The notes below the pieces were generated by a model. The model was not told the origin of the DNA. It ran no database searches and saw only the letters and a list, made by a program, of their open reading frames with translations. A program made the translations under genes and the position numbers. Below are positions 1 to 64,000 of a DNA stretch of 64,000 nucleotides, in pieces; position 1 is the stretch's first letter, and every line of letters begins with the position of its first letter. Origin of the DNA: Eubacteriales bacterium (GTDB taxonomy: Bacteria > Bacillota > Clostridia > Oscillospirales > CAG-272); the NCBI GenBank assembly GCA_045650025.1, contig JAZRQR010000157.1, positions 12,682-76,681 of the forward strand, in the 5' to 3' direction.

Positions 1-3000
1 CCCATACCGCACTGAATGTGATCGAGGGAGTGTCTGCATAGGAAATATACATTTCTGCGCCGGGTGCGTAGGTGACGCCATCGGTCGAAGCCTTCCAACC
101 GATCAGCACGTATCCTTCTCTTGCCGCAATATCCTGCACCGTAGGAAGTGTGAGCTGATAGGTTGCCTCCTCGGCGGTCTGAATAAAGATTATGGGATTT
201 TGGTTCAAGCCTTCGCAGTTGTCATAGCGAACCTGTGCACCACGTACATCCTTTGTGTTGTGCGCACCGCAAGCGGTACAGGTGTAATCGATGAAATAGC
301 TGCCTTCCACAGTACCGATACCGGGAACACCCTCATCCCAAGTACAATCACCGTTTTCACGCTCACCGCAAGCGCACTCGCGGTAGTGCTTGCCGGAAAC
401 GGTTGCATCGGGCTTCCATTCATCAAAGCTATGTTCCTCGGTCTCTGCCATGTCCTCGGTATAGAAGTATCCGCAATCGGAGCAAGTAAAGGTCTTAACG
501 CCCTTAGAGGTGTGGGTGGGCTCGGTTGTAACTGTGCCGTTATTAAAATTGTGGGGTGCTTTATCTTCCTTGTCGCATACACAGTAACGAACATGCGTGT
601 TTGCTTCATCAACCTTGTTCACGATCCATTCACCCCACTGATGCTCGGTCATGGAAAGATCTTCGGTCTTTGTGTGTGTGCAGGTTTGGCAGGTGTAGGT
701 CTTAACACCCTTTTCGGAGCAGGAGGGCTTGGTGGTTACAACGCCGTCGTTCCAATCGTGAGGCAGAGTTTCCACTGCATTGCAGTGGTCATTCATGCAC
801 TCGCGCTTATGGGTTTCATCACCATCAGGCGCCCAGTCTGTCCAGGTGTGCTCCGTCATCGGGAGTTCCTCGGTCATTGTTTGACCGCAACCCTCGCAGA
901 TATAAGTCATAACACCGGTGGAATAGCAGGTAGGAGATACGGTTTCAACACAGTTATCCCCGTAGTGTCCTTCTTCCGTGTAGTAGTTGCAGACAGAGCA
1001 GGTCATTCTGTGAGTATTTTCATCGTAAAAACCCCATTCGCCGAAGTCGTGGCCGAGGCAGTCGACGTCCTCTTCATAGGTTGCGCCGCAATCGTCGCAG
1101 GTGTAAACCATCTTCGCACCCTCTGTGCAGGTGGGAGTACCGATCTGTTCGCCGTCATCCCAGTTGTGAGGTGCGGTTTCTTTTTCTACGGGGCAATTTT
1201 CAGCTCCGCAGGTACGGGAGTGCGTTTCGGAAACCTCATCGTTTTTCCATTCACTCCACTCATGCTCGTGAGCAAAACGCTCTTCGGTGTGAGTGGGATC
1301 GTTTTTACAAATACGAATTTCCTTTGTTGCATCGTTATCATTGGGAGTCCACTCGCCCCAATCGTGACCTGTTGCGGGGATCTCCTCGGTATAAGAATGT
1401 GTACATTCGTCTGCGATACAGGTATAAGTCTTAACGCCGGGGGTCAGACATGTCGGCTCGGTGGTGACTTCGCCGTCATCGTAAATGTGCTCCGTGCTGT
1501 ATTCGTAACGGTAGCAGGCGTACGTTGTACATCTTCTCATGTGTCTTCTGGTTTCGTTTGTGGTGTTTTCGAGGTACCAGGAAGTCCACTTATGCTCCTC
1601 GTATTCAACAGGTCCTTCACACTCGGTGCAATATACAACGTGGTAAATGCCGTCATCTGTATCTTCCCAATAAACTCTGTAAGATCCCGAGAGAGTTTTA
1701 CGGGTATGATACTCGTGATAATCGCTCTCGCAATCCGTACAAGTGACCCAGTGACCGAGCTGATAATCATCTTCATCGGGGGTACAACCCTTGCTCTCGT
1801 CCTTGTTATGAGATGCTAAATCGAACACGCTACATCCCTCAACGGTACAAACGCGCTTATGAGTATTATCATTTACCTTTGTCCAAGAGCTCCAAACGTG
1901 CTCGTGAACAGGCTGACCTGCATCGGAGCAGTAGAGGTAAATGGGATACTGTGTACCTTCGATCTCCTCCCAGAAGCTGTCGGAGGTCATAATAAAGTTC
2001 TTTTCCTCACCGTTGATAAGGAAGCGAAGAGCATGCTCAAGCTGACCGTCGGCATTGAGGTTGTAAAAGGCTTCTGTGTAAAGGATAACGGCGTCATCGG
2101 GATAGTCCTCGCCATAGATAGGCTCATAGAAGTAGCTGTTAAGCTCCTTACCGTCCTTACCAAACAGGACGCCCCACCATTTTGAGTCGCCCTGATCATA
2201 GGGCTGCTGATAAAAGTGATTGTCAATCGTCACCACGGAACGAATCCAGAAGTTAGGAATACGGAAGCAAAAATCGTTCTCATAGTCCTTAACGGTGGCA
2301 CCGTCGTCATAGTATTGATCGTAAAGCTCCTCGTCGGAGATCTTGCGCTCCATGATCCACTCAAGTGCGTCCAAACCGAGCACCGAGATGGAGCCGTCAG
2401 CGGCGGGTGTAACGGGGATCGCGCTTAATACGTGTATACCGGGAATGTATCCGTCGGTATATTCCCTTTCCAGATAGAACAGGTATTCCCAGATCTCGTC
2501 ATTGTCCAGCACACCGTCGAGCTCTCCGTCGTAGCAGCCATCATAATCCATCGCGTCGGGTATACCGTCACCGTTGGCGTCAATTTCAAGAACGTCAGCA
2601 ACGCCGTTGCCGTTTTCGTCTATCTGCAGAATATCGGGGTTACCATCCTCGTCGATATCTGCCATACTGGTGCCGATCTCTTTTTTCAGAACATAGTAAT
2701 CTTTACCGCCGTTTCCGTTGTCGATCTCAGCCACCGCAATGAACGAGGCGTTGGGGTCGAGCGTACGGAACTGATCATAAGAAGTCACTTTCGTGTAAAC
2801 GGGCGTGGATCGACCGCAGTTGATACAGCCTTCAGGGCCGTAGGTGTGATCAAGCGCCGGCAGAACCGGGATATGTCCGATCTCTTTGCTGAACTTGCTG
2901 TCTGCAAAATATCCGTTGCAAAGGCGGCAGTACCAGTATTCCTCGCAGCCCTTATCCATACAGGTGGGAGCGACTGCCTCGCTGTGAATGTTCTGCTCAT

Positions 3001-3742
3001 GACCGCAGGGAGCTGCATAAAGATACGCGGTCACATCAACGCTTATATCGTAATTATCGGGGTCGGCAGCTTTCGCCTCATTGTACTCGGCAGATTTGTC
3101 GCGCAGAGCAAATCTATAATCGACACCGTCAAACTTCAGATCGAGTACGCCGTAAACCCATAAGTCCGAATCGCTGTACCAATCGATATAGCTTTCGTAC
3201 AAGTAACCGGTGCCATCCCCGTTTGCTTGCCACAGGGGGCGACTATAGCTATAAGTCTCATCGGGCGGATAGTAACGAATGCCGCCATCAAACCAAGTCT
3301 GGCCTTTGGACTCAAAGGGAACGCTAAGGGCAAACAGCATATCTCCGTCAAGATACATATATGATCCTGCGTTCTGCTGATATTGCATAACACCAACGTT
3401 CACGTTATCAGAAATACCGGAGAAGGTGTTGGTTTGTGCATCGTAGTACTCGGTAATATCAACGGCACGCACAGAATCAACCTCTTTAAATTCGGTGTAG
3501 CGCGGATTGGCGAGAGTGTAATAACGGTCGCCTCTCTTTACAACGTAAAGGAAGGTCATTCCATTCTGTTCATCCAAATAATCCTCGGTGTAAATACTGT
3601 ACACTTTTCCATCGGTACTTACCTCAATGGAGGATTCCTCATCGTAAAAATAATCCTCGGAATATGCCAATACCGACATCGGCATCATACCGATCAGCAA
3701 TGCCAGCATCAGGAGCAATGCCCAAATTCTTTTCGTTTTCAT
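1..3742 (-). CDS. Secreted Cys-rich repeat surface protein, 3' end cut by window edge (>1,247 aa); signal peptide, acidic DxDxDG calcium-binding-like run, >=6 His/Trp/Cys modules, Listeria-Bacteroides-type repeat
   Basis: It is absent from the supplied track because this frame has no stop inside the window. The reverse-strand ATG is at 3742..3740, 6-7 nt after AAGGAGA. My translation starts MKTKRIWALLLMLALLIGMMPMSVLAYSEDYF and stays open to nt 1 (frame spot-checked at nt 613, 1909 and 3181). The track lists no sub-ORF in this frame. The + strand ORFs 200..1819 and 2432..3163 are its low-complexity shadows. Motifs: DIDEDGNPDILQIDENGNGVADVLEIDANGDGIPDAMDYDG (nt ~2537-2659); repeated modules such as HNWDDGEQIGTPTCTEGAKMVYTCDDCGATYEEDVDCLGH (nt ~200-1900); GYVLIGWKASTDGVTYAPG (nt ~60-125). 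Confidence 0.8.
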   Translation of the reverse strand, partial: MKTKRIWALLLMLALLIGMMPMSVLAYSEDYFYDEESSIEVSTDGKVYSIYTEDYLDEQNGMTFLYVVKRGDRYYTLANPRYTEFKEVDSVRAVDITEYYDAQTNTFSGISDNVNVGVMQYQQNAGSYMYLDGDMLFALSVPFESKGQTWFDGGIRYYPPDETYSYSRPLWQANGDGTGYLYESYIDWYSDSDLWVYGVLDLKFDGVDYRFALRDKSAEYNEAKAADPDNYDISVDVTAYLYAAPCGHEQNIHSEAVAPTCMDKGCEEYWYCRLCNGYFADSKFSKEIGHIPVLPALDHTYGPEGCINCGRSTPVYTKVTSYDQFRTLDPNASFIAVAEIDNGNGGKDYYVLKKEIGTSMADIDEDGNPDILQIDENGNGVADVLEIDANGDGIPDAMDYDGCYDGELDGVLDNDEIWEYLFYLEREYTDGYIPGIHVLSAIPVTPAADGSISVLGLDALEWIMERKISDEELYDQYYDDGATVKDYENDFCFRIPNFWIRSVVTIDNHFYQQPYDQGDSKWWGVLFGKDGKELNSYFYEPIYGEDYPDDAVILYTEAFYNLNADGQLEHALRFLINGEEKNFIMTSDSFWEEIEGTQYPIYLYCSDAGQPVHEHVWSSWTKVNDNTHKRVCTVEGCSVFDLASHNKDESKGCTPDEDDYQLGHWVTCTDCESDYHEYHTRKTLSGSYRVYWEDTDDGIYHVVYCTECEGPVEYEEHKWTSWYLENTTNETRRHMRRCTTYACYRYEYSTEHIYDDGEVTTEPTCLTPGVKTYTCIADECTHSYTEEIPATGHDWGEWTPNDNDATKEIRICKNDPTHTEERFAHEHEWSEWKNDEVSETHSRTCGAENCPVEKETAPHNWDDGEQIGTPTCTEGAKMVYTCDDCGATYEEDVDCLGHDFGEWGFYDENTHRMTCSVCNYYTEEGHYGDNCVETVSPTCYSTGVMTYICEGCGQTMTEELPMTEHTWTDWAPDGDETHKRECMNDHCNAVETLPHDWNDGVVTTKPSCSEKGVKTYTCQTCTHTKTEDLSMTEHQWGEWIVNKVDEANTHVRYCVCDKEDKAPHNFNNGTVTTEPTHTSKGVKTFTCSDCGYFYTEDMAETEEHSFDEWKPDATVSGKHYRECACGERENGDCTWDEGVPGIGTVEGSYFIDYTCTACGAHNTKDVRGAQVRYDNCEGLNQNPIIFIQTAEEATYQLTLPTVQDIAAREGYVLIGWKASTDGVTYAPGAEMYISYADTPSITFSAVW

Positions 3743-3773
3743 AAAATTTCTCCTTTCTCTTATTGAGAATCAC

Positions 3774-4226
3774 TCAGGCTGTAACAGCCGACGTGTTCAA
3801 GGTGACGTTTTCGAGCACCTCAATAAATTTCGGTTTACCCTTTGCCAGCTCGGACTGAAAGTCGCGCATGCCGACTCTGACTTGTCCGGGTAGCCCATGC
3901 GCTACGCCCTTCTCGTCAAGCACCTCCACGTAAAAGTACCAGACTACCGTATCCAAATGCTTATGCTTTTCGGGGCAGAAAAATTTGATCATTCTGCCGG
4001 GACTGTTCATCTCAAACAAAAAATACGGTCGCCCACTGTTTTCGGGAACCTTGAAGATCGGAAATCCGTTTTCAAAGTACATCGAGAATTTCTCGTGGGG
4101 TTCATTGACGAACAGATAGTCGGTAACGAGCTGTTCTTCGTTCAAAAGGTATTCCAATCCGCTGGTCCTCGGAAACTCAAAATCACCGAACAAAATACGC
4201 TTGTCGGTCACATTCACCACCTCCAT
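3774..4226 (-). CDS. Hypothetical cytoplasmic protein (150 aa), first gene of the surface-protein transcription unit
   Basis: Track ORF. It lies on the same strand 32 nt upstream of the surface-protein start. I see no signal peptide or recognisable motif. Coding-like composition. Confidence 0.6.
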   Translation of the reverse strand: MEVVNVTDKRILFGDFEFPRTSGLEYLLNEEQLVTDYLFVNEPHEKFSMYFENGFPIFKVPENSGRPYFLFEMNSPGRMIKFFCPEKHKHLDTVVWYFYVEVLDEKGVAHGLPGQVRVGMRDFQSELAKGKPKFIEVLENVTLNTSAVTA

Positions 4227-4264
4227 TTTTTAAGTTGGAAACTTCCGGATCGTATCGTAGCTAC

Positions 4265-4348
4265 ATTTTACCATATTCATATATATATTCGGTACACCCC
4301 AAAGGGGTGAAAATGCAAAAAACAGGGGTGAAAAAAGGGTGAAAATGC
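4265..4348 (-). promoter_or_regulatory. Putative activator-dependent promoter: extended -10 (TGGTAAAAT) with poor -35, preceded by three direct GGGTGAAAA repeats
   Basis: On the reverse strand, TGGTAAAAT (plus 4265-4273) sits ~40 nt upstream of the 4226 start. At -35 the hexamer is ACCGAA. GGGTGAAAA copies are at plus 4305-4313, 4326-4334 and 4337-4345 (two extended to GGGTGAAAATGC), and CACCCCaaaGGGGTG is at 4295-4309. Confidence 0.45.
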
Positions 4349-4357
4349 TTTTTAAAG

Positions 4358-4387
4358 CAAAAAAAGACGGCAGATCACTCTGCCGTC
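4358..4387 (-). terminator. Rho-independent terminator of the LuxR-type gene
   Basis: The hairpin is GACGGCAG-atcact-CTGCCGTC (4366-4387). The A-run at 4358-4365 reads as a T-run on the minus strand. It lies 12 nt after the stop at 4399. Confidence 0.75.
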
Positions 4388-4398
4388 CCTAAAGACAA

Positions 4399-5370
4399 TT
4401 ATTTTATTAGTAATGCGTAGAGCTCTTCGCGTGAACTGACGCCAAGCTTGCCGTACAGCGTTCTCGTGTAGGTCTTGATGGTGTTTTCCGAGAGACAAAG
4501 CTCGTCGGCAATTTCTTTTCTCTTCTTGTTTTCGAGAACCATTTCAAGAATTTCGCGCTCTCTTGTTGCGAGCAATTCACCTTCTTTGAGGAAGGAAAGT
4601 ATCTTGAGTATTTTTTCTTCCATCGGCATCGTTGCAATATCGATGGGCGCGTGTTGCGGAGCTTCTTCGATAGGCGTAGGGATCAGATCCACTCTGACAT
4701 AGTCTTGCATCATCCAATAAAGTCCGAGCAAAACGATCTCGCTGAATATGTAGGATACGGAAAGAAACTCAAAGTCCCACGGGATAAACTTTTCTACAAA
4801 CCAAACTGCAATGTTGCCAAATACGATAGCGGCAATCAGAGATGCGTGTCTTTGCGATGCGATCATCTTCTTGCGAATGGACTGCACGATGCACGCGACC
4901 ATGGCGGCGAAGTAACCCACCAAGTAAACAAGGTACACCGGGTGCAACACGCCGTAGACCTTTTTGAGCTTGGCAGCTCCATCTACGAATACAAGCTCAA
5001 CCTCTTTGTAGTACCAGGGGAGGATACCGACCGTGGCAACGATCAAGAACATCACAATGCCGATTGTGCCAAGCGTAATAATAAGCTTTTTCTTGATCTC
5101 GAATCCGCAAAGCTTGGTGATGGTCAGAAGCATAGACATGGAAAGGAATACGCTTCCGAAGTATGCGATATCATTTGCAAAAATTGCAAACTCAACCGTT
5201 TTTGAAATGGAAAGAAGAAAATATCCCACGTTTACGATGGTAACGCAAATATACAAAAGGAGCAACCACGGCTCTTTTTTGCGGACAAGCGCAAAATATC
5301 CGACAAGCAATATCGATGCTAAAATCGCCATAATGGCATAGGTGATGATCAAAGCCGTACCTCCTTCCAT
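4399..5370 (-). CDS. Membrane-embedded LuxR-family transcriptional regulator (about 7 TM helices N-terminal plus a C-terminal LuxR/GerE HTH)
   Basis: Track ORF of 323 aa. The N-terminal ~230 aa is a series of hydrophobic helices. The C-terminus REREILEMVLENKKRKEIADELCLSENTIKTYTRTLYGKLGVSSREEL matches the classic LuxR/GerE HTH pattern. Confidence 0.85.
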   Translation of the reverse strand: MEGGTALIITYAIMAILASILLVGYFALVRKKEPWLLLLYICVTIVNVGYFLLSISKTVEFAIFANDIAYFGSVFLSMSMLLTITKLCGFEIKKKLIITLGTIGIVMFLIVATVGILPWYYKEVELVFVDGAAKLKKVYGVLHPVYLVYLVGYFAAMVACIVQSIRKKMIASQRHASLIAAIVFGNIAVWFVEKFIPWDFEFLSVSYIFSEIVLLGLYWMMQDYVRVDLIPTPIEEAPQHAPIDIATMPMEEKILKILSFLKEGELLATREREILEMVLENKKRKEIADELCLSENTIKTYTRTLYGKLGVSSREELYALLIK

Positions 5371-5686
5371 ACATAATCATGATTTCGCGCAAAACGCTCG
5401 TATTTACATTGTATCATAGTTTTATGAATAAATCAAGGAGGCACTGATGATTTTGAGAAAATAACTGAATTTTATCAAACATGTAAAATCGCCGCCTCGG
5501 TTGAGACGGCGATCTGTATTTGGGGAAGGCTATACGCCTCTGGGCGTGATGTAGGAATCCTCGTGCTCCACTCCAATTGTTTTGGAAATGTCCATGATTG
5601 CGTACAAGAATCGGGCAACGGGTGTCAATGATGTCAGTGTCGGATCTCCCTATCGGATGCGCATGGAAAAGAAAATTATACTCTAT

Positions 5687-5718
5687 TGATTTACTTTTTC
5701 AAAATGATGTGCTATAAT
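5687..5718 (+). promoter_or_regulatory. Sigma-A-type promoter with extended -10 (TGTGCTATAAT)
   Basis: TTTACT (5690-5695), N17, TATAAT (5713-5718), with TGTGC immediately upstream. It lies ~30 nt before the 5749 ATG. Confidence 0.6.
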
Positions 5719-5748
5719 GTGCAAAAGGACATTTTAAGGAGACGCAAC

Positions 5749-6777
5749 ATGAAATTCTGGAAATTCGCAGCAGGCATCGCTGCATCGGTTGCTATTGCGG
5801 CACTCGCTTGCTTTATCGAAAATCTGCTGCCCATTCATCTGATCGGTGGGGCGGTGATTGCCATGTTTTTAGGCATGATCGTCAACCGCTTCATAGGCAA
5901 AAACAGCTTTATTGCCCCCGGTGTGAAATTTACCTCTAAAAAGATTTTGAAGTTCGCCATTATTCTGCTCGGACTTTCGCTAAACATCAACACCATTCTC
6001 TACGTGGGCAAAATGTCGCTGGTGGTCATGGTGTTCACGCTTGCCACCTGCTTTGGCGGCGGTTACTTTATCGGCAAGGCGCTGGGGCTCAACTGGAAGA
6101 TCTCCAATCTGATCTCTGCAGGCACCGGCATTTGCGGCGGCTCAGCCATTGCTGCGATTGCGCCCACCATTGACGCCGAGGATCGCGATGTGGCTTACGC
6201 CATGTCCGCCACCTTCCTGTTCGACATGGCAATGATCGTGCTGTTCCCCATCATGGGCAGAGCGATCGGCATGAGCGACGAGGCGTTTGGCATTTGGGCG
6301 GGCACGGCGGTCAACGACACCTCCTCGGTTGTGGCAACCGGCTATGCCTTTTCAGAGGCGGCAGGTGACTTTGCTACCATGGTCAAGCTCACACGCACCC
6401 TTTCCATCATTCCCACCGTGCTTACCTTTGCCCTGATCCAGATGGGCATCAAGCGCAAAGAGGCTGCTCTGGCGGGTGCGGACGGCAAGGAGATCAAGAC
6501 CAATTTCCGCTTTACCAAGATCTTTCCCTGGTTCATTCTGGGCTTTTTGGCGCTTTCCATCGTGGCAAGCATCTTTTCCATTCCCGCTGAGCTGGTCAGC
6601 ACCACCAAATCGATCAGTAAATTCCTGATGGTGTGCGCACTTGCCGCCATTGGCTTGAACACCTCGTTTGGTGACATGAAAAAATCGGGTATTCGCCCCA
6701 TGATCCACGGATTTATCATCTCGGCGCTGGTCGTCATCGTGGCGCTTCTGGTAGAAATGGCACTGGGGTTGGTATAA
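5749..6777 (+). CDS. YeiH/UPF0324-family membrane protein (putative sulfate-exporter family)
   Basis: Track ORF 5686..6777. I prefer the internal ATG at 5749 (MKFWKFAAGIAASVAIAALA...) because the promoter at 5687-5718 lies inside the longer ORF. It is polytopic, with the glycine-rich helices typical of this family. Confidence 0.8.
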   Translation: MKFWKFAAGIAASVAIAALACFIENLLPIHLIGGAVIAMFLGMIVNRFIGKNSFIAPGVKFTSKKILKFAIILLGLSLNINTILYVGKMSLVVMVFTLATCFGGGYFIGKALGLNWKISNLISAGTGICGGSAIAAIAPTIDAEDRDVAYAMSATFLFDMAMIVLFPIMGRAIGMSDEAFGIWAGTAVNDTSSVVATGYAFSEAAGDFATMVKLTRTLSIIPTVLTFALIQMGIKRKEAALAGADGKEIKTNFRFTKIFPWFILGFLALSIVASIFSIPAELVSTTKSISKFLMVCALAAIGLNTSFGDMKKSGIRPMIHGFIISALVVIVALLVEMALGLV

Positions 6778-6813
6778 TACCCGACGCCGGGCAAACAAAT
6801 ACACGGAGGAGCT

Positions 6814-7701
6814 ATGACAAGCAATTCAAAACGAATGACGGGCTATATCTGCGCGATTTTGAGCGCGGTGATCTACGGCTGCATGCCGCTGATGGCAAAA
6901 TACATCTACGCCGAGGGCGTCACACCCATGACGCTGGTTTTGCTGCGCAATGCGCTGGCACTCCCCTCGCTGGCGTTGCTTGCCCTTCTGCAAAAAAAGC
7001 CGCTGGCACGTCCCGTGCGCCAAATTCTGCCGCTGGGAATCCCCGCGCTGTTTGGCTGCGTGCTCACGCCCGTGCTGCTCTTTTCCTCCTATACCTTTAT
7101 TGCATCCGGCACGGCAACCGTGTTCCATTTCGTCTACCCTTGCCTTGTGCTGCTGATCGGCTTTGTGTTCCTTGGCAAAAAGCCCGCGCTTGGCACGGTG
7201 ATCAGCGTACTGCTGTGCTTTGGCGGTGTGGCGCTGTTTTATGACCCCACACAAGCCCTCTCCCCGCAAGGAGCCGCCCTCGCGCTCGGCTCGGCGGTGG
7301 CGTTTGCCATTTACGTGGTGCTCCTGCCGCGTTTTCAGACCGAGCAATTCTCGGGCTTGGTGTTCTGCTTTTACGTCGCGCTTTGGAGCAGCGCTATCAT
7401 GCTGGTGCTGTGCGTGTGCACAGGACAGCTTTCCCTGCCCACCACCCTGCTTGGCTGGGGACTTTGCCTGCTCTTTGGCACGTCAGTCACCACGGGCGCA
7501 GTATTTTTGTTCCAGCAGGGCACGCTGCTCATTGGCGGCGAGCGCGCCTCGGTGCTCAGCGCCCTGGAGCCCATCACGGGCGTGCTGATCGGTATTCTCG
7601 TGTTCCATGAGCCAAGCAAGTCTGTCATCCTGATCGGCTCTGCCTTGGTCGTTGCCTCGGGCGTCTTGATCGCGGTGGGGGATCTCAAACGAGCCGAATA
7701 A
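6814..7701 (+). CDS. EamA/DMT-superfamily transporter
   Basis: Track ORF of 295 aa with ten hydrophobic segments arranged as two EamA-like halves. It sits 36 nt after the YeiH-like gene. Confidence 0.8.
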   Translation: MTSNSKRMTGYICAILSAVIYGCMPLMAKYIYAEGVTPMTLVLLRNALALPSLALLALLQKKPLARPVRQILPLGIPALFGCVLTPVLLFSSYTFIASGTATVFHFVYPCLVLLIGFVFLGKKPALGTVISVLLCFGGVALFYDPTQALSPQGAALALGSAVAFAIYVVLLPRFQTEQFSGLVFCFYVALWSSAIMLVLCVCTGQLSLPTTLLGWGLCLLFGTSVTTGAVFLFQQGTLLIGGERASVLSALEPITGVLIGILVFHEPSKSVILIGSALVVASGVLIAVGDLKRAE

Positions 7702-7821
7702 TTTGCACGTAATGCAAGTTGCGATGCGCGTTTTGACCACTTGTGCACCAATCAACCGTCGGTTGAGCGAATATTCTCCGTTTGGTTGTGTGAAAATGCC
7801 TCCTATTCAACGTTTGCAATA

Positions 7822-7850
7822 TTCACTTGGCAGCTGCGGTGTGCTATAAT
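7822..7850 (+). promoter_or_regulatory. Promoter with extended -10 (TGTGCTATAAT)
   Basis: TGTGCTATAAT is at 7840-7850, with a weak -35 (TTCACT, 7822-7827) at 17-nt spacing. The ATG at 7881 is preceded by AAGGAAAGGAG. Confidence 0.6.
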
Positions 7851-7880
7851 GGGGGCATCAAAGGAAAGGAGTTCACCAAT

Positions 7881-8381
7881 ATGAATACGACTTTGGGAAA
7901 AAGAATTGCAGCACTGCGCCGCGAAAAAGGACTCAAACAGGACGAGCTTGCAGAAAAGCTGGGCGTCAGCCCTCAAGCGGTCAGCAAATGGGAAAACGAC
8001 CAGACCTGCCCCGATATTTCAATACTTCCGCAGCTTGCAAAGATTCTCGGTGTCAGCGTGGATACACTGCTAACGGGTGACGAGCAGCAAGAGCCCGCGG
8101 TCAGAATGCTGCCCGAGGAGCAGAGAAAGGATATCAAGGATATGCTTTTGCGCATCGTGATCACCTCCACGGACGGTGACTCGGTACGCGTCAATATTCC
8201 TCTTGCCATTGTGGAGGTCGCGCTGGAGAACGGGCTGAACCCGTTGCAGGTTTCGGATAGCGACGCGCTCAAAAATATTGATCTCGGCAAAATTCTGAAC
8301 ATGGTCAAGCAGGGCGCGATCGGAAATCTGGTGGAGGTTGAATCTGCCGACGGAGCTACGGTACGCGTGTTTGTCGAATAA
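7881..8381 (+). CDS. XRE-family (Cro/C1 HTH) transcriptional regulator with uncharacterised C-terminal domain
   Basis: Track ORF 7827..8381. The start is moved to the ATG at 7881, which has a strong RBS. The N-terminus MNTTLGKRIAALRREKGLKQDELAEKLGVSPQAVSKWENDQTCPDISILPQLAKILGVSVDTLL is a canonical XRE HTH. Confidence 0.85.
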   Translation: MNTTLGKRIAALRREKGLKQDELAEKLGVSPQAVSKWENDQTCPDISILPQLAKILGVSVDTLLTGDEQQEPAVRMLPEEQRKDIKDMLLRIVITSTDGDSVRVNIPLAIVEVALENGLNPLQVSDSDALKNIDLGKILNMVKQGAIGNLVEVESADGATVRVFVE

Positions 8382-8384
8382 GAC

Positions 8385-8618
8385 ATGAGGATCAAGAGAA
8401 ACAACCGCTCTATCTTTGCCTTTCCCACGGGATTGATGCTCAATTGCGTCACGGCAGGCATTTTCCGCAGAAAGCTCAAAAAACAAGGCGTGCGGATGAC
8501 GAAAAAGCAAGCAAGGCGCTTGATAAGAGGTATCCGAAAATACAGACGGCACCACAAGGAATGGTGCTTAGTTGAGGTGATCCGAGAAAACGGAGATACG
8601 TTCGGCATAAAGATTTGA
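8385..8618 (+). CDS. Small basic hypothetical protein (77 aa), translationally adjacent to the XRE regulator
   Basis: Track ORF. It starts 3 nt after the XRE stop. It is Lys/Arg-rich and ends WCLVEVIRENGDTFGIKI, echoing the XRE protein C-terminus NLVEVESADGATVRVFVE. Confidence 0.5.
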   Translation: MRIKRNNRSIFAFPTGLMLNCVTAGIFRRKLKKQGVRMTKKQARRLIRGIRKYRRHHKEWCLVEVIRENGDTFGIKI

Positions 8619-8638
8619 GTACGTACTGCAAAACAGAA

Positions 8639-8674
8639 AGCAGAAGTCTTACACAGACTTCTGCTTTCGTTTTA
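8639..8674 (+). terminator. Rho-independent terminator
   Basis: AGCAGAAGTCT-tacac-AGACTTCTGCT (8639-8665), followed by TTCGTTTTA. Confidence 0.75.
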
Positions 8675-8953
8675 TAGCCGAAGAGAGTCGAACTCACACG
8701 GTTTTGCTCGGCAAATATCTGCATCTGCGTCAGAAAAATTTCTCGCAATATCTTATATTGCTTCAAAATTTCTCTTTGCATCTGCGAAATATTTGCTCGC
8801 GCAAAACTGCGCAGCACCCTCCGGCGTTGAATTTTTTGATGGATTTTGTCAAAGCGAGTCGAAGCAAGATACGCATCTTGCAAGGCGAGATTTGGCGAAA
8901 GACGCGAAAAATTCTCGCCGCAGGGCGTATGAGTTCGGCTCTCTTCGGCTATA
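8673..8953. repeat. 281-bp MITE-like element, family 1 copy A (25-bp terminal inverted repeats)
   Basis: The left end is TATAGCCGAAGAGAGTCGAACTCAC (8673-8697). The right end is ATGAGTTCGGCTCTCTTCGGCTATA (8929-8953), and 23 of 25 positions are complementary. The interior shares TTTTTGATGGATTTTG and CGAAGCAAGATAC..ATCTTGC with the copy at 22289-22566. Confidence 0.7.
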
Positions 8954-8993
8954 CCGCCCCCCGCATTACCTTCCGCTTACGGCGCAGGATACC

Positions 8994-10697
8994 TCACCTG
9001 TAAAAGCTGTTGCCGCCAATAAACTCGCGTACAAGGCTGGTGGGTGGGATCTCGTCGTCCACCTCGGCTTGGTGCACGAAATTGAGCACCTTGACGATGG
9101 CGCGCACCTCCTCGAAATACTCGTCACTCGGCTCAACCGCCAGCAGCAGCGGGAAAATGTGCGTTTTGAGCACCGCCAGCTCATAAAGCGTAGAGCTGTT
9201 GAAAATGACGTCCGCCTGCTCCTGGAATGGGAATATCCACTTTGCCTCGCCCGCGCGCACCGAATCCCACATGGAAAGCGTATCGCTGACCGACGCGCCT
9301 CGGAACTCGTAGTCGCGCACGATGCGGCGCAACAATCTTAGGTAGCTGGACGGAATACGGTTGTGCAGATCCAGATTGAGCGGCAGCAGAGGGCAGACAA
9401 ATAGCTTGAACACCGCCTCGGGGGCAAGTCCCTCGGGCAGCATAACGGGATTGAGCGCGTGCAGTCCTTCGACAATAATCACCGAATCCGCATCCAGCTG
9501 CAAAAAATGCCCGTTCCACTCGCGCTTGCCCAGTTTGAAGTTAAACGAAGGCAGCTCGACCCGCTCCCCTGCCAGCAGCGCACGCAAATGCGCGCCAAAC
9601 AGCGCGGTATCAATGGTGTTGATGTGCTCCAGATCCACCTTGCCGTCGGGTCCCGGCTCGATTTGGTCGCGGTCCACGTAGTAGTCGTCCAGACTCATCA
9701 GGATCGGCCTTTTGCCGTGCACGCGCAGCTGCGTGGCAAGGCGATTCGCCGAGGTAGTTTTGCCCGACGAACTGGGTCCTGCCAGCATGACCGCACGCGC
9801 ACCGCGCGCACAAATCATATCCGCTACCTGCGAAAATCGCTTTTCGTGTAACGCCTCGTTGACGCGGATCAGCTCACGAATACCGCCCGATTCCACCATC
9901 TCATTGAGATCCGCCACCGTGCGGCAGCCCATCAGGTTGCCCCACGCAATGCCCTCGCTGTACACGCTGTAGTAATTGTCCATTTCGCGGTAATCCGACA
10001 CGCGATCGGGGTTCTTGGCATCGGGATACACAAACACAAACCCATCCGCCGTGGGCAGAATGGCATAGCTTTGCAGATATCCCGTGCTCGGCATCATCTC
10101 ACCATAGAAATAGTCGGCAAAATCGCCGTATTCGTACACGTCCAGCGTAGGATAGGTGCGGTAGGAAAGCAGACGCGCCTTATCGGTCTGTCCGCGCTCG
10201 GTGTACAGCCGGACCGCCTCGGCGGTGGGGATGCGATTGAAATTGAGCGGAATATCGCGCGCGACAATGTCCGCTACGCGCTCGCGCAGCCGCTCGACAG
10301 AGAAATCCTCTGCCCCTGTGACCTTGATGTACAGCCCTGCGCCCAAGGTGCAGCGCATGGTGGCTCTTGCACCGGGGTACAGCTCATGCAGCGCTAAAAA
10401 CAGCACAAACTGCGCCGTGCGCGTGTACACCGCCTTGCCCTGCGCGTCCGCATAGCGCAAAAGGCGTAATTTTCCGCCTGACGCCTCCATAGCGCGCCGC
10501 TTGGATTCTCTGTCGGGCAGTACGTCCTTGTGCCGCAGCGGCACGTAACCAAGCGTAAAAACGTCGCCCGCAATCTTTGCCGCCAACGGCTCATCTGCCA
10601 AATTGCCCGTGCGTAAGCCCATCTCCGTAATAATATCAAGCAGTGATTGTCCTGCTCTTGCCTGCACGACTTTCCCGTCTATAGTTAACTGCATCAT
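8994..10697 (-). CDS. Uridine-kinase-family nucleoside kinase with N-terminal TGS/ThrRS-like extension
   Basis: Track ORF 8994..10766. The start is moved to ATGATG at 10697, preceded by GAAAGGAGA. It has a P-loop (LAGPSSSGKTTSANRL) followed by DDYYVDRD, and the N-terminus is MMQLTIDGKVVQARAGQSLLDI. Confidence 0.8.
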   Translation of the reverse strand: MMQLTIDGKVVQARAGQSLLDIITEMGLRTGNLADEPLAAKIAGDVFTLGYVPLRHKDVLPDRESKRRAMEASGGKLRLLRYADAQGKAVYTRTAQFVLFLALHELYPGARATMRCTLGAGLYIKVTGAEDFSVERLRERVADIVARDIPLNFNRIPTAEAVRLYTERGQTDKARLLSYRTYPTLDVYEYGDFADYFYGEMMPSTGYLQSYAILPTADGFVFVYPDAKNPDRVSDYREMDNYYSVYSEGIAWGNLMGCRTVADLNEMVESGGIRELIRVNEALHEKRFSQVADMICARGARAVMLAGPSSSGKTTSANRLATQLRVHGKRPILMSLDDYYVDRDQIEPGPDGKVDLEHINTIDTALFGAHLRALLAGERVELPSFNFKLGKREWNGHFLQLDADSVIIVEGLHALNPVMLPEGLAPEAVFKLFVCPLLPLNLDLHNRIPSSYLRLLRRIVRDYEFRGASVSDTLSMWDSVRAGEAKWIFPFQEQADVIFNSSTLYELAVLKTHIFPLLLAVEPSDEYFEEVRAIVKVLNFVHQAEVDDEIPPTSLVREFIGGNSFYR

Positions 10698-10967
10698 AAA
10701 ATCTCCTTTCTTGAAACAGATAAAAGTATCCTTCCAATATATGCGCATCCCCATACACATTTGCAAAAAAACAAAAAACGGCTGACTATCGGCATCCGGT
10801 AGTCAACCATTATCGGTGGTCTGTAGAAACGCCTGCCCCTATTGCAGGCTTATACCTCTATTGCGGGGATCGTGTCCTTCTTTCGTATATAGTATAGCAC
10901 ATTTTGCACATTTTGTCAAGCCCTGCGAAATCCGCGCCCAAATCCGCCGCTTCTCTTCACTTTTCCC

Positions 10968-10996
10968 TTGCACTATGGCGGCGCGTGTGCTATAAT
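10968..10996 (+). promoter_or_regulatory. Promoter TTGCAC-N17-TATAAT with TGTGC extension
   Basis: TTGCAC (10968-10973) and TGTGCTATAAT (10986-10996). The ATG at 11027 is preceded by AAGGAGA. Confidence 0.65.
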
Positions 10997-11026
10997 GAGA
11001 GTACTATCACCCAAGGAGAATTCGAC

Positions 11027-12622
11027 ATGAAACGTTGCATCGCATTTCTTTTGAGTACCCTCATGGCGCTTTGCGTGCTGAGCGCTTGCAATTCCCCCAC
11101 GCCCCCTCCCTCCGAGGACACCACGCAAGCAGAAAGCGCGGACACGCAGGCAGAGGTGACCACCCAAGCCCCCATCGAGCAGACTACACAGCCCATTCCC
11201 ACCATTCCTCCCGAGCAGGCAACCGCTCCCGAGCAGGTGGTGCAGAGCTTGGACGCGAATGCCGTGATCATGCAGATCGGCACCTCGACCAATCAGGTGC
11301 TGCTGCACGGCAACACCTGGGAAGAGATTCAGGCAGCCTTTACCGCTGCAGGCTATGCCCCCGTGCAAGCCACGCTGCTAAGGGACACCCACTTAGAGAC
11401 CGTGGTGCTGTACGGCAAGGACGTGACGCTGACGCTGCAAAACACGCAGGAGGGCGCGTACGCCATCTGGGAGCCTTACCAGCCCGACACCCTTTCCCTG
11501 CTGCAGCCCAACGACAAAACCGGCACAGGAGCTGTGACGCTGGCGCAGATTGGCATTGCGCGCGAGGAGGAGGAAGACAACCCACTCAACGGCATGTGCT
11601 ATATCTACAAGCTCTCGGATGGCTCTGCTTTGATCATTGACGGCGGCTTTAACACCAAATCCTGCCGCAACAACGTGCTGGGCGCGCTTAAGGCGCTGGA
11701 TATTGCCAAGAACGAGGACGGCAAATATCGCATTACCGCATGGATCTTCTCGCACGGACACAAGGACCACAGAGCCACGTTCATCGGCTTTGGCAAGAAT
11801 TACGGCGATCAGGTTGAGCTGCAATACGTCATGTACAATTTTCCCCTCAGCCCCGGTACGCTGACCGCTTCCACCTTTGATCTGGTCAACTTTGAGACCA
11901 AATGGAAGGAATACTACCCCGGTGCACAACACGTGGTGGCGCACGCAGGTCTTGCCTATCACTTTGATAACCTGACCATTGAGGTGCTCTACTCCCCTGA
12001 AATGCTGTACGCCCCCGACCAAAGCATTGTGTACTACAACGACACCAGCCTGATCCTGCGCGCCGATTGCAGCGGCACGCGCACACTCTTTATGGGTGAC
12101 GCGGGCGAAAAGGCAGCCACGCTGACCTGGAGTCATTACGAAAAGAGTGCGTTCGCCTCCGATATGCTGCAAATTACGCATCACGGCTTTAACACGGGCG
12201 AGAGCTCGCACAACTGGAAGCACATCAAGCAGATCTATAACGCCACGGGCGCCACGCTTGCCCTTTTGCCCATGACCAGCCGTCTGGAGGGTGACGCGCG
12301 AAACGGCAGATACACGGTCATTGTGGGGCACGGCGGTGCCAACTATCAGATGTCCTTTTTTATCAACAAGCGCGACAAGCAGGACTACTCCTCGGTTACG
12401 CAAGAGGCTTACATGGAATTTGTGGAGCAGGTGGCGGCGGGCACCAACAAATACCCCACGCTGTTCGGCTATGACGGCATTAACACCATCACCTCCGCAG
12501 ACGGGCTTGTGACCTACATTGCAGGCAGCGAGACCGCGCCCATGGTCACCCTGTTTGAGCTGAATGCCAACGGTGCAACGGTTACATACAACGCATTACT
12601 GGCAAATTGGCTGGGAAATTGA
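11027..12622 (+). CDS. Secreted MBL-fold metallo-hydrolase lipoprotein (ComEC C-terminal-domain-like)
   Basis: Track ORF 10904..12622. The start is moved to 11027 (MKRCIAFLLSTLMALCVLSACNS, a lipobox). It has the HxHxDH motif in WIFSHGHKDHRATF, then LFMGDAGEKA and LQITHHG. Confidence 0.8.
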   Translation: MKRCIAFLLSTLMALCVLSACNSPTPPPSEDTTQAESADTQAEVTTQAPIEQTTQPIPTIPPEQATAPEQVVQSLDANAVIMQIGTSTNQVLLHGNTWEEIQAAFTAAGYAPVQATLLRDTHLETVVLYGKDVTLTLQNTQEGAYAIWEPYQPDTLSLLQPNDKTGTGAVTLAQIGIAREEEEDNPLNGMCYIYKLSDGSALIIDGGFNTKSCRNNVLGALKALDIAKNEDGKYRITAWIFSHGHKDHRATFIGFGKNYGDQVELQYVMYNFPLSPGTLTASTFDLVNFETKWKEYYPGAQHVVAHAGLAYHFDNLTIEVLYSPEMLYAPDQSIVYYNDTSLILRADCSGTRTLFMGDAGEKAATLTWSHYEKSAFASDMLQITHHGFNTGESSHNWKHIKQIYNATGATLALLPMTSRLEGDARNGRYTVIVGHGGANYQMSFFINKRDKQDYSSVTQEAYMEFVEQVAAGTNKYPTLFGYDGINTITSADGLVTYIAGSETAPMVTLFELNANGATVTYNALLANWLGN

Positions 12623-12750
12623 CCACACCTAAAATTTTCACAAAAATTTTTTGAGATTTTTTTGAGATTTATTCAAAAAAGCTCTATACAAATGACTAAA
12701 ATCGTGGTAAAATGATACTGTAAAATTTTTTCCGCAAAGGAGCTTCTTTT

Positions 12751-13449
12751 ATGAAATTGGTTTACAAGGGTAAAACAAAGGACGTATACGCACTTGACAA
12801 CGGCAACGTTATGCTCAAGTTTAAGGACGACTGCACCGGCAAGGACGGCGTATTTGATCCGGGTGAAAACAGCGTAGGATTGACCATTGAGGGCATCGGC
12901 AAGGCAAACCTGAAGTCCTCTATCCACTATTTTGAGCTGTGCCGCGCTGCAGGCATCAAGACCCACTACGTTTCCGCAGACGTAGAGAATGCGACTATGG
13001 AAGTTCTTCCCGCGGAATGCTTCGGTAAGCCCCAGGGTGGCGGCGGACTGGAGGTCATCTGCCGTCTGGTTGCGACCGGCAGCTTTGTTCGCAGATACGG
13101 CGAATACATCAAGAACGGCACCACTTTACCCGGTGGCTACGTTGAGTGCACCTTTAAGAACGACGAGAAGGGCGACCCGCTGGTTACCGGCGAGGGTCAG
13201 GTAGCACTTGGCATTATGACCGCTGAGATGTTTGAGTCCCTGAAGGCACAGACGCTGGCGATCACCAAGATCGTTGCTGACGACCTCAAGTCCATCGGTC
13301 TTGACCTGTGGGACATCAAGTTTGAGTTCGGCTACCACAACGGCGAGGTCGTGCTCATCGACGAGATCGCGTCCGGCAACATGCGCGTTTACAAGGGTGA
13401 CACCATCGTTGAGCCCACCGCGCTGACCGAAATGATCAATAACAGATAA
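12751..13449 (+). CDS. purC: Phosphoribosylaminoimidazole-succinocarboxamide (SAICAR) synthase
   Basis: Track ORF of 232 aa. [30 protein letters not shown]...[18 protein letters not shown] matches PurC. The RBS is AAAGGAG. Confidence 0.9.
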
Positions 13450-13467
13450 GAAACACGAAAGCTTTCG

Positions 13468-13497
13468 GCAGAGGCATTGCGCCTCTCCCGATTTTGT
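13468..13497 (+). terminator. Probable purC terminator
   Basis: AGAGGC-attgc-GCCTCT (13470-13486), then CCCGATTTTGTG. The T-run is modest. Confidence 0.45.
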
Positions 13498-13525
13498 GAA
13501 TAAGCGAGTGTGACTCGTAAGCATG

Positions 13526-13722
13526 CCCCCCTCCGGGAGGGGGGATGGTGCGCGCTGCTTTGAGCCAAGCGCAGGGGGGAGAGCGCGAGGAGAATCGGTT
13601 TGCTCGAGTAATATCCTAACGCAGGAAGCCAAGATGCAAACCACGCAGAAATTCATTATATTCGCGTTCTCCCCCTTTGAATATCCCCATCGGGATATTT
13701 TCCATCCCCCTCCCGGAGGGGG
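13526..13722. repeat. 197-bp nested inverted-repeat element (copy B)
   Basis: The ends CCCCCCTCCGGGAGGGGGGATGG (13526-13548) and CCATCCCCCTCCCGGAGGGGG (13702-13722) are reverse complements, and each is itself a palindrome. There is an internal hairpin GAATATCCCcatcGGGATATT and the pair GGGGAGAGCGCG / CGCGTTCTCCCC. Confidence 0.65.
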
Positions 13723-13843
13723 ACTTGTTTAGAAATTCGCCTGCTTACACAGGATCGCCGTGATGTCGATCCCTACAATATTAACTGCATAAACATTCTG
13801 CGCAATTAAGAAAACACCGGAGTTCATCACTCCGGTGCTTTTA

Positions 13844-14488
13844 TCATGGATCAAATTTCTCAATCTCACCGTTTTTTTCAAGCATTTTCAATCGATGCTC
13901 AACTGCCTTTGCGGTTCCTGCAGAGATTTTGAATACGTGATCATGCCCTTGTACAACTACGTGAACATAGCAAATCCTACCCTGATACTCCAAACGCAGA
14001 TCGTCCACTCCATCTGTTTGATAGGTATATATGCGGAATTTGAATATCCGCACCTTTCCGTCTTGGTAAATTGCCACGCCGCGACACGTTATAGCATAAA
14101 TACCAAACACAAATACCGCGCCGCACGCGATCAACGCCAAAACCAGCAGTGCCTTATGCTCGGACAGTCCGACAACGGCATACAGCAACGCAATTACCTC
14201 AACACCAACCAGCAAGCACACCAGCGCAGTCGTCTGCACAATATCGTACAAAAACACAAAGGTGCGCGGTTTGATTTCCCGGAAATAAAGGACGATGATA
14301 TAGATCACCGCTACAACGATCGCAATACACAGCCAATACCAAGGGTTCACATAAACCTCAAAAGCAGAAAGCGGATCGGGGGCTCCGCGCCAAACCAATT
14401 CAAGCAAATCAAAAATCGGCGCAATCATACCCATCAATATCGCATAGAGTATTACCCTGCCAACATGGCGAAGTATCTTGTTCTTCAT
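13844..14488 (-). CDS. Hypothetical polytopic membrane protein with soluble C-terminal domain
   Basis: Track ORF 13844..14506. The start is moved to the ATG at 14488 (MKNKILRH...), preceded by AAGGGGGAG. It has four or five hydrophobic helices, then KVRIFKFRIYTYQTDG... Confidence 0.6.
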   Translation of the reverse strand: MKNKILRHVGRVILYAILMGMIAPIFDLLELVWRGAPDPLSAFEVYVNPWYWLCIAIVVAVIYIIVLYFREIKPRTFVFLYDIVQTTALVCLLVGVEVIALLYAVVGLSEHKALLVLALIACGAVFVFGIYAITCRGVAIYQDGKVRIFKFRIYTYQTDGVDDLRLEYQGRICYVHVVVQGHDHVFKISAGTAKAVEHRLKMLEKNGEIEKFDP

Positions 14489-14564
14489 ATGGCTCCCCCT
14501 TTTCAAACCTCTTCACATATATAGACGCTTTTTTTCGGAAAAAGTGCACCGATTTCGAAATTTT

Positions 14565-14596
14565 TTCAAAAAATCCCCGAACTTTTTTCGGGGATT
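14565..14596 (-). terminator. Rho-independent terminator of the YhaM-like gene
   Basis: AATCCCCGA...TCGGGGATT (14572-14596). On the minus strand it is followed by TTTTTTG. Confidence 0.75.
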
Positions 14597-14603
14597 TCTC
14601 TTA

Positions 14604-15872
14604 TTATCTTCTCAGCATGATCTCAATAATCTCTCTGTCGGTGTCCTTCATGCCCTCGCGCGCCATATCGCTGACGTTGTCGATGGTATTTTCCACGCCC
14701 TTGGTGACAATGCCGTCGCCGCCCACGAACTGCTTGCCCTGCATGTACATATGCATACCGAGTAGACCCGCCTCGACGCTGGACGCGATTTTTGCCGCGC
14801 AGCTTGCCTTGGCACCGTCGCAGATCACGCCCGAATTGATGGCAAGACCGTTGACCACGGTGTGTGCGATCTCGCGGTACTTACCGCCGTGCAGATAGGT
14901 CACACCGGCAGCCGCACCGCAGCCTGCGCTGGTTGCGCCACAATAGGCGGAAAGCGCACCGATGCCGGTTTTCAGACGCACGGTGACCAGATTAGACACA
15001 ACTAACGCGCGCAACAGCTCCTCGTGCGACACGCCCATTTCCTTTGCATACACGATGACGGGCAGCGAGGTAGTCATACCCTGGTTGCCGCTACCCGAAT
15101 TAATGACAACGGGCAACTCGCAGCCGTTCATTCTGGCATCCGAGCCTGCAGCCGCGTATGCCTTTGCCTTGTTCGCCACGCTATCACCGTATGCCGCGAG
15201 CAGCACCTTACCGATCTGCGAACCGTAATTGCCGCGCAAGCCCTCCTCGGCAATGGCAGAATTGTACTCGATCTGTCGCTCCAGCACCTCGCGCACGTCC
15301 TCGATCTCTACCGTATCGGCAAACTCCACGATACGCTCCACGCTCAGCAGCTCGTAATGCGATTCCTCGCGCTCCACCTTCTCGGGCTTTGCCGCAAACA
15401 GCACTTCCCCGTTGCGCGTCACGCGCTCCACGTGCGTGTGCTTGTTGGTCAGCAGCACGCTTGCGCTGTCCTCGCCCGCAAATACCGTCACGCCAATCGA
15501 AAACACACAATTGCCGTCCGCGCGCTTGACCTCGATGGGGGTTGCATCGCGGTATACGCTGATCTGCTTGATCTGCTCGGGCGTGACACCGGAGATGACC
15601 TCCAGCTCGCAATACGGGTCGCCTGCCACAATGCCTGCAGCCGAAGCCGCCTCAATGCCCTTGAGGCTACCCGTGTGCGGAATAAACACGCTCTTGACGT
15701 TCTTGATCACGTTGCCGCTGACGTCCACGCGCACGCGATCGGGCATCTGCCCCAACGCTGCTTTTGCAATCGCTGCCGCATACGCAATGGCGATCGGCTC
15801 GGTGCAGCCCATCGCGGGAATCAATTCCTTATGTAAAATGGCGACGTACGCCTCATAAATGTACTTGTCCAT
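14604..15872 (-). CDS. UPF0597/YhaM-family protein (serine-dehydratase-alpha-like; L-cysteine desulfidase CyuA-like)
   Basis: Track ORF 14604..15884. The start is moved to MDKYIYEAYVAILHKELIPAMGCTEPIAIAYAAA at 15872, with GGAG 6 nt upstream. The GCTEPIA motif is typical of this family. Confidence 0.8.
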   Translation of the reverse strand: MDKYIYEAYVAILHKELIPAMGCTEPIAIAYAAAIAKAALGQMPDRVRVDVSGNVIKNVKSVFIPHTGSLKGIEAASAAGIVAGDPYCELEVISGVTPEQIKQISVYRDATPIEVKRADGNCVFSIGVTVFAGEDSASVLLTNKHTHVERVTRNGEVLFAAKPEKVEREESHYELLSVERIVEFADTVEIEDVREVLERQIEYNSAIAEEGLRGNYGSQIGKVLLAAYGDSVANKAKAYAAAGSDARMNGCELPVVINSGSGNQGMTTSLPVIVYAKEMGVSHEELLRALVVSNLVTVRLKTGIGALSAYCGATSAGCGAAAGVTYLHGGKYREIAHTVVNGLAINSGVICDGAKASCAAKIASSVEAGLLGMHMYMQGKQFVGGDGIVTKGVENTIDNVSDMAREGMKDTDREIIEIMLRR

Positions 15873-15895
15873 AGCTATCTCCACTCAAATCAGGA

Positions 15896-16765
15896 TCAAA
15901 TGCCGCGGAATCCCTTACCAATAATCTCACTGCTATTGGAAACGATGACAAACGCACCGGGGTCGATCTCTTTGACGATCTTGCGCAATCTTGCACCCTC
16001 GACACGTCGGCAAACGGTCAGCAGAACCGTTTTCTGTTCACCGGTATAACCACCCACACCTTGGATTTTGGTAAAGCTGCGGTGAATGCCTGCGGTGATG
16101 TACTTGCTGATCTCATCCGGCTTGGTGGTCACGATAGTGAAATACTTGCAGGTGTTCATGTTTTCGATTACGCCGTCTACCAAGAACGCCTTGGCGAACA
16201 AGCCCAGAAGCGAAAACAGACCCGTTTGCATGCCAAATACCCAAAATGCGCTGACTGCAATTACAAAGTCAGTAAGCAGCAGTGCCTTACCGATATCCAA
16301 ATGCGTGTATTTTTTCAAAATGAGTGCCACAATATCCGTACCGCCCGACGAGGATTCGGTCATGAACAGCAAAGCGGAACCAATTGCCGTCAACAGGATC
16401 GCATATACCAGCTCCAAAAACGGCTGATTGGTGAAGGGACCTGTCATGGGGCAAAGATGCTCCAGCGCGAACGTGCCAAAGGAAAACAGCAGACTGCAAT
16501 ACACGGTTTTGATGGAAAAGCCCTTGCCAAGCACCGCAAAGCCCACGATCAGCAACAGCACGTTGATGACAGTCAGCACGTTACCCGAGGTCAGATATTG
16601 CGCAATACCCGGCAAATATTGACTTGCAAAACCCGCTACGACGACCGCAATACCGCTGACGCCGCCTGTGGAAAATCCATTGGGAATCTTAAAAAAGTAC
16701 ACTCCGACCGTTGTCAGAAGAATGCCCAAATTCATTAGTGCGAAATTTTTGAATTTTTGTTTCAT
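15896..16765 (-). CDS. YitT-family membrane protein (DUF2179 C-terminal domain)
   Basis: Track ORF 15896..16846. The start is moved to MKQKFKNFALMNLGILLTTVGVYFFKIPNGFSTGGVSG (16765). The C-terminal soluble domain contains IQGVGGYTGEQKTVLLTV. Confidence 0.8.
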   Translation of the reverse strand: MKQKFKNFALMNLGILLTTVGVYFFKIPNGFSTGGVSGIAVVVAGFASQYLPGIAQYLTSGNVLTVINVLLLIVGFAVLGKGFSIKTVYCSLLFSFGTFALEHLCPMTGPFTNQPFLELVYAILLTAIGSALLFMTESSSGGTDIVALILKKYTHLDIGKALLLTDFVIAVSAFWVFGMQTGLFSLLGLFAKAFLVDGVIENMNTCKYFTIVTTKPDEISKYITAGIHRSFTKIQGVGGYTGEQKTVLLTVCRRVEGARLRKIVKEIDPGAFVIVSNSSEIIGKGFRGI

Positions 16766-16850
16766 AATGTCCCCTTTTCGCCTTTTCTCTACATTAGTAT
16801 ATATTGCCGCGCCCAAAAAGTCAAGAGGTGTCGCGCAAAAACGCAAAATA

Positions 16851-16887
16851 AGGGCTGAACCTTGCGGTTCAGCCCTTGGTTTTTTTG
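16851..16887. terminator. Bidirectional-looking terminator after the giant surface-protein gene
   Basis: AGGGCTGAAC-cttgc-GGTTCAGCCCT (16851-16876). It is followed by TGGTTTTTTT on the plus strand and by TATTTTGCGTTTTTG on the minus strand. Confidence 0.7.
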
Positions 16888-16890
16888 TAA

Positions 16891-19800
16891 TTACTCTGCG
16901 TCAGTTTCCTGCGCGGGAGCTTCCTCCACAACGGGAGCTTCCTCAACTGCGGGAGCTTCCTCGACTACGGGAGCTTCCTCGACTGCGGGAGCTTCCTCAA
17001 CTGCGGGAGCCGCTTCAGGAGCGTTGGGCTGCAGCTTTACTGCATGACCACCGGTCAGAGTGATCATCTTGATTGCCTGCAGCGAGAAGCCGTTTGCCTC
17101 AACAGTCAGTGCCTTGTTCAGGTCGCCGTCTGCCAGAACCTTGACTCTCTTGCAATCGGATGCGATAAGCTTCTTAGCCTTGAGCGAGTCAATGTCAACC
17201 TTGTCGCCGTTCTCGTAGTGCTCGTTGAGCGTGCCTACGTTTACAGCACCCATCTTACCGGTTGCTGCGCTTGCAACCAGAACAACTGCGCCAACTGCCT
17301 GAGCGTCGGTCATCAGTGCGTCAACCTCGGTTGCGGTTACGTGCTCGACTACTGCAACGGGAGCAGCCTCAGGAGCGGGCTCAACAACAGGAGCAGCTGC
17401 TGCTACCTGTGCGTCGGTCTTTTCCTCTTCCACAGCCTCAGGAGCGGGCTCTTCAGTAGCAGGACCCTTGGGGAAGATGTTGTGACCGTACAGGATGTAC
17501 GCAACGATCAGAACTGCAATGAATACCAGCAGGATGATCAGGAAGATCCACCAGCCGTTCTTCTTATCCTCTTCATCTTCGATGGACTCGGTGCCGGACT
17601 CGGTTTCAGAATCGGGAGCAGAAGTATCCTCGGTGGTTACGGAGGACTCGGGAACGTTGGTGCCGGACTCGGTCTCAGTCTCAGTCTCAGTCTCGGTCTC
17701 GGTCTCCTCGGGAGTGGTTTCTTCAGGAGTGGTGGTCTCCTCGGGAGTGGTTTGTTCAGGAGTGGTAGTCTCCTCGGGAGTGGTCACCTCAGGGGCGGTG
17801 GTCTCTTCGGGAGTGGTCACCTCAGGGGTGGTCTCTTCGGGAGTAGTTTCCTCGGGAGTGGTTTCCTCGGGGGTAGTCTCCTCAGGAGTGGTTTCCTCGG
17901 GAGCCGTGGTCTCCTCGGGAGCGGTGGTCTCGGTCTCGGAGGTTTCGGGCGTTACAGCCTGGGTGTGACCGCAGACGCATTCGCCGTTTACGTGAGTATG
18001 CGCCTCAACGTTCTGGTAGCCACATACGGAACAGGTCTGCCAGTGGTTCGCATCGTCGTAGTGATAGGTAGTGCCAAATCCGTGTGCTTCCTGGATCTGA
18101 ACCTCATAGAAGTCATAATCCTGTGCATCACTTGCAAACTTATCAGCGGGATCGTAGTATCTGACGCCCCACTTCCACTTGCTTACGTAGTGGCCGTTTG
18201 CATCGGGAGCTGCAACTGCTGCAAATGCAGGAACGTCAGCAGCGTCCAGAGTCTGACCAAGGTCAGTATTGATGGTAACAGTCTTGATCAGGCTACCGTC
18301 CAGACCGTAGAAGTTTACGGTGTAGAGGTACTGCTCGTAGTTGACTGCATAGTAGGAGAAGTGCGTGGTGGTGAAGGTCAGAGCGTCGCCCTCAGAGACA
18401 ACGGGCTGCTTTTCAACACCGTTTGCGCCTACGAAGTAAGCGTAACCGTGGAACTTAGCGGAATCGTTTGCGAAAGGAACGGTGATGGTTGCCTTACCGG
18501 AGGTAAATGCAGAACCGGTCAGATCGAAGCTGTAAACAGCATCGTAGTTATAGAAGTCTGCATCTGCAGGCCACTCGATCTCTTCACCCACAACGGTGGA
18601 AACTGCGAAGGAGATCTCGTCTGCAGTTGCGTTGCTCTTGATGTTGAGCAGTGCTGCGTTGTCCAGCAGAATGGTAACTGCGTGTCCGGAGCCGTTTTCG
18701 CCAACAACCACCTGCAGGGTAACGTCAGCGTTCATCTCCGCCAGCTGGAAGAGAACTGCGGGGATAACGGAGGATGCGGTCCAACGGTTGCCTACCTGCT
18801 GGTAGTCACCCATGGTCAGAACGAACGTGTCGCCGTTCAGGGTTACGTTGCTGTTTGCATCAAAGTGTGCAACAGCGGTATATTCTGCATAGTAATCGGT
18901 GTGTGCGGTTACGTTGTTCAGTGCGGTGCCGTTTGCCTGGTACCAGCCCTTGAAGGTGTAGCGGTTCACCAGATCCATCTCCTTAGCGGGAGCTTCGGGA
19001 GTTGCGGGAACGGTGTTGTACTTAACCTCTACGGAGGAGATCAGCTTGTCGCCTGCATAGAAGTTAACGGTTGCCCACAGGTCAGCCTCGTAGGTTGCAT
19101 GTGCGGTTGCGGGAACGATTGCGGTGTTCCAGCCCTTGAAGGACAGAACGTCAGCAATTGCCTCTACCCAAGCGTTCTCGGGAGCAGGCATGGTGCCGTA
19201 GGGTACTTCTACCGTGTAGGACTTGTCTGCTACAACAAAGGTTACGTCAGCGGTGTAGTCAGCTACGTAGGTAGCGTCACCGGTAACAACGGGAAGCTCT
19301 GCGCCAAAGCCCTTCCAGCCCTTGAAGTTCAGGGTGTCGAAGAGGTACAGATCAGCGTCCAGAGAAGGAACGGTACCGTATGCGAAGGTCTGGGTGTACA
19401 GAGTGCCGAGAACGTCAAAGGTGATGGTGTACTCATCCACAACCTTCTTAACGGTTACAACGGTATCTGCAGCGGGCATAGTCAGCAGTACGTCACCGTA
19501 CGCGTCCTGTGCAACCAGCGTATAGCCCTCGGTCTTGAGGTCGGAGTAGTAAGGAGCGAGCTGCGCGCCGTAAGGCAGGAAGCCCTCGAAGATCAGGCTG
19601 CCCTTCTCGTCCACGAACTTAACAGAATACAGATCTGCAACGGTTACGGTGAAGGAGACGTCAGAGGTTACGTCGCGGCTGGGAACGTAGTTGCCCAGAG
19701 TGATGCTCTTACCAAATGCGGTAATGGTTACATTATCAAGAATATTCTTGAGCCAAGCGGTGGGGTTGTAAGTAACGTCGAAGCCAAAGCTGAATACGCC

Positions 19801-21744
19801 GTTGCCCTTGTAGGTATCGGTCAGCTTAGCATCCTGGAACTTCTCGGGAATGAGATTGAATACCAGGTCGATCGCACGGTCGGTCAGGTTGAATGCAGCC
19901 TGTGCCTTAGCAGAATCGGGGATTCTGTTCTGGAACTCTGCAAATGCGCTGACCATGCGTACAACGATTGCCTGTGCGCGAGCGGGGCTGACGTTGAACT
20001 TGTTTGCAACGCGTGCGGTTGCTGCTGCGAGAAGCTCGCTGCCAACCAGTGCGTCTGCATCCTTAAGCTGGGTCAGTGCTGCCAGGTCGCTGTAAGTCAC
20101 TACCTGAGTCAGGTTATAAACAGACTGGAGAGTGAAAGACGCTTCCTTGCCGTTTACGGACTCGGGAACAGCCTCGATCAGGATATCGCCGTACTTCTGG
20201 AACAGCTCCAGAGCAGGACGAATCTCTGCCAGCTTTGCCATGAATGCATCTTCCTTAGCGTCGGTTGCGGATACGTTATCCAGCAGATACTCCATAACGT
20301 CTGCGAACTGCTCATAGGTCAGCAGATCGAACAGGGACAAGAGCTCACCAACGGTTGCGCTCTCGCTCAGGCCTGCAACGATGGTCTGCTTGGTCTGATC
20401 GGAAACGCCTGCATGATTGAGAGCCTTGGTCAGAGCCATGGTGAATGCGCCGGGAACCATCACGTTCACGTGCACGTCACCGTCCAGACCCTGTGCAAAA
20501 TCATATGCATCGTATGCAATGTCAACGGTCTTGAGCAGTGCCTTTGCAGCGTTGCGAACCAGTGCAACGTCGCCACGCAGTGCTACGTTGAACTCGATCT
20601 CGCTGTCAGCCTTACCCTCAGCACCCAGAACAACGTCATAGGTAGCCAGTACACCGTCGTTGCCAACGTTTGCTACGTCGGTGGGGGTAACGGGGTCAAC
20701 CATCAGAGCGCTCTTGAGGCCCTGAACCGAGATCAGCTCGCCATAGTTGCCGGACTCAACGGTGCTCAGCAGCTCTGCCATCTGGGTAATGCTATAACCC
20801 TCGACCTCAACAACCTTGTAGCCGTTTACGGTTACGTCAGTCACCTTACCGTTGTAGATCTCGGTAGCAGTTGCCTGGATGAAGGCGGTGATAGCGCTCT
20901 TGTATGCGCTCTGAGCGTTGCCGGTTCTGACGTCGCCCAGTACGTCTGCAAGAATCTGGTTGTAGTTGCTTGCATCCACGTTTACGTACAGCGTTGCAAC
21001 GCCGTTCGCATATACCATTTCGTACTCGCCGTAGTTCACGGGCAGACCGTTTACGTCAGCAACAACCTTTTCCAGGATGTCAACGGTAGTACCCTTGATT
21101 ACGATCTCGTCAGCGCCCATGGGAACGATCACGTAGGTGTTGTCCCACTTCACGTACTGACCTGCAACAGCAGTACCCTGGTATGCGGGGATCAGCTTCT
21201 TGTAGCCAAGCTCCTGCTTGTTAACGGCTACACCATCGATTTCCCAGATAACGGTACAGGTGGGAGAAACGTAGTCAGGATTTTCTTCCTTCTTCTTCTG
21301 TTCTTCCTTCTGATACTCGATGGATTCCTTGATCTCGTCAAAGCTTGCGCCGTTCTGAACTGCGTCTACAACGGTGTCAATGTCACCGATGTGCTCGTCG
21401 TTTACCAGAACGTCCTCGATAACGGTGTCAAACTTTTCCTTTGCATCGTCATCGTCCTTTGCGCCGAGAATCTCGTTTGCGGACTCTTTAAAAGATTCGT
21501 CGCTTTCATACTTTTCATTGACGTAATCCTTCAACTCCTGCTCCATAGCGTCTTTGTCTTCCATATCCTTGACGCTATTGTACTTGTTGATCAGGTCAAT
21601 GAACGCACTCATATCCTTGCCTGCAAAAGAGGACAGGAGAGAGTTGTCTGCAGCGAACGTGGGAACAGTGATTACAGAGATAAACATTGCCAGAGTCAAC
21701 AATGCTACCAGTACTCTGCAACCAAGTTTTGCGGTTTGCTTCAT
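16891..21744 (-). CDS. Giant bitopic surface protein (1,617 aa): signal peptide, Listeria-Bacteroides (Flg_new)-type repeats, Pro/Thr/Glu linker, one TM helix, cytoplasmic uL15-like domain and (A/V)PxVEE tandem tail
   Basis: Track ORF 16891..21759. The start is moved to the ATG at 21744 (MKQTAKLGCRVLVALLTLAMFISVITVPTFA), 8 nt after GGAGG. Repeats include YTITFDVLGTLYTQTFAYGTVP...LNFKGWKGF, VTFVVADKSYTVEVPYGTMP...LSFKGWN and VNFYAGDKLISSVEVKYNTVP...YTFKGWY. The TM helix is WWIFLIILLVFIAVLIVAYILY (nt 17488-17553). The tail is GAVNVGTLNEHYENGDKVDIDSLKAKKLIASDCKRVKVLADGDLNKALTVEANGFSLQAIKMITLTGGHAV (nt 17029-17340). Confidence 0.9.
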   Translation of the reverse strand: MKQTAKLGCRVLVALLTLAMFISVITVPTFAADNSLLSSFAGKDMSAFIDLINKYNSVKDMEDKDAMEQELKDYVNEKYESDESFKESANEILGAKDDDDAKEKFDTVIEDVLVNDEHIGDIDTVVDAVQNGASFDEIKESIEYQKEEQKKKEENPDYVSPTCTVIWEIDGVAVNKQELGYKKLIPAYQGTAVAGQYVKWDNTYVIVPMGADEIVIKGTTVDILEKVVADVNGLPVNYGEYEMVYANGVATLYVNVDASNYNQILADVLGDVRTGNAQSAYKSAITAFIQATATEIYNGKVTDVTVNGYKVVEVEGYSITQMAELLSTVESGNYGELISVQGLKSALMVDPVTPTDVANVGNDGVLATYDVVLGAEGKADSEIEFNVALRGDVALVRNAAKALLKTVDIAYDAYDFAQGLDGDVHVNVMVPGAFTMALTKALNHAGVSDQTKQTIVAGLSESATVGELLSLFDLLTYEQFADVMEYLLDNVSATDAKEDAFMAKLAEIRPALELFQKYGDILIEAVPESVNGKEASFTLQSVYNLTQVVTYSDLAALTQLKDADALVGSELLAAATARVANKFNVSPARAQAIVVRMVSAFAEFQNRIPDSAKAQAAFNLTDRAIDLVFNLIPEKFQDAKLTDTYKGNGVFSFGFDVTYNPTAWLKNILDNVTITAFGKSITLGNYVPSRDVTSDVSFTVTVADLYSVKFVDEKGSLIFEGFLPYGAQLAPYYSDLKTEGYTLVAQDAYGDVLLTMPAADTVVTVKKVVDEYTITFDVLGTLYTQTFAYGTVPSLDADLYLFDTLNFKGWKGFGAELPVVTGDATYVADYTADVTFVVADKSYTVEVPYGTMPAPENAWVEAIADVLSFKGWNTAIVPATAHATYEADLWATVNFYAGDKLISSVEVKYNTVPATPEAPAKEMDLVNRYTFKGWYQANGTALNNVTAHTDYYAEYTAVAHFDANSNVTLNGDTFVLTMGDYQQVGNRWTASSVIPAVLFQLAEMNADVTLQVVVGENGSGHAVTILLDNAALLNIKSNATADEISFAVSTVVGEEIEWPADADFYNYDAVYSFDLTGSAFTSGKATITVPFANDSAKFHGYAYFVGANGVEKQPVVSEGDALTFTTTHFSYYAVNYEQYLYTVNFYGLDGSLIKTVTINTDLGQTLDAADVPAFAAVAAPDANGHYVSKWKWGVRYYDPADKFASDAQDYDFYEVQIQEAHGFGTTYHYDDANHWQTCSVCGYQNVEAHTHVNGECVCGHTQAVTPETSETETTAPEETTAPEETTPEETTPEETTPEETTPEETTPEVTTPEETTAPEVTTPEETTTPEQTTPEETTTPEETTPEETETETETETETESGTNVPESSVTTEDTSAPDSETESGTESIEDEEDKKNGWWIFLIILLVFIAVLIVAYILYGHNIFPKGPATEEPAPEAVEEEKTDAQVAAAAPVVEPAPEAAPVAVVEHVTATEVDALMTDAQAVGAVVLVASAATGKMGAVNVGTLNEHYENGDKVDIDSLKAKKLIASDCKRVKVLADGDLNKALTVEANGFSLQAIKMITLTGGHAVKLQPNAPEAAPAVEEAPAVEEAPVVEEAPAVEEAPVVEEAPAQETDAE
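16915..17022 (-). repeat. In-frame 18-bp tandem repeat (5 good plus 1 degenerate unit) encoding APAVEE/APVVEE
   Basis: The units GGGAGCTTCCTC[C/A/G]AC[A/T][A/G]C start at 16915, 16933, 16951, 16969 and 16987. There is a degenerate unit at 17005-17022. Confidence 0.9.
17668..17950 (-). repeat. In-frame low-complexity repeats encoding (ET)n and (TPEET)n linker
   Basis: 6-bp CTCAGT/CTCGGT units run over 17668-17708, then ~15-bp units (GGAGTGGTTTCCTCG-like) continue to ~17950. The protein reads TTPEETTPEETTPEETTPEETTPEVTTPEETT...ETETETETETE. Confidence 0.85.
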
Positions 21745-21899
21745 TGGTTTTTCCTCCAACTATAAAGATTTTTAAGACTCGGGATATTTCAAACCCCTGC
21801 CGGTTTTTCCGACTTGGGCGCCTTAACATTACATAATATACACGCACGGCTTCAACGCCCAAAAAGGCATAATTCACCCAATGCGCCTATATTACGAGT

Positions 21900-21928
21900 A
21901 TTGTATCACATTTTTTCAGTTTTGTCAA
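21900..21928 (-). promoter_or_regulatory. Near-consensus sigma-A promoter for the giant surface-protein gene
   Basis: The reverse strand reads TTGACA (plus 21923-21928), N17, TGaTACAAT (-10 at plus 21900-21905). This implies a ~150-nt 5' UTR before the ATG at 21744. Confidence 0.7.
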
Positions 21929-22117
21929 GAAAAAACACTTCTTTCCAGTCATAGTATGCAAACGGCGCGCAACGCTTGCACGCCCTGCACGGATATGCTT
22001 TTTTTACACGAAAATGCGCAAATTCCACCCATATCACGTGAAATTTATTGCCATTTCGTTGCATTTTGCGCATAATCGGTATAATTGCACGCGTTTGTGA
22101 TTTACGCCGAAAAATAA

Positions 22118-22136
22118 TGTTTACACTTTGTTTACA
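22118..22136. promoter_or_regulatory. Two direct TGTTTACA boxes 11 bp apart (possible regulator site)
   Basis: TGTTTACA is at 22118-22125 and 22129-22136, with a related TGTGATTTAC at 22096-22105. They sit in the 860-bp intergenic region between divergent surface genes. Confidence 0.3.
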
Positions 22137-22288
22137 TTTTTCGACGGCGATTTTTGCGCACTTTCCGTGCAAAAGCACATAGCACCACGCAAAGCTGCAC
22201 AGCGTCGCGCAAGCTCCCTGCATCCGTCGTTTTTGGAAAGATGACAATTACAAGGGGGGGGCGTTTTGGCGGATATGGAATCTTCGCT

Positions 22289-22566
22289 AGCCGTACGGGA
22301 GTCGAACCAAGTTGGTTTTGACGAGCAGATTTTCTCGATCCCTTTACCTTTCCCCTTGGACATATTGCCCATATGCCCTGCGGGAAAAGCTTTTGGGCTC
22401 AAAAAAATCTGCTGCGTCAAAACTGCTCGCACCCGAGAGCGAATGCATTTTTGATGGATTTTGGTGAGATTTTGCGAAGCAAGATACCAATCTTGCGAGT
22501 AAAAGCACGCCGGAAGACGCATAAATGCATCGCCCTCGGGCAATTCGGTTCGATTCCCGTACGGCT
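22289..22566. repeat. 278-bp MITE-like element, family 1 copy C
   Basis: The ends AGCCGTACGGGAGTCGAACCAA (22289-22310) and TTCGGTTCGATTCCCGTACGGCT (22544-22566) are inverted repeats. The interior contains TTTTTGATGGATTTTG and CGAAGCAAGATACcaATCTTGC, shared with 8673-8953. Confidence 0.7.
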
Positions 22567-22580
22567 ACACAGAAATTCTC

Positions 22581-22609
22581 TTTACATTCGTCATAATCTG
22601 TGCTATAAT
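22581..22609 (+). promoter_or_regulatory. Promoter TTTACA-N17-TATAAT with TGTGC extension
   Basis: TTTACA (22581-22586) and TGTGCTATAAT (22599-22609). The ATG at 22638 is preceded by CCGGAGGA. Confidence 0.65.
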
Positions 22610-22637
22610 ATCCTCAACGACATTCCCCGGAGGATTT

Positions 22638-24212
22638 ATGAAACGCTTGATTTCCCTTTTGGCGGTCTTGTTGGTGCTCTCACTGTGCGCGTGCAGCGTA
22701 CCCGGTGACGGAGTCACCGACACTACCATGACCGACCTTGACGATACGTCTGCGTCAAATGACACAACAGAGCCAGACACTGCCGCGCCGGAAACGGATG
22801 CGGACACCGAAGCCGAAACGTCTCCCGCCTGCAACCACGCAGACACGGACGACAACGGCGTTTGTGACGTGTGCACCATCTCGGTGCTGGTCAGCGTGGA
22901 TCTCTTTTCGATCAACGACCTGCACGGCAAATTCAACGATACCGACGATCAGCCCGGCGTGGACGAGCTGACCACCTATCTCAAAAACGCCGTACAAGCC
23001 AACCCCTACACCGTGCTGCTTTCGGCGGGCGATATGTGGCAGGGCAGCTCGGAGTCCAATTCCACCAAGGGTCTGATCATCACCGACTGGATGAACGAGC
23101 TGGATTTTGCCGGCATGGCACTTGGCAACCACGAATTTGACTGGGGCGTGGAGGCAATTTTGCAAAACGTGGAGCTTGCCGAGTTCCCCATTCTTGCCAT
23201 CAACGTCTATGAGCGAAGCACCAATACCTTGGCTGACTACTGCACCCCCTCGGTGCTTGTGGATAAGGGCGAGGTGCAGATCGGCATCATCGGTGCCATT
23301 GGCAACAACTATTCCTCGATCTCGGCGGACAAGGTGCAGGACTACTATTTCGTGCTGGACGATGCACTGACCAAGCTGGTCAAATCTGAGTCCGATTCCC
23401 TGCGTGCGCAGGGGGCAGATCTCATCGTATACGTCATTCATGACGGCGGCGGTGAATATGACTATTCCCTCTCCGACGGCTACGTAGACGTGGTTTTTGA
23501 GGGTCACAGCCACCAAAATTACGTCAAGAAGGACTCCCGGGGCATTTACCACCTGCAGGGCGGCGGCGATAACGACGGCATTACCCACGCCATGGCAAAG
23601 GTCAATTACGTGACCGGCAGCGTTGTAGTCGTGACCGCGGAATACCTGCCTACCTCGCGCTATGCAAGCCTTGCCGATGACCCCATTGTGGAAGAGCTCA
23701 ACCAAAAATACGCGGACGACCTGGAGATCGGCAACCAAAACCTTGGCTACAACGCAAAGAAGCGCTACTCCGATCAGATTCTGCAAAAGGTTGCGGATCT
23801 GTACCTTGCATACGGCGAGGAGCGCTGGGGTGAGCAATACGACCTGGTGCTGGGCGGCGGATTCCTCTCGGCGCGTTCCCCCTACGATCTTGAAAAGGGC
23901 GACGTGTATTACGCCGATCTGCAAATGCTGCTCCCCTTCGACAACCAGATCGTGCTGTGCTCAATCAAGGGCTCGGATCTCTTAAACCGCTTTATCAACA
24001 CCACCAACGACCGCTACTACATTTCGCTGAGTGACTACGGTACCGATATCAAAAGCTCGATTGACCGTAACGCCACCTATTACATCATCACAGACACCTA
24101 TTGCTCCTCCTACGCCGCCAACCGCCTGACCGTAATTGATACGTATGACCAGACCACGTTCGCGCGTGACCTGATTGCCGAATATATCAAGGACGGAAAT
24201 TGGAGTAAATAA
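22638..24212 (+). CDS. Secreted bifunctional metallophosphatase/5'-nucleotidase-family lipoprotein (UshA/CpdB/YhcR-C-terminal-like)
   Basis: Track ORF of 524 aa. It has a signal/lipobox (MKRLISLLAVLLVLSLCACS). The calcineurin-like motifs appear in order: INDLHG, GDMWQGS, GNHEFD, FEGHSHQ. A C-terminal substrate-binding-like domain follows. Confidence 0.85.
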   Translation: MKRLISLLAVLLVLSLCACSVPGDGVTDTTMTDLDDTSASNDTTEPDTAAPETDADTEAETSPACNHADTDDNGVCDVCTISVLVSVDLFSINDLHGKFNDTDDQPGVDELTTYLKNAVQANPYTVLLSAGDMWQGSSESNSTKGLIITDWMNELDFAGMALGNHEFDWGVEAILQNVELAEFPILAINVYERSTNTLADYCTPSVLVDKGEVQIGIIGAIGNNYSSISADKVQDYYFVLDDALTKLVKSESDSLRAQGADLIVYVIHDGGGEYDYSLSDGYVDVVFEGHSHQNYVKKDSRGIYHLQGGGDNDGITHAMAKVNYVTGSVVVVTAEYLPTSRYASLADDPIVEELNQKYADDLEIGNQNLGYNAKKRYSDQILQKVADLYLAYGEERWGEQYDLVLGGGFLSARSPYDLEKGDVYYADLQMLLPFDNQIVLCSIKGSDLLNRFINTTNDRYYISLSDYGTDIKSSIDRNATYYIITDTYCSSYAANRLTVIDTYDQTTFARDLIAEYIKDGNWSK

Positions 24213-24226
24213 AATATGAAATTATG

Positions 24227-24255
24227 AAAAAGCCGCTTAACAAAGCGGCTTTTTC
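24227..24255 (+). terminator. Rho-independent terminator (A/T flanked, could act both ways)
   Basis: AAAAAGCCGCTT-aaca-AAGCGGCTTTTT (24227-24255). Confidence 0.8.
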
Positions 24256-24321
24256 CTTCCTGTCTTCACATACGACGTGCAAACCGTCGAATCCGGTTCA
24301 TGCCTTTGCATGACATAACCG

Positions 24322-24343
24322 AAAGGGGCTTTTCAGCCCCTTT
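24322..24343 (-). terminator. Probable terminator of the ECF-sigma fusion gene
   Basis: AAAGGGGCT-tttc-AGCCCCTTT (24322-24343), 9 nt after the stop at 24352. Confidence 0.55.
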
Positions 24344-24351
24344 CTTAATTA

Positions 24352-26991
24352 TCATTCACTTTTCTTATACCATTGCTCCTCGGGGGCCGAGATGGGCCCT
24401 GCCTCCCAGCACGCTCTGTCCTGATTGCCCAGCGCATTGCGGAAGATGACCATTTCGTCGCCTTCCAGGTCGTAGGTGTATTCCACGGATGCATGCACGC
24501 CGTTGCCCGAGAATTTGGACTCATAGCGGCGGAACATGCCGTCCTCTGCGGGGAAAAATCCTTCGCCCGTGCCGTGGTATTCGGTCAGCTCCCAAACGTC
24601 CTGCAAGGTGTCGCCCTTGTACAGCGCGGTCATCTTGACAATGCCCACACCGGGTGCAAACCAGTATTCCTTCTTGCCGCCTCGATAGCCCCAGCCGGTG
24701 CCCTCAAGTCCACGCAGATCAAACGCGATATGTCTGCAGCCCTCGAACGTGCCAGCCTCAACCGTGACCGTGCAATCATCAAGCACGTCCAGCGTCAAGT
24801 CAACCTTCTGCCTTCCACATTCAACCTGCTTGGTTTCTAAGTGATAGCCGGGTACCCAAGCATCGCTCCAGAGATACCCTGTAGCTTCAGCCAAAATATC
24901 GTACAGGAAATTATGCAGCACACAAAATTCATAATCTCCGCATTTTGCCATGTCCTTGCCTTCGAACGAATAACGCCAGTTCCCCTCCCACGTATATCCC
25001 TTGCCGTTGTAAAGTAGTACATAAGGGGAGAAGAAATTCCATCTGCCAAATTCGGTGAAGTCGGGGTTGGCGTCCGGATCGGTATCCCAGATGCGCTGCA
25101 TGACCTCAGTTGCAATCGCCGTGTGCACCTTCTGACGCTTGGTCTCTGCCAGCTCTGCCGCGCGCTTCATGATGCCGCTGACGTCACGCAACAGCCATTT
25201 GCCATCCTTGGGATAGATATAATTGTGGCGCGCATTGAGAATATGGCCCTGCCAAGTATCTTTATAGCCCGTGACCTGTGCAAAGTAGCCGTTGCTGACC
25301 ACCGCTCTGCCATTTTTGTAGCTTGTGACCTCAAAATAGTTTTCCGCTGCAAAAACATAGGGGGAATCCTGATCTACACTAACATATTCCCAGCGATTTC
25401 CGGGAGCAAAAGGAACCATCCACTCTCCACCGCAAATTTTGTAAGAGCTCAGCTCCCAGCTGTGGGTATCGGAATACCTCGTGTTGGTCTGCGCGATCAA
25501 TCCCACACCCGGAGCAAATGCAGTTTTGGTATAGGTAACATAGGAAAGATTTCCTGTCATTTCATATACCGTACAATGTGCGAACGTACCTGCCGCCACC
25601 GTAACGGTTGCATCATTTTCAAGGCATGTCAGCGTCATGCTGCCATCGGACGACTTGACGCTTTGCCCCGGGAACAGATCAGGATCGTAAAGCAGTCCGT
25701 CGCAGAGAGAGGTATTCCAGAACAGCGAATCATTGAGTTCTGCCGTGCCGCCGCGAGTATATCCGGGCTGCTCCCAGAAGTAAAGCTTTTTGCCAACGTA
25801 CTGATAGACCTCACCGCGCGTGCCGTACGCCATACCGTCGCGGTCAAACGCCTCGATCTTGGGCGCGGCTGCCTTTTTCTGTTCTGTCCAAAGAGAAGAC
25901 AAGGCATTTGCATAGTACACATCCTCGGGAGTCAGAAGCTCCAACACCTTGCGGAAGGCATCCATACCCTGCTCCGTGTGGTTTTCATCCATGCTGTAGC
26001 AGCCGTACCAGAACCACGTATAGCCCACGGCCTTGACAAAGCCGTGCCGCTCAAGCTCGGGGATCTGCTCCTCGCGCATGAAGGCAAGGCGTTCCTCGCC
26101 CTTATATTTTTGGTATTCTTTGGGAACAACCGCCTGCATCACCGACTCATTACGGCTTGCAATGGCTGCTGCCTTGATTTTTGCCAGCACCTCATCGTTT
26201 GCCTGCCCGGGCAGCCACCAGTAGCCCAACAAAAGTACGTCAGCAAGCATGTATTGCTTATCTGCCGAGTCATCCAAGCCCTCAACCGAGGACAGCACAG
26301 CACGGTACTCGGGCTCAAAGCCTGTTTTGTCATTCTTGATACGCCACAGCTTGAGGTGCTCCACCTGCTCGCGCACGCGCTGTACCAAAGTCTTGTTTTC
26401 GTCGTATTCCTTTTCGATCATACCGTATTCCTTTCTCAGTTGTCGTCTCCCCTCGCTCAGACGCCACTTGACCGTTCCGACCGGTACGGAAAGCTTTGCG
26501 GCGATCTCGGCAACAGACAGCCCACCGAAGTAATGCAGCTCGATCGCCTCGCGGATCTTGTCGCTCAATGCATCCACGTATAAGTGCAGCTGCTCGTCAC
26601 GCATTGCCTCTGCAACGCCGACAACGCCTGTCAGCTCGTCAAGCCCGCTCTCATCCTCGCCACCCAAGTCCATGGTCTCCAAAAGGTGCAGGCTGATATC
26701 CGCCGTCACGCTTCTGTAGTGTGTAACAAGGCTACGGGCGCGATTCTTGGCGATGGCGCATACCCAAGAGCCGAATTTGCCCGGCTCCTTGAGAGATGCC
26801 AGGTTCATCCACGCCGACACAAAGGCATCCTGCGACGCATCCTCTGCAGAGAACGTGTTGCCCGTCACCTTATATGCCGTGCCCTTGACCGCACGCTCGT
26901 GCCGCAGCACCAGCGCGTCAAATGCTTTGGAATCGCCAAGCAGCGTCATTTGCACCAAGCTCTCGTCGTTTTTCTCGTTGTGCTTGTTCAT
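24352..26991 (-). CDS. ECF-type sigma-70 factor fused to a ~650-aa C-terminal extension with an internal domain duplication
   Basis: Track ORF of 879 aa. Region 2 is FSAEDASQDAFVSAWMNLASLKEPGKFGSWVCAIAKNRARS. Region 4 is LSVAEIAAKLSVPVGTVKWRLSEGRRQLRKEY. I see no TM segment. The duplicated modules are TVTVAAGTFAHCTVYEM...FAPGVGLIAQ...SWELSSY and TVTVEAGTFEGCRHIAF...FAPGVGIVKM...VWELTEY. Confidence 0.85.
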   Translation of the reverse strand: MNKHNEKNDESLVQMTLLGDSKAFDALVLRHERAVKGTAYKVTGNTFSAEDASQDAFVSAWMNLASLKEPGKFGSWVCAIAKNRARSLVTHYRSVTADISLHLLETMDLGGEDESGLDELTGVVGVAEAMRDEQLHLYVDALSDKIREAIELHYFGGLSVAEIAAKLSVPVGTVKWRLSEGRRQLRKEYGMIEKEYDENKTLVQRVREQVEHLKLWRIKNDKTGFEPEYRAVLSSVEGLDDSADKQYMLADVLLLGYWWLPGQANDEVLAKIKAAAIASRNESVMQAVVPKEYQKYKGEERLAFMREEQIPELERHGFVKAVGYTWFWYGCYSMDENHTEQGMDAFRKVLELLTPEDVYYANALSSLWTEQKKAAAPKIEAFDRDGMAYGTRGEVYQYVGKKLYFWEQPGYTRGGTAELNDSLFWNTSLCDGLLYDPDLFPGQSVKSSDGSMTLTCLENDATVTVAAGTFAHCTVYEMTGNLSYVTYTKTAFAPGVGLIAQTNTRYSDTHSWELSSYKICGGEWMVPFAPGNRWEYVSVDQDSPYVFAAENYFEVTSYKNGRAVVSNGYFAQVTGYKDTWQGHILNARHNYIYPKDGKWLLRDVSGIMKRAAELAETKRQKVHTAIATEVMQRIWDTDPDANPDFTEFGRWNFFSPYVLLYNGKGYTWEGNWRYSFEGKDMAKCGDYEFCVLHNFLYDILAEATGYLWSDAWVPGYHLETKQVECGRQKVDLTLDVLDDCTVTVEAGTFEGCRHIAFDLRGLEGTGWGYRGGKKEYWFAPGVGIVKMTALYKGDTLQDVWELTEYHGTGEGFFPAEDGMFRRYESKFSGNGVHASVEYTYDLEGDEMVIFRNALGNQDRACWEAGPISAPEEQWYKKSE

Positions 26992-27273
26992 GTGCGTTTC
27001 CTTTCTCGCCGTCTGTTTTTTGGGGGTTCTCTTCGACTATAAGACTCCGGATTTTGGCAAAAGGTTGGGTGGATCGAAAAATTTTGTTGGAATTATTATA
27101 ACACGGTTTTTGGGGCAAGTCAAGAAGCATCCATACATCCGTAGTGCGTGGGTTTGCTCCCGCCTCGCCCCCAATTCGCGCTCGCACAAACATCTTTTTT
27201 CACAAATTCTCCCTTGGCGTTTTGTGCGATGCTACAAGAATTTCGTTTCCGACAATTTCTTTTGAAAAAAGGT

Positions 27274-27302
27274 TTGCAATTTGTGCCGGTTTGTAGTATA
27301 AT
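27274..27302 (+). promoter_or_regulatory. Promoter TTGCAA-N17-TATAAT for the DHH-DHH-surE operon
   Basis: TTGCAA (27274-27279) and TATAAT (27297-27302). The ~100-nt leader contains the hairpins TGTTGA-gcgtgt-TTCAACA and GATTCC..CGGCATGCCG..GGAATC. Confidence 0.65.
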
Positions 27303-27410
27303 GATGTGTTGAGCGTGTTTCAACATATGACATAGATACAAATGATTCCCCGCCGGCATGCCGCGCGCGGAATCCCCCGGTTATTTTGAATAAAATTTAA
27401 GGAGTTATAT

Positions 27411-28355
27411 ATGTTTGAAAAGATTTTGGAGCAGATCCGCTGCCACGACACCATTATCCTTCACCGTCACACCAACCCCGACGGCGATGCAATGGGCAGC
27501 CAGATCGGGCTTAAGCACATCATCAAGGAAAACTTCGAGGGAAAGCGCGTGCTGATGGTGGGTGACCCTGCCAAGCGTTACGGCTTTATGGAGGACAGCG
27601 TGATGGACGAGGTGGCAGACGAGGACTACCGCGATGCCCTTGCCATTGTGCTGGATACCTCTGCAAAGGCGTTGATCAGCGACACGCGCTACACCACCGC
27701 GCACGTCTCTGCACGCATTGACCACCACCTGTTCTGCGAAACCATTGCAGATATTGAGGTGACCGACAACTCCTACGAGAGCTGCTGCGGTCTGATCACC
27801 GAATTCGCCATGGAGAGCGGACTTACCCTTTCCCCCTTGGCTGCAAAATCGCTTTACACGGGTATGATCACCGACTCGGGTCGTTTCCGCTACGACTCCA
27901 CCTCCGCCAACACCTTCCGTCTGGCTTCGTTCTTGAAGTCGCACCCCTTTGATACCAACGATATTTACCGCAATCTGTACGCAGATGACTTCTCTTTCAT
28001 CCGCCTGCGCGCCTCCTTTGTGCTGAAAATTCAGTTTACCGAGCACAAGGTGGGTTACATTTACACCACCAAAGAGGAGCTTGCCCAGACCGGCGCGGAC
28101 ACCTTTACCGTATCGCGCGGCATGGTCAACACCATGGGCGAGATTCGCGGCGTGGATATTTGGGTCAACTTTACCGAGACCGATGACGGCGTGCTTTGCG
28201 AGCTGCGCTCTTCCAAGTACAACATCAACGCTGTAGCAGTCAAGTACGGCGGCGGCGGTCACATCAAGGCAAGCGGCGCGACGGTGAAGGATCACGCAGA
28301 AGCAATGCAGATGCTGGCAGACCTTGACGCCATTGCGAGAGGAGGACAAAACTAA
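27411..28355 (+). CDS. DHH/DHHA1 phosphoesterase, NrnA-like (nanoRNase/pAp phosphatase; Pde2-type pApA/c-di-AMP activity not excluded), paralogue 1
   Basis: Track ORF of 314 aa with motifs ILHRHTNPDGDAMGS, VLDTS, RIDHH and GGGHIKASGA. The RBS is AAGGAG. Confidence 0.88.
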   Translation: MFEKILEQIRCHDTIILHRHTNPDGDAMGSQIGLKHIIKENFEGKRVLMVGDPAKRYGFMEDSVMDEVADEDYRDALAIVLDTSAKALISDTRYTTAHVSARIDHHLFCETIADIEVTDNSYESCCGLITEFAMESGLTLSPLAAKSLYTGMITDSGRFRYDSTSANTFRLASFLKSHPFDTNDIYRNLYADDFSFIRLRASFVLKIQFTEHKVGYIYTTKEELAQTGADTFTVSRGMVNTMGEIRGVDIWVNFTETDDGVLCELRSSKYNINAVAVKYGGGGHIKASGATVKDHAEAMQMLADLDAIARGGQN

Positions 28356-29326
28356 TGGAAATTTTACAGCAGATTTACGATAAGATCGCACAATACGACC
28401 GCATCATGCTGTTCCGCCACGTGCGCAACGACGGCGACTGCGTGGGCGCAACCAAGGGCCTTAAGGCGATTCTGACCCTGACCTGGCCCGAAAAGCAGGT
28501 ATATCTGATCGACGATGAGCATGCCGATTACTTAGAGTTCCTGGGGCCCGAGGATCAGCCCGTTGCCGACGAGGTGTACGAGGGCGCTTTGGGTATCGTG
28601 CTTGACACCGGCACAGACGCGCGTATTTCCAATAAGAAGTACGCACTTTGCAAGGAGCTGATCAAGATTGACCACCACATCAACATCTGTCCCTACGGCG
28701 ACCTTGCCTGGGTGGAGGAGGACGCCTCCTCTTGCTGCGAAATGGTGGCAAAATTCTACCTTGCAAACAAGGACAAGCTCAAGATCGACCGCGAGGCTGC
28801 AACCTACCTGTACACCGGCATTGTGACCGACTCGGGTCGCTTCCGTTACAACAGCACCTCGGGTGACACCATGCGCATAGCGGGCATGCTGCTGGATCTG
28901 GGCGTAGACACCGACGTGCTGTTTGCCAATCTGTACATGCAGGATCCGGAAAGCTTTAAGTTCAAGTCCTTTGTCTACAAGAACATGAAAATGACCCCCG
29001 CGGGCGTGGCGTATCTGTACGTCAGCCGCGCCACCATGGAAAAATACGGACTTTCGCACGAGCAGGCAGCCGCTGCCGTTTCGCTGATGGATTCGATCAA
29101 GGGCTCTTTGATCTGGCTGATCTTTATCGAGCACGAGACCGAGATCCGCGTGCGTCTGCGCTCCCGCTTTGCAACGGTCAATCAGATCGCCGAGCGCTAT
29201 AACGGCGGCGGTCACGCATGCGCAAGCGGCGCTACCGTGAAGTCCAGACGCGAGGCAAACAAGCTGATCAAGGAAGCTGACGCGGCACTTGCCAAGTACA
29301 AGGCGGAAAACGAGGGCTGGTTATGA
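28355..29326 (+). CDS. DHH/DHHA1 phosphoesterase, NrnA-like, paralogue 2
   Basis: Track ORF of 323 aa with motifs MLFRHVRNDGDCVGAT, VLDTG, KIDHH and GGGHACASGA. Its start overlaps the upstream stop (TAATG). Confidence 0.88.
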   Translation: MEILQQIYDKIAQYDRIMLFRHVRNDGDCVGATKGLKAILTLTWPEKQVYLIDDEHADYLEFLGPEDQPVADEVYEGALGIVLDTGTDARISNKKYALCKELIKIDHHINICPYGDLAWVEEDASSCCEMVAKFYLANKDKLKIDREAATYLYTGIVTDSGRFRYNSTSGDTMRIAGMLLDLGVDTDVLFANLYMQDPESFKFKSFVYKNMKMTPAGVAYLYVSRATMEKYGLSHEQAAAAVSLMDSIKGSLIWLIFIEHETEIRVRLRSRFATVNQIAERYNGGGHACASGATVKSRREANKLIKEADAALAKYKAENEGWL

Positions 29327-30048
29327 GAATTTTGATTACCAACGACGACGGCATCAAAGCCGAGGGACTTTTGGGACTGGTCAAGTGGGCTTGCAAGTAC
29401 GGTGAGGTCACAGTTTGCGCACCTCTGCACGAACAGAGCGGCAAAAGCCAGGGCATTGATATTTTCCACCCCATTGCGGTCAGCAAATACGATCTGATCG
29501 AGGGCGTTGAGGCATACTCTGTGGATTCCACCCCTGCCGATTGCGTGCGCTTTGGCATCATTGGGCTGGCAAAGCAGTACGATCTGGTGATTTCGGGCAT
29601 CAACCGCGGCTACAACATCGGTCAGGACATCGTGTACTCCGGCACGGTGGGCGCGGTCTACGAGGCAGCAGCACAGGGCGTGAGCGGTCTTGCCCTCTCC
29701 ACCTCCCCTTCTACCCTGCCCGGCGCTTTGGAGCAGCTGGACTACGTGTACAAGTTCATTGAGCGCAACAAGCTGTTCGCGCAAAACGACGTATACAACG
29801 TCAACATCCCCGAGAATCCGCAAGGCATTCGCATCACCCACCAGGGCAAGGCGAAATACTCGGACGAATGGGTGGACATGGGCAACGGCACCTACACGCA
29901 GGTTGGGCAGTTCATTTTTGAGAACACCAAGAACCTCGATCTGGACACCGACTGCGTCATGAACGGCTACGTTTCCATCACTCCCATGCAGACCGACCGC
30001 ACCAATCTCGCACTCTATAAAAAGCTTGCAGGATATCTCAATCAATAA
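29323..30048 (+). CDS. surE: 5'/3'-nucleotidase SurE
   Basis: Track ORF of 241 aa. It begins MRILITNDDGIKAEGL and contains SGINRGYNIGQDIVYSGTVGA. There is a 4-nt ATGA overlap with the upstream gene. Confidence 0.9.
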   Translation: MRILITNDDGIKAEGLLGLVKWACKYGEVTVCAPLHEQSGKSQGIDIFHPIAVSKYDLIEGVEAYSVDSTPADCVRFGIIGLAKQYDLVISGINRGYNIGQDIVYSGTVGAVYEAAAQGVSGLALSTSPSTLPGALEQLDYVYKFIERNKLFAQNDVYNVNIPENPQGIRITHQGKAKYSDEWVDMGNGTYTQVGQFIFENTKNLDLDTDCVMNGYVSITPMQTDRTNLALYKKLAGYLNQ

Positions 30049-30056
30049 ACAATAAA

Positions 30057-30091
30057 GAAAAGGCGTTGCACCGAGGTGCAACGCCTTTTTT
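30057..30091. terminator. Bidirectional terminator between convergent operons
   Basis: GGCGTTGCAC-cgag-GTGCAACGCC (30062-30085), flanked by an A-run on the left and TTTTTT on the right. Confidence 0.85.
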
Positions 30092-30116
30092 ATGTTGTTT
30101 TGTAATCGGCCTGAAA

Positions 30117-32525
30117 TTAAGCGAGGATATCAGTTACCAGAATGGTCAGATACTTGCCGCTGCTTGCAGTGCCGATGATGTAACCCTCAACGGAGAAGGT
30201 GTTACCTGCCTGTGCGTCAAGTGCTTCCTTGATCGCGCCTGCGGGATAAGAGAAGCTGCCTACGATGGTGCAGCCATCCATGGTGAAGTTGTAGTAGTTG
30301 CCGGAAACAGCAAGCGTACCGGTCACCTTTACGTAGATGGGAGCAATATCGGAAGCGGTTGCGTAAGCATCCAGCTCAGCTGCACTCAGCTCTACAGCGG
30401 TGGGAGTCTCGACGGTGCCGTTCTCCAGAACGGTAACCTCGGTGCCCTGACCGAACTGCTTTGCACCGCCGTAAACGGAGGTGGTACCGGAAACCTTCAC
30501 CACGTCACCAACGTTGCACGAAGGAGCGGAGCCAAGGTAGATCAGCATCATGCCGGTCTTATCGGAGATCAGCAGGCTTCTGCCGGTGATACCAACAACA
30601 GTACCAACAGTCTCGTACTTGCCGTTCTCGCTTGCCTTGATCTCCTCAATGGTGGGGTAATCGGGCTTGCCCTCGGAAACTACAACGAGCTGCAGGGGGA
30701 ACTGGCTGACACCGGTGTTCTCAGCGCTGATGTAGCTGGTCTTGGAACCGCTGACGGTATCGAAGTTGCTGTAAGTGCCCAGGTAGTACTGGCTCTCCTC
30801 GCCCTCAACGTTGGTTACCCATGCGTTGATATCAGCGTTGTAAACGTAAACGGAAAGTGCGGTATCCTGATAGAATACGGCGATCTTGCCACCGTCGTTC
30901 TTGGTGATGTTGATGTACTTCTTAGCGCCGTCTACCATGGTGTAGAAGGAGTAGCCATCGCCGTTTGCCTCAGCATAAACGTCGATCGCCTCTGCAGCAG
31001 CCTTGGAGGTGATCAGGTATCTGTCACCGGTTACACCGCCGGATACGAATACGCCGTAGCCGTTGGTGCCCTGGTACATATAGAGCTTGTATGCAACTTC
31101 AGCCTCGGGAGTGGTTACGGGCTCAACGGTAAAGTTGGTAGCAACCAGCATAACCTCAAACTCGACGGTCTCGGTAGCATCACCCAGAGTAACGGTTGCA
31201 GTCAGCTTGATGGTGGTGGTCTCTGCAGGCATGGTCAGAGTCAGCTTGCCGTCTGCAATCTTAGCAAACTCGCTGTCGGAAGCCCAAGTGATGGAAACTT
31301 CGGGATAGGTTGTGCCTGCTACGGGCAGATCGATCTCAGCGCCCTCGGTGAAGGTGCTCTCGAAGGTCAGGCTATCCTTTTCCAGGGTAACCTTTTCAGC
31401 ATCGGATCTTTCGGGAAGTGCGTAGTTGTAGAAGCAATCTACGGAAGTGGGAATGATGTAGGGTGCGCCGCTGTAGGTGATCAGAATACCGGTAACGTCA
31501 GCGGTGTAGCCGTACTTTTCAGCGTGTGCTGCATCGATGGTTGCCTTGTCGTCAGCCTTCAGGGTAGTGGGGAAATCGGTTACGTAGGTTCTTACGTAGC
31601 CCTGAACGCCATTCAGCTCGAAGAACAGGTACTGGCTGGTTGCAGTTGCAAGCTCCTGACCGCCAATGGTAACGCCCTTAACGGTTACAGGCATACCAAC
31701 AAGCTCATTGAAGTTGGTGCCTTCAACCCACTTATCGGTAATGTCAACGGGAGCGAAGTCCTTCTTTTCAGTGTTTACAACAGTGGGAATACCGCCCTTG
31801 ATCTCCATCATGCCGCTGTAAGGAGCAGCAGGACCGGAAACGCGAACGGTCATACCGAGCTCGATGCCGAGATCAGCAACGGGGTCAACGTCCATCTGGT
31901 AGGAGTAGTAGCCGCCAAAGCCGCTCTCATCCAAGAGGAACAGGTGGTTTCTGGTGTTGCCTGCAGCCTTGGAGTTGATAGCAACAACGATACCCTGAAT
32001 GATCAGGTTGTCGCCTTCCTTAGCAGCCTGGTACTCTTCCCAAGTAGTAACCTTGAACTTGGGAACAGTGCGGTTGAATTCCTTGGTAACGGTGTTGCCT
32101 TCTGCATCAGCAACGGTTGCAGTCAGCACGTAAGCAATGTCCTCGAAGGACTCGTCGGGAACGTCAACGGTAACGGTGCCGTCCTCGGCAACGGTAAGAG
32201 TGATCTTATCGGTGTTAACAGCCCAGGTAACAGCGTAGCTTACGCCGCCAACCTTCACGCTGGAAATCAGGGTGTAGTCAGCAGCGGTAACGGTGGTGTC
32301 CTTGTACAGCTGACGAACGTACTCAGCTGCGTTCTCAAGGTCAGTGGGCTCTTGAGCGCCGGGCTCCTCGGTGGTGACTTCCTCAGAAGACTCGGGAGTC
32401 TCGGTCGTCTCTTCAGCAGCGGTAGTGTCATCAGTTCCCTGCTGCTCGCCGTTGTCACAAGCAACGAACAGAGCCAGAGAGCAAACAAGAGCTGCTGCGA
32501 GCAAAAGCATTAAAATCTTTTTCAT
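30117..32525 (-). CDS. Large surface lipoprotein with repeated OB-fold-like modules (putative nucleic-acid-binding, no catalytic motif seen)
   Basis: Track ORF of 802 aa with a lipobox (MKKILMLLLAAALVCSLALFVACDNG). Modules include GNLIIQGIVVAINS...HLFLLDESGFGGYYSY...GMTVRVSG...YSGMMEIKG and YETVGTVVGITGRSLLISDKTGMMLIYL...GDVVKVSGTTSVYGGAKQF. These resemble the OB barrels of extracellular nucleases. Confidence 0.7.
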   Translation of the reverse strand: MKKILMLLLAAALVCSLALFVACDNGEQQGTDDTTAAEETTETPESSEEVTTEEPGAQEPTDLENAAEYVRQLYKDTTVTAADYTLISSVKVGGVSYAVTWAVNTDKITLTVAEDGTVTVDVPDESFEDIAYVLTATVADAEGNTVTKEFNRTVPKFKVTTWEEYQAAKEGDNLIIQGIVVAINSKAAGNTRNHLFLLDESGFGGYYSYQMDVDPVADLGIELGMTVRVSGPAAPYSGMMEIKGGIPTVVNTEKKDFAPVDITDKWVEGTNFNELVGMPVTVKGVTIGGQELATATSQYLFFELNGVQGYVRTYVTDFPTTLKADDKATIDAAHAEKYGYTADVTGILITYSGAPYIIPTSVDCFYNYALPERSDAEKVTLEKDSLTFESTFTEGAEIDLPVAGTTYPEVSITWASDSEFAKIADGKLTLTMPAETTTIKLTATVTLGDATETVEFEVMLVATNFTVEPVTTPEAEVAYKLYMYQGTNGYGVFVSGGVTGDRYLITSKAAAEAIDVYAEANGDGYSFYTMVDGAKKYINITKNDGGKIAVFYQDTALSVYVYNADINAWVTNVEGEESQYYLGTYSNFDTVSGSKTSYISAENTGVSQFPLQLVVVSEGKPDYPTIEEIKASENGKYETVGTVVGITGRSLLISDKTGMMLIYLGSAPSCNVGDVVKVSGTTSVYGGAKQFGQGTEVTVLENGTVETPTAVELSAAELDAYATASDIAPIYVKVTGTLAVSGNYYNFTMDGCTIVGSFSYPAGAIKEALDAQAGNTFSVEGYIIGTASSGKYLTILVTDILA

Positions 32526-32568
32526 ATTAGCTCCTTATTTTTATCAAAAAAAATTGTGGATACTGCCA

Positions 32569-34014
32569 TTAGCCGATGATGATATCATCGATTGCAAACA
32601 CTCTGACCTGGTACTGACCGTCGTAGGAATCCACGATGCCTCTTACCGTGATCTTGGTGCCTGCGGGGAAAATGTCCTGGGTAACGATATTACCCTGTGC
32701 GTCCAGCAGCACCTCGGTTCTGATGACGATGGTGGTACCGTCCTCTGCCGTACAGGTCAGAGACATGGCACCCTTATCGTCGCTGGTCTCGGAGGTGGTG
32801 GTGTACACGCTTTGTACGGTCAGATCCTTGACCGTTACGGTGCTGTAGTGTGCCAGCTCGCCGTACTTGAACTCGGTGGGAGTGCTGATCTCGTTGCCAT
32901 CTGCATCCTGCGTAATGACATCCAGCGTCAGCTTACCGCTGACGATGTCCGAAGCTGCTACTTCACTGTAGCTTGCGCTGTAGCCTTCCTCGAGCTTATG
33001 GATACCGTCCTTGGAGAGTGCTCCGTTGGGGTCCATCATATCCACGCTGTACTTGATATTGGAAATCTGCCAGGTGCCGCCCAGCTCGTAATACTGCAGC
33101 GTACCCACCATCATCACGCGGTTGCCAATGCTCAGTGCTTGCATGACGTTGCCGGGGGTGTTGTAGCCGCAGAATACCTGCATACCGTAGTACATATCGG
33201 TCTCTGCATCGTACTCCTCCAGGTAAACGGTTGCACCGCTTCTCTTAACGACCACTGCCTCAAAACGAACCAACTGATCCTTGTAAGGCTCATAGTTGAG
33301 CTTGAGCTCCTTTAAGGTTACGTTCTGTGCACCGCCGTAATAGAACTCGGGGTCCTTATCCTTGGAGAACACGTAAAGCTTGAACTGCTTTGCCTGGTTG
33401 AGCGCACCCATGGTGTAATCGGAGTACGCATTGTCGGCTGCATTCGAGCCAAACGCAAGACCCTGCTGCAAAATCTCCAGGTTGAGGTTGCGGTACTCGG
33501 TCATTTCTGCCGTCTTGTACCATACCCAAACCAGGTATCTGCCGCCGGTGGAATCGGCATTCCAGCTTGCGTTATCGGATTCAATGTAAATAGAGGTTGC
33601 CTTGGAAAGGGTTTCCTTAGTATAGTTGGAAGCCTTTTTGCCCCAAGGCTCGATGATGCCGGTGGATTCGGGGGTGTTGATACCAAGGTATCTTGCCTTG
33701 AGAATATCACCGGGCACAATGCCTGCGGGTACGTTGAAGTGGGTGGTATCACCGTCAATGAACGCGTGAACCGTGACTTCTACGTTAAGTCTGCCGGAGT
33801 TGGGATCAAACTTGAGCTGAGAAGCAAAGTCTACAAACTCGGGCTCGGGAGCTTGGGTCGTTTCGGAGGGGTCGGTAGTTTCGAGGGTCGTCTCGGTGCT
33901 GTCCGCAGCCGTGGTCTCCTCGGTCGTGCCGCCCTCGGTATCGCAGGCTGCAAAGCAGCCTGCGATCATGCCAAAAGCGAGCAGAACGATCAATAATTTA
34001 GCAAAATTCTTCAT
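32569..34014 (-). CDS. Thermonuclease (staphylococcal-nuclease, SNase) family lipoprotein with C-terminal OB-like domains
   Basis: Track ORF of 481 aa with a lipobox (LLAFGMIAGCFAAC). The SNase signature appears in order: FIDGDTTHF, ARYLGINTPES, EPWGKKASNYTKE, GGRYLVWVWY, NLEILQQGLA. The C-terminus has LVRFEAVVVKRSGATVYLEE...GNRVMMVGTLQYY. Confidence 0.85.
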   Translation of the reverse strand: MKNFAKLLIVLLAFGMIAGCFAACDTEGGTTEETTAADSTETTLETTDPSETTQAPEPEFVDFASQLKFDPNSGRLNVEVTVHAFIDGDTTHFNVPAGIVPGDILKARYLGINTPESTGIIEPWGKKASNYTKETLSKATSIYIESDNASWNADSTGGRYLVWVWYKTAEMTEYRNLNLEILQQGLAFGSNAADNAYSDYTMGALNQAKQFKLYVFSKDKDPEFYYGGAQNVTLKELKLNYEPYKDQLVRFEAVVVKRSGATVYLEEYDAETDMYYGMQVFCGYNTPGNVMQALSIGNRVMMVGTLQYYELGGTWQISNIKYSVDMMDPNGALSKDGIHKLEEGYSASYSEVAASDIVSGKLTLDVITQDADGNEISTPTEFKYGELAHYSTVTVKDLTVQSVYTTTSETSDDKGAMSLTCTAEDGTTIVIRTEVLLDAQGNIVTQDIFPAGTKITVRGIVDSYDGQYQVRVFAIDDIIIG

Positions 34015-34063
34015 CGTTTTCTCTGCTTGTTATGATTTTGTAATAATGGATCTTTGGGAAGGA

Positions 34064-35563
34064 TTACTGAGCGTTCTTACACTCGGTAACTGCCTTTGCA
34101 AACGCCTCGTCCAGCATAGCGTCTACATCGGTTGCGGGAGTGGTGAAGCAGTACTGCATCAGCTCGCCAACCTTGTCACGTGCAACGGAAGAGCCGTTGA
34201 ATGCGGGAGATACGAAGTAAGCGTTGGACATATCTCTACCAACCTTAACAGCCAGAGCCTGGATGTTGTCGCCGCCGTCTGCATTGTCAAGGAAGTTCTT
34301 GTATGCGGGGATCTGGTCAACGCTCTTGATAACGGGCATGTAACCGGAGATCATGGAGAATGCTGCCTGGAACTCGGGGTTGGTGGTCAGGAACTCAACG
34401 AACAGCCAGGAAGCGATGACTTCCTGCTTGTTGTCGGACTCAAAGATGCACAGAGAGGGACCCTGGGAGATAGCCTTGGGGTTCTCTGCATTGACCTGAG
34501 GAATGGGAGCGATGCCTACCTCAAACGCATAACCGGTATCGGTAGCCTCGGGACGCTGGTGGATGGAACCACCGGTGGAACCGATGGACATATAGCTGTT
34601 CTTATCGGTCAGCTCGGTGAACAAGCCCGAGGTGTAACCGCCGTACAGCTCCTGGGTGGTCAGGTAGCCCTTCTCGTACCAGCCTCTGAACATCTTAACG
34701 AATACCTTGTTCTGGGGATGGTCGAACTGGTAGTTGTTACCTCTCTCAGTGGAGGTGTAGGGAGAGCCGTACTGCTCGGTCATGGTGATGAACCAGTTAG
34801 CCTCGGAGTCGTAACCAAGGGGAATGCAATCGGGATCGATCTCAAGGATCTTCTGGCAAAGAGCCTCCATTTCCTTCCAGGTGGTAGGAACCTGCAGGTT
34901 GTGCTGCTCGAAGAAGGTCTTGTTGTAGTACAGAACCTCTGTGGACTTGGACATAGGCAGGGTGTACATGGTGCCTGCGTTGTCAAATACTGCACCCTCT
35001 GCGTAGAAGCCGGGGATGAAGTCAGCGATCTGCTCTGCGGTCAGACCCAGAACAGTGGTGTTGCCCTTTGCATCGGTGATCTCGATGGTGCTGTTGATGA
35101 AGCTGTTGAGCGGTACTACTGCCTTTGCTACGTTGTACAGAGCAACGTGGTCGGGATAGCAGTATGCGATGTTAGGCTGGTTGCCTGCGGTCAGCTCGGT
35201 CTTGATCTGGTCGCGAACCTCGTCGTAACCGCCAACCTGTGCATGCTCTACGTGGATGTTGGGGTACATTTCGTTGAACTTTGCAATGTACTGATCCAAA
35301 ATGCCCTGGTAGGTTGCATTCATGGTGTGGGAGAAGGTGATGGTAACTTCGCTGCCGTCGTATGCAATAACGTCATACTCCAGGGGCTTTGCCTGGGTGT
35401 TGCCGTTATCTGCGGAGCCGCTTTCGCCTTCAGGCTGAGTCTCAGCCGCTTCGGTGTCAGTGGGACGCTCGGTAGTGGACTCGTGACGGTTGTCGCAGCT
35501 TACAAGTGCGAACATGCCAAGACACAGAGTCAACATCAGAGCAAACGCAAGAATTCTTTTCAT
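34064..35563 (-). CDS. ABC transporter substrate-binding lipoprotein (family-1/CUT1-type, 499 aa)
   Basis: Track ORF with a lipobox (LCLGMFALVSCDN). Its size and alpha/beta pattern are typical of extracellular solute-binding protein family 1. Confidence 0.8.
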   Translation of the reverse strand: MKRILAFALMLTLCLGMFALVSCDNRHESTTERPTDTEAAETQPEGESGSADNGNTQAKPLEYDVIAYDGSEVTITFSHTMNATYQGILDQYIAKFNEMYPNIHVEHAQVGGYDEVRDQIKTELTAGNQPNIAYCYPDHVALYNVAKAVVPLNSFINSTIEITDAKGNTTVLGLTAEQIADFIPGFYAEGAVFDNAGTMYTLPMSKSTEVLYYNKTFFEQHNLQVPTTWKEMEALCQKILEIDPDCIPLGYDSEANWFITMTEQYGSPYTSTERGNNYQFDHPQNKVFVKMFRGWYEKGYLTTQELYGGYTSGLFTELTDKNSYMSIGSTGGSIHQRPEATDTGYAFEVGIAPIPQVNAENPKAISQGPSLCIFESDNKQEVIASWLFVEFLTTNPEFQAAFSMISGYMPVIKSVDQIPAYKNFLDNADGGDNIQALAVKVGRDMSNAYFVSPAFNGSSVARDKVGELMQYCFTTPATDVDAMLDEAFAKAVTECKNAQ

Positions 35564-35634
35564 GGTTTGTTTCCTTTCGTTATTTGTGTTATTTTTATTT
35601 TATTTATAGACTTTACTGGTCAATAAATCGGTCA

Positions 35635-36543
35635 TTAACCCTTGATGCCGCTCTTGGATACGCCCTTCATAATATACTTACGGAGGAAGATAAATACCAA
35701 GAACAGAGGGATCGAAACAACGGTAACCGCAGCCATCTGCACGGGGATATCCGCCTCACCCGAGCCTGCATCCGTAAACGCGGAGCGCAAGCCGTTGGTG
35801 ATCAGCCAGAAATCTCTGTGTGCAACCAGTCTGGGCCAGACGTAGGAGTTCCAAGCACCCATCATTTTCAGAATGGTGATGGAGATCAGCGTAGGCAGGG
35901 ACAGCGGGATCATCACCTTGCACAGGTACTTGAAATCGCTGGTACCGTCTACCTTAGCTGCCAGGTAAAGCTCATTGGGGATCTGCATGAAGTTCTGTCT
36001 GAGCAGGTAGATATAGAAGATACTGACCAAGAACGGAACGATCAGTACCGAATAACCTGCCAGCCAGTGATCGTTGTTTACCCAGTCAAATTTGTCAACC
36101 GTGATATAGTTGGTAATGGTAAACAGCTCACCGGGGATCATCATGGTGCCAAGCAGCGCAGCAAACAGCGCGTTCTTGCCCTTGAACTCCAGACGTGCAA
36201 ACGCAAATGCCGTGATAATGGTGATCACCAGCGACAAAAGCGTGGACACAACACCGACGATTACGGTGTTCTTGAACAGCTTGAGCAGCTCTGCCTTGGT
36301 AAATGCCTGCAGATAGTTGCTCCAGATGATCTGCTTGGGGAACAGCGTGGGCACGGAGAGCTTGTACTCTGCCAGCGACTTGAGCGAGGAAATGATCATC
36401 CAGTAGAACGGGAAGATTACGATGATCGCCATGATCACCAAAAACAGATACAGGAAAAACTGCGAGATGATCTTAACGACCTTTTGTCTGCCAGTTACCT
36501 TTTGGAGGTCCTTTTCGGACAATACCTTGAATTGATTTGCCAT
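35635..36543 (-). CDS. ABC transporter permease (MalG/CUT1-type)
   Basis: Track ORF of 302 aa with six TM segments and an EAA-like loop (LYLAAKVDGTSDFKYLCKVMIPLSLP). Confidence 0.88.
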   Translation of the reverse strand: MANQFKVLSEKDLQKVTGRQKVVKIISQFFLYLFLVIMAIIVIFPFYWMIISSLKSLAEYKLSVPTLFPKQIIWSNYLQAFTKAELLKLFKNTVIVGVVSTLLSLVITIITAFAFARLEFKGKNALFAALLGTMMIPGELFTITNYITVDKFDWVNNDHWLAGYSVLIVPFLVSIFYIYLLRQNFMQIPNELYLAAKVDGTSDFKYLCKVMIPLSLPTLISITILKMMGAWNSYVWPRLVAHRDFWLITNGLRSAFTDAGSGEADIPVQMAAVTVVSIPLFLVFIFLRKYIMKGVSKSGIKG

Positions 36544-36559
36544 GATAGTACCTCCTTAC

Positions 36560-37639
36560 TTAATAATGTGTCTTCTTCTTGCTGACCGCGAGGTTAACAA
36601 GCGTTACAGCAAAGATGAGCAGGAACAGCAAGAGCGCGGCTGCGGAAGCAATACCCTCTGCGTTACCCAGGTTGTCGTAAATATAACCAACCATGGTCTG
36701 CAATCTGGGCGTACCAACCGATGCTCCGGGAGGCTGCATGCCTTCGCCGAAGATACCGACGATGCTGGTGTACTCCTTAAATCCGCCGATAAATCCGGTA
36801 ATGACCACGTATGCGATCATGGGAGAGAGCAGCGGAACGGTAATACGGGTAAATACTCTCCACTTGGGAGTCGAGTCAACCTTAGCAGCATCGTAATACT
36901 GCTTGTTGACGCTCTGCAAGCCGCCCAGCAGGATCAGGATCTTGAAAGGCAGTGCGTTCCATACGATATAAACGATCATGACAGCCATGTTCGCCCAGTA
37001 GGTCGAGCCCTGGTTGATCCAGTTGATGGGGTCCATACCGAACCAGCCGATTACGGTATTGATGATACCGACCGAGGTGCTGGCGGCGATATCGGTGGTG
37101 TTGACACCAACGATATTAAACATTGCTGCAAATACCATACCGATTGCGATCGAGTTGGTCACGTACGGCAAGAAGAAGATAGTCTGCAGCAGTCTGCGCA
37201 GGGGCTTGATCGCATTCAGACATACCGCGATCAGCAGCGCAAGGAAGGTTGAGAGCGGTACGGTCAGCACGCAAAGCAGCACCGTGTTTTGCATGATCAA
37301 CCAGAAACCGTCGTAATTGATAACCGCCTTGAAGTTTGCCAGACCGAATTCATAATCGATCTCACCCGTCAGGCTTTCCGAAATCTTGTAGGTCGAATAA
37401 CCGCCCCACTTGACAGGCACTTCTTTTTTGTGAACGACGTCTACCTTGTCCCCATTTTCATCGATAATGGTAACGATCTCTTCCTGAATTTCAAATTCCA
37501 CCGGCAGATCCGGATCCCAATACACTGTAAACGCCATGCGCAAGGTATTGACGATCGGCCATGCAGTGAAGATCAGCAACAGAATGATCGCGGGAAGCAG
37601 ATAGAGCCACGCTTTCCATTGTTGTTTACTGTCAACCAT
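36560..37639 (-). CDS. ABC transporter permease (MalF/CUT1-type) with an enlarged first extracytoplasmic loop
   Basis: Track ORF 36560..37720. The start is moved to the ATG at 37639 (MVDSKQQWKAWLYLLPAIILLL), 6 nt after GAGGAGGG. The EAA-like loop is YYDAAKVDSTPKWRVFTRITVPLLSP. Confidence 0.85.
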   Translation of the reverse strand: MVDSKQQWKAWLYLLPAIILLLIFTAWPIVNTLRMAFTVYWDPDLPVEFEIQEEIVTIIDENGDKVDVVHKKEVPVKWGGYSTYKISESLTGEIDYEFGLANFKAVINYDGFWLIMQNTVLLCVLTVPLSTFLALLIAVCLNAIKPLRRLLQTIFFLPYVTNSIAIGMVFAAMFNIVGVNTTDIAASTSVGIINTVIGWFGMDPINWINQGSTYWANMAVMIVYIVWNALPFKILILLGGLQSVNKQYYDAAKVDSTPKWRVFTRITVPLLSPMIAYVVITGFIGGFKEYTSIVGIFGEGMQPPGASVGTPRLQTMVGYIYDNLGNAEGIASAAALLLFLLIFAVTLVNLAVSKKKTHY

Positions 37640-37649
37640 GATGCCCTCC

Positions 37650-38744
37650 TCAGAAATAAATTCTGTTCTCGGTCTCGGCGTCGAAAATAAACACCTTATG
37701 AGGCTTGAGCGAGTAGGCAACGGATGCCTTGGAAAGGTCTACCTTATAGTCAGAGTTAATGATGGCACGAACCAGAGGATTTACAGAGGAGGAATGCTCA
37801 CAAACCACGCTCATGTCTCTGCCCATGACCTCAACGTTCTTGAGATCACATACCATAGGACCGTTCTCCTCGGGGATAAAGCCCTCGGGACGAATGCCCA
37901 CGATGACCTCACGGTTATCTACGCCGGGCACATCCAGCACAGCGTTCTCACCCATGAACAGCTTGCCGTTCTCTACTCTGCCCTTGAATACGTTGATGGG
38001 AGGAGTACCCAAAAACTTTGCAACGAACAGGTTAGCGGGGTTATCGTACACCTCCTGAGGTGCACCGATCTGCTGTACCACACCAAGCTTCATAACAACG
38101 ATCATATCGGAAATGGACATTGCCTCTTCCTGGTCGTGCGTTACGAATACGGTGGTAATGCCGGTCTCCTTCTGGATGCGGCGGATCTCTTCTCTGGTCT
38201 GCAGACGCAGTCTTGCATCCAGGTTGGAAAGCGGCTCGTCCAAAAGCAGTACGCGAGGCATCTTGACCAGTGCTCTTGCAATGGCAACTCTCTGCTGCTG
38301 ACCGCCCGACATTTCGCTGGGCTTACGATCCATCAGATCCTCGATCTGCACCAGCTTAGCTGCCTGGTATGCACGCTCCAGCATGGCTTCCTTGGTCATC
38401 TTGTCCTTGCCCTTGAGGTTCTGCAGGGGGAACATAATGTTCTGCTTCACCGTCATGTGGGGGTATAGTGCGTAGTTCTGGAACACCAGACCAACGCCGC
38501 GGTTTTCGGGAGAAAGCTTAGTCACATCCTCGTCTCCAAAGAAAATCTGACCGCCGGAGGGCTTTTGCAGACCACTGATCATGTACAGCGTGGTACTCTT
38601 ACCGCAACCGGAAGGACCAAGCAAACCAACCAGCTTACCGTCCGGGATGGTAAAGGTAAAATCGTTGACCGCGATGACCTCACCGCCCGCCTTTTTATTG
38701 CGGCTGGGGAAGATTTTCGTTAGATTTCGTAATTCGACTTTCAT
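37650..38744 (-). CDS. ABC transporter ATP-binding protein (MalK/MsmX/UgpC-type)
   Basis: Track ORF of 364 aa. Walker A is GPSGCGKST, the signature is LSGGQQQRVAIARAL, and Walker B is LLLDEPLSNLD. A C-terminal MalK-like regulatory domain follows. Confidence 0.92.
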   Translation of the reverse strand: MKVELRNLTKIFPSRNKKAGGEVIAVNDFTFTIPDGKLVGLLGPSGCGKSTTLYMISGLQKPSGGQIFFGDEDVTKLSPENRGVGLVFQNYALYPHMTVKQNIMFPLQNLKGKDKMTKEAMLERAYQAAKLVQIEDLMDRKPSEMSGGQQQRVAIARALVKMPRVLLLDEPLSNLDARLRLQTREEIRRIQKETGITTVFVTHDQEEAMSISDMIVVMKLGVVQQIGAPQEVYDNPANLFVAKFLGTPPINVFKGRVENGKLFMGENAVLDVPGVDNREVIVGIRPEGFIPEENGPMVCDLKNVEVMGRDMSVVCEHSSSVNPLVRAIINSDYKVDLSKASVAYSLKPHKVFIFDAETENRIYF

Positions 38745-38788
38745 GTCATCTAACCTCCATGTTTTTATATACTTTTTTTAGTATCAAC

Positions 38789-39580
38789 TTAATAAGGGGA
38801 ATTTGCTACGTTTTCCTCGTGCAGCTTCTTTTTATAATCCAGCAGTGCCTGCTCGCTCTCAAAGACCATCTGCGTGGACAGATCCACCACCACGGTATCC
38901 GAGATCAGATCGTGCACGGCAGAGTTGGTGCGCGTTGCGCATACCGCCACGACCTCCAGCACGACAAGACCGAGGATCACAACAGGCCCCACAATGCCAA
39001 CCAGCCCAAAGAACATCATAATCAGCACAAACAAGGGCAACACGGTCTCAATGGTATATTTGCCGAACAGCATACGCACAAACAGGACAAAGGGCGAAGC
39101 CTTGACCGCATTGGTGCGGATGACGCCCAGTCCAAACAGCTTTTTGCCAAGCGTCTGTCCGTTTTTGAACAGCAGCATGGGCACAGCAAACTCCAACAGT
39201 GCGTACGCCACAAAGGTGCTGACAAGGCAGATCACCAGCGAATAATTCAACAAAAGGAACAATGCCGTCTGGGCATACTGATCCTCGCTGAGCAGCTCGT
39301 CCATTCGGTGATAAATCTCCTTTTGCCCTTCGGACATATCGTCATAGGCAAGCGTCAGATCCAGCTTGCAGCTCTCACCGTGCTTTTGCTCGTATTCCGA
39401 TTCCGCCTGCGCAATGAGTGCGGCTTGCCGCGCTTCAATCACGCCAATGTGCGTATCGTAATGCAGAACCGTTGAGAGCAGCGCGGCGATTCCCACCACG
39501 ACGACCATCATGATCACAACGTCGAAAAGAAACGCAGATGCCCTTTTCCAAAGGCTTGCCTTTTGCAGATCGTATATCAT
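38789..39580 (-). CDS. RDD-family membrane protein
   Basis: Track ORF 38789..39634. The start is moved to MIYDLQKASLWKRASAFLFDVVIMMVVV (39580), preceded by AAAGGAG. It ends only 44 nt upstream of the ABC ATPase gene. Confidence 0.65.
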   Translation of the reverse strand: MIYDLQKASLWKRASAFLFDVVIMMVVVVGIAALLSTVLHYDTHIGVIEARQAALIAQAESEYEQKHGESCKLDLTLAYDDMSEGQKEIYHRMDELLSEDQYAQTALFLLLNYSLVICLVSTFVAYALLEFAVPMLLFKNGQTLGKKLFGLGVIRTNAVKASPFVLFVRMLFGKYTIETVLPLFVLIMMFFGLVGIVGPVVILGLVVLEVVAVCATRTNSAVHDLISDTVVVDLSTQMVFESEQALLDYKKKLHEENVANSPY

Positions 39581-39799
39581 ACTCGCGCTCCTTTTTTTCA
39601 GATTCCGGTATGTAAAAACGGTAGAAGGCCACACATACCCATACTACAATATCATACCACATTCCTTGACAAAAGTCTACACTTTATTTTAATATTATCT
39701 GCCTTTTTTTCACTTTTGGTGAAATCGACAAATTTTTTTCATCGGTTTCCGTAAATTATTTTAACATACATCACTATTATATATACAAACACCGTAAAA

Positions 39800-39836
39800 C
39801 ACGCCGACAGCCCCAAAAAACAGGACTGTCGGCGTG
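39800..39836 (-). terminator. Terminator of the dus-GH-like-HAD unit
   Basis: CACGCCGACAG-15 nt-CTGTCGGCGTG (39800-39836). On the minus strand it is followed by TTTTACGGTGTTTG. Confidence 0.7.
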
Positions 39837-39847
39837 CGGAAATTTTC

Positions 39848-40513
39848 TTATTCTTGTGCAAAATTTTCTATGATCTCCAAAAGCTGCGCGGGCGAGGATG
39901 CCACCACCTCGGCGCCGCGTGCGTACAGCACCTCGGCAGGGCGGTAACCCCAGCATACGTCAATGGCGTGCATGCCTGCATTGAGTGCGGTTTTCACGTC
40001 TACGTCGCTGTCTCCGATGTACGCGCATTCGTGCGGCTGCGCCCCCATTTTGGCTGCCAGCATCAACGGCACGGCAGGGTCGGGCTTGGGTGCGCGATCG
40101 GTACGAAATCCCTCGGCGGCAAGAAACGTTCCTTCCGAGAACAGCTGCGCCACCAGCGCCTTGACAAATTCATCCTGCTTGTTGGAGTTGACCGCTATGG
40201 GGTACTTCCCTTTCAGGTAATCGATCAGCTCGGAGATGCCGTCGTAGGTGGTATCGGTATGCATATAAACCTGTGCGTAATGACGGTTGTACGCAGCGTA
40301 CAGCGCGTCAACGCGCGCATCGTCCTCGCGGTACTCCGGGGGCAACGCATATTTTGCGTAATCGCGCGCGCCCATGTTGATAAACTCATATACCTGCGCC
40401 TCGCCGATCGCGGGATAGCCCAGCTCCGCAAGCGCCAGATTCATACCCTCGGCAATGGCGGGCAGCGTGTGCGCCAGCGTGCCATCCAAATCAAAAATCA
40501 ATGCTTTTAACAT
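39848..40513 (-). CDS. HAD-superfamily hydrolase (phosphoglycolate-phosphatase-like)
   Basis: Track ORF of 221 aa. Motif I is IFDLDGTLAHT. Later motifs are VNSNK and YIGDSDVD. Confidence 0.85.
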   Translation of the reverse strand: MLKALIFDLDGTLAHTLPAIAEGMNLALAELGYPAIGEAQVYEFINMGARDYAKYALPPEYREDDARVDALYAAYNRHYAQVYMHTDTTYDGISELIDYLKGKYPIAVNSNKQDEFVKALVAQLFSEGTFLAAEGFRTDRAPKPDPAVPLMLAAKMGAQPHECAYIGDSDVDVKTALNAGMHAIDVCWGYRPAEVLYARGAEVVASSPAQLLEIIENFAQE

Positions 40514-40516
40514 GCG

Positions 40517-43111
40517 TCAGTCTCTCTTTCTCTTCACGCAAATCATGCAAAGTGCGACTGCGGACAGCAATGCCGGCACGGTTGCATATACAGTAGCCTT
40601 GCATCCCGTTTTGACAGCGGGCTCGGTTTCCTGCTCAGACTCAGCTTCAGGAGCGGTCGTCGTGTCCGCGCTCTCGGTATCGGGTTCGAGCGTCTCAGTC
40701 TCTACCGTCACGCCTGCATTTTCCTCGGTGCTGACATAGCTGTACTTAAAGCGCATACCGGGAGCGACGTCACCCGAGGTATAGAAGTCCAGAATATCCC
40801 CCGAGAAGGTGGAATATACCCATGCACCGTCCGCGGTCTGCGTACCGGTATCGGCAGCGTCGTGCACGTTATCGGTCCATGCAAAATTGATGGTGAAATC
40901 GTATCCGGTCAGTGCCAGCAACGACTTGGAGACCTTCACCTGCATGCACTTGCCGTCCACGGTGTACTCGACCTGACCGACTACCTCGGTCTCATAGCCG
41001 TTACCCGTAAATTTCTCCAGAGTTGCCGTCGTCGCGGTGGGAGCGGTCTTGCCCAGCACGTACTCAAAGGTCTCCCAGCCCTGATTTTGCTGATCGGTAT
41101 CCAGGTACAGCACCATCCAGAGCGGATCTGTATAGGGCGTGATATTCTCTGCGCACTCTACGTAGAAGTATACGTACGTGTCGTCTCTTGCCACGCGCGC
41201 GCCAATGATATCGTTTCTGCCCGAAAATTCGGTATAGTAAGTAGAGCCGTAGCCCTTGGAATCGCGGTCGCCCGTGTTGCCGATATACGCGGCATAGTAG
41301 GGCTCCACGCCTGCCCACTGCTCTGCCCCTGCGGCAAGATCAATGCTCTGCGCAACGCCGGGCGTCGGAATGGGTCTTGCGCCCTGGAAGCGTCGGGATT
41401 CGTTGACCAGCTGGTAATAGTAGTGGTCCTTGAGGTCACCCTTGCTGGGCTCGATATCGCGGCTGTGCTCATCATCAAACTGATCGGGGAATCCGTTAGG
41501 CGTGTTGGACCAGTTTTCGTTTCTGCCCGCCGTCCATTCGTTCCAGCCGGTCACGAAAATAACCTTGGGATCCTGCTCGATGGCATACGCAAACTGCTCT
41601 GCAAGCTGATAGCCCCACAGCTTGGCATCCTCCTCGGTGCGGTACCCCGCAGAGGTGTACGAGCGTCCCATCGCGTCGGGATGGTTCATTGCCACCATAG
41701 AATCGGTAACGTAGGAGTGATTGATGGCAACGCCCACCGTCATCTGCTCCCAAACACCTTGCTTTTTATCCTTGGTGGTGGCAAAATACGTTGCCTGCGG
41801 ATAGGTGGAAAGCCAGCCCCATTGCAGCTTATCCGGATTCTTGACCACGTAGCTGGGTTGTCCTGCACGGAAAGTGAAAAATCCCCTGATCTCCTTGTGC
41901 AGACCCAAGTTGGTCTTGAGATTGGAGGTGTGCGCCATGAGCATGGGCTTGCCGTCCAGATAGTACCAAAGGCTTTGGTATTTGTCCGAACGATAGATGT
42001 CCAGATACAGCGATTCCAGCTGCTCCAGCGAGCCCTGCGTTGCGCCAAACGGCAGCATGAAGGACACCTTAGGCGTGTTCATTCCGTTTTGCTGCAGCTG
42101 CGCCCAAGTGTTATACAGCGGCACGTAGCTGGATTTCCAGGTAAAATTGCCGTTGGTATTGTCGGTAAAGATGACGTCAATGCCTGCGTTGGTCAGCATT
42201 TCGGCATGCTTGCGCAGTACCCATTCGTCATCGGTACGGTAGTAACCAAACAGCGGCTCGTTCCAGAAAAACGCCGTGCCCGAGGTCGGCCAGCCTTTAT
42301 GGTAATAATCGTTGATGGCTTCGGGATGCTCGGTGGTAAAGGCGGTATTATTAAAGGGCTCATTGTAAGAAAGATCCACGTGCCAAGTCCAGTAAAAGAT
42401 CGCCAACGTCTTGTCGGTCTTAAGATCCCCTACCTCGGCATTGGTCAGCGAGGTGCGACCCAGCCCATCGGTAAACACCCAAGTATCGGGCATGACCTCA
42501 TGGGTATAAATCAGGCTATCCTCGGGAAATACGTACTCATCGGGCGTGTCGTGTCCGGTAAATGACTCCTCCATAGAGGTCGCCTTCAAAAACGGCGTAT
42601 CGGTCGCAACGGTGAAGGTGACCGTGATCTCCAAGTCTCCCGTCCTCTCAATGCCGTCCTGCATGACGTAGCCGTTCGAGACGGTTGCGGGGTATACCCA
42701 TGTGCCGACCTGTCCCTCTACGTCCTTGATGCAAAACAAATACTCCCCTGCGGGCTGCTCGGCAAAGCCCAGCGTATAGGTCTGGCAATCGCGCACGTTT
42801 TCAAAGCGCTGCTCGGCAATCGGCGCAGCTTCTACGGTTTTGGAAAAGGTCTCGTTCCAAGCATACAGCGCAAGCGTTGCATCCGAATCGCTCGTGCTCC
42901 AAGTAGGCAAGCAGAATGCCAGCGCCTCAAAGGACGCGCCCAGATGCAAGTGCGCACCGTACACCTCGCCGGGCTGCACCTGATGCGCCGACTTTTGCCC
43001 GTCCTTGGAAGGATCATAGGCTTTGACCTTGGTGCCGCCTGCTGCCAGCGCGGTCAACGTAAGGCTTACAAGGATCAGAACGGTTAATACAAGGATCGTA
43101 ATCTTTTTCAT
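40517..43111 (-). CDS. Secreted, C-terminally membrane-anchored putative glycoside-hydrolase-like protein (family not assignable by eye)
   Basis: Track ORF of 864 aa with a signal peptide (MKKITILVLTVLILVSLTLTALAA). The core is FYWTWHVDL...FGYYRTDDEWVLRKHAEMLTNAGIDVIFTDNTN, a pattern shared by TIM-barrel GH99/GH71-like proteins. The C-terminus has an acidic linker plus a TM anchor (TVPALLSAVALCMICVKRKRD). Confidence 0.6.
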   Translation of the reverse strand: MKKITILVLTVLILVSLTLTALAAGGTKVKAYDPSKDGQKSAHQVQPGEVYGAHLHLGASFEALAFCLPTWSTSDSDATLALYAWNETFSKTVEAAPIAEQRFENVRDCQTYTLGFAEQPAGEYLFCIKDVEGQVGTWVYPATVSNGYVMQDGIERTGDLEITVTFTVATDTPFLKATSMEESFTGHDTPDEYVFPEDSLIYTHEVMPDTWVFTDGLGRTSLTNAEVGDLKTDKTLAIFYWTWHVDLSYNEPFNNTAFTTEHPEAINDYYHKGWPTSGTAFFWNEPLFGYYRTDDEWVLRKHAEMLTNAGIDVIFTDNTNGNFTWKSSYVPLYNTWAQLQQNGMNTPKVSFMLPFGATQGSLEQLESLYLDIYRSDKYQSLWYYLDGKPMLMAHTSNLKTNLGLHKEIRGFFTFRAGQPSYVVKNPDKLQWGWLSTYPQATYFATTKDKKQGVWEQMTVGVAINHSYVTDSMVAMNHPDAMGRSYTSAGYRTEEDAKLWGYQLAEQFAYAIEQDPKVIFVTGWNEWTAGRNENWSNTPNGFPDQFDDEHSRDIEPSKGDLKDHYYYQLVNESRRFQGARPIPTPGVAQSIDLAAGAEQWAGVEPYYAAYIGNTGDRDSKGYGSTYYTEFSGRNDIIGARVARDDTYVYFYVECAENITPYTDPLWMVLYLDTDQQNQGWETFEYVLGKTAPTATTATLEKFTGNGYETEVVGQVEYTVDGKCMQVKVSKSLLALTGYDFTINFAWTDNVHDAADTGTQTADGAWVYSTFSGDILDFYTSGDVAPGMRFKYSYVSTEENAGVTVETETLEPDTESADTTTAPEAESEQETEPAVKTGCKATVYATVPALLSAVALCMICVKRKRD

Positions 43112-43132
43112 GCGTACCTCCTTAATAATGGC

Positions 43133-44089
43133 TCAAAGTCCCAATGTTTGCAAATCAAACTCTGAATGGTTTTTGATAGGTGCTTCACAGATCAGCGCCA
43201 TGACCGCGCCCTGCAACTCAGGCAGCGTTTTGCTTTGCTGCAAGCGCTTGACGTACTTTTTATCCGCGTCAAACACGCCGCTCATCAAAAGCCAGATCTC
43301 CTTCATGCGCCCGTTCACAGCATGGTCGCTGCCCAGCACGCGTGCATAGTGCGCCACCAGATCCTCATGGAAATCGTGCATGAGTGCGCGCGTGACCTTT
43401 TTATCCGAGAGCAGCGCAGGATTGGCAAGCAATCCCCTGCCGATCATGATCGCACGGGTACTTGAAAAACGCTCGGCTATGTACGCGGCGTCCGCCTTCG
43501 TGCACACGTTCCCGTTATAGCACAAGGGGATCTCTGTGTTCTTGGTCACGTACTCGTACGCGTCCAGATGTGGCACGCCGCGGTACAGTTCCTTGCCCGT
43601 ACGGGCATGCACGGTCAGCTCGCACACAGGATATTGATTATAAATTTCCAACAGCGCGGGAAGCTCATCCGCTTCTTGATAGCCAATGCGCGTTTTGATC
43701 GAAATATCAATGGGACAGCGCGCAAACACCTTGTCCAAAAACGCATCCAGCGCATCGGTGTCTGCCAGCATGCCCGCACCCTTTTTCTTGGCGGTCACCG
43801 TGCCCGAGGGGCAGCCGAGATTGAGGTTGACCTCTGAGTATCCGCGCGCGGCGATCTGCTCTGCCATCCACAAAAAGTCGTCCGCATTTTTGCCCAGCAG
43901 CTGCGGCACGGTGGTGGGCGGATTGTTTGCGGGGTCCAGCTCGCGCACCTCGCGAACTGTCAGCTTATGCACCTCCGTGGGCGAAAAAAAGGGTGTATAA
44001 TAGCGGTCGATTCCGCCAAAATATCGTTGATGCAGCGTACGGTATACGCTGTCCGTCAACCCCTCCATGGGGGCAAGATAATATTTCAT
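43133..44089 (-). CDS. tRNA-dihydrouridine synthase (Dus family)
   Basis: Track ORF of 318 aa with MKYYLAPMEGLTDSVYR and NLNLGCPSGTVTAKKKGAGML. Confidence 0.88.
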   Translation of the reverse strand: MKYYLAPMEGLTDSVYRTLHQRYFGGIDRYYTPFFSPTEVHKLTVREVRELDPANNPPTTVPQLLGKNADDFLWMAEQIAARGYSEVNLNLGCPSGTVTAKKKGAGMLADTDALDAFLDKVFARCPIDISIKTRIGYQEADELPALLEIYNQYPVCELTVHARTGKELYRGVPHLDAYEYVTKNTEIPLCYNGNVCTKADAAYIAERFSSTRAIMIGRGLLANPALLSDKKVTRALMHDFHEDLVAHYARVLGSDHAVNGRMKEIWLLMSGVFDADKKYVKRLQQSKTLPELQGAVMALICEAPIKNHSEFDLQTLGL

Positions 44090-44209
44090 AGAAAATCCTT
44101 GCTTTTTCTTTTATTGTAACACATTTTGCACCTTTTTGCAACAGCTTTCGGCAGAATATTTCGCGCGCGAAACATTCATGAATTTTTTGTGAATTTGCAG
44201 AAAAAGCCA

Positions 44210-44238
44210 TTGCACATTTCAGTCTTTTGTGCTACATT
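44210..44238 (+). promoter_or_regulatory. Promoter TTGCAC-N17-TACATT with TGTGC extension
   Basis: TTGCAC (44210-44215) and TGTGCTACATT (44228-44238). The RBS GAAAGGAGA precedes the ATG at 44294. Confidence 0.55.
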
Positions 44239-44293
44239 ATATACTGTATAACAATTTACAATCCCCTGTTGCAGGGCTGAAAGGAGAACCATC

Positions 44294-44611
44294 ATGGATA
44301 AGAATAACAACACCGGTGCAATCGTTCTGACTGCCGTTATCAGTGCAGTTACCGCTGCTGCTTTGACCGCAGCGATCATCTTTGCTGTTCAGAACAGACA
44401 GCAGATCAAGGCAGCTGCTATTCGCGTAAAGAATAAGAGCGTAGACGCAGCAAGCAACCTCAAGGAGAAGACCGTGAACATTGCCAACACCATCAAGGCT
44501 AAGCTGACCAAGAAGAAGGCAGCTTGCGCTGATGAGGAGTGCGACATTGCAGAGGAGCTGACCTTCGAGGAAGCTGACGCTGATCTCCAGATTCTGACTA
44601 TTGAAGAGTAA
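44294..44611 (+). CDS. Small bitopic membrane protein (105 aa): N-terminal TM, Lys-rich middle, acidic Cys-containing tail
   Basis: Track ORF with its own promoter, RBS and terminator. The TM is AIVLTAVISAVTAAALTAAIIFAV, and the tail is ACADEECDIAEELTFEEADAD. Confidence 0.65.
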   Translation: MDKNNNTGAIVLTAVISAVTAAALTAAIIFAVQNRQQIKAAAIRVKNKSVDAASNLKEKTVNIANTIKAKLTKKKAACADEECDIAEELTFEEADADLQILTIEE

Positions 44612-44670
44612 TTCCGAGAAATAAAAAAGCTGCCGTATAGGGCAGCGGAATTAGCGGAGAAATAATTTTA

Positions 44671-44699
44671 GCCACCACGTTTTTGCGTGGTGGCTTTTC
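44671..44699 (+). terminator. Rho-independent terminator
   Basis: GCCACCACG-tttttg-CGTGGTGGC (44671-44694), followed by TTTTC. Confidence 0.7.
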
Positions 44700-44748
44700 A
44701 AATGCGTGGCATCTGCGATCCGTTTTGGTGAAGGAGCGACCGTTAAAT

Positions 44749-44950
44749 GAATCTCACCCACCGCAATCGCGTTGAATATTCTCGGCTTAATCGCCTCAAA
44801 ATTCAACGCTGCGGTCCCCCCTCTCCAGCGGAGAGGGCTAATGTAGCGCATCCGTCTTGTTCAATCATCAAAAAGGGCGACAAAAAGAGCCCTCTCCGCT
44901 GGAGAGGATACCTGCAAGCAGGTTTGACCGCGAAGCGGTGGGTGAGATTC
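44749..44950. repeat. 202-bp nested inverted-repeat element (copy D)
   Basis: The ends are GAATCTCACCCACCGC (44749-44764) and GCGGTGGGTGAGATTC (44935-44950). The internal palindromes CCCTCTCCagcGGAGAGGG and CCTCTCCgctGGAGAGG lie in inverted orientation. There is also a hairpin CGTTGAAT...ATTCAACG. Confidence 0.65.
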
Positions 44951-45066
44951 CCCATACGGACGCTCTTTCACGTCTTATATAACAGAACGCAGAAGCCATA
45001 TAGACTTCTGCATTCTTTTTGTTCTTTTTTTCGCTAATTCCGCAGCCCGATGGCAGCTTTTTTTAT

Positions 45067-45690
45067 TCAGTTTCCTTTTCCAAGCAGGTCCTGCACAGTC
45101 TCCAGGATCTTAAAGCGGATGCGGTATTTGACGTTATCGGTCTCGGTAATGATCTTATACTGCTCCCCCGTCAGCCCCACCGAGATAAACGCCTCCTCAT
45201 TGCTCTGCTCCCCCTGTGCGCTTGCGGCGGACAGACAGAGCGGCGGGAACAGCACGCACCACCAGTTTTGCCCCTCCGCCTCGCCAATGCACACGCGCAA
45301 GGACACGTACGTGCCGCCCGGGAAACAGCAATTTTCATAGTTGCGCGTGGGGTATTCCTCCTTACCAAGCAGTACGCTGACGGGATAATCGTAGCCCTGC
45401 TCCACCACCACCGCCTGCGCCGCTGCCTCGATCTCGTCCGAGTGCTCGGTCAAGATTTGCTCTGCCTGCTCCCTGCTCGCGCATCCTGCAAGCAGCGGCT
45501 CGGTCACGCGCAGCACCTCGTCACGCACCTTGAGCTTGAGTGCCTGATCCTCCTTGGAATCCGAATTTGCCAGCACGTGCAGCCGCACCACGCTCTCATA
45601 GATCTCCTGCTCGCCGTGTACCGGCAGAATGCTGAAAAGCCCCAGTAAAAACAGCAGCACAATGCCGCCCGTAAGTATTCTCTGATTCAT
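45067..45690 (-). CDS. spoIIR: Stage II sporulation protein R
   Basis: Track ORF 45067..45750. The start is moved to MNQRILTGGIVLLFLLGLFSILPV (45690). The motif VVRLHVLANSDSKEDQALKLKVRDEVL is diagnostic. Confidence 0.85.
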   Translation of the reverse strand: MNQRILTGGIVLLFLLGLFSILPVHGEQEIYESVVRLHVLANSDSKEDQALKLKVRDEVLRVTEPLLAGCASREQAEQILTEHSDEIEAAAQAVVVEQGYDYPVSVLLGKEEYPTRNYENCCFPGGTYVSLRVCIGEAEGQNWWCVLFPPLCLSAASAQGEQSNEEAFISVGLTGEQYKIITETDNVKYRIRFKILETVQDLLGKGN

Positions 45691-45783
45691 AAAAAATATC
45701 CTTCCCTTGTGTTTCATAGTATTGTCGTCTGACAAGCCTATGATTGCCATGGGAAGGATATTTTATACACGTGGCGCAAAAAA

Positions 45784-46155
45784 TTATGCGTCCTCGCCGT
45801 CCTCGAGCACCTCATCGTGGAACTCAATGTTCTCCAGAATCTTTGCAATGCGTGCGCCGTGCTCAACCGATGCGTCCTCAATAAAGGTCAGCTCGGGAGT
45901 CATGCGCAGATTGAGCGTTTTTGCAAGCTGAGTACGCATATAGCCGCTTGCCTGACGCAGACCCTTTGCCACGTCCTTTTTATTGCCCGAAAGGCAGGAA
46001 TAATAGACCTTTGCATATTTGAGATCGGGGGTGACGTCTACTGCAGTCACGCTGACGAAGGCATCGCTGACGCGAGGATCCTTGACGCCGCGCAGAATGA
46101 CCATCAACTCCTTCTGCATCTCATCGTTGATTCTGCCTCTTCTGTAATTTGCCAT
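45784..46155 (-). CDS. rbfA: Ribosome-binding factor A
   Basis: Track ORF of 123 aa: MANYRRGRINDEMQKELMVILRGVKDPRVSDAFVSVTAVDVTPDLKYAKVYYS. Confidence 0.9.
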   Translation of the reverse strand: MANYRRGRINDEMQKELMVILRGVKDPRVSDAFVSVTAVDVTPDLKYAKVYYSCLSGNKKDVAKGLRQASGYMRTQLAKTLNLRMTPELTFIEDASVEHGARIAKILENIEFHDEVLEDGEDA

Positions 46156-46236
46156 ACTATCTCCTTATATTTTCATGCTTTGCGCGTTGATTTCAAGGTA
46201 TTGTACCACAAAAGCACGCGCTTGTCAATGACTTTT

Positions 46237-47715
46237 TTACTCGGTACGCATGCAGAATGCAAGCGCGGGCAGATTATTGCCGTTACGCAGATCGGCATAC
46301 TCCACCGACGCACGAATGGAATACGCATACGACACGACGCTTGCGTCCGCGCCATCGGGCACGTCCACCAGTACGCAGCCGCGCGTTTCGATCACGGCGC
46401 GTGCGGGCACGTCACTTCCCTTAGGTCCAACGCGGAAGCCCTTGACTTCCCTGTCAAGGCTGTCGCGCGGCGACTGACCGCAGACGCAAAGTCCGTCACC
46501 GATGTCGGTAAAGGCAACCGTGATCTGCTTGCCGTCTGCCGATTTTTTCGCCTCGGTGGCGCGGGGGGCGCGTGCGTCATACTCGTTGCCAATGCGGTAT
46601 TCGCGTGCAAGTGCCAGCTTGGCAAGGCGCATGGCAAGCTCATACTTACGGGGAGAGTGCGCAAAATCGGGGTGATCGTCGGGTGCACCCAGATCCATAG
46701 CAGGGGTCAGCGTGCTGCCCGGGATGGTCGCCAGTGCATCGGTCTGCTTGACGCGCACGGTGTCCAGGCACGCAAAGTAGGTAAAGCACTCATCGCGGTA
46801 GTCCGAGAGCTGCACGTTATAGAACGGGAACTCCTGTCCAAAGCGTGCACGCTCGTCCTCAACAAAGCGGGTCAGCTCCACGTCGTACACGGGCGCGCGA
46901 TCCGGGAAGCAGCCCTCGCTCTCGCCCTGGAAGAAGATCTGCCCCTTGAACTGCAGCGGCACGAAGGGATGGATGAGCGAATTGTAAAAGCCGCCAAGAG
47001 GTACTGCCACCGTGGTGGTATAGCCAAGCTCGGCTGCCAGCTCTGCGGGCATCAGCTCGCGAATGCAGGCGCCGCCTGCCGCCATCATGATCATGCCCAC
47101 GGGCGCGTCAATATAGCGCAGCAGCTCCTTACCAAAGAACCAGCCGATAGCGGAAAAGCCCATGGCGTCCGGCTCGAGTGGGAGTCGCCAATGCCAATCG
47201 GGATTGATGACGTCGGGCTGCGGTGCAGCACACTGCTCCTGGTGCTCAAAGGCATACTGACGGGTCTGCGTAAACAGGCGCAGCGGCTCGTCCTTGTCGT
47301 ACCATTGCTCGGGTGCCCAGGACAGGCAGGAGGAGAGGTTGTGCTCGGCATTGGACTGACCGCCGATCAGCCACACGTCACCAACAAGCACGTCCTCGAG
47401 CACCGCGCTGTGTCCGCGGTCATCGTAGATCGACATCAGCTTGCCCTCCCATACCGCGCCGTGCGGTACGAAGGTCAGCGTCCATTTGTTGTCCTCATTT
47501 ACGGTGGCAGTTACACGCTCACCCATAAATTCGCCCGTGACAATCGAGCCGGGCGCATTGGAAAAGCCCCAGATGCGAATGGGTCTCTCGCGCTGCAACA
47601 CCATATGCGAGCTAAATACGCCCGATACCTTGAAATCCGGGCAAACCCAGCCGCTTGCGTTGACGGTCAGCTCCTTTTCCTCTTGTCCGGGCAAAGCCAT
47701 TTTGTTTTCTTCCAT
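46237..47715 (-). CDS. SASA-family (sialate O-acetylesterase-like / SGNH) carbohydrate esterase, cytoplasmic
   Basis: Track ORF of 492 aa with GDVWLIGGQSNAEHN (a GQSN block). It has no signal peptide. It starts 7 nt after the MFS-GH2 stop. Confidence 0.78.
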   Translation of the reverse strand: MEENKMALPGQEEKELTVNASGWVCPDFKVSGVFSSHMVLQRERPIRIWGFSNAPGSIVTGEFMGERVTATVNEDNKWTLTFVPHGAVWEGKLMSIYDDRGHSAVLEDVLVGDVWLIGGQSNAEHNLSSCLSWAPEQWYDKDEPLRLFTQTRQYAFEHQEQCAAPQPDVINPDWHWRLPLEPDAMGFSAIGWFFGKELLRYIDAPVGMIMMAAGGACIRELMPAELAAELGYTTTVAVPLGGFYNSLIHPFVPLQFKGQIFFQGESEGCFPDRAPVYDVELTRFVEDERARFGQEFPFYNVQLSDYRDECFTYFACLDTVRVKQTDALATIPGSTLTPAMDLGAPDDHPDFAHSPRKYELAMRLAKLALAREYRIGNEYDARAPRATEAKKSADGKQITVAFTDIGDGLCVCGQSPRDSLDREVKGFRVGPKGSDVPARAVIETRGCVLVDVPDGADASVVSYAYSIRASVEYADLRNGNNLPALAFCMRTE

Positions 47716-47722
47716 GTTGTCC

Positions 47723-50700
47723 TCAATTCCCTGCTATCTTCTCGTAGCAGCTGTATATTTCGCTTGCAAGCGCAGCCATGGCGGCAGCATCTGCCTTTTC
47801 CACTTGTCTGTCGTAGGTCACAAGACCGTTGGTTTCATCCTCCACGTCCGAGATCTGCGTCAGCACGCACGCGCAAAGACCACTCTCCTTGATCGCAGGT
47901 ATGACCTGCTCGCGGTAGAGTGCCTCGGTCGCGGCTTGCCACGCCTCGGGGGTGGGATAGGTGGTGTAGCCGTAGTTGTTGTCGGGGTTAAAGATGTGCC
48001 CCTCTACGCGGCAGGCATAGCCGCCAAACTCGGAAAGCACCACGGGACGGTCACCCCAGGGCTTGATATGGATCTTTTTGAAATAGATATGCTCACTCTG
48101 CACGTCACTTTTCTTGCCCCAGAACCAGCCCGAGGTGGCATCCCACACACGCGAGGGGTCAAGTGCCTTGAGCGTATCATAGGTTTGATCCGCCTCAAAC
48201 TGTCCCCATCCCTCGTTGAAGATGGTGTAATAGCACACGCTGGGGTGGTTATGCAAGAGCCAAACCGTGTTTGAGCTCTCGGTAAAGAATGCTTGCTTGC
48301 GTCTCTTGCTTACTCTGTGCGTAACGCCGCGCTTGAGCCCTGCCGTGGGCAGAGCGGTATCCACAAGGAAGCTGTAGCCGCCGTTGTTGACCATATCCTG
48401 GAACACCACCATGCCCAGCTTGTCGCACAGATAATAGAACACCTGCGGCTCGATCTTGATATGCTTACGCAGCATGTTAGAGCCCATTTTCTTGGCGGTC
48501 AGAATATCGTTTTCATAGCCACGGGGGCTGCCGGGCAGATAGATGCCGTCCGGGAAATAGCCCTGATCCAGAAGTCCGTGGAAGAAATAGGGCTTGCCGT
48601 TGAGGCAAATGCGCGGTGTGCCGCCCACGTTTTCCACACTCACGGTGCGCAGCGCGAAATAGGACTTGACCTCGTCCTTACCCGACCGCAGCGTAAACTC
48701 ATACAGATACGGGTGCTCGGGCGACCAAAGCATAGCGGTCTTAGGCTTGTAGGTGTAAGAATTACCCGTAAAATGCACGGTGTCCGCACCGTCGGGCGTT
48801 TGTACGGTCATTTCATATTCTCCCGTACCGCCCATGATATCGATTTTCACAGAATCAAGCGCGGGCGTCAAACGGATATTTTCGATATACGCGTCGGGCA
48901 CCTGCTCCAGCCATACGGGCTGCCAGATGCCGCTGACGGGGGTATACCACATGCCGCCGCGATCACGGCGCTGCTTACCCCAGCCGAAATTGTGATCCAG
49001 CTTATCGGTGACGATCACGGACAAATGGTTGGTACCCTGTTGTACGTAATCGGTAATATCCAGCCCAAAAGGCAGATAGCCGCCTTCATGAATGCCTGCT
49101 TTTTGATGATTGATCCGCACGTCACAGCTCTGATCCACCGCGCCAAAGTGCAAAATCACGCGCTCACCCTCTCGCTTTTCCAGCTCGAACGTGCGCTTAT
49201 ACTGCCAGCGCTCATCCGCTTGCAGCTGTCTTTCGATACCCGAAAGTCTGCTTTCGGGCGGGAACGGCACGCGGATCTGACCAATATACTCGGTTCCCTG
49301 CTCCCCAATGACCGTAAGCTCCCATTCCCCGCAAAGGCTCTGCCAGCACTCGCGCTTCATGGACGGACGGGGATATTCTTTCTCCCACGCGTTCGCATCC
49401 TGTTCAAAAGGGGTATGCAGCTCCTGCAAACGGGGCTTCTTTTTTTCTCCAAACAGCACCACCAAAAGCAGTACGATACCTGCCACGACCAGCGCGGTCA
49501 GGAAAATATCAGCACTGGGCACAAAGGATTCGGTACCGTCGCCGTTGACGATCCGCTCGGCATCGGCAAGCACCAGCTCGCCGATCCAAGGACCGATGAC
49601 GCCGGGCAGCAGCACCTGCGTAAATATGCGGATGCCCTGCAGTCTGCCCGCCTTGCCGGCAGGGGTCAGATCACGGATCTTGGCACCAAACACGGCAGCG
49701 CCGCAAAGGTAGCCGCACATCATGAAGAGCGAGCCGATAAAGACCGGCAGCTTGCCCGTGCACAGATACAGCACCACAAAGCCCACGCACAGCCAAAGCA
49801 GCGCAATGATGCCCGTGACGCGGAATCCCTTTTTGTCATACACTCTGCCCCAGAACGCGGTTGCAACCGACGCTAAAATGATGGCAGGTGCCATGACCAG
49901 CACGTAATCCGCCATACCCAGCGACACCTCATAGTAAATAATGAGGTATGGCATAAAGATCTGAATGGCGATATTGAACAGCACGAAAATGCCAAGCAGC
50001 ACGTACAGCTGCGGATGCTTTGCCATGGTGGACGGACGGAATCCGTACATCACCGAGGAAACGTACCCATCCTTGACCGGCTTGATGGCAGGGTCTTTGA
50101 TCAAGAAAAATCCCAGCACGCCCGCGATCAGCACAAGCCCACCGATCACGCAGAACATCAGCGTCCAGTATGCGGGCATGGACTGCGAGAGGCTGGCAGG
50201 CACCAGCATCATACCGCCAAACACCAAGAGAATGGCGATCAGCGGCATCATGGCGTTCAGACCCTCCGCCGCACCTCGGTTTTTCTCGGTGGTGCTGTCG
50301 GTCAGCCAGGCGTTAAACGCCGCATCGTTGGCAGTTGAGCCAAAGAAGGTCATGATGCAGTCCAGCGCCACGGTCAGCGAAATGCCCACGGTGGCAGCCG
50401 AGACGGTCATGGGAATGATGGTGGAAATCCAGTCCACGCGCAGAGCGGCAAAGGCAAAAATGGAAATGCCCCACAGAATATAGCCGCCCGAAATAAACAG
50501 ACGGCGCTTGCCGATCTTATCCGAAAGCGCGCCCATAAAAATGGTGGTCAGCGTAGCTGCCACCGCCGAAGCGCTCACCATCAGACGAATATCGCCCGGG
50601 GATGCCGCGAACATTTTGTAAATGAATACGTTGAGGTACATATTCTCGACCACCCATGCGATCTGCCCCAGCAGGCCAAACAGCACAAGCGCCATATAGA

Positions 50701-50725
50701 ATCTTCCCTTTCCTTTTTGCTTCAT
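47723..50725 (-). CDS. Fusion ORF: N-terminal 12-TM MFS-type transporter (~435 aa) plus C-terminal glycoside hydrolase family 2 enzyme (~545 aa)
   Basis: Track ORF of 1000 aa. The N-terminal half is polytopic (LSDKIGKRRLF loop). The linker is GEKKKPRLQELHTPFEQDANAWEKE. The GH2 N-terminal hallmark follows (EYPRPSMKRECWQSLCGEWEL), then VILHFGAVDQSCDVRINHQKAG, NMLRKHIKIEP and NHPSVCYYTIFNEGWG. Confidence 0.75.
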   Translation of the reverse strand: MKQKGKGRFYMALVLFGLLGQIAWVVENMYLNVFIYKMFAASPGDIRLMVSASAVAATLTTIFMGALSDKIGKRRLFISGGYILWGISIFAFAALRVDWISTIIPMTVSAATVGISLTVALDCIMTFFGSTANDAAFNAWLTDSTTEKNRGAAEGLNAMMPLIAILLVFGGMMLVPASLSQSMPAYWTLMFCVIGGLVLIAGVLGFFLIKDPAIKPVKDGYVSSVMYGFRPSTMAKHPQLYVLLGIFVLFNIAIQIFMPYLIIYYEVSLGMADYVLVMAPAIILASVATAFWGRVYDKKGFRVTGIIALLWLCVGFVVLYLCTGKLPVFIGSLFMMCGYLCGAAVFGAKIRDLTPAGKAGRLQGIRIFTQVLLPGVIGPWIGELVLADAERIVNGDGTESFVPSADIFLTALVVAGIVLLLVVLFGEKKKPRLQELHTPFEQDANAWEKEYPRPSMKRECWQSLCGEWELTVIGEQGTEYIGQIRVPFPPESRLSGIERQLQADERWQYKRTFELEKREGERVILHFGAVDQSCDVRINHQKAGIHEGGYLPFGLDITDYVQQGTNHLSVIVTDKLDHNFGWGKQRRDRGGMWYTPVSGIWQPVWLEQVPDAYIENIRLTPALDSVKIDIMGGTGEYEMTVQTPDGADTVHFTGNSYTYKPKTAMLWSPEHPYLYEFTLRSGKDEVKSYFALRTVSVENVGGTPRICLNGKPYFFHGLLDQGYFPDGIYLPGSPRGYENDILTAKKMGSNMLRKHIKIEPQVFYYLCDKLGMVVFQDMVNNGGYSFLVDTALPTAGLKRGVTHRVSKRRKQAFFTESSNTVWLLHNHPSVCYYTIFNEGWGQFEADQTYDTLKALDPSRVWDATSGWFWGKKSDVQSEHIYFKKIHIKPWGDRPVVLSEFGGYACRVEGHIFNPDNNYGYTTYPTPEAWQAATEALYREQVIPAIKESGLCACVLTQISDVEDETNGLVTYDRQVEKADAAAMAALASEIYSCYEKIAGN

Positions 50726-50800
50726 AGGTCTCTTATCTCCTTATGCGGATCCTTATGCGGAAATGGGGTGACGGACACGCCGCCACCCCTTTTTTCATCA

Positions 50801-50920
50801 TCACAGAACGTTGAGCAACGATACGACCAGCAAAGCACCGGTTAAGCCGGTTGCTACAAGCAGAATGCCCTGCACCGCAGCCACAGCGGTAGAGATCAAC
50901 GTAATCCAAACAGGCTTCAT
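50801..50920 (-). CDS. Unannotated 39-aa hydrophobic peptide (MKPVWITLISTAVAAVQGILLVATGLTGALLVVSLLNVL)
   Basis: It falls below the track size cutoff. The ATG is at 50920, 7-8 nt after AGAAAGGGA and 18 nt after the DUF4091 gene stop. The stop is TGA at 50801-50803. The hairpin GGGGTG..CACCCC (50765-50789) follows. Confidence 0.4.
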   Translation of the reverse strand: MKPVWITLISTAVAAVQGILLVATGLTGALLVVSLLNVL

Positions 50921-50938
50921 AACAAATCCCTTTCTGAT

Positions 50939-52504
50939 TTAGCTAAGTGCCTCGAGCAGCTTTACACGCGCTGCGTCGATCACATCTGCATCATCTGTAA
51001 AATCCTCAAACGTGCGCGCAACCGATTGGCTGATCGCCAAGGCAGCGGACGCATCCTTTTGTCCAAGCATATGCAAGAGCTCCCAGTCGTAAAGTCCCTC
51101 GCGCGTTGCCACCGCTCTGTTAGAGGGCAGCACGTCAAAGTGCTCTGCGTCGGGATACACGATATAGCCGTCACCCTTGTATCTTGCGCCCGGCTGAATG
51201 CCGTAAATGGTCTTTTCGCTCCAGTAGTTAAAGCCCCAATGCAAAAAGCCCGTAATGCCCTGCGAGTAGCATGCCCACTTGATCAGTCGGCTATAGGAAT
51301 GCGGCAGATCCAAAAACTTGTTAAGCCACCAGTTTTCCTCAGGGAAGCAGCAGCTATAGCACCACACCGTGTCCCCTGCCGCTTGTCTTGCGCGGTAGAA
51401 CGCGGGATCGGACGCATACACCTCAAGTCTGGGCACGTACTGATCGCACGCGCCTGCCAGCTGCTCGGCAACGGCATGCGTATCCAAGGGCTCGCCGCAA
51501 GGCACGCCCGGGCAGACCTCGGAAACGATCTTTCTTGCCCAAAGCCAATGATCGGGCAGGTGCGGCTCATCCTGCAGGCGCAGCACCAGCATGGAAAGCC
51601 AGCCCTTCTCGGAAAAGTGATGGTACACCGCTCCCCAGAAGTTTCTTGCCCATTGCTCGGCATCGGGGGTGCCGATCTCATAGAGTGTAAATTTTCCCTC
51701 TTCGTCAAAGCAGCGCACGGTATTGCCGAACACGGGCGAGATCTGCGCGCACATGGTCAGGTAGCGGAAGCTACCCTCACGCAAGAACAGCTCGATAAAG
51801 CGGTCCAGCAGGGTAAAATCAAAGTGCCACTTATCCGCGCTGACGCGGCGCGAGCCCGCATCGATCAGAAAATCCAGAGGCGTGATATTCAGGCTGTTGA
51901 CGCGCAGCATTTTCATGGCGTGCGCGTAATTTGCCATCAGCTCCCACCACTCGTCCGAATAACGGTAGGTGTCGTAAAACGGCTTGACGGGCGGCTCCCA
52001 GCTCTGCCCCTTGGGGGCAAAATAGCCGGTGTCGCAGAAAAAGTATTCATGCCCAAACGCGGAATTTGCCGGCTCGGGAATGGTGACGGGATAAATGCGC
52101 AGATACAGCTTTGCCTCCACGTCTCCGCGCGTGGTCTTGACAAGGCAGCTCACCAAGGTCTTTCCCTCGGCGGCCTCTGCCGGCACCCAAAGATGCACCC
52201 AGATGCCCTGCGTGGTATTGAGCGGCACGTGCACGCTCTTACCGGGCTTTTGGATATCCGGATACGGCAGTCCGTCGTTAAATACGGCATACTCCTGCAG
52301 GCAGACCTCTGCCGAAACGCCCTCGGGCAGCCCCGAGACGGTTACGTCGGTAATATCAAACGCCAGATCAACGTCGCGAAACAGCAGCTGCGCGCTGACG
52401 AACATATTCTTACCCGTGTGCAAAAGCAAGCTTGCACAGTCATTCTTTTGCTTGCGCGTATGCTTGTACACACGCGCCGCTGACGGCTTACACCAAAAAT
52501 CCAT
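50939..52504 (-). CDS. DUF4091 / GH123-like glycoside hydrolase family protein, cytoplasmic
   Basis: Track ORF of 521 aa with RBS AAGGAGA. Pattern: TVWCYSCCFPEENWWLNKFLDLPHSYSRLIKWACYSQGITGFLHWGFNYW...KGDGYIVYP. No signal peptide. Confidence 0.75.
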   Translation of the reverse strand: MDFWCKPSAARVYKHTRKQKNDCASLLLHTGKNMFVSAQLLFRDVDLAFDITDVTVSGLPEGVSAEVCLQEYAVFNDGLPYPDIQKPGKSVHVPLNTTQGIWVHLWVPAEAAEGKTLVSCLVKTTRGDVEAKLYLRIYPVTIPEPANSAFGHEYFFCDTGYFAPKGQSWEPPVKPFYDTYRYSDEWWELMANYAHAMKMLRVNSLNITPLDFLIDAGSRRVSADKWHFDFTLLDRFIELFLREGSFRYLTMCAQISPVFGNTVRCFDEEGKFTLYEIGTPDAEQWARNFWGAVYHHFSEKGWLSMLVLRLQDEPHLPDHWLWARKIVSEVCPGVPCGEPLDTHAVAEQLAGACDQYVPRLEVYASDPAFYRARQAAGDTVWCYSCCFPEENWWLNKFLDLPHSYSRLIKWACYSQGITGFLHWGFNYWSEKTIYGIQPGARYKGDGYIVYPDAEHFDVLPSNRAVATREGLYDWELLHMLGQKDASAALAISQSVARTFEDFTDDADVIDAARVKLLEALS

Positions 52505-52535
52505 GGTTTCTCCTTTGGGGAAGCTCCCCTGTCAT

Positions 52536-53975
52536 TTAATCCTCAAATTGTTTGATCAGCTTCTTGAGTGCTCTTTCTGCCTTCTTAGCTGCAGAGTTGT
52601 AAGAAGAGGAGAAGGAGTTGGTTCCCTTGGAAACCGCACCCTGGAACGTGCCGGCGAGTGCCAGTTCGCTGTAGTAGTTGACCAGGTCGTAGGTACGGTT
52701 GGAGAAGATGATATCCAGCATGCCTGCGGATTCCTCGTCACGCACCGTCTTACGCTTGAGCACCAGCTCGTAGTAAGTGGGGATCACGTGCTGACCGGAC
52801 AGGATTGCCATGCACTCCATGACCTTGCTGACGTCCTCGACGTTCTGAGGGCCTACGGGAACGACCATGGTAGAGGAAATGCCGTGTACCCAGGTGGTAT
52901 ACTGCTCCTGCGCCTTATCGTACTTCGGTACGGGCAGAACGCCAAAGTCATCCGACATATCCTTAAGGTTTACGATATAGCTTGCAACCTCGCTGTAGAA
53001 CAAGCCCTGGTTTGCAGCGAACATGAACTTAGCAGTTGCCTCGTCGCCCGCCTTTACGATAAAGGTGTTGTTACCCGAGTAGAAAATGCCCAGTACCTTA
53101 TCCAGCAGGTCGGTAGCCTTGAGCAGATCGGAATCGGTCAGGCACAGATAAGGATCGTCGTCTGCGGGGCACTCAATGTACTTAAGCCCCGAAGCGTAGA
53201 ACATGGTAGAGCCCATAGCGGAGGTACCGATCAGACCGTAGGTATCGTTGTCATCGTACTTACCGTCACCGTTTGCGTCATGCGATACCTTTTCTACGTA
53301 CGTACCGAACACATCCAGCGTCCATTCCTGGTTTTCAACCGTCTCGTAGAGGTTGTCCAGGCCCTCCTGCTCAGCCAGCTTCTTGGAGAACAGGATCAGG
53401 AAGGTTACGTCGTGCGCCAGGAAGTTGACGTCACTGTTCATCCAGAACACCTTACCGCCAATGTTCATAGCAGCCGTACCCTGGTCCCACCATTCAGCTT
53501 CCAGATCTACGTAAGGCAGTTCGTTGAAATCGCGGATCAGACCGCGGGTCGCCATGGTACCTGCGCCCACCATATCGGGCATCGCCAGGCTGTATTCGCC
53601 CGCGCCGCCCTTGATGTCGTTGGAAATCGTGGTGACAAGGTCAGCCGTGCCAACGGGCGAGACGAAATAGGTCAGCTTGCACTTTTCAGCCAGCTGCAGA
53701 TTTCTGGTGTATACAGCTGCCTCCAACGGGTCGGAACTGGTTTCCTCACGCATCATCTCGTTGATCGAGTTACCTGCGTCGTTACGGCAAACCACAGCAA
53801 AGTTTTCTCCTCCAAAGTCCACCTCAATATTGTCCAGTGCATTCTGCATGGCGTCGGTTTCCACCTCTGCATTGGTGCTTCCCTGCTCTGCGGGATCATC
53901 TGCATTCACGCAGCCTACTAAGACTGCAAGCAGCATAAGCGCTGCCAAAAACGTACATAAAAGCTTCTTGTTCAT
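52536..53975 (-). CDS. Extracellular solute-binding lipoprotein (large family-1-like), tandem paralogue 1
   Basis: Track ORF of 479 aa with a lipobox (LMLLAVLVGCVNA). It shares long identical runs with the neighbour, e.g. VIPTYYELVLKRKT[V/I]RDEESAGMLDIIFSNRTYDL. Confidence 0.78.
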   Translation of the reverse strand: MNKKLLCTFLAALMLLAVLVGCVNADDPAEQGSTNAEVETDAMQNALDNIEVDFGGENFAVVCRNDAGNSINEMMREETSSDPLEAAVYTRNLQLAEKCKLTYFVSPVGTADLVTTISNDIKGGAGEYSLAMPDMVGAGTMATRGLIRDFNELPYVDLEAEWWDQGTAAMNIGGKVFWMNSDVNFLAHDVTFLILFSKKLAEQEGLDNLYETVENQEWTLDVFGTYVEKVSHDANGDGKYDDNDTYGLIGTSAMGSTMFYASGLKYIECPADDDPYLCLTDSDLLKATDLLDKVLGIFYSGNNTFIVKAGDEATAKFMFAANQGLFYSEVASYIVNLKDMSDDFGVLPVPKYDKAQEQYTTWVHGISSTMVVPVGPQNVEDVSKVMECMAILSGQHVIPTYYELVLKRKTVRDEESAGMLDIIFSNRTYDLVNYYSELALAGTFQGAVSKGTNSFSSSYNSAAKKAERALKKLIKQFED

Positions 53976-54002
53976 CGTGAACCTCCGTGTATTTAAAATT
54001 TT

Positions 54003-55451
54003 TTAGTCCGTCGCTTCAAATTTTTTGACGATCTTTCCAAGCTCCTTTTCGGCCTTACTTGCCGCCTTGTTGTACTTGGAGGAGAAGGAATTGGTCTTTT
54101 CATTGACCGCCGCCTGGAACACGTGCATCAGACCGATCTTTTCGTAATAGTTTGCAAGATCGTAGGTGCGGTTTGAGAAAATGATATCCAGCATGCCTGC
54201 GGATTCCTCGTCGCGTATGGTCTTGCGCTTGAGCACCAGCTCGTAGTAGGTCGGGATGACTGACTGCCCTGAAAGCACCGCCATGGTCTCAATGACCTTA
54301 CTCATATCGTCAAAATTCTTGTTGCCCTGCGGCACGACCATTGTGGAGGAGATGCTGTGCACGTATGTCGTATACTTTTCCTGTGCCTTATCGTACTTGG
54401 GCATGGGCAGCACGCCGAAATCATCCGACATGGAGCGCAGACCCACAATGTAGCTTGCACATTCCACGTAGAAAAGCCCCTGGTTGCGGATAAACATTTC
54501 CTTTGCCACCTGCTCCTTACCGGCAGCCACGATGTAGGTGCTGTGTCCCGTATAAAGCAGATCCAGCAGCTTATCGAGCAGATCGCTTGCCTTGAGCAGA
54601 TCGGAATCGGTCATGGCAAGGTAAGGCTCACCGTCTGCATCGCAATCCACAAACTTGAGATCCGAGGCGTAGAACATGTTGTATCCCATGGTGCTGGTGC
54701 CGATCAGACCGTAATGATCGTTTTCATCAAACTTGCCGTTACCGTCCGCATCCGAGGACACGCGCTTGCTGTAAGCCGTGAGCACGTCCAACGTCCATTC
54801 CCCGTTCTCCACGGTCTCATAGAGGTTATCCAGCTCCTGCTGCTCTGCCATGACCTTGGAGAACATGGTCAGGAAGGTCACGTCGTGCGCCAGGAAGTTG
54901 ATATCGCTGTTCATCCAAAAAGTCTTGCCCGCAATGCTGATAGCGGCAGTACCCTGATCCCACCAGGATGCGTCCAGATCCAGATACGTAAGCGTATTGA
55001 GATCCATGAGCATATTCTGGGTTGCCATAGCACCTGCGTTGAGCATATTCGGGAATACCACGTCGTATTCGTTGGAGCCCGACTTGAGGTCATTGCTCAC
55101 GGTGCTGACCAGATTATCCGTCGGCACGATGGTGGCAATATAATTCACACGGCATCGCTCGGAAAGTGCCAGGTTGCGGCGATATACCGAATCCTCCAAG
55201 GGATCGGTACTGCTTTCCTCGCGTAAGATCTCAGTGACCGAGTTGCCCGCGTCGTTTCTGCCAAGCACGACAAAGTCATCGCCCTTCATATTCACGGACA
55301 ATTTTGCCAGCGCCTGCTCGTATTCGTCACCCGTTTCCTCTTCCGTGCAGGTCGTATTTTCTTCTGCGTCCGGCTCAGGGCTTGCGCAAGCACAAAGCAT
55401 GCCTGCAAGCGTGGCTGCTGCCAATAACAACGTCAAAATTCTACGTGTCAT
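54003..55451 (-). CDS. Extracellular solute-binding lipoprotein, tandem paralogue 2
   Basis: Track ORF of 482 aa with a lipobox (TLAGMLCACASP). It is colinear with 52536..53975. Confidence 0.78.
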   Translation of the reverse strand: MTRRILTLLLAAATLAGMLCACASPEPDAEENTTCTEEETGDEYEQALAKLSVNMKGDDFVVLGRNDAGNSVTEILREESSTDPLEDSVYRRNLALSERCRVNYIATIVPTDNLVSTVSNDLKSGSNEYDVVFPNMLNAGAMATQNMLMDLNTLTYLDLDASWWDQGTAAISIAGKTFWMNSDINFLAHDVTFLTMFSKVMAEQQELDNLYETVENGEWTLDVLTAYSKRVSSDADGNGKFDENDHYGLIGTSTMGYNMFYASDLKFVDCDADGEPYLAMTDSDLLKASDLLDKLLDLLYTGHSTYIVAAGKEQVAKEMFIRNQGLFYVECASYIVGLRSMSDDFGVLPMPKYDKAQEKYTTYVHSISSTMVVPQGNKNFDDMSKVIETMAVLSGQSVIPTYYELVLKRKTIRDEESAGMLDIIFSNRTYDLANYYEKIGLMHVFQAAVNEKTNSFSSKYNKAASKAEKELGKIVKKFEATD

Positions 55452-55619
55452 ATCCTGCTCCCCTTCGTGGTGAAATTTGATTACTGCCGAAGATGTCTAT
55501 TGAGATAATTATAACATATAAAATATAATTTTGCGAGGGGAAACGCCTATTTTTTCACGTGCTTTTCACATTTCTGCGTTTTTCACAAAACCATTTTTTC
55601 TTTCTCGGGCAGAATGCCG

Positions 55620-55663
55620 AAAAAAAGCACTCGCCTTGCGAAAAATCCAATGCAAAGCGAGTG
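55620..55663 (-). terminator. Rho-independent terminator of ddl
   Basis: CACTCGC...GCGAGTG (55628-55663). The A7 run at 55620-55626 reads as T7 on the minus strand. Confidence 0.75.
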
Positions 55664-55670
55664 ATTTTTG

Positions 55671-56702
55671 TTATTTGAGTGCCAGGCAGACCAGCTTTTC
55701 GCAAAGCGAATCGTAATCCATGCCTGCCGCTGCCGCCATTTGCGGCAAAAGGCTTGTGGGTGTCATACCGGGAAGCGTGTTTGCCTCCAGGCACCAAAGT
55801 CCGCCGTCATGATCCAGCATCCAGTCAAAGCGCGCGTAGCCGCCGAGCCTGAGCGCATCGAATGCGCGTGCGGTCAGCGCCGCCACCTCTGCTCTTGTCT
55901 GCTCCTCGATGGGTGCGGGGCAGATCTCCAGCGTCTTGCCGCCCTGGTACTTATTGGCATAGTCGTAAAATCCCTCCTTGGGAATGATCTCGATAGCAGG
56001 CAGCACCTCGCCATCCACAATGCCCACGGTCAGCTCCCTGCCCATGATGCGCTGCTCCACCAGCACGTAACGCTCGTATTTGGCAGCCGCCTGCATGGCT
56101 GCTGCAAATTCGCCCGCATTATCCACCATGGAAACGCCTACGCTGGAGCCGCCCGAGCAGGGCTTGACGACGCAGGGATAGCCAATGCTTTCGGGTGCGG
56201 TTTCGGGTACGCCCAAGGACAGATCCGCCAGTACCCAAGCCGGCGTGGGTACGCCCGCGCCCACCAGCATTTTCTTGGAAAGATCCTTATCCATCGCCAA
56301 AAGGCTGCCCACGTAGCCGGAGCCTGTATAGCGGATTCCAAACGAATCCAGCGTTGCCTGCAGCTGGCCGTTCTCGCCCATATCACCGTGCAGCGCCAAA
56401 AATACCACGTCTGCGCACTTGCAAATCGGAATGACGAACGGACCGATTTTAGCCTCGCCGTTGCCGCTTTGTGCCTTGATCGCCTCCAGATCGGGCACCT
56501 GCTCGCCTACGCTGTAGGCAGGATATTCGGTTGTAACAAAGCACTCGTCCATGCCCTTTTCGGACAGCTGCGTGCCAAGATATACGTCCAGCAAGCAGAC
56601 CCTGTGCCCTTTTCTGATCAGCGCGTTGGCGATCAGCGAGCCCGAGGTCAGCGAAACGTCGCGTTCGGGCGACAGACCGCCCATCAAAACCACAATATTC
56701 AA
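55671..56702 (-). CDS. ddl: D-alanine--D-alanine ligase
   Basis: Track ORF of 343 aa. MNIVVLMGGLSPERDVSLTSG..., ATP-grasp core, C-terminal EANTLPGMT. Confidence 0.92.
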   Translation of the reverse strand: MNIVVLMGGLSPERDVSLTSGSLIANALIRKGHRVCLLDVYLGTQLSEKGMDECFVTTEYPAYSVGEQVPDLEAIKAQSGNGEAKIGPFVIPICKCADVVFLALHGDMGENGQLQATLDSFGIRYTGSGYVGSLLAMDKDLSKKMLVGAGVPTPAWVLADLSLGVPETAPESIGYPCVVKPCSGGSSVGVSMVDNAGEFAAAMQAAAKYERYVLVEQRIMGRELTVGIVDGEVLPAIEIIPKEGFYDYANKYQGGKTLEICPAPIEEQTRAEVAALTARAFDALRLGGYARFDWMLDHDGGLWCLEANTLPGMTPTSLLPQMAAAAGMDYDSLCEKLVCLALK

Positions 56703-56726
56703 AATATCGTCTCCTTTACGGGATAA

Positions 56727-57548
56727 TTATCGGGTATATACGTATGCTACGCGGGGGTTGCCGCCCAGATCCTTTTGCACCTCGCAGGCAAAGCCCAGCT
56801 CACGGGCAAGCGCTTCGATCGCATCCTGCTGATCGTAGCCGATCTCAAAGAGCCAAAAGCCGCCCGGCTTTAGCACGTGCTGCGATTGCTCTAAGAAATG
56901 GCGGTAAAACAGCATGCCGTCCGCACCGCCGTCCAGCGCCACCTGCGGCTCATGCGCAAGCTCCGGGGCAAGTCCCTTGACCACCTCGGTGGGGATATAG
57001 GGAGGATTGGAAAGAATGCAATCAAACGCCTCGGCGAACGCGCCCTCCAAGGGCTGCAGCAGATCGCGCAGCACAAACGCAGCGCGACAAGAAACGCCGT
57101 TTTGCTCGCAATTGCGGTGCGCAAGCGCCAGCGTTTTGGGAAAGGCATCCACCAAGGTGGCACGCGCATCCGTTCGGTTTGCCAGCACCGCCGCAGCAAT
57201 GCAGCCGCTGCCCGTGCAAAAATCGGCAAAGTGCGCCCCTTGCGGAAGCGCGTCAATAGCGCGCTCCACCAAAAGCTCGGTGTCTGCACGCGGGATCAGG
57301 CAATCGGGGCTGACCGAAAAAGGCATGCCGAAAAATTCCCACTCGCCAAGAATATACTGCAATGGCTCGTGCGCAACGCGGCGCGCCACGGCATCGGCAA
57401 GCGACTCTGTGGCAAACTCCTCATCCATGCGAAAGGGCAGCTGCGCCGCACTCACGCCGCAAAAATGCGCCAGCAGAATGCCCGCCTCCATTTTGGCGTT
57501 TTCAATATCCGCAGCCTGCAGCTGACGGCACATTTGTCTGTACGTCAC
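56727..57548 (-). CDS. prmC: Release-factor glutamine N5-methyltransferase (PrmC/HemK)
   Basis: Track ORF 56727..57725. The start is moved to the GTG at 57548 (VTYRQMCRQLQ...), 6 nt after GGGGAGGTGA. Motifs: NPPYIP and DFCTGSGCIA. Confidence 0.82.
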   Translation of the reverse strand: MTYRQMCRQLQAADIENAKMEAGILLAHFCGVSAAQLPFRMDEEFATESLADAVARRVAHEPLQYILGEWEFFGMPFSVSPDCLIPRADTELLVERAIDALPQGAHFADFCTGSGCIAAAVLANRTDARATLVDAFPKTLALAHRNCEQNGVSCRAAFVLRDLLQPLEGAFAEAFDCILSNPPYIPTEVVKGLAPELAHEPQVALDGGADGMLFYRHFLEQSQHVLKPGGFWLFEIGYDQQDAIEALARELGFACEVQKDLGGNPRVAYVYTR

Positions 57549-57732
57549 GCGCTCACCTCCCCTTGCGATTTCACTTCTACCCATTATAGCATAAAATCCT
57601 CGTTCTGTCACATTTTTTTTGAAATTTTCCATATTTTTTTCTTGCTTCCCACTTTTGGGCAGAAAAATATGAATGGTTTGAAAACTTCGCGTAAAAATGG
57701 CATAAAAAGTTGCCGTATTTCTCAAAAAGTAC

Positions 57733-57761
57733 TTGATTTTTCATGCATTTTCCGCTATACT
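57733..57761 (+). promoter_or_regulatory. Promoter TTGATT-N17-TATACT
   Basis: TTGATT (57733-57738) and TATACT (57756-57761), upstream of the small ORF at 57798. Confidence 0.6.
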
Positions 57762-57797
57762 GTGTATAGAGAAAATATTTCAACGGAGGTAACACAC

Positions 57798-58016
57798 ATG
57801 AAACAGAACAACAAGTCTAACGTTTGGACGATCGTACTTATCTCCCTGGGCGTTGCTGCTGTAACCGCTGCCGGCGTTGCTGTCCTGATCAAGGTCATCA
57901 AAAAGAAGAAAGCACAGAAGCAGCTGGTCCTGGAATGGGACGATGAAGAAGCATTTGAGGAATGCCTGAACGGAAACGACGAATGCGAAGTCGTCATCAT
58001 TTCCGAAGCAATCTGA
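57798..58016 (+). CDS. Small bitopic membrane protein (72 aa), same architecture as 44294..44611
   Basis: It is hidden in the tail of the spurious track ORF 56898..58016. The ATG at 57798 follows GGAGGT by 8 nt. Sequence: MKQNNKSNVWTIVLISLGVAAVTAAGVAVLIKVIKKKKAQKQLVLEWDDEEAFEECLNGNDECEVVIISEAI. It has its own promoter and terminator. Confidence 0.65.
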   Translation: MKQNNKSNVWTIVLISLGVAAVTAAGVAVLIKVIKKKKAQKQLVLEWDDEEAFEECLNGNDECEVVIISEAI

Positions 58017-58039
58017 TCTGATCCCCGCATAACCGAATC

Positions 58040-58076
58040 GTGGGTGCCGTATCCAAATACGGCACCCACTTTTTTT
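58040..58076 (+). terminator. Rho-independent terminator
   Basis: GTGGGTGCCGT-atccaaat-ACGGCACCCAC (58040-58069), followed by TTTTTTT. Confidence 0.85.
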
Positions 58077-58086
58077 CATTTTCCTC

Positions 58087-58133
58087 TTGACAGCGTAACA
58101 TTGTTATGCTATACTGATAGCGTAACATTGTTA
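58087..58133 (+). promoter_or_regulatory. Promoter TTGACA-N17-TATACT bracketed by two copies of AGCGTAACATTGTTA (palindromic core GTAACAtTGTTAC)
   Basis: TTGACA (58087-58092) and TATACT (58110-58115). The 15-nt direct repeats are at 58092-58106 and 58119-58133. Confidence 0.65.
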
Positions 58134-58155
58134 CTCTCTACAGCAAGGAGGACGT

Positions 58156-58527
58156 ATGGAGCAGGAATTACTATCCAAAAAGGAGCTTTTGGAGCGCTAC
58201 GGCATATCCTACGGTGCGTTGTACCGCTGGAAGCGCAAGGGACTGATCCCCGAGGATTGGTTTATCAAAAAATCCACCGTGACGGGACAGGAAACCTTTT
58301 TCCCGAAAGCACAGATCTGTGAGCGAGTGGAGCTGATTCTGGGGCAAAAAGAGGATATTTCGTTGGACGAGCTGGCAGGCGCGCTCAATCAGGACGCCAA
58401 ATCGCAAGCAATTCTGACCGTCAAAACGGTATACGGCGACCGCACATTTACCCTTTCGGATATTCAAAGCATCACGCTGGATAAGGGAAACGGCGAAATC
58501 ATGGATTTAACCAAGTATGTCATGTAA
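58156..58527 (+). CDS. YhbD-like (DUF4004) MerR-type HTH protein
   Basis: Track ORF of 123 aa. LLSKKELLERYGISYGALYRWKRKGLIPEDWFIKKSTVTGQETFFP matches the YhbD-like pattern. It is followed by a bactofilin-like gene, as in the B. subtilis yhbDEF arrangement (recalled from memory). Confidence 0.65.
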   Translation: MEQELLSKKELLERYGISYGALYRWKRKGLIPEDWFIKKSTVTGQETFFPKAQICERVELILGQKEDISLDELAGALNQDAKSQAILTVKTVYGDRTFTLSDIQSITLDKGNGEIMDLTKYVM

Positions 58528-58539
58528 AGGAGAACGATT

Positions 58540-59262
58540 ATGGATATGAATATTTCGGGCAGCGGCACCGTTCCCGCAGGAGAATATGAGAACATTAAAA
58601 TCAGCGGAAGTGGGCATATGAAGGGCTCTGTGAAGTGTACTTCCCTGTACGTTTCCGGCTCTGCGGATGGCGAGAGCGTTGTTTGCGCAGGAGAGATCCA
58701 CGTCTCGGGCGCTTGTAGCTTTGAGGGCGACGTACACTCCAAGACCTTACACGTGTCCGGTGCTTGCAATTTTGAAGGCAACGCCACGGTTGCAGAAAGC
58801 TTCCATCTGTCCGGCGGCGTGAATATGGACGGCAATCTCAAATGCGGCACCTTGGACGTGCACGGCGGATTGCGCGCGGACGGTGATATTGAAGCGGAGA
58901 CCGTTTCGGTACGCGGCAATATTTTCAGCGAAGGACTGCTCAACGCCGAGCAGATCGATATCAATACCAAGAGCGGCTGCGCGCTGGGCAGCATTGGATG
59001 CAGCAAGCTCACCGCCACCTACACCAAGCGCAAGTGGTTTGCCAACCTGATCAACGTCACGTACAACGGAAAGCAGATCCGCGGCGTCATGGTGGAGCAA
59101 TCCATTGAGGGCGATGAAATCGATATCAAATACGTCATCTGCCCGCGCGTATCCGGACGCACGGTCAAGATTGGCGAAGGCTGCGAAATTGAGGTTTTGC
59201 AGTATAGCGAGAGCTGCGAAATCGATCCCAAAGCCAAGGTTGGGAAGATTGAGAAGATCTGA
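58540..59262 (+). CDS. Polymer-forming cytoskeletal (bactofilin-like, YhbE/YhbF-type) protein
   Basis: Track ORF of 240 aa. It has repeated beta-helix-like units: ISGSGTVPAGEYENIKISGSGHMKGSVKCTSLYVSGSADGE...IHVSGACSFEGDVHSKTLHVSGACNFEGN. Confidence 0.72.
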   Translation: MDMNISGSGTVPAGEYENIKISGSGHMKGSVKCTSLYVSGSADGESVVCAGEIHVSGACSFEGDVHSKTLHVSGACNFEGNATVAESFHLSGGVNMDGNLKCGTLDVHGGLRADGDIEAETVSVRGNIFSEGLLNAEQIDINTKSGCALGSIGCSKLTATYTKRKWFANLINVTYNGKQIRGVMVEQSIEGDEIDIKYVICPRVSGRTVKIGEGCEIEVLQYSESCEIDPKAKVGKIEKI

Positions 59263-59294
59263 TTTTGCAAAAACGCGCACGGCACATTTCTCAT

Positions 59295-59332
59295 AAAAAA
59301 GCAGGGACGACCCATGGTTGTCCCTGCTTTTT
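59295..59332. terminator. Bidirectional terminator between the bactofilin-like gene and sigF
   Basis: GCAGGGAC-11 nt-GTCCCTGC (59301-59327), flanked by A6 and T5. Confidence 0.85.
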
Positions 59333-59392
59333 GCCTCTATTTTGTAATTTTTTGTTGTTTTTTAAACAATTATTTTACTTTTCGTGTCGTAC

Positions 59393-60049
59393 TTACGCAC
59401 CTCCGAGCAGCTCGCGCAGGCGCTCCATGATCTTTTTCTCCTCGCGCGAGACCTTGACCTGCGAGAGTCCGAGCGCCATTGCCACCTGCTGCTGGGTCAT
59501 GTTGCGCCAGTAGCGGAGCAGCACGATCTTGCGCCAAAGTGGGTCAAGCTGCCCGATGGCTTGCGAAAGTGCAAGCCTGTCCAGCATGCGTTCGGTATCG
59601 TCCGCGCTGTCGCGGTCGGGCAACGTGCCCTCCAGCGTCAAGCCGTCCTCGTGCACGGTTTCGGAAAGCGATGACACGGGTGCAACCGCGTCCATTGCCA
59701 CCGCTGCATCCTCCACCGACACACCGCAAAGCTTGGCAAGCTCGCAGATCGAAGGGTCTCTCCCGGTCTGCGCAATGATACGATTGCGCTCGCCCAGCAG
59801 CACCGCGCCCATGCGCTTGTATTCCCTGCCCACCTTGATAGGTCCGTCATCGCGCAGGTGCTTGCGGATCTCGCCCACGATCAAGGGCACGGCATAGGTG
59901 GAAAACGCGGTGCCGCGCTCTACGTCAAAGCTGCGAATGGCCTTGAGCATACCAATGGTGCCGATCTGCACCAGATCCTCATATTCGGTACCTCGGTCTC
60001 TGAATTTGATGGCAACGCTACGCACCAGCGGCATGTTGTCCACCACCAA
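59393..60049 (-). CDS. sigF: Sporulation sigma factor SigF (minimum extent; conserved N-terminal residues continue upstream without a canonical start, see findings)
   Basis: The track ORF starts at a TTG. It contains LVRSVAIKFRDRGTEYEDLVQIGTIGMLKAIRSFDVERGTAFSTYAVPLIVGEIRKHLRDDGPIKV, and region 4 is MTQQQVAMALGLSQVKVSREEKKIMERL. The operon order is spoIIAA-spoIIAB-sigF. Confidence 0.85.
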   Translation of the reverse strand: MVVDNMPLVRSVAIKFRDRGTEYEDLVQIGTIGMLKAIRSFDVERGTAFSTYAVPLIVGEIRKHLRDDGPIKVGREYKRMGAVLLGERNRIIAQTGRDPSICELAKLCGVSVEDAAVAMDAVAPVSSLSETVHEDGLTLEGTLPDRDSADDTERMLDRLALSQAIGQLDPLWRKIVLLRYWRNMTQQQVAMALGLSQVKVSREEKKIMERLRELLGGA

Positions 60050-60161
60050 CCGCTCCAGCGCCTGCTCGTCTCCCTGCCCTGCCCGGATCAGCAGCTCCCG
60101 ATTCTTTTCAATGCGCTCCTGCGCAACGGTATTTTCGATATTGATCCCCCCCTGTTTTACG

Positions 60162-60626
60162 TTATGTAGAGAGATCCAGCTCGGACAGAACCTTAACCAT
60201 AGTCACCGTAGTCCCCTTGCCCGGCCGCGAGGAGACGCGCACGCCATCGGTAAAGCTTTCCATGACCGTAAAGCCCATGCCGCTGCGCTCCCCTGCCGCA
60301 TCGGTGGTGAAAAGCGGCTGCCGTGCTTGCTTGACGTCGGCAATTCCGCACCCCTTGTCCGCCACCTCAATGCGCACGATGCGCCCCTGGCAAAGCTTGA
60401 CTGTCATTTTCACCTGCCCCACGGCATCGCGATAGCCGTGCACAATGCAGTTGGTGACCGCCTCGGACACCGCGCACTTGATGTCTGCCAGCTCGGTGGC
60501 AGTGGGATCGAGCTGAGAGACGAACGCCGCAGCAGCCGCGCGCGCCATGCCCTCGTTGACCGAAAGTGAGGGCAGCTTGATCTGCATTTTGTTGACCACC
60601 TTGGCGTTGAATTTGTTCTGCTTCAT
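60162..60626 (-). CDS. spoIIAB: Anti-sigma F factor (serine kinase) SpoIIAB
   Basis: Track ORF of 154 aa with VSEAVTNCIVHGY (N-box) and GMGFTVMESF (G-box). It has an ATGA overlap with spoIIAA. Confidence 0.9.
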   Translation of the reverse strand: MKQNKFNAKVVNKMQIKLPSLSVNEGMARAAAAAFVSQLDPTATELADIKCAVSEAVTNCIVHGYRDAVGQVKMTVKLCQGRIVRIEVADKGCGIADVKQARQPLFTTDAAGERSGMGFTVMESFTDGVRVSSRPGKGTTVTMVKVLSELDLST

Positions 60627-61006
60627 TTGAGCACCTCCTTTCTGACCCTGCGCACGCGCGGCTTGTCCGCTGCTCCAGGCTCGGCTTTGGCGCGTTCAAT
60701 GCGCACAACGCGCTCAAGACCCGCGAGCTTCAGGACGCGTTCGACTCCTGCGGTCGGCTCACACACGATCAAGTCGCCGCCGAGCTCTTTCATGAGCGCA
60801 TAACGCCCCATAATCAGACCAAGCCCGGAGGAATCCATAAAATCCACACCCGAAAGATCGAGATAGAGGCGGCGCGGTCGCGTTTTATAAAGCAGCGTAT
60901 CGATTCCGCTGCGCACAGAGACGGCGCTGTGGTGATCGATATCTCCTTTGAGTTTGACGTGGAGGAAAAACCCGATTTCCTCATAAGTAAACGTTGCTCT
61001 GCCCAT
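60623..61006 (-). CDS. spoIIAA: Anti-sigma F factor antagonist SpoIIAA (STAS domain)
   Basis: Track ORF 60623..61057. The start is moved to the ATG at 61006 after AAGGAG. The phosphorylatable-Ser context DLSGVDFMDSSGLGLIMG is present. Confidence 0.85.
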   Translation of the reverse strand: MGRATFTYEEIGFFLHVKLKGDIDHHSAVSVRSGIDTLLYKTRPRRLYLDLSGVDFMDSSGLGLIMGRYALMKELGGDLIVCEPTAGVERVLKLAGLERVVRIERAKAEPGAADKPRVRRVRKEVLK

Positions 61007-61067
61007 GGCGTTGCACTCCTTTGCATTTGATTGAGACAATGATAGCACATCGGGCATAAAAAAAGCG

Positions 61068-61088
61068 TCGCACCCTGTCGGTGCGACG
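61068..61088 (-). terminator. Second terminator hairpin downstream of the EF-G gene (after repeat E)
   Basis: GTCGCACC-ctgtc-GGTGCGAC (61068-61088). On the minus strand it is followed by GCTTTTTTT. Confidence 0.7.
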
Positions 61089-61116
61089 AAAAGATTTTTA
61101 CCAGCCCCTTGTGAAG

Positions 61117-61312
61117 GTTTTTGATCGACTTTTTTGAAAAAAAGCGGGCAATAGATCAGGATGCTTTACATTGAGAAGTTTTTTTCCGTTCTTTTTGGCA
61201 CCACAGGCGCAAAAAGAACCAAAAACGCCGTGGATTATTTCGCTCGTTGCGACGAGCGACCAAGGGCGCTGCCCTTGGAGCCCGCAAACTTTTGAAAAAG
61301 TTTGATCAAAAC
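61117..61312. repeat. 196-bp nested inverted-repeat element (copy E)
   Basis: The ends GTTTTTGATCGACTTTTTTGAAAA (61117-61140) and CTTTTGAAAAAGTTTGATCAAAAC (61289-61312) are imperfect inverted repeats. Internal hairpins are CCGTTCTTTTTG..CAAAAAGAACC, CGCTCGTtgcgACGAGCG and CCAAGGGCgctGCCCTTGG. Confidence 0.65.
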
Positions 61313-61323
61313 TTTCATCCGTG

Positions 61324-61355
61324 ACAAAAGGGCTACCGCGATGCGGCAGCCCTTT
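61324..61355 (-). terminator. Primary terminator of the EF-G gene
   Basis: AAAGGGCTaCCGCgatGCGGcAGCCCTTT (61327-61355). The minus-strand T-run is TTTTGTCAC. It lies 14 nt after the stop. Confidence 0.7.
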
Positions 61356-61368
61356 CACAATCATTAAA

Positions 61369-63423
61369 TTACTCAGCCTTCTTAGCCTCGTCAATTACCT
61401 TCTGTGCGATATTTGCGGGTACTACGTCGTAACCGGTTACTTCGAACTCAAAGGATGCACGACCCTGGCTCATTGCGCGCAGGTCGATGGGGTAAGAGAC
61501 CAGCTCGGACTTGGGAGCAACTGCCTCAACGACCGTGTAGCCGGGCTTGTTCTCTGCAGGGTTCATACCCATAACGTTACCGCGGCGCTTCGGAATGTCA
61601 CTCATAACGTCACCAACCATACCGTCCGGAACAGTGATGAACAGGCTGCCTACAGGCTCAAGCAGTACGGGCGCGGACATTTCCAGGCACTTCTTGTATG
61701 CCAGGTTGGCAGCAGTACGGAAAGAAAGTTCATCCGAGTCAACTGCGTGGTAAGAACCGTCATACAGCTCAGCCTTGAGGTTAACCATGGGATAACCTGC
61801 AATACCCTTTGCCATAGCATCCTGCAGACCCTTTTCAACTGCGGGAATGAAGTTCTTGGGAACGGAACCGCCAACGGTTGCGTCAATAAAGGTCAGACCT
61901 TCCTCATCGCCGGGAGCGAATCTTACCTTAACGTGACCGTACTGACCGGAACCACCGTTCTGCTTCTTGTGCTTACCTTCCACGTCACACTTCTTGGTGA
62001 TCTTTTCACGGTAAGGAATCTTGGGAGTGTCCAGCTTGATCTGTACGCCGAACTTGCCCTTCATCTTAGCAGCCAGAACGCTCAGGTGCATGTCACCCAG
62101 ACCGTAGATCAGCATCTGCTTGGTCTCGGGGTTGTTTTCATACTTCAAGGTCAGGTCTTCCTCGGTCATTCTTGCGATTGCCTGGGAGATCTTGCTCTCG
62201 TCCTTAGCAGTTGCGGGCATCATAGCCTGGCACATGTAAGGATTGGGGTACTTGGTAGCAGCGTATGCAGCAGTACCTGCGGACAGAGTGTCGTTGGTGT
62301 TGGTTTCGGACAGCTTTGCAACCATACCGATGTCACCGCAAGCCAGCTCGTCAACCTCGGTCTGCTTGTTACCCTTCATAATGTAGATGTGCGCCATCTT
62401 TTCCTGAACGTCGTTGGTCAGGTTGGTCAGCACCATATCTCTCTTGACAGTACCGCTCATGACCTTGAACAAGGACATCTTGCCAAGGAACGGGTCAGCG
62501 ATGGTCTTGAATACGAACAGAGCGGGATCACCCTCAACGTCGATCTTGATCTCGTTGCCGTCAGCCAGCTTTTCCACCTTCTTCGCGGTGTGTCTGGGGA
62601 AGGAGTCCACGATCGCGTCCATGACTGCAACAACGCCCCAAAGTCTGGTAGCAGCGCCGCAGAATACGGGAGTGATGGTACCGTCGATAATACCCTGGTG
62701 CATAGCTTCCAGAGATTCTTCCTTGGTGAACTCTTCACCGTCGAAGAACTTCATCATCATTTCATCGGAAGTACCTGCCAGAGCCTCCTTAAGAACCTCC
62801 TGGTATCTCTCTGCGTTTGCTTCAAGCTCAGCGGTCATTGCGGTCTCGGTTCTCTTGCCGCTATCATCATATACGTAAGCCTTCATGTCGATCAGGTCGA
62901 TCATGGTGATATCCTTACCGTTCTTACCAACGGGAATGAATACAGGGCACAGGGAGTTGCCGAACTTTTCGTGCAGCTCTGCAAAGGTCTTGTTGAAGTG
63001 AGCGTCCAGATCGTCGCACTTGTTGATGAAGAATGCCTTCGGGATGCCCATTGCGCAAGCCTTATCCCAAGCCAGCTCAGTACCAACCTCAAGACCTGCC
63101 TTACCGTCAACCATGATCAGAGCAGCGTCCGCTACGCGAACAGCCTGGTTTACTTCACCCTCGAAATCGAGGTAACCGGGAGCGTCGATCACGTTGATCT
63201 TAATATCTTTCCAGAAAACGTGTGCCAAAGACGCGGACAGCGAGAAGCCTCTTGCCTTTTCTTCTGCGTCAAAGTCGCAAACGGTGTTACCGTCGGTGGT
63301 CTTACCCATACGGTCAATGCCGCCGGATACGTACAGCATAGACTCTGCAAGAGAGGTCTTGCCCGAGCCGCCGTGACCCATCAGGGCAACGTTTCTGATT
63401 TGCTTGGTGTTAAAAGTAGCCAT
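61369..63423 (-). CDS. Elongation factor G family GTPase (EF-G paralogue with GHGGSGKT P-loop)
   Basis: Track ORF 61369..63483. The start is moved to MATFNTKQIRNVALMGHGGSGKTSLAESMLY (63423). It has DAPGYLDF and NKCD motifs and the five-domain length (684 aa). Confidence 0.88.
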   Translation of the reverse strand: MATFNTKQIRNVALMGHGGSGKTSLAESMLYVSGGIDRMGKTTDGNTVCDFDAEEKARGFSLSASLAHVFWKDIKINVIDAPGYLDFEGEVNQAVRVADAALIMVDGKAGLEVGTELAWDKACAMGIPKAFFINKCDDLDAHFNKTFAELHEKFGNSLCPVFIPVGKNGKDITMIDLIDMKAYVYDDSGKRTETAMTAELEANAERYQEVLKEALAGTSDEMMMKFFDGEEFTKEESLEAMHQGIIDGTITPVFCGAATRLWGVVAVMDAIVDSFPRHTAKKVEKLADGNEIKIDVEGDPALFVFKTIADPFLGKMSLFKVMSGTVKRDMVLTNLTNDVQEKMAHIYIMKGNKQTEVDELACGDIGMVAKLSETNTNDTLSAGTAAYAATKYPNPYMCQAMMPATAKDESKISQAIARMTEEDLTLKYENNPETKQMLIYGLGDMHLSVLAAKMKGKFGVQIKLDTPKIPYREKITKKCDVEGKHKKQNGGSGQYGHVKVRFAPGDEEGLTFIDATVGGSVPKNFIPAVEKGLQDAMAKGIAGYPMVNLKAELYDGSYHAVDSDELSFRTAANLAYKKCLEMSAPVLLEPVGSLFITVPDGMVGDVMSDIPKRRGNVMGMNPAENKPGYTVVEAVAPKSELVSYPIDLRAMSQGRASFEFEVTGYDVVPANIAQKVIDEAKKAE

Positions 63424-63554
63424 GGTAGTGTTCCTTTGTTCCCTTTTCCCCGACCTTTTGCCGGGACGAGGGATCCCTTTCATGTGAATTTATTGCAATA
63501 CGAAATTGTTTTTTCATGTGCAAATATGCGTAAAAATGTACAACATACTATTTT

Positions 63555-63583
63555 ATTATACAGTACCATACGCGATTTTTCAA
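63555..63583 (-). promoter_or_regulatory. Promoter TTGAAA-N17-TATAAT (TG-extended) for the EF-G paralogue
   Basis: The reverse strand reads TTGAAA (plus 63578-63583), 17 nt, TGTATAAT (-10 at plus 63555-63560). The leader is ~125 nt. Confidence 0.65.
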
Positions 63584-63605
63584 GACATTCTATTGATTTT
63601 TTTGC

Positions 63606-63637
63606 AAAGAGGGCGTAAAAATTACGCCCTCTTTTTT
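63606..63637. terminator. Hairpin downstream of the TatD-family gene
   Basis: AGAGGGCGTAA-aaa-TTACGCCCTCT. The T-run is on the plus side and only a short A-run lies on the other side, so the direction is ambiguous. Confidence 0.5.
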
Positions 63638-63654
63638 GTTCATTTTATACAAAT

Positions 63655-64000
63655 TTACAGGATTTTAAACAACCTTTTCGCGTTCGCTTCGGTTGCAAGC
63701 GCAATTTGCTCAACTGCAACTCCATGCAGCTCTGCTTGCATTTGTGCAACCAGATGCATGCGCCCCGAATGATTGATCTGTCCGCGGTACGGGTGCGGCG
63801 AAAGATAGGGGCAATCGGTCTCCAGGAGCAGTCGGTCCAGCGGCACGACACTTGCGGCGCGTCTGACCTTTTCCGCATTTTTGAAGGTCACGGGGCCTCC
63901 GAACGAGAGATACCAGCCCAGCTTGAGAAGCTCCTTTGCCATCTCATCGCTGCCCGAATAGCTGTGGAACACACCGCGCACATCGGGATACTGCTTGATC
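63655..64000 (-). CDS. TatD-family metal-dependent hydrolase, 5' end beyond the window
   Basis: Track ORF 63655..63981. The frame stays open to nt 64000 (…IKQYPDVRGVFHSYSG). The C-terminal pattern is LLLETDCPYLSPHPYRGQINHSG. Confidence 0.85.
   Translation of the reverse strand, partial: IKQYPDVRGVFHSYSGSDEMAKELLKLGWYLSFGGPVTFKNAEKVRRAASVVPLDRLLLETDCPYLSPHPYRGQINHSGRMHLVAQMQAELHGVAVEQIALATEANAKRLFKIL

Follow-up and report, generated by a model that had tools for sequence, protein, structure and literature searches.

A staphylococcal-nuclease-type lipoprotein and a large modular lipoprotein as fixed partners of a Ugp-like ABC importer in gut Clostridia

The staphylococcal-nuclease-type (SNase) lipoprotein and the large lipoprotein encoded downstream of it are fixed partners of an ABC importer in an operon of an uncultured gut Clostridia bacterium, and we consider it highly probable that this operon serves nucleic-acid scavenging in some form. 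The operon lies in a window of 64,000 nt, i.e. the whole stretch of DNA that was analysed, and its six-gene core (ATPase to 802-aa lipoprotein) is entirely on the minus strand. The features are as follows.

~39800..39835, minus strand, intrinsic terminator of the upstream HAD gene (hairpin followed by GUUUU)
39651..39679, minus strand, promoter-like site upstream of the RDD gene (TAGACT, 17-nt spacer, TATGAT with TG extension)
38789..39580, minus strand, RDD-family membrane protein, 263 aa from an ATG with an AAGGAG ribosome-binding site
37650..38744, minus strand, ABC ATPase of MalK/UgpC type, 364 aa, with C-terminal regulatory OB domain
36560..37639, minus strand, permease 1, MalF/UgpA-like, 359 aa counted from ATG
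35635..36543, minus strand, permease 2, UgpE/MalG-like, 302 aa
34064..35563, minus strand, substrate-binding lipoprotein (SBP), 499 aa
32569..34014, minus strand, SNase lipoprotein, 481 aa
30117..32525, minus strand, modular lipoprotein, 802 aa, non-catalytic
30056..30091, bidirectional intrinsic terminator with a 16-bp stem, common to the operon and the convergent SurE operon

From the ATPase gene to the gene of the 802-aa protein the intergenic gaps are 10, 16, 71, 49 and 43 nt, and each gene has a Shine-Dalgarno-like purine run on its 5' side, that of the SNase gene being the weakest. We recomputed the coordinates and gaps that the first-pass annotation had given for these six same-strand genes, and all match exactly. 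Its statement that no hairpin precedes the bidirectional terminator was also borne out: the gene junctions hold no stable hairpin (strongest fold -5.3 kcal/mol), and the terminator at 30056-30091 has T-runs on both strands and a folding energy of -29.3 kcal/mol. The terminator scan returned 7 sites, fewer than the 9.3 expected from shuffles, and the candidates within the operon (34407-34426 and 37184-37201) are weak and lie inside coding sequence. The six-gene arrangement is as that annotation had described, but the operon probably starts one gene earlier. The RDD gene is separated from the ATPase gene by 44 nt without hairpin or terminator, and it is preceded by a putative promoter, matched in a consensus scan, and by the strong HAD-gene terminator (-32.3 kcal/mol, z -6.1 vs shuffles), which bounds the transcription unit on its 5' side. 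The operon thus probably comprises seven genes, with the RDD gene first. We found no nucleotide-sensing riboswitch at the operon, and no such regulator either.

We surveyed the locus in 80 species-level genomes picked via the nuclease, and the counts cover loci with enough flank. The SBP is kept upstream of the nuclease in 73/73 testable loci, permease 2 in 70/70, permease 1 in 67/67 and the ATPase gene in 61/61. The RDD gene (Pfam RDD, E 1.8e-11) is directly upstream in 59/59, and this linkage suggests that its product is an accessory membrane subunit. On the 3' side of the SNase gene, a gene bearing the first domain of the 802-aa protein (D1, see below) is found in nearly all loci. The linkage holds in independent genomes at nuclease identities as low as 46%, two loci picked via the SBP instead of the nuclease have the same gene order with the nuclease present, and a MAG filed under Mollicutes (locus L077) carries the full operon. 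Conserved in every one of the 59-73 testable loci, in other species, the gene order is more than chance. Conservation of the linkage had been proposed as a check of the initial interpretation, and nuclease and importer are indeed kept together in all testable loci, with the D1-bearing gene next to them in nearly all.

The same loci bear on a reading in which the importer takes up glycans and the nuclease and modular lipoprotein serve biofilm-matrix DNA remodelling, escape from DNA traps or adhesion. The CUT1 type of the transporter, the Ig-like and beta-trefoil (lectin-type) modules of the 802-aa protein and glycoside hydrolase genes near one related locus (L082) would fit this reading, but these hydrolase genes are not a conserved feature of the loci, and no conserved glycan-degrading genes were found alongside the operon in the surveyed loci. 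In none of 73 loci does the SBP occur without the nuclease, and the two SBP-picked loci carry the nuclease as well. Oligosaccharide binders also score under phosphodiester binders in the SBP profile comparison given below, and we regard glycan import as very improbable.

The nuclease consists of a lipobox (IAGC), a linker, an SNase domain at residues ~80-220 and OB-like domains at ~230-345 and ~385-478; the lipobox cysteines of the SBP and the 802-aa protein are in LVSC and FVAC, respectively. The five thermonuclease motifs quoted by the first-pass annotation are all present in the 481-aa translation, and Pfam SNase scores 39.4 bits against a threshold of 21. In an alignment with S. aureus nuclease, D21, R35, T41, E43 and R87 are retained, and their equivalents are invariant in 19 homologues; as judged from these alignments, the catalytic set is intact. 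The S. aureus Ca ligand D40 is replaced by an Asn that is invariant throughout the nuclease family in the homologue alignment, and because of this replacement the activity or metal preference may differ. PF01336 OB matches of the homologues fall at residues 410-477, and the first OB-like domain (230-345) is a prediction from sequence pattern.

The 802-aa protein was divided into five domains.

D1, residues 60-158, Ig-like
D2, residues 159-372, tandem OB
D3, residues 373-462, aBig_2 (Pfam match)
D4, residues 463-617, beta-trefoil
D5, residues 618-802, OB-like C-terminus

The AF2 model has a pLDDT of ~90 over residues 60-615, the D4 model is a beta-trefoil with a pLDDT of 92, and Foldseek gave matches to HIN-200 tandem-OB and LysRS. 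PF01336 matches of the homologues fall at 174-253 and 699-786, and the N-terminal region of ExeM/NucH matches residues 661-745. Profile searches, models and Foldseek revealed no catalytic domain in the protein. Some homologues contain a PLD-type nuclease domain (P0151), a link between this family of modules and nucleic acids. The OB folds and the lack of a catalytic domain are thus as initially described, with two Ig-like domains and one beta-trefoil in addition; the protein being a mosaic, the proposed refutation by Ig or carbohydrate-binding modules gives a mixed outcome. Since beta-trefoils often serve as lectins, the Ig-like and beta-trefoil modules of the model may indicate that the protein acts partly in glycan or cell-surface attachment.

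The transporter had been described as a generic MalFGK oligosaccharide type. Its CUT1 class holds, but the Ugp/phosphodiester branch fits best. The ATPase has ABC_tran, OB_MalK and CysA_C_terminal domains in the profile search, and among the NCBIfam models UgpC fits it best, at 348 bits against a cutoff of 432. Permease 1 (BPD_transp_1, E 5.6e-19), with a loop of ~75 aa after its first transmembrane segment, is under the NCBIfam MalF/UgpA cutoffs (UgpA 44 vs 335), and permease 2, also a BPD_transp_1 match, is best matched by UgpE (88.6 bits vs cutoff 297). The SBP matches Pfam SBP_bac_8 and SBP_bac_1, with UgpB as best NCBIfam match (64.6 vs cutoff 411). It had been called unusually large, which did not hold: the LVSC lipobox is followed by a low-complexity linker of ~40 aa and then by a normal-sized cluster-D SBP. 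Compared by profile with solved structures, it scores 84 bits with the Thermus 7c0f series, 64 with E. coli UgpB and at most 50 with sugar binders, a moderate gap between phosphodiester and sugar binders; the matches to the two best relatives are of low identity and partial alignment. The PDB label of 7c0f reads only "sugar-binding protein", and we take the series to be the Thermus dinucleotide-binding U3GBP; a U3G (dinucleotide)-binding protein of Thermus thermophilus was reportedly described by Chandravanshi et al. in FEBS J in 2021. The residues mutated in the series are partly matched in the SBP, a Tyr being Leu at one site and a Thr being Ser at another. The Thermus protein has been grouped with UgpB and a GPC binder as phosphate-recognising CUT1 members (PMC12718374), and it and UgpB are the best solved relatives of our SBP. 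On these sequence comparisons, we place the SBP in the phosphodiester-binding CUT1 branch (U3GBP/UgpB-like) and not among oligosaccharide binders, and for the transporter as a whole the Ugp/phosphodiester branch is the best assignment. A further, weak match of the SBP is to the P68 lipoprotein family of mycoplasmas (E 4e-8).

The same matches could indicate a Ugp-type organophosphate importer for glycerol-3-phosphate or glycerophosphodiesters, with the nuclease co-expressed only through a joint phosphate-scavenging response. UgpC, UgpE and UgpB are the best NCBIfam matches, UgpB is the second-best solved relative, and the mycoplasma counterparts are annotated UgpC/A/E. However, the equivalog cutoffs of UgpB, UgpE, UgpA and UgpC are all missed by wide margins, and in a comparison by eye with the E. 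coli sequence the SBP appears to lack the first Trp of the UgpB glycerol clamp. The loci that were read contain no glycerophosphodiesterase gene, and the obligatory partners in every locus are nucleic-acid proteins, namely the nuclease and the OB lipoprotein. We therefore judge this alternative to be quite unlikely.

The genes beyond the operon concern the fate of the cleavage products.

29323..30048, plus strand, SurE 5'/3'-nucleotidase, convergent neighbour (Pfam SurE, E 1e-49)
28355..29326, plus strand, NrnA-like DHH/DHHA1 phosphoesterase, copy 2 (DHH and DHHA1)
27411..28355, plus strand, NrnA-like DHH/DHHA1 phosphoesterase, copy 1 (DHH and DHHA1)
22638..24212, plus strand, surface-exposed lipoprotein of the 5'-nucleotidase / 2',3'-cyclic phosphodiesterase family (Metallophos and 5_nucleotid_C)

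SurE is above its TIGR00087 cutoff (161.9 vs 135.1 bits), has no signal peptide and is predicted to be cytoplasmic. The NrnA-like copies are ~36% identical, the stop of copy 1 overlapping the start of copy 2, and score 228 (copy 1) and 245 bits (copy 2, below the 350 cutoff) with NCBIfam NrnA; for copy 2, the NrnA structure of B. subtilis (5j21) is a match at E 1e-66. Copy 1 was found in 44/83 loci, and SurE with both NrnA-like genes lies within 10 kb downstream in 33 of the 43 loci with enough flank. This adjacency could also be inherited synteny of housekeeping enzymes. The nucleotidase-family lipoprotein has a lipobox and an acidic linker, with NCBIfam YfkN/UshA-type matches below cutoffs. 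It could strip phosphate from the products while they are still extracellular, and nucleosides would then be the likelier cargo.

In that case the importer would carry dephosphorylated end products (nucleosides or (deoxy)ribose), surface nucleotidases finishing the digestion outside and the nuclease and OB lipoprotein merely feeding the pathway. CUT1 systems are mostly sugar transporters, the SBP matches sugar binders too, if more weakly, and the nucleotidase-family lipoprotein, 6 kb off, has counterparts in 6/80 loci at no more than 10 kb from the operon. Its association is loose, however, with varying positions and absence from the 10-kb flanks in most loci, and no phosphatase gene is part of the operon in the surveyed loci. 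The solved proteins nearest to the SBP have phosphate-containing ligands, and SurE and NrnA, whose substrates are phosphorylated nucleotides, would be superfluous for nucleosides. Those nucleoside ABC importers that have been characterised rely on binding proteins of the BMP/PnrA type instead. Dephosphorylated cargo thus appears rather unlikely.

We moderately favour the reading that the operon and its neighbours, a probable seven-gene operon with a convergent three-gene cytoplasmic finishing set, form a surface-to-cytoplasm system that forages extracellular nucleic acid and imports phosphorylated products. The 802-aa lipoprotein, with at least three OB folds, Ig-like spacers and a beta-trefoil, would tether extracellular DNA/RNA at the membrane surface. 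The SNase lipoprotein with its two C-terminal OB-like domains would cut the polymer, by the known chemistry of its family, into 3'-phosphorylated mono-, di- and short oligonucleotides. The SBP would capture these products for import by the Ugp-like permeases and ATPase; for the cargo itself to be phosphorylated (3'-NMP, di- or oligonucleotide) we see roughly even chances. In the cytoplasm, the NrnA-like pair and SurE, whose identities and conserved neighbourhood are given above, would convert the imported cargo into mononucleotides, nucleosides and phosphate.

This architecture agrees with that of the P80-SNase-UgpCAE operons of mycoplasmas. The genes for an SBP-like lipoprotein, an SNase lipoprotein and an ABC transporter share a transcript in M. 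agalactiae, and uptake of nucleotide precursors was proposed in that study (PMC3585158). A role in nucleic-acid precursor acquisition has been proposed for mycoplasma SNase-linked ABC operons (PMC3585158, PMC9740415, PMC3178575), and the M. pneumoniae transporter adjoining the nuclease Mpn133 is annotated UgpC/A/E (PMC3178575). The mycoplasma precedent named by the first-pass annotation is thus confirmed (PMC3585158, PMC9740415). The counterparts are M. agalactiae MAG_5030(P80)-MAG_5040-MAG_5050/5060/5070, M. hyopneumoniae Mhp379, M. pneumoniae Mpn133 with UgpC/A/E (MPN134-136) and M. hominis MHO_0730. Both groups have an SNase surface lipoprotein by an SBP-like lipoprotein, a Ugp-like ATPase and two permeases, but SBP and SNase precede the transporter genes in mycoplasmas and come after them in Clostridia, where an RDD protein, two nuclease OB domains and the large OB/Ig/beta-trefoil lipoprotein are added. 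The hosts also differ, being walled free-living gut Clostridia here and genome-reduced parasites there. To our knowledge, import of nucleic-acid precursors by the mycoplasma operons has long been proposed and never shown.

Nucleic-acid degradation loci are also known from the Izemoplasma-like wall-less bacteria Xianfuyuplasma coldseepsis zrk13 and Hujiaoplasma nucleasis zrk29, with a thermonuclease or extracellular RNase, NrnA, phosphohydrolases and ABC transporters; DNA/RNA induces the loci, and the bacteria were shown to grow on nucleic acids (PMC8397711, PMC10470597). Compared by description, they share thermonuclease, NrnA and ABC transporters with our locus and differ in EddB, phosphate transporters and other nucleases; for their ABC system, neither a Ugp-like type nor strict coupling to one SNase lipoprotein is stated. 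B. subtilis YhcR, reportedly (Oussenko et al. 2004) a wall-anchored OB-OB-SNase-5'-nucleotidase nuclease yielding 3'-nucleotides, is likewise a surface-attached SNase-family nuclease of a Firmicute with tRNA_anti-type OB domains, but its OB domains are N-terminal, its nucleotidase is fused, and it is sortase-anchored and not in a transporter operon. BMP/PnrA-type importers such as the mycoplasma nucleoside importer P48 (PMC12892991) also take up nucleic-acid breakdown products via a lipoprotein binding protein; they differ in Bmp SBP fold, RbsC-like permeases, nucleoside cargo and the lack of a coupled nuclease.

Given the mycoplasma operons, the Izemoplasma-like loci (PMC8397711, PMC10470597) and the Mollicutes MAG, the earlier claim that such a module is new for Firmicutes was overstated. 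The observation itself is confirmed, and its interpretation as a whole is partly supported: the Clostridia operon probably works by capturing extracellular DNA/RNA, cutting it and importing the fragments, in line with the proposal for mycoplasmas.

The six same-strand genes that the first-pass annotation had placed between 38744 and 30117 are borne out by the ORF table, gaps included, and the gene of an RDD-family membrane protein was found immediately upstream of them.

Genes of the probable operon (from the ATPase gene onwards as in the ORF table)
39580 (ATG) to 38789 (stop), minus strand: RDD-family membrane-protein gene, 44 nt upstream of the ATPase gene
37650-38744, minus strand: ATPase
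36560-37639, minus strand: permease 1, whose internal ATG start gives the 10-nt gap
35635-36543, minus strand: permease 2
34064-35563, minus strand: substrate-binding lipoprotein (SBP), 499 aa
32569-34014, minus strand: SNase lipoprotein, 481 aa
30117-32525, minus strand: 802-aa lipoprotein

The gaps of the six-gene run measure 10, 16, 71, 49 and 43 nt. All five end with a purine run resembling a Shine-Dalgarno sequence, and no stable fold is formed by any of them. In the terminator scan, sites were no more numerous than in shuffled sequence, and the bidirectional hairpin at 30056-30091 was the sole strong site. Gap folding and scan thus agree with the earlier observation that no hairpin precedes this terminator. 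Short gaps, ribosome-binding sites, lack of intergenic hairpins and terminators at both ends are all features that would be expected of a co-transcribed unit. Because no hairpin separates the RDD gene from the nearby ATPase gene, a promoter-like site with an extended -10 lies upstream of the RDD gene at 39651-39679, and the preceding HAD gene has a strong terminator upstream of the RDD gene (-32 kcal/mol, z -6.1), the transcription unit most likely comprises seven genes, from 39580 down to 30117.

The Rfam scan gave no riboswitch at the operon, its only match being a purine riboswitch 20 kb away. This aptamer (RF00167, 10799-10855, minus strand; 39.9 bits against a gathering score of 37) has directly downstream of it an ORF of roughly 590 aa (8994-10766, minus strand) with a PRK/uridine-kinase-family domain in its C-terminal half, an unusual target for purine riboswitch control. 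Just upstream of the operon's upstream terminator, the HAD phosphatase gene (39848-40513, minus strand) follows a gene whose 864-aa product is secreted, has a membrane anchor at its C-terminus and gives no Pfam or NCBIfam match (40517-43111, minus strand). Both are conserved in the closest relatives only.

In order to assess conservation, one genome per species was scanned for relatives of the nuclease, which yielded at least 582 loci. We fetched the best 80 of these with 10-kb flanks and searched them by tblastn with the window proteins. The order RDD-ATPase-permease-permease-SBP-SNase was seen in every locus with enough upstream sequence among these best 80 of at least 582, at nuclease identities as low as 46%.

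Presence of operon genes in testable loci (best 80 of at least 582)
SBP: 73 of 73
Permease 2: 70 of 70
Permease 1: 67 of 67
ATPase: 61 of 61
RDD: 59 of 59

The metagenome-assembled genomes (MAGs) carry the labels Clostridia, Eubacteriales, Oscillospiraceae, Acutalibacteraceae, Lachnospiraceae and Bacilli, and the full operon is also present in one MAG filed under Mollicutes (locus L077). Since the 80 loci had been chosen through the nuclease, we performed a reverse test starting from SBP homologues; both of the two on long contigs lie in the same arrangement beside an SNase gene. The linkage is therefore kept in all testable loci of related genomes, and SBP orthologues were not found in glycan loci lacking nucleases, as the two SBP-selected loci each carry the SNase gene. 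The SBP homologue search returned no named distant or mycoplasma relatives, the top 120 matches all being close orthologues (identity at least 59%).

The profile check that had been suggested for transporter and nuclease gave the anticipated Pfam families: ABC_tran with OB_MalK, two BPD_transp_1, SBP_bac_8/1 and SNase. The ATPase scores 128.9 bits for ABC_tran, 32 bits for OB_MalK (cutoff 27) and 33.2 bits for CysA_C_terminal, which makes it a predicted MalK/UgpC-type ATPase with a C-terminal regulatory OB domain. The permeases match BPD_transp_1 at 69 and 47 bits (MalF/UgpA-like and MalG/UgpE-like), and the cluster-D SBP matches SBP_bac_8 at 129 and SBP_bac_1 at 85 bits. With ATPase, two permeases and a cluster-D SBP, the predicted importer belongs to the CUT1 type (TC 3.A.1.1). 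In NCBIfam the top-scoring models are UgpC, UgpE and UgpB, and MalF for permease 1. We rejected an orthologue of the Ugp sn-glycerol-3-phosphate transporter (UgpBAEC), because the scores are far under all four equivalog cutoffs (UgpB 64.6 against 411, UgpA 44.4 against 335, UgpE 88.6 against 297, UgpC 348 against 432).

The SBP was compared to solved structures by single-sequence and family-profile searches. Its top PDB match in both is the 7c0f series, entries labelled sugar-binding protein that comprise a Thermus-like protein and many point mutants. The profile gives this series 84 bits (E 4e-23), E. coli UgpB 64 bits (E about 5e-17) and oligosaccharide binders 50 bits or less. We provisionally take the series to be T. 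thermophilus TTHA0379, binding protein for the dinucleotide uridylyl-3'-5'-phosphoguanosine (U3G), and it was reportedly as a binder of this dinucleotide that Chandravanshi et al. described TTHA0379 in FEBS J in 2021. A U3G-binding protein is indeed on record (PMC12718374), grouped there with UgpB and the GPC binder of mycobacteria among CUT1 members that recognise phosphate. This grouping, together with the profile ranking, supports a placement of the SBP in the phosphodiester branch, from which we infer that its ligand may be a phosphate-bearing nucleic-acid product. Of three positions mutated in the 7c0f series, the window SBP has Leu for Tyr and Ser for Thr, and the third is ambiguously aligned, so that putative ligand residues are not reliably readable from this alignment. 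The first-pass annotation had described a sugar/oligosaccharide-type importer with an unusually large binding protein. The CUT1 assignment stands, although the narrower Ugp/phosphodiester placement replaces the generic oligosaccharide one, and the size claim was abandoned since a linker accounts for the surplus residues. SBP, SNase protein and 802-aa protein all have a signal peptide and lipobox cysteine followed by a Thr/Glu/Asp-rich linker.

The five thermonuclease motifs quoted earlier are all in the translation of the SNase gene, and PF00565 matches at 39.4 bits against a gathering score of 21. Structures of S. aureus nuclease align over residues 81-220 (E about 4e-4). Among the catalytic and Ca-binding residues, the equivalents of D21, R35, T41, E43 and R87 are D89, R108, T114, E116 and R159, invariant in 19 homologues, as is Asn113 at the D40 position, an exchange that may affect activity or the choice of metal. 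We would expect an active enzyme from this sequence; SNase-family enzymes leave 3'-phosphates. Two OB-like domains follow C-terminally, the first read only from sequence pattern and the second (410-477) matched by PF01336 in homologues. When the C-terminal half of the nuclease was compared to the 802-aa protein by BLASTP, no significant similarity emerged (best E 0.025), which argues that the OB domains of the two proteins are not recent duplicates.

For the 802-aa protein, neither Pfam nor NCBIfam gave a catalytic domain, and a PDB sequence search returned nothing significant. An AlphaFold2 model built on 42 sequences has pLDDT of about 90 for residues 60-615 and is poor for 620-802.

Predicted domains of the 802-aa protein
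D1, 60-158: Ig-like sandwich (AlphaFold2 model)
D2, 159-372: two OB-topology units, each beta1-3 / helix / beta4-5 (AlphaFold2 model)
D3, 373-462: aBig_2 'atrophied Ig' domain (Pfam)
D4, 463-617: beta-trefoil (separate model, pLDDT 92)
D5, 618-802: OB-like secondary structure

Foldseek places about 215 columns of D2 on HIN-200 tandem-OB DNA-binding domains (prob 1.0, TM 0.4) and also matches LysRS, and the PF01336 match of the homologue P0229 falls on residues 174-253. D4 is structurally closest to FGF-1, Kunitz inhibitors, botulinum HA33 and ricin-B-type lectins (TM 0.5-0.6). PF01336 matches of three homologues fall on residues 699-786, in D5. These matches are above or near the cutoff in homologues, while the window 802-aa protein and nuclease themselves stay under the Pfam threshold. 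Taken together, the 802-aa protein and the nuclease C-terminus have predicted OB-fold modules of the tRNA_anti-codon (PF01336) type. The earlier description of at least two OB modules and no catalytic motif was right on the evidence of model, Foldseek, homologues and domain databases. Its alternative of Ig/carbohydrate modules instead of OB folds gave a mixed outcome, because Ig-like modules and a lectin-type fold are present in addition to the OB folds.

Residues 661-745 match positions 37-119 of the 546-position ExeM/NucH model at 30.9 bits against a cutoff of 300. A cryptic ExeM/NucH nuclease was rejected, since the match is limited to the non-catalytic N-terminal region and Pfam gives no catalytic domain. 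Full-length Foldseek returned mostly long multi-Ig chains (arabinanase AbnA, contactins, cadherins) at TM 0.16 or less; we discarded these as artefacts, the model being of the beads-on-a-string type, and limited the use of Foldseek to domain-sized matches for this protein.

We aligned homologues of the 802-aa protein, derived domain HMMs from the alignment and scanned every ORF of the loci with them. The SNase gene is followed directly, in nearly all loci, by a gene for a large protein (about 400-2500 aa) starting with D1; about half of the loci have the D2-D3 pair, and most have D4 repeats, from one to more than five. One homologue (P0151) has a fused PLD-type nuclease domain. Given the constant D1 and the variable composition behind it, the partner appears conserved as a family yet modular and fast-evolving, and by sequence comparison the putative capture protein is repeatedly rebuilt among relatives. 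Some relatives have a D1-bearing lipoprotein of 2100-2500 aa (11281-18915 of locus L079 and 11401-17778 of locus L080), with at least four D4-type beta-trefoil repeats and without the tandem-OB D2.

Three genes whose stops overlap starts, coding for two DHH/DHHA1 proteins and SurE, are convergent to the operon and use the same terminator. Both DHH proteins are NrnA-like, having DHH and DHHA1, with a match to B. subtilis NrnA (5j21) at E 1e-66 and NCBIfam NrnA scores of 228 and 245 bits against a cutoff of 350. SurE, a 5'/3'-nucleotidase, passes TIGR00087. Signal peptides are absent from all three. Of the 43 loci with enough flank (best 80 of at least 582), 33 have SurE no more than 10 kb downstream, and it is also present in both SBP-selected loci. 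NrnA enzymes degrade 2-5-mer oligonucleotides and pAp (PMC9757072, PMC5593865), and a tandem DHH pair in M. bovis is a source of the NMPs required for growth in cell culture (PMC7373297). The SurE and NrnA activities are those that imported 3'-phosphorylated short products would need. This is supportive and not decisive, because all three are housekeeping enzymes. The two NrnA-like genes (27411-29326, plus strand) are paralogues of about 36% identity, the stop codon of the first overlapping the start codon of the second, and resemble the M. bovis tandem Mbov_0327/0328, in which a nanoRNase is paired with a cyclic-dinucleotide phosphodiesterase (PMC7373297).

A less likely alternative is that the products are dephosphorylated outside the cell before import, since a surface-exposed lipoprotein encoded at 22638-24212 (plus strand) belongs to the 5'-nucleotidase / cyclic phosphodiesterase family. 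It has Metallophos and 5'-nucleotidase C-terminal domains (YfkN/UshA-like) and an acidic Thr/Asp linker of the same kind as the operon lipoproteins. In 6 of the 80 loci (best 80 of at least 582), a lipoprotein of this type is encoded no more than 10 kb from the operon, its position varying between loci. Whether the importer cargo is phosphorylated is, in our estimate, about an even call.

Beside the DHH genes, an 879-aa ORF (24352-26991, minus strand) has ECF-type sigma-70 regions 2 and 4 at its start, then about 690 further residues with a weak DUF3108-like match. It appears as a sigma factor fused to a long extension, and is conserved beside the DHH genes in the closest relatives only. A 1573-aa ORF (17044-21765, plus strand), with no Pfam match at E 1e-4, is almost wholly overlapped by a 1622-aa ORF on the opposite strand, and either strand may be the coding one.

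Operons of like layout have already been described in mycoplasmas, and the novelty claim of the first-pass annotation is lowered for this reason. In M. agalactiae, P80 (MAG_5030), the SNase lipoprotein MAG_5040, an ABC ATPase and two permeases are co-transcribed, an arrangement kept throughout the M. hominis group, and the authors proposed uptake of nucleotide precursors (PMC3585158). A review adds Mhp379, Mpn133, MHO_0730 and MbovNase to the same kind (PMC9740415), and the M. pneumoniae transporter genes are annotated UgpC/A/E (PMC3178575). Izemoplasma-like bacteria have DNA/RNA-degradation loci with thermonuclease, NrnA and ABC transporters, and their growth on nucleic acids was demonstrated (PMC8397711, PMC10470597). 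In both the mycoplasma and the window operon, genes for an SNase lipoprotein, an SBP-like lipoprotein, two permeases and a Ugp-like ATPase lie together on one strand, and the window SBP weakly matches the mycoplasma P68-lipoprotein family (E 4e-8). Given these precedents, the window system probably works like the known mycoplasma kind and is related to it, as judged from gene layout and published descriptions. We found no description of this operon in the literature on Clostridia or the gut, nor reports of a strictly conserved operon in hundreds of Clostridia species, an RDD partner of the SNase-ABC operon, a D1-bearing OB/Ig/beta-trefoil lipoprotein family, or a link between the operon SBP and the dinucleotide/Ugp branch.

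The best explanation is a pathway that captures, cuts, imports and finishes extracellular nucleic acid. The core of the first-pass interpretation is retained, with operon boundaries, domain picture of the 802-aa protein and transporter placement corrected. That the operon serves nucleic-acid scavenging in general is a reading we hold with considerable confidence. Textbook bacterial salvage has nucleotides losing their phosphate outside and then entering as nucleosides or bases. Uptake of nucleoside monophosphates by Mollicutes was reportedly observed by Youil and Finch in 1988, and an SNase-linked Ugp-like transporter is so far just a candidate for it. We advance a joint reading more tentatively, as one with rather less than even prospects: the mycoplasma nuclease-ABC system may have its ancestral, free-living form in this operon, and/or the operon may be the first identifiable import route for phosphorylated nucleotides or short oligonucleotides, not nucleosides, in walled Firmicutes. 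The Ugp/U3G-binder-type SBP would then be an oligonucleotide receptor, and the invariant D1 and always-linked RDD protein would act as hitherto unrecognised accessory subunits, bringing capture, cutting and import together in one surface machine.

Relatives of the nuclease in at least 582 species-level genomes, mostly of uncultured gut and rumen Clostridia, provide a large comparative data set and non-parasitic hosts in which the cargo question becomes testable. They offer two strictly or nearly strictly linked parts for study, namely the RDD protein and the D1-bearing modular lipoprotein with its OB and beta-trefoil repeats. This distribution suggests that extracellular nucleic acid is routinely harvested as a nutrient in gut ecosystems, and the operon may be a broad and tractable entry to whether and how Firmicutes and Mollicutes import phosphorylated nucleotides or oligonucleotides.
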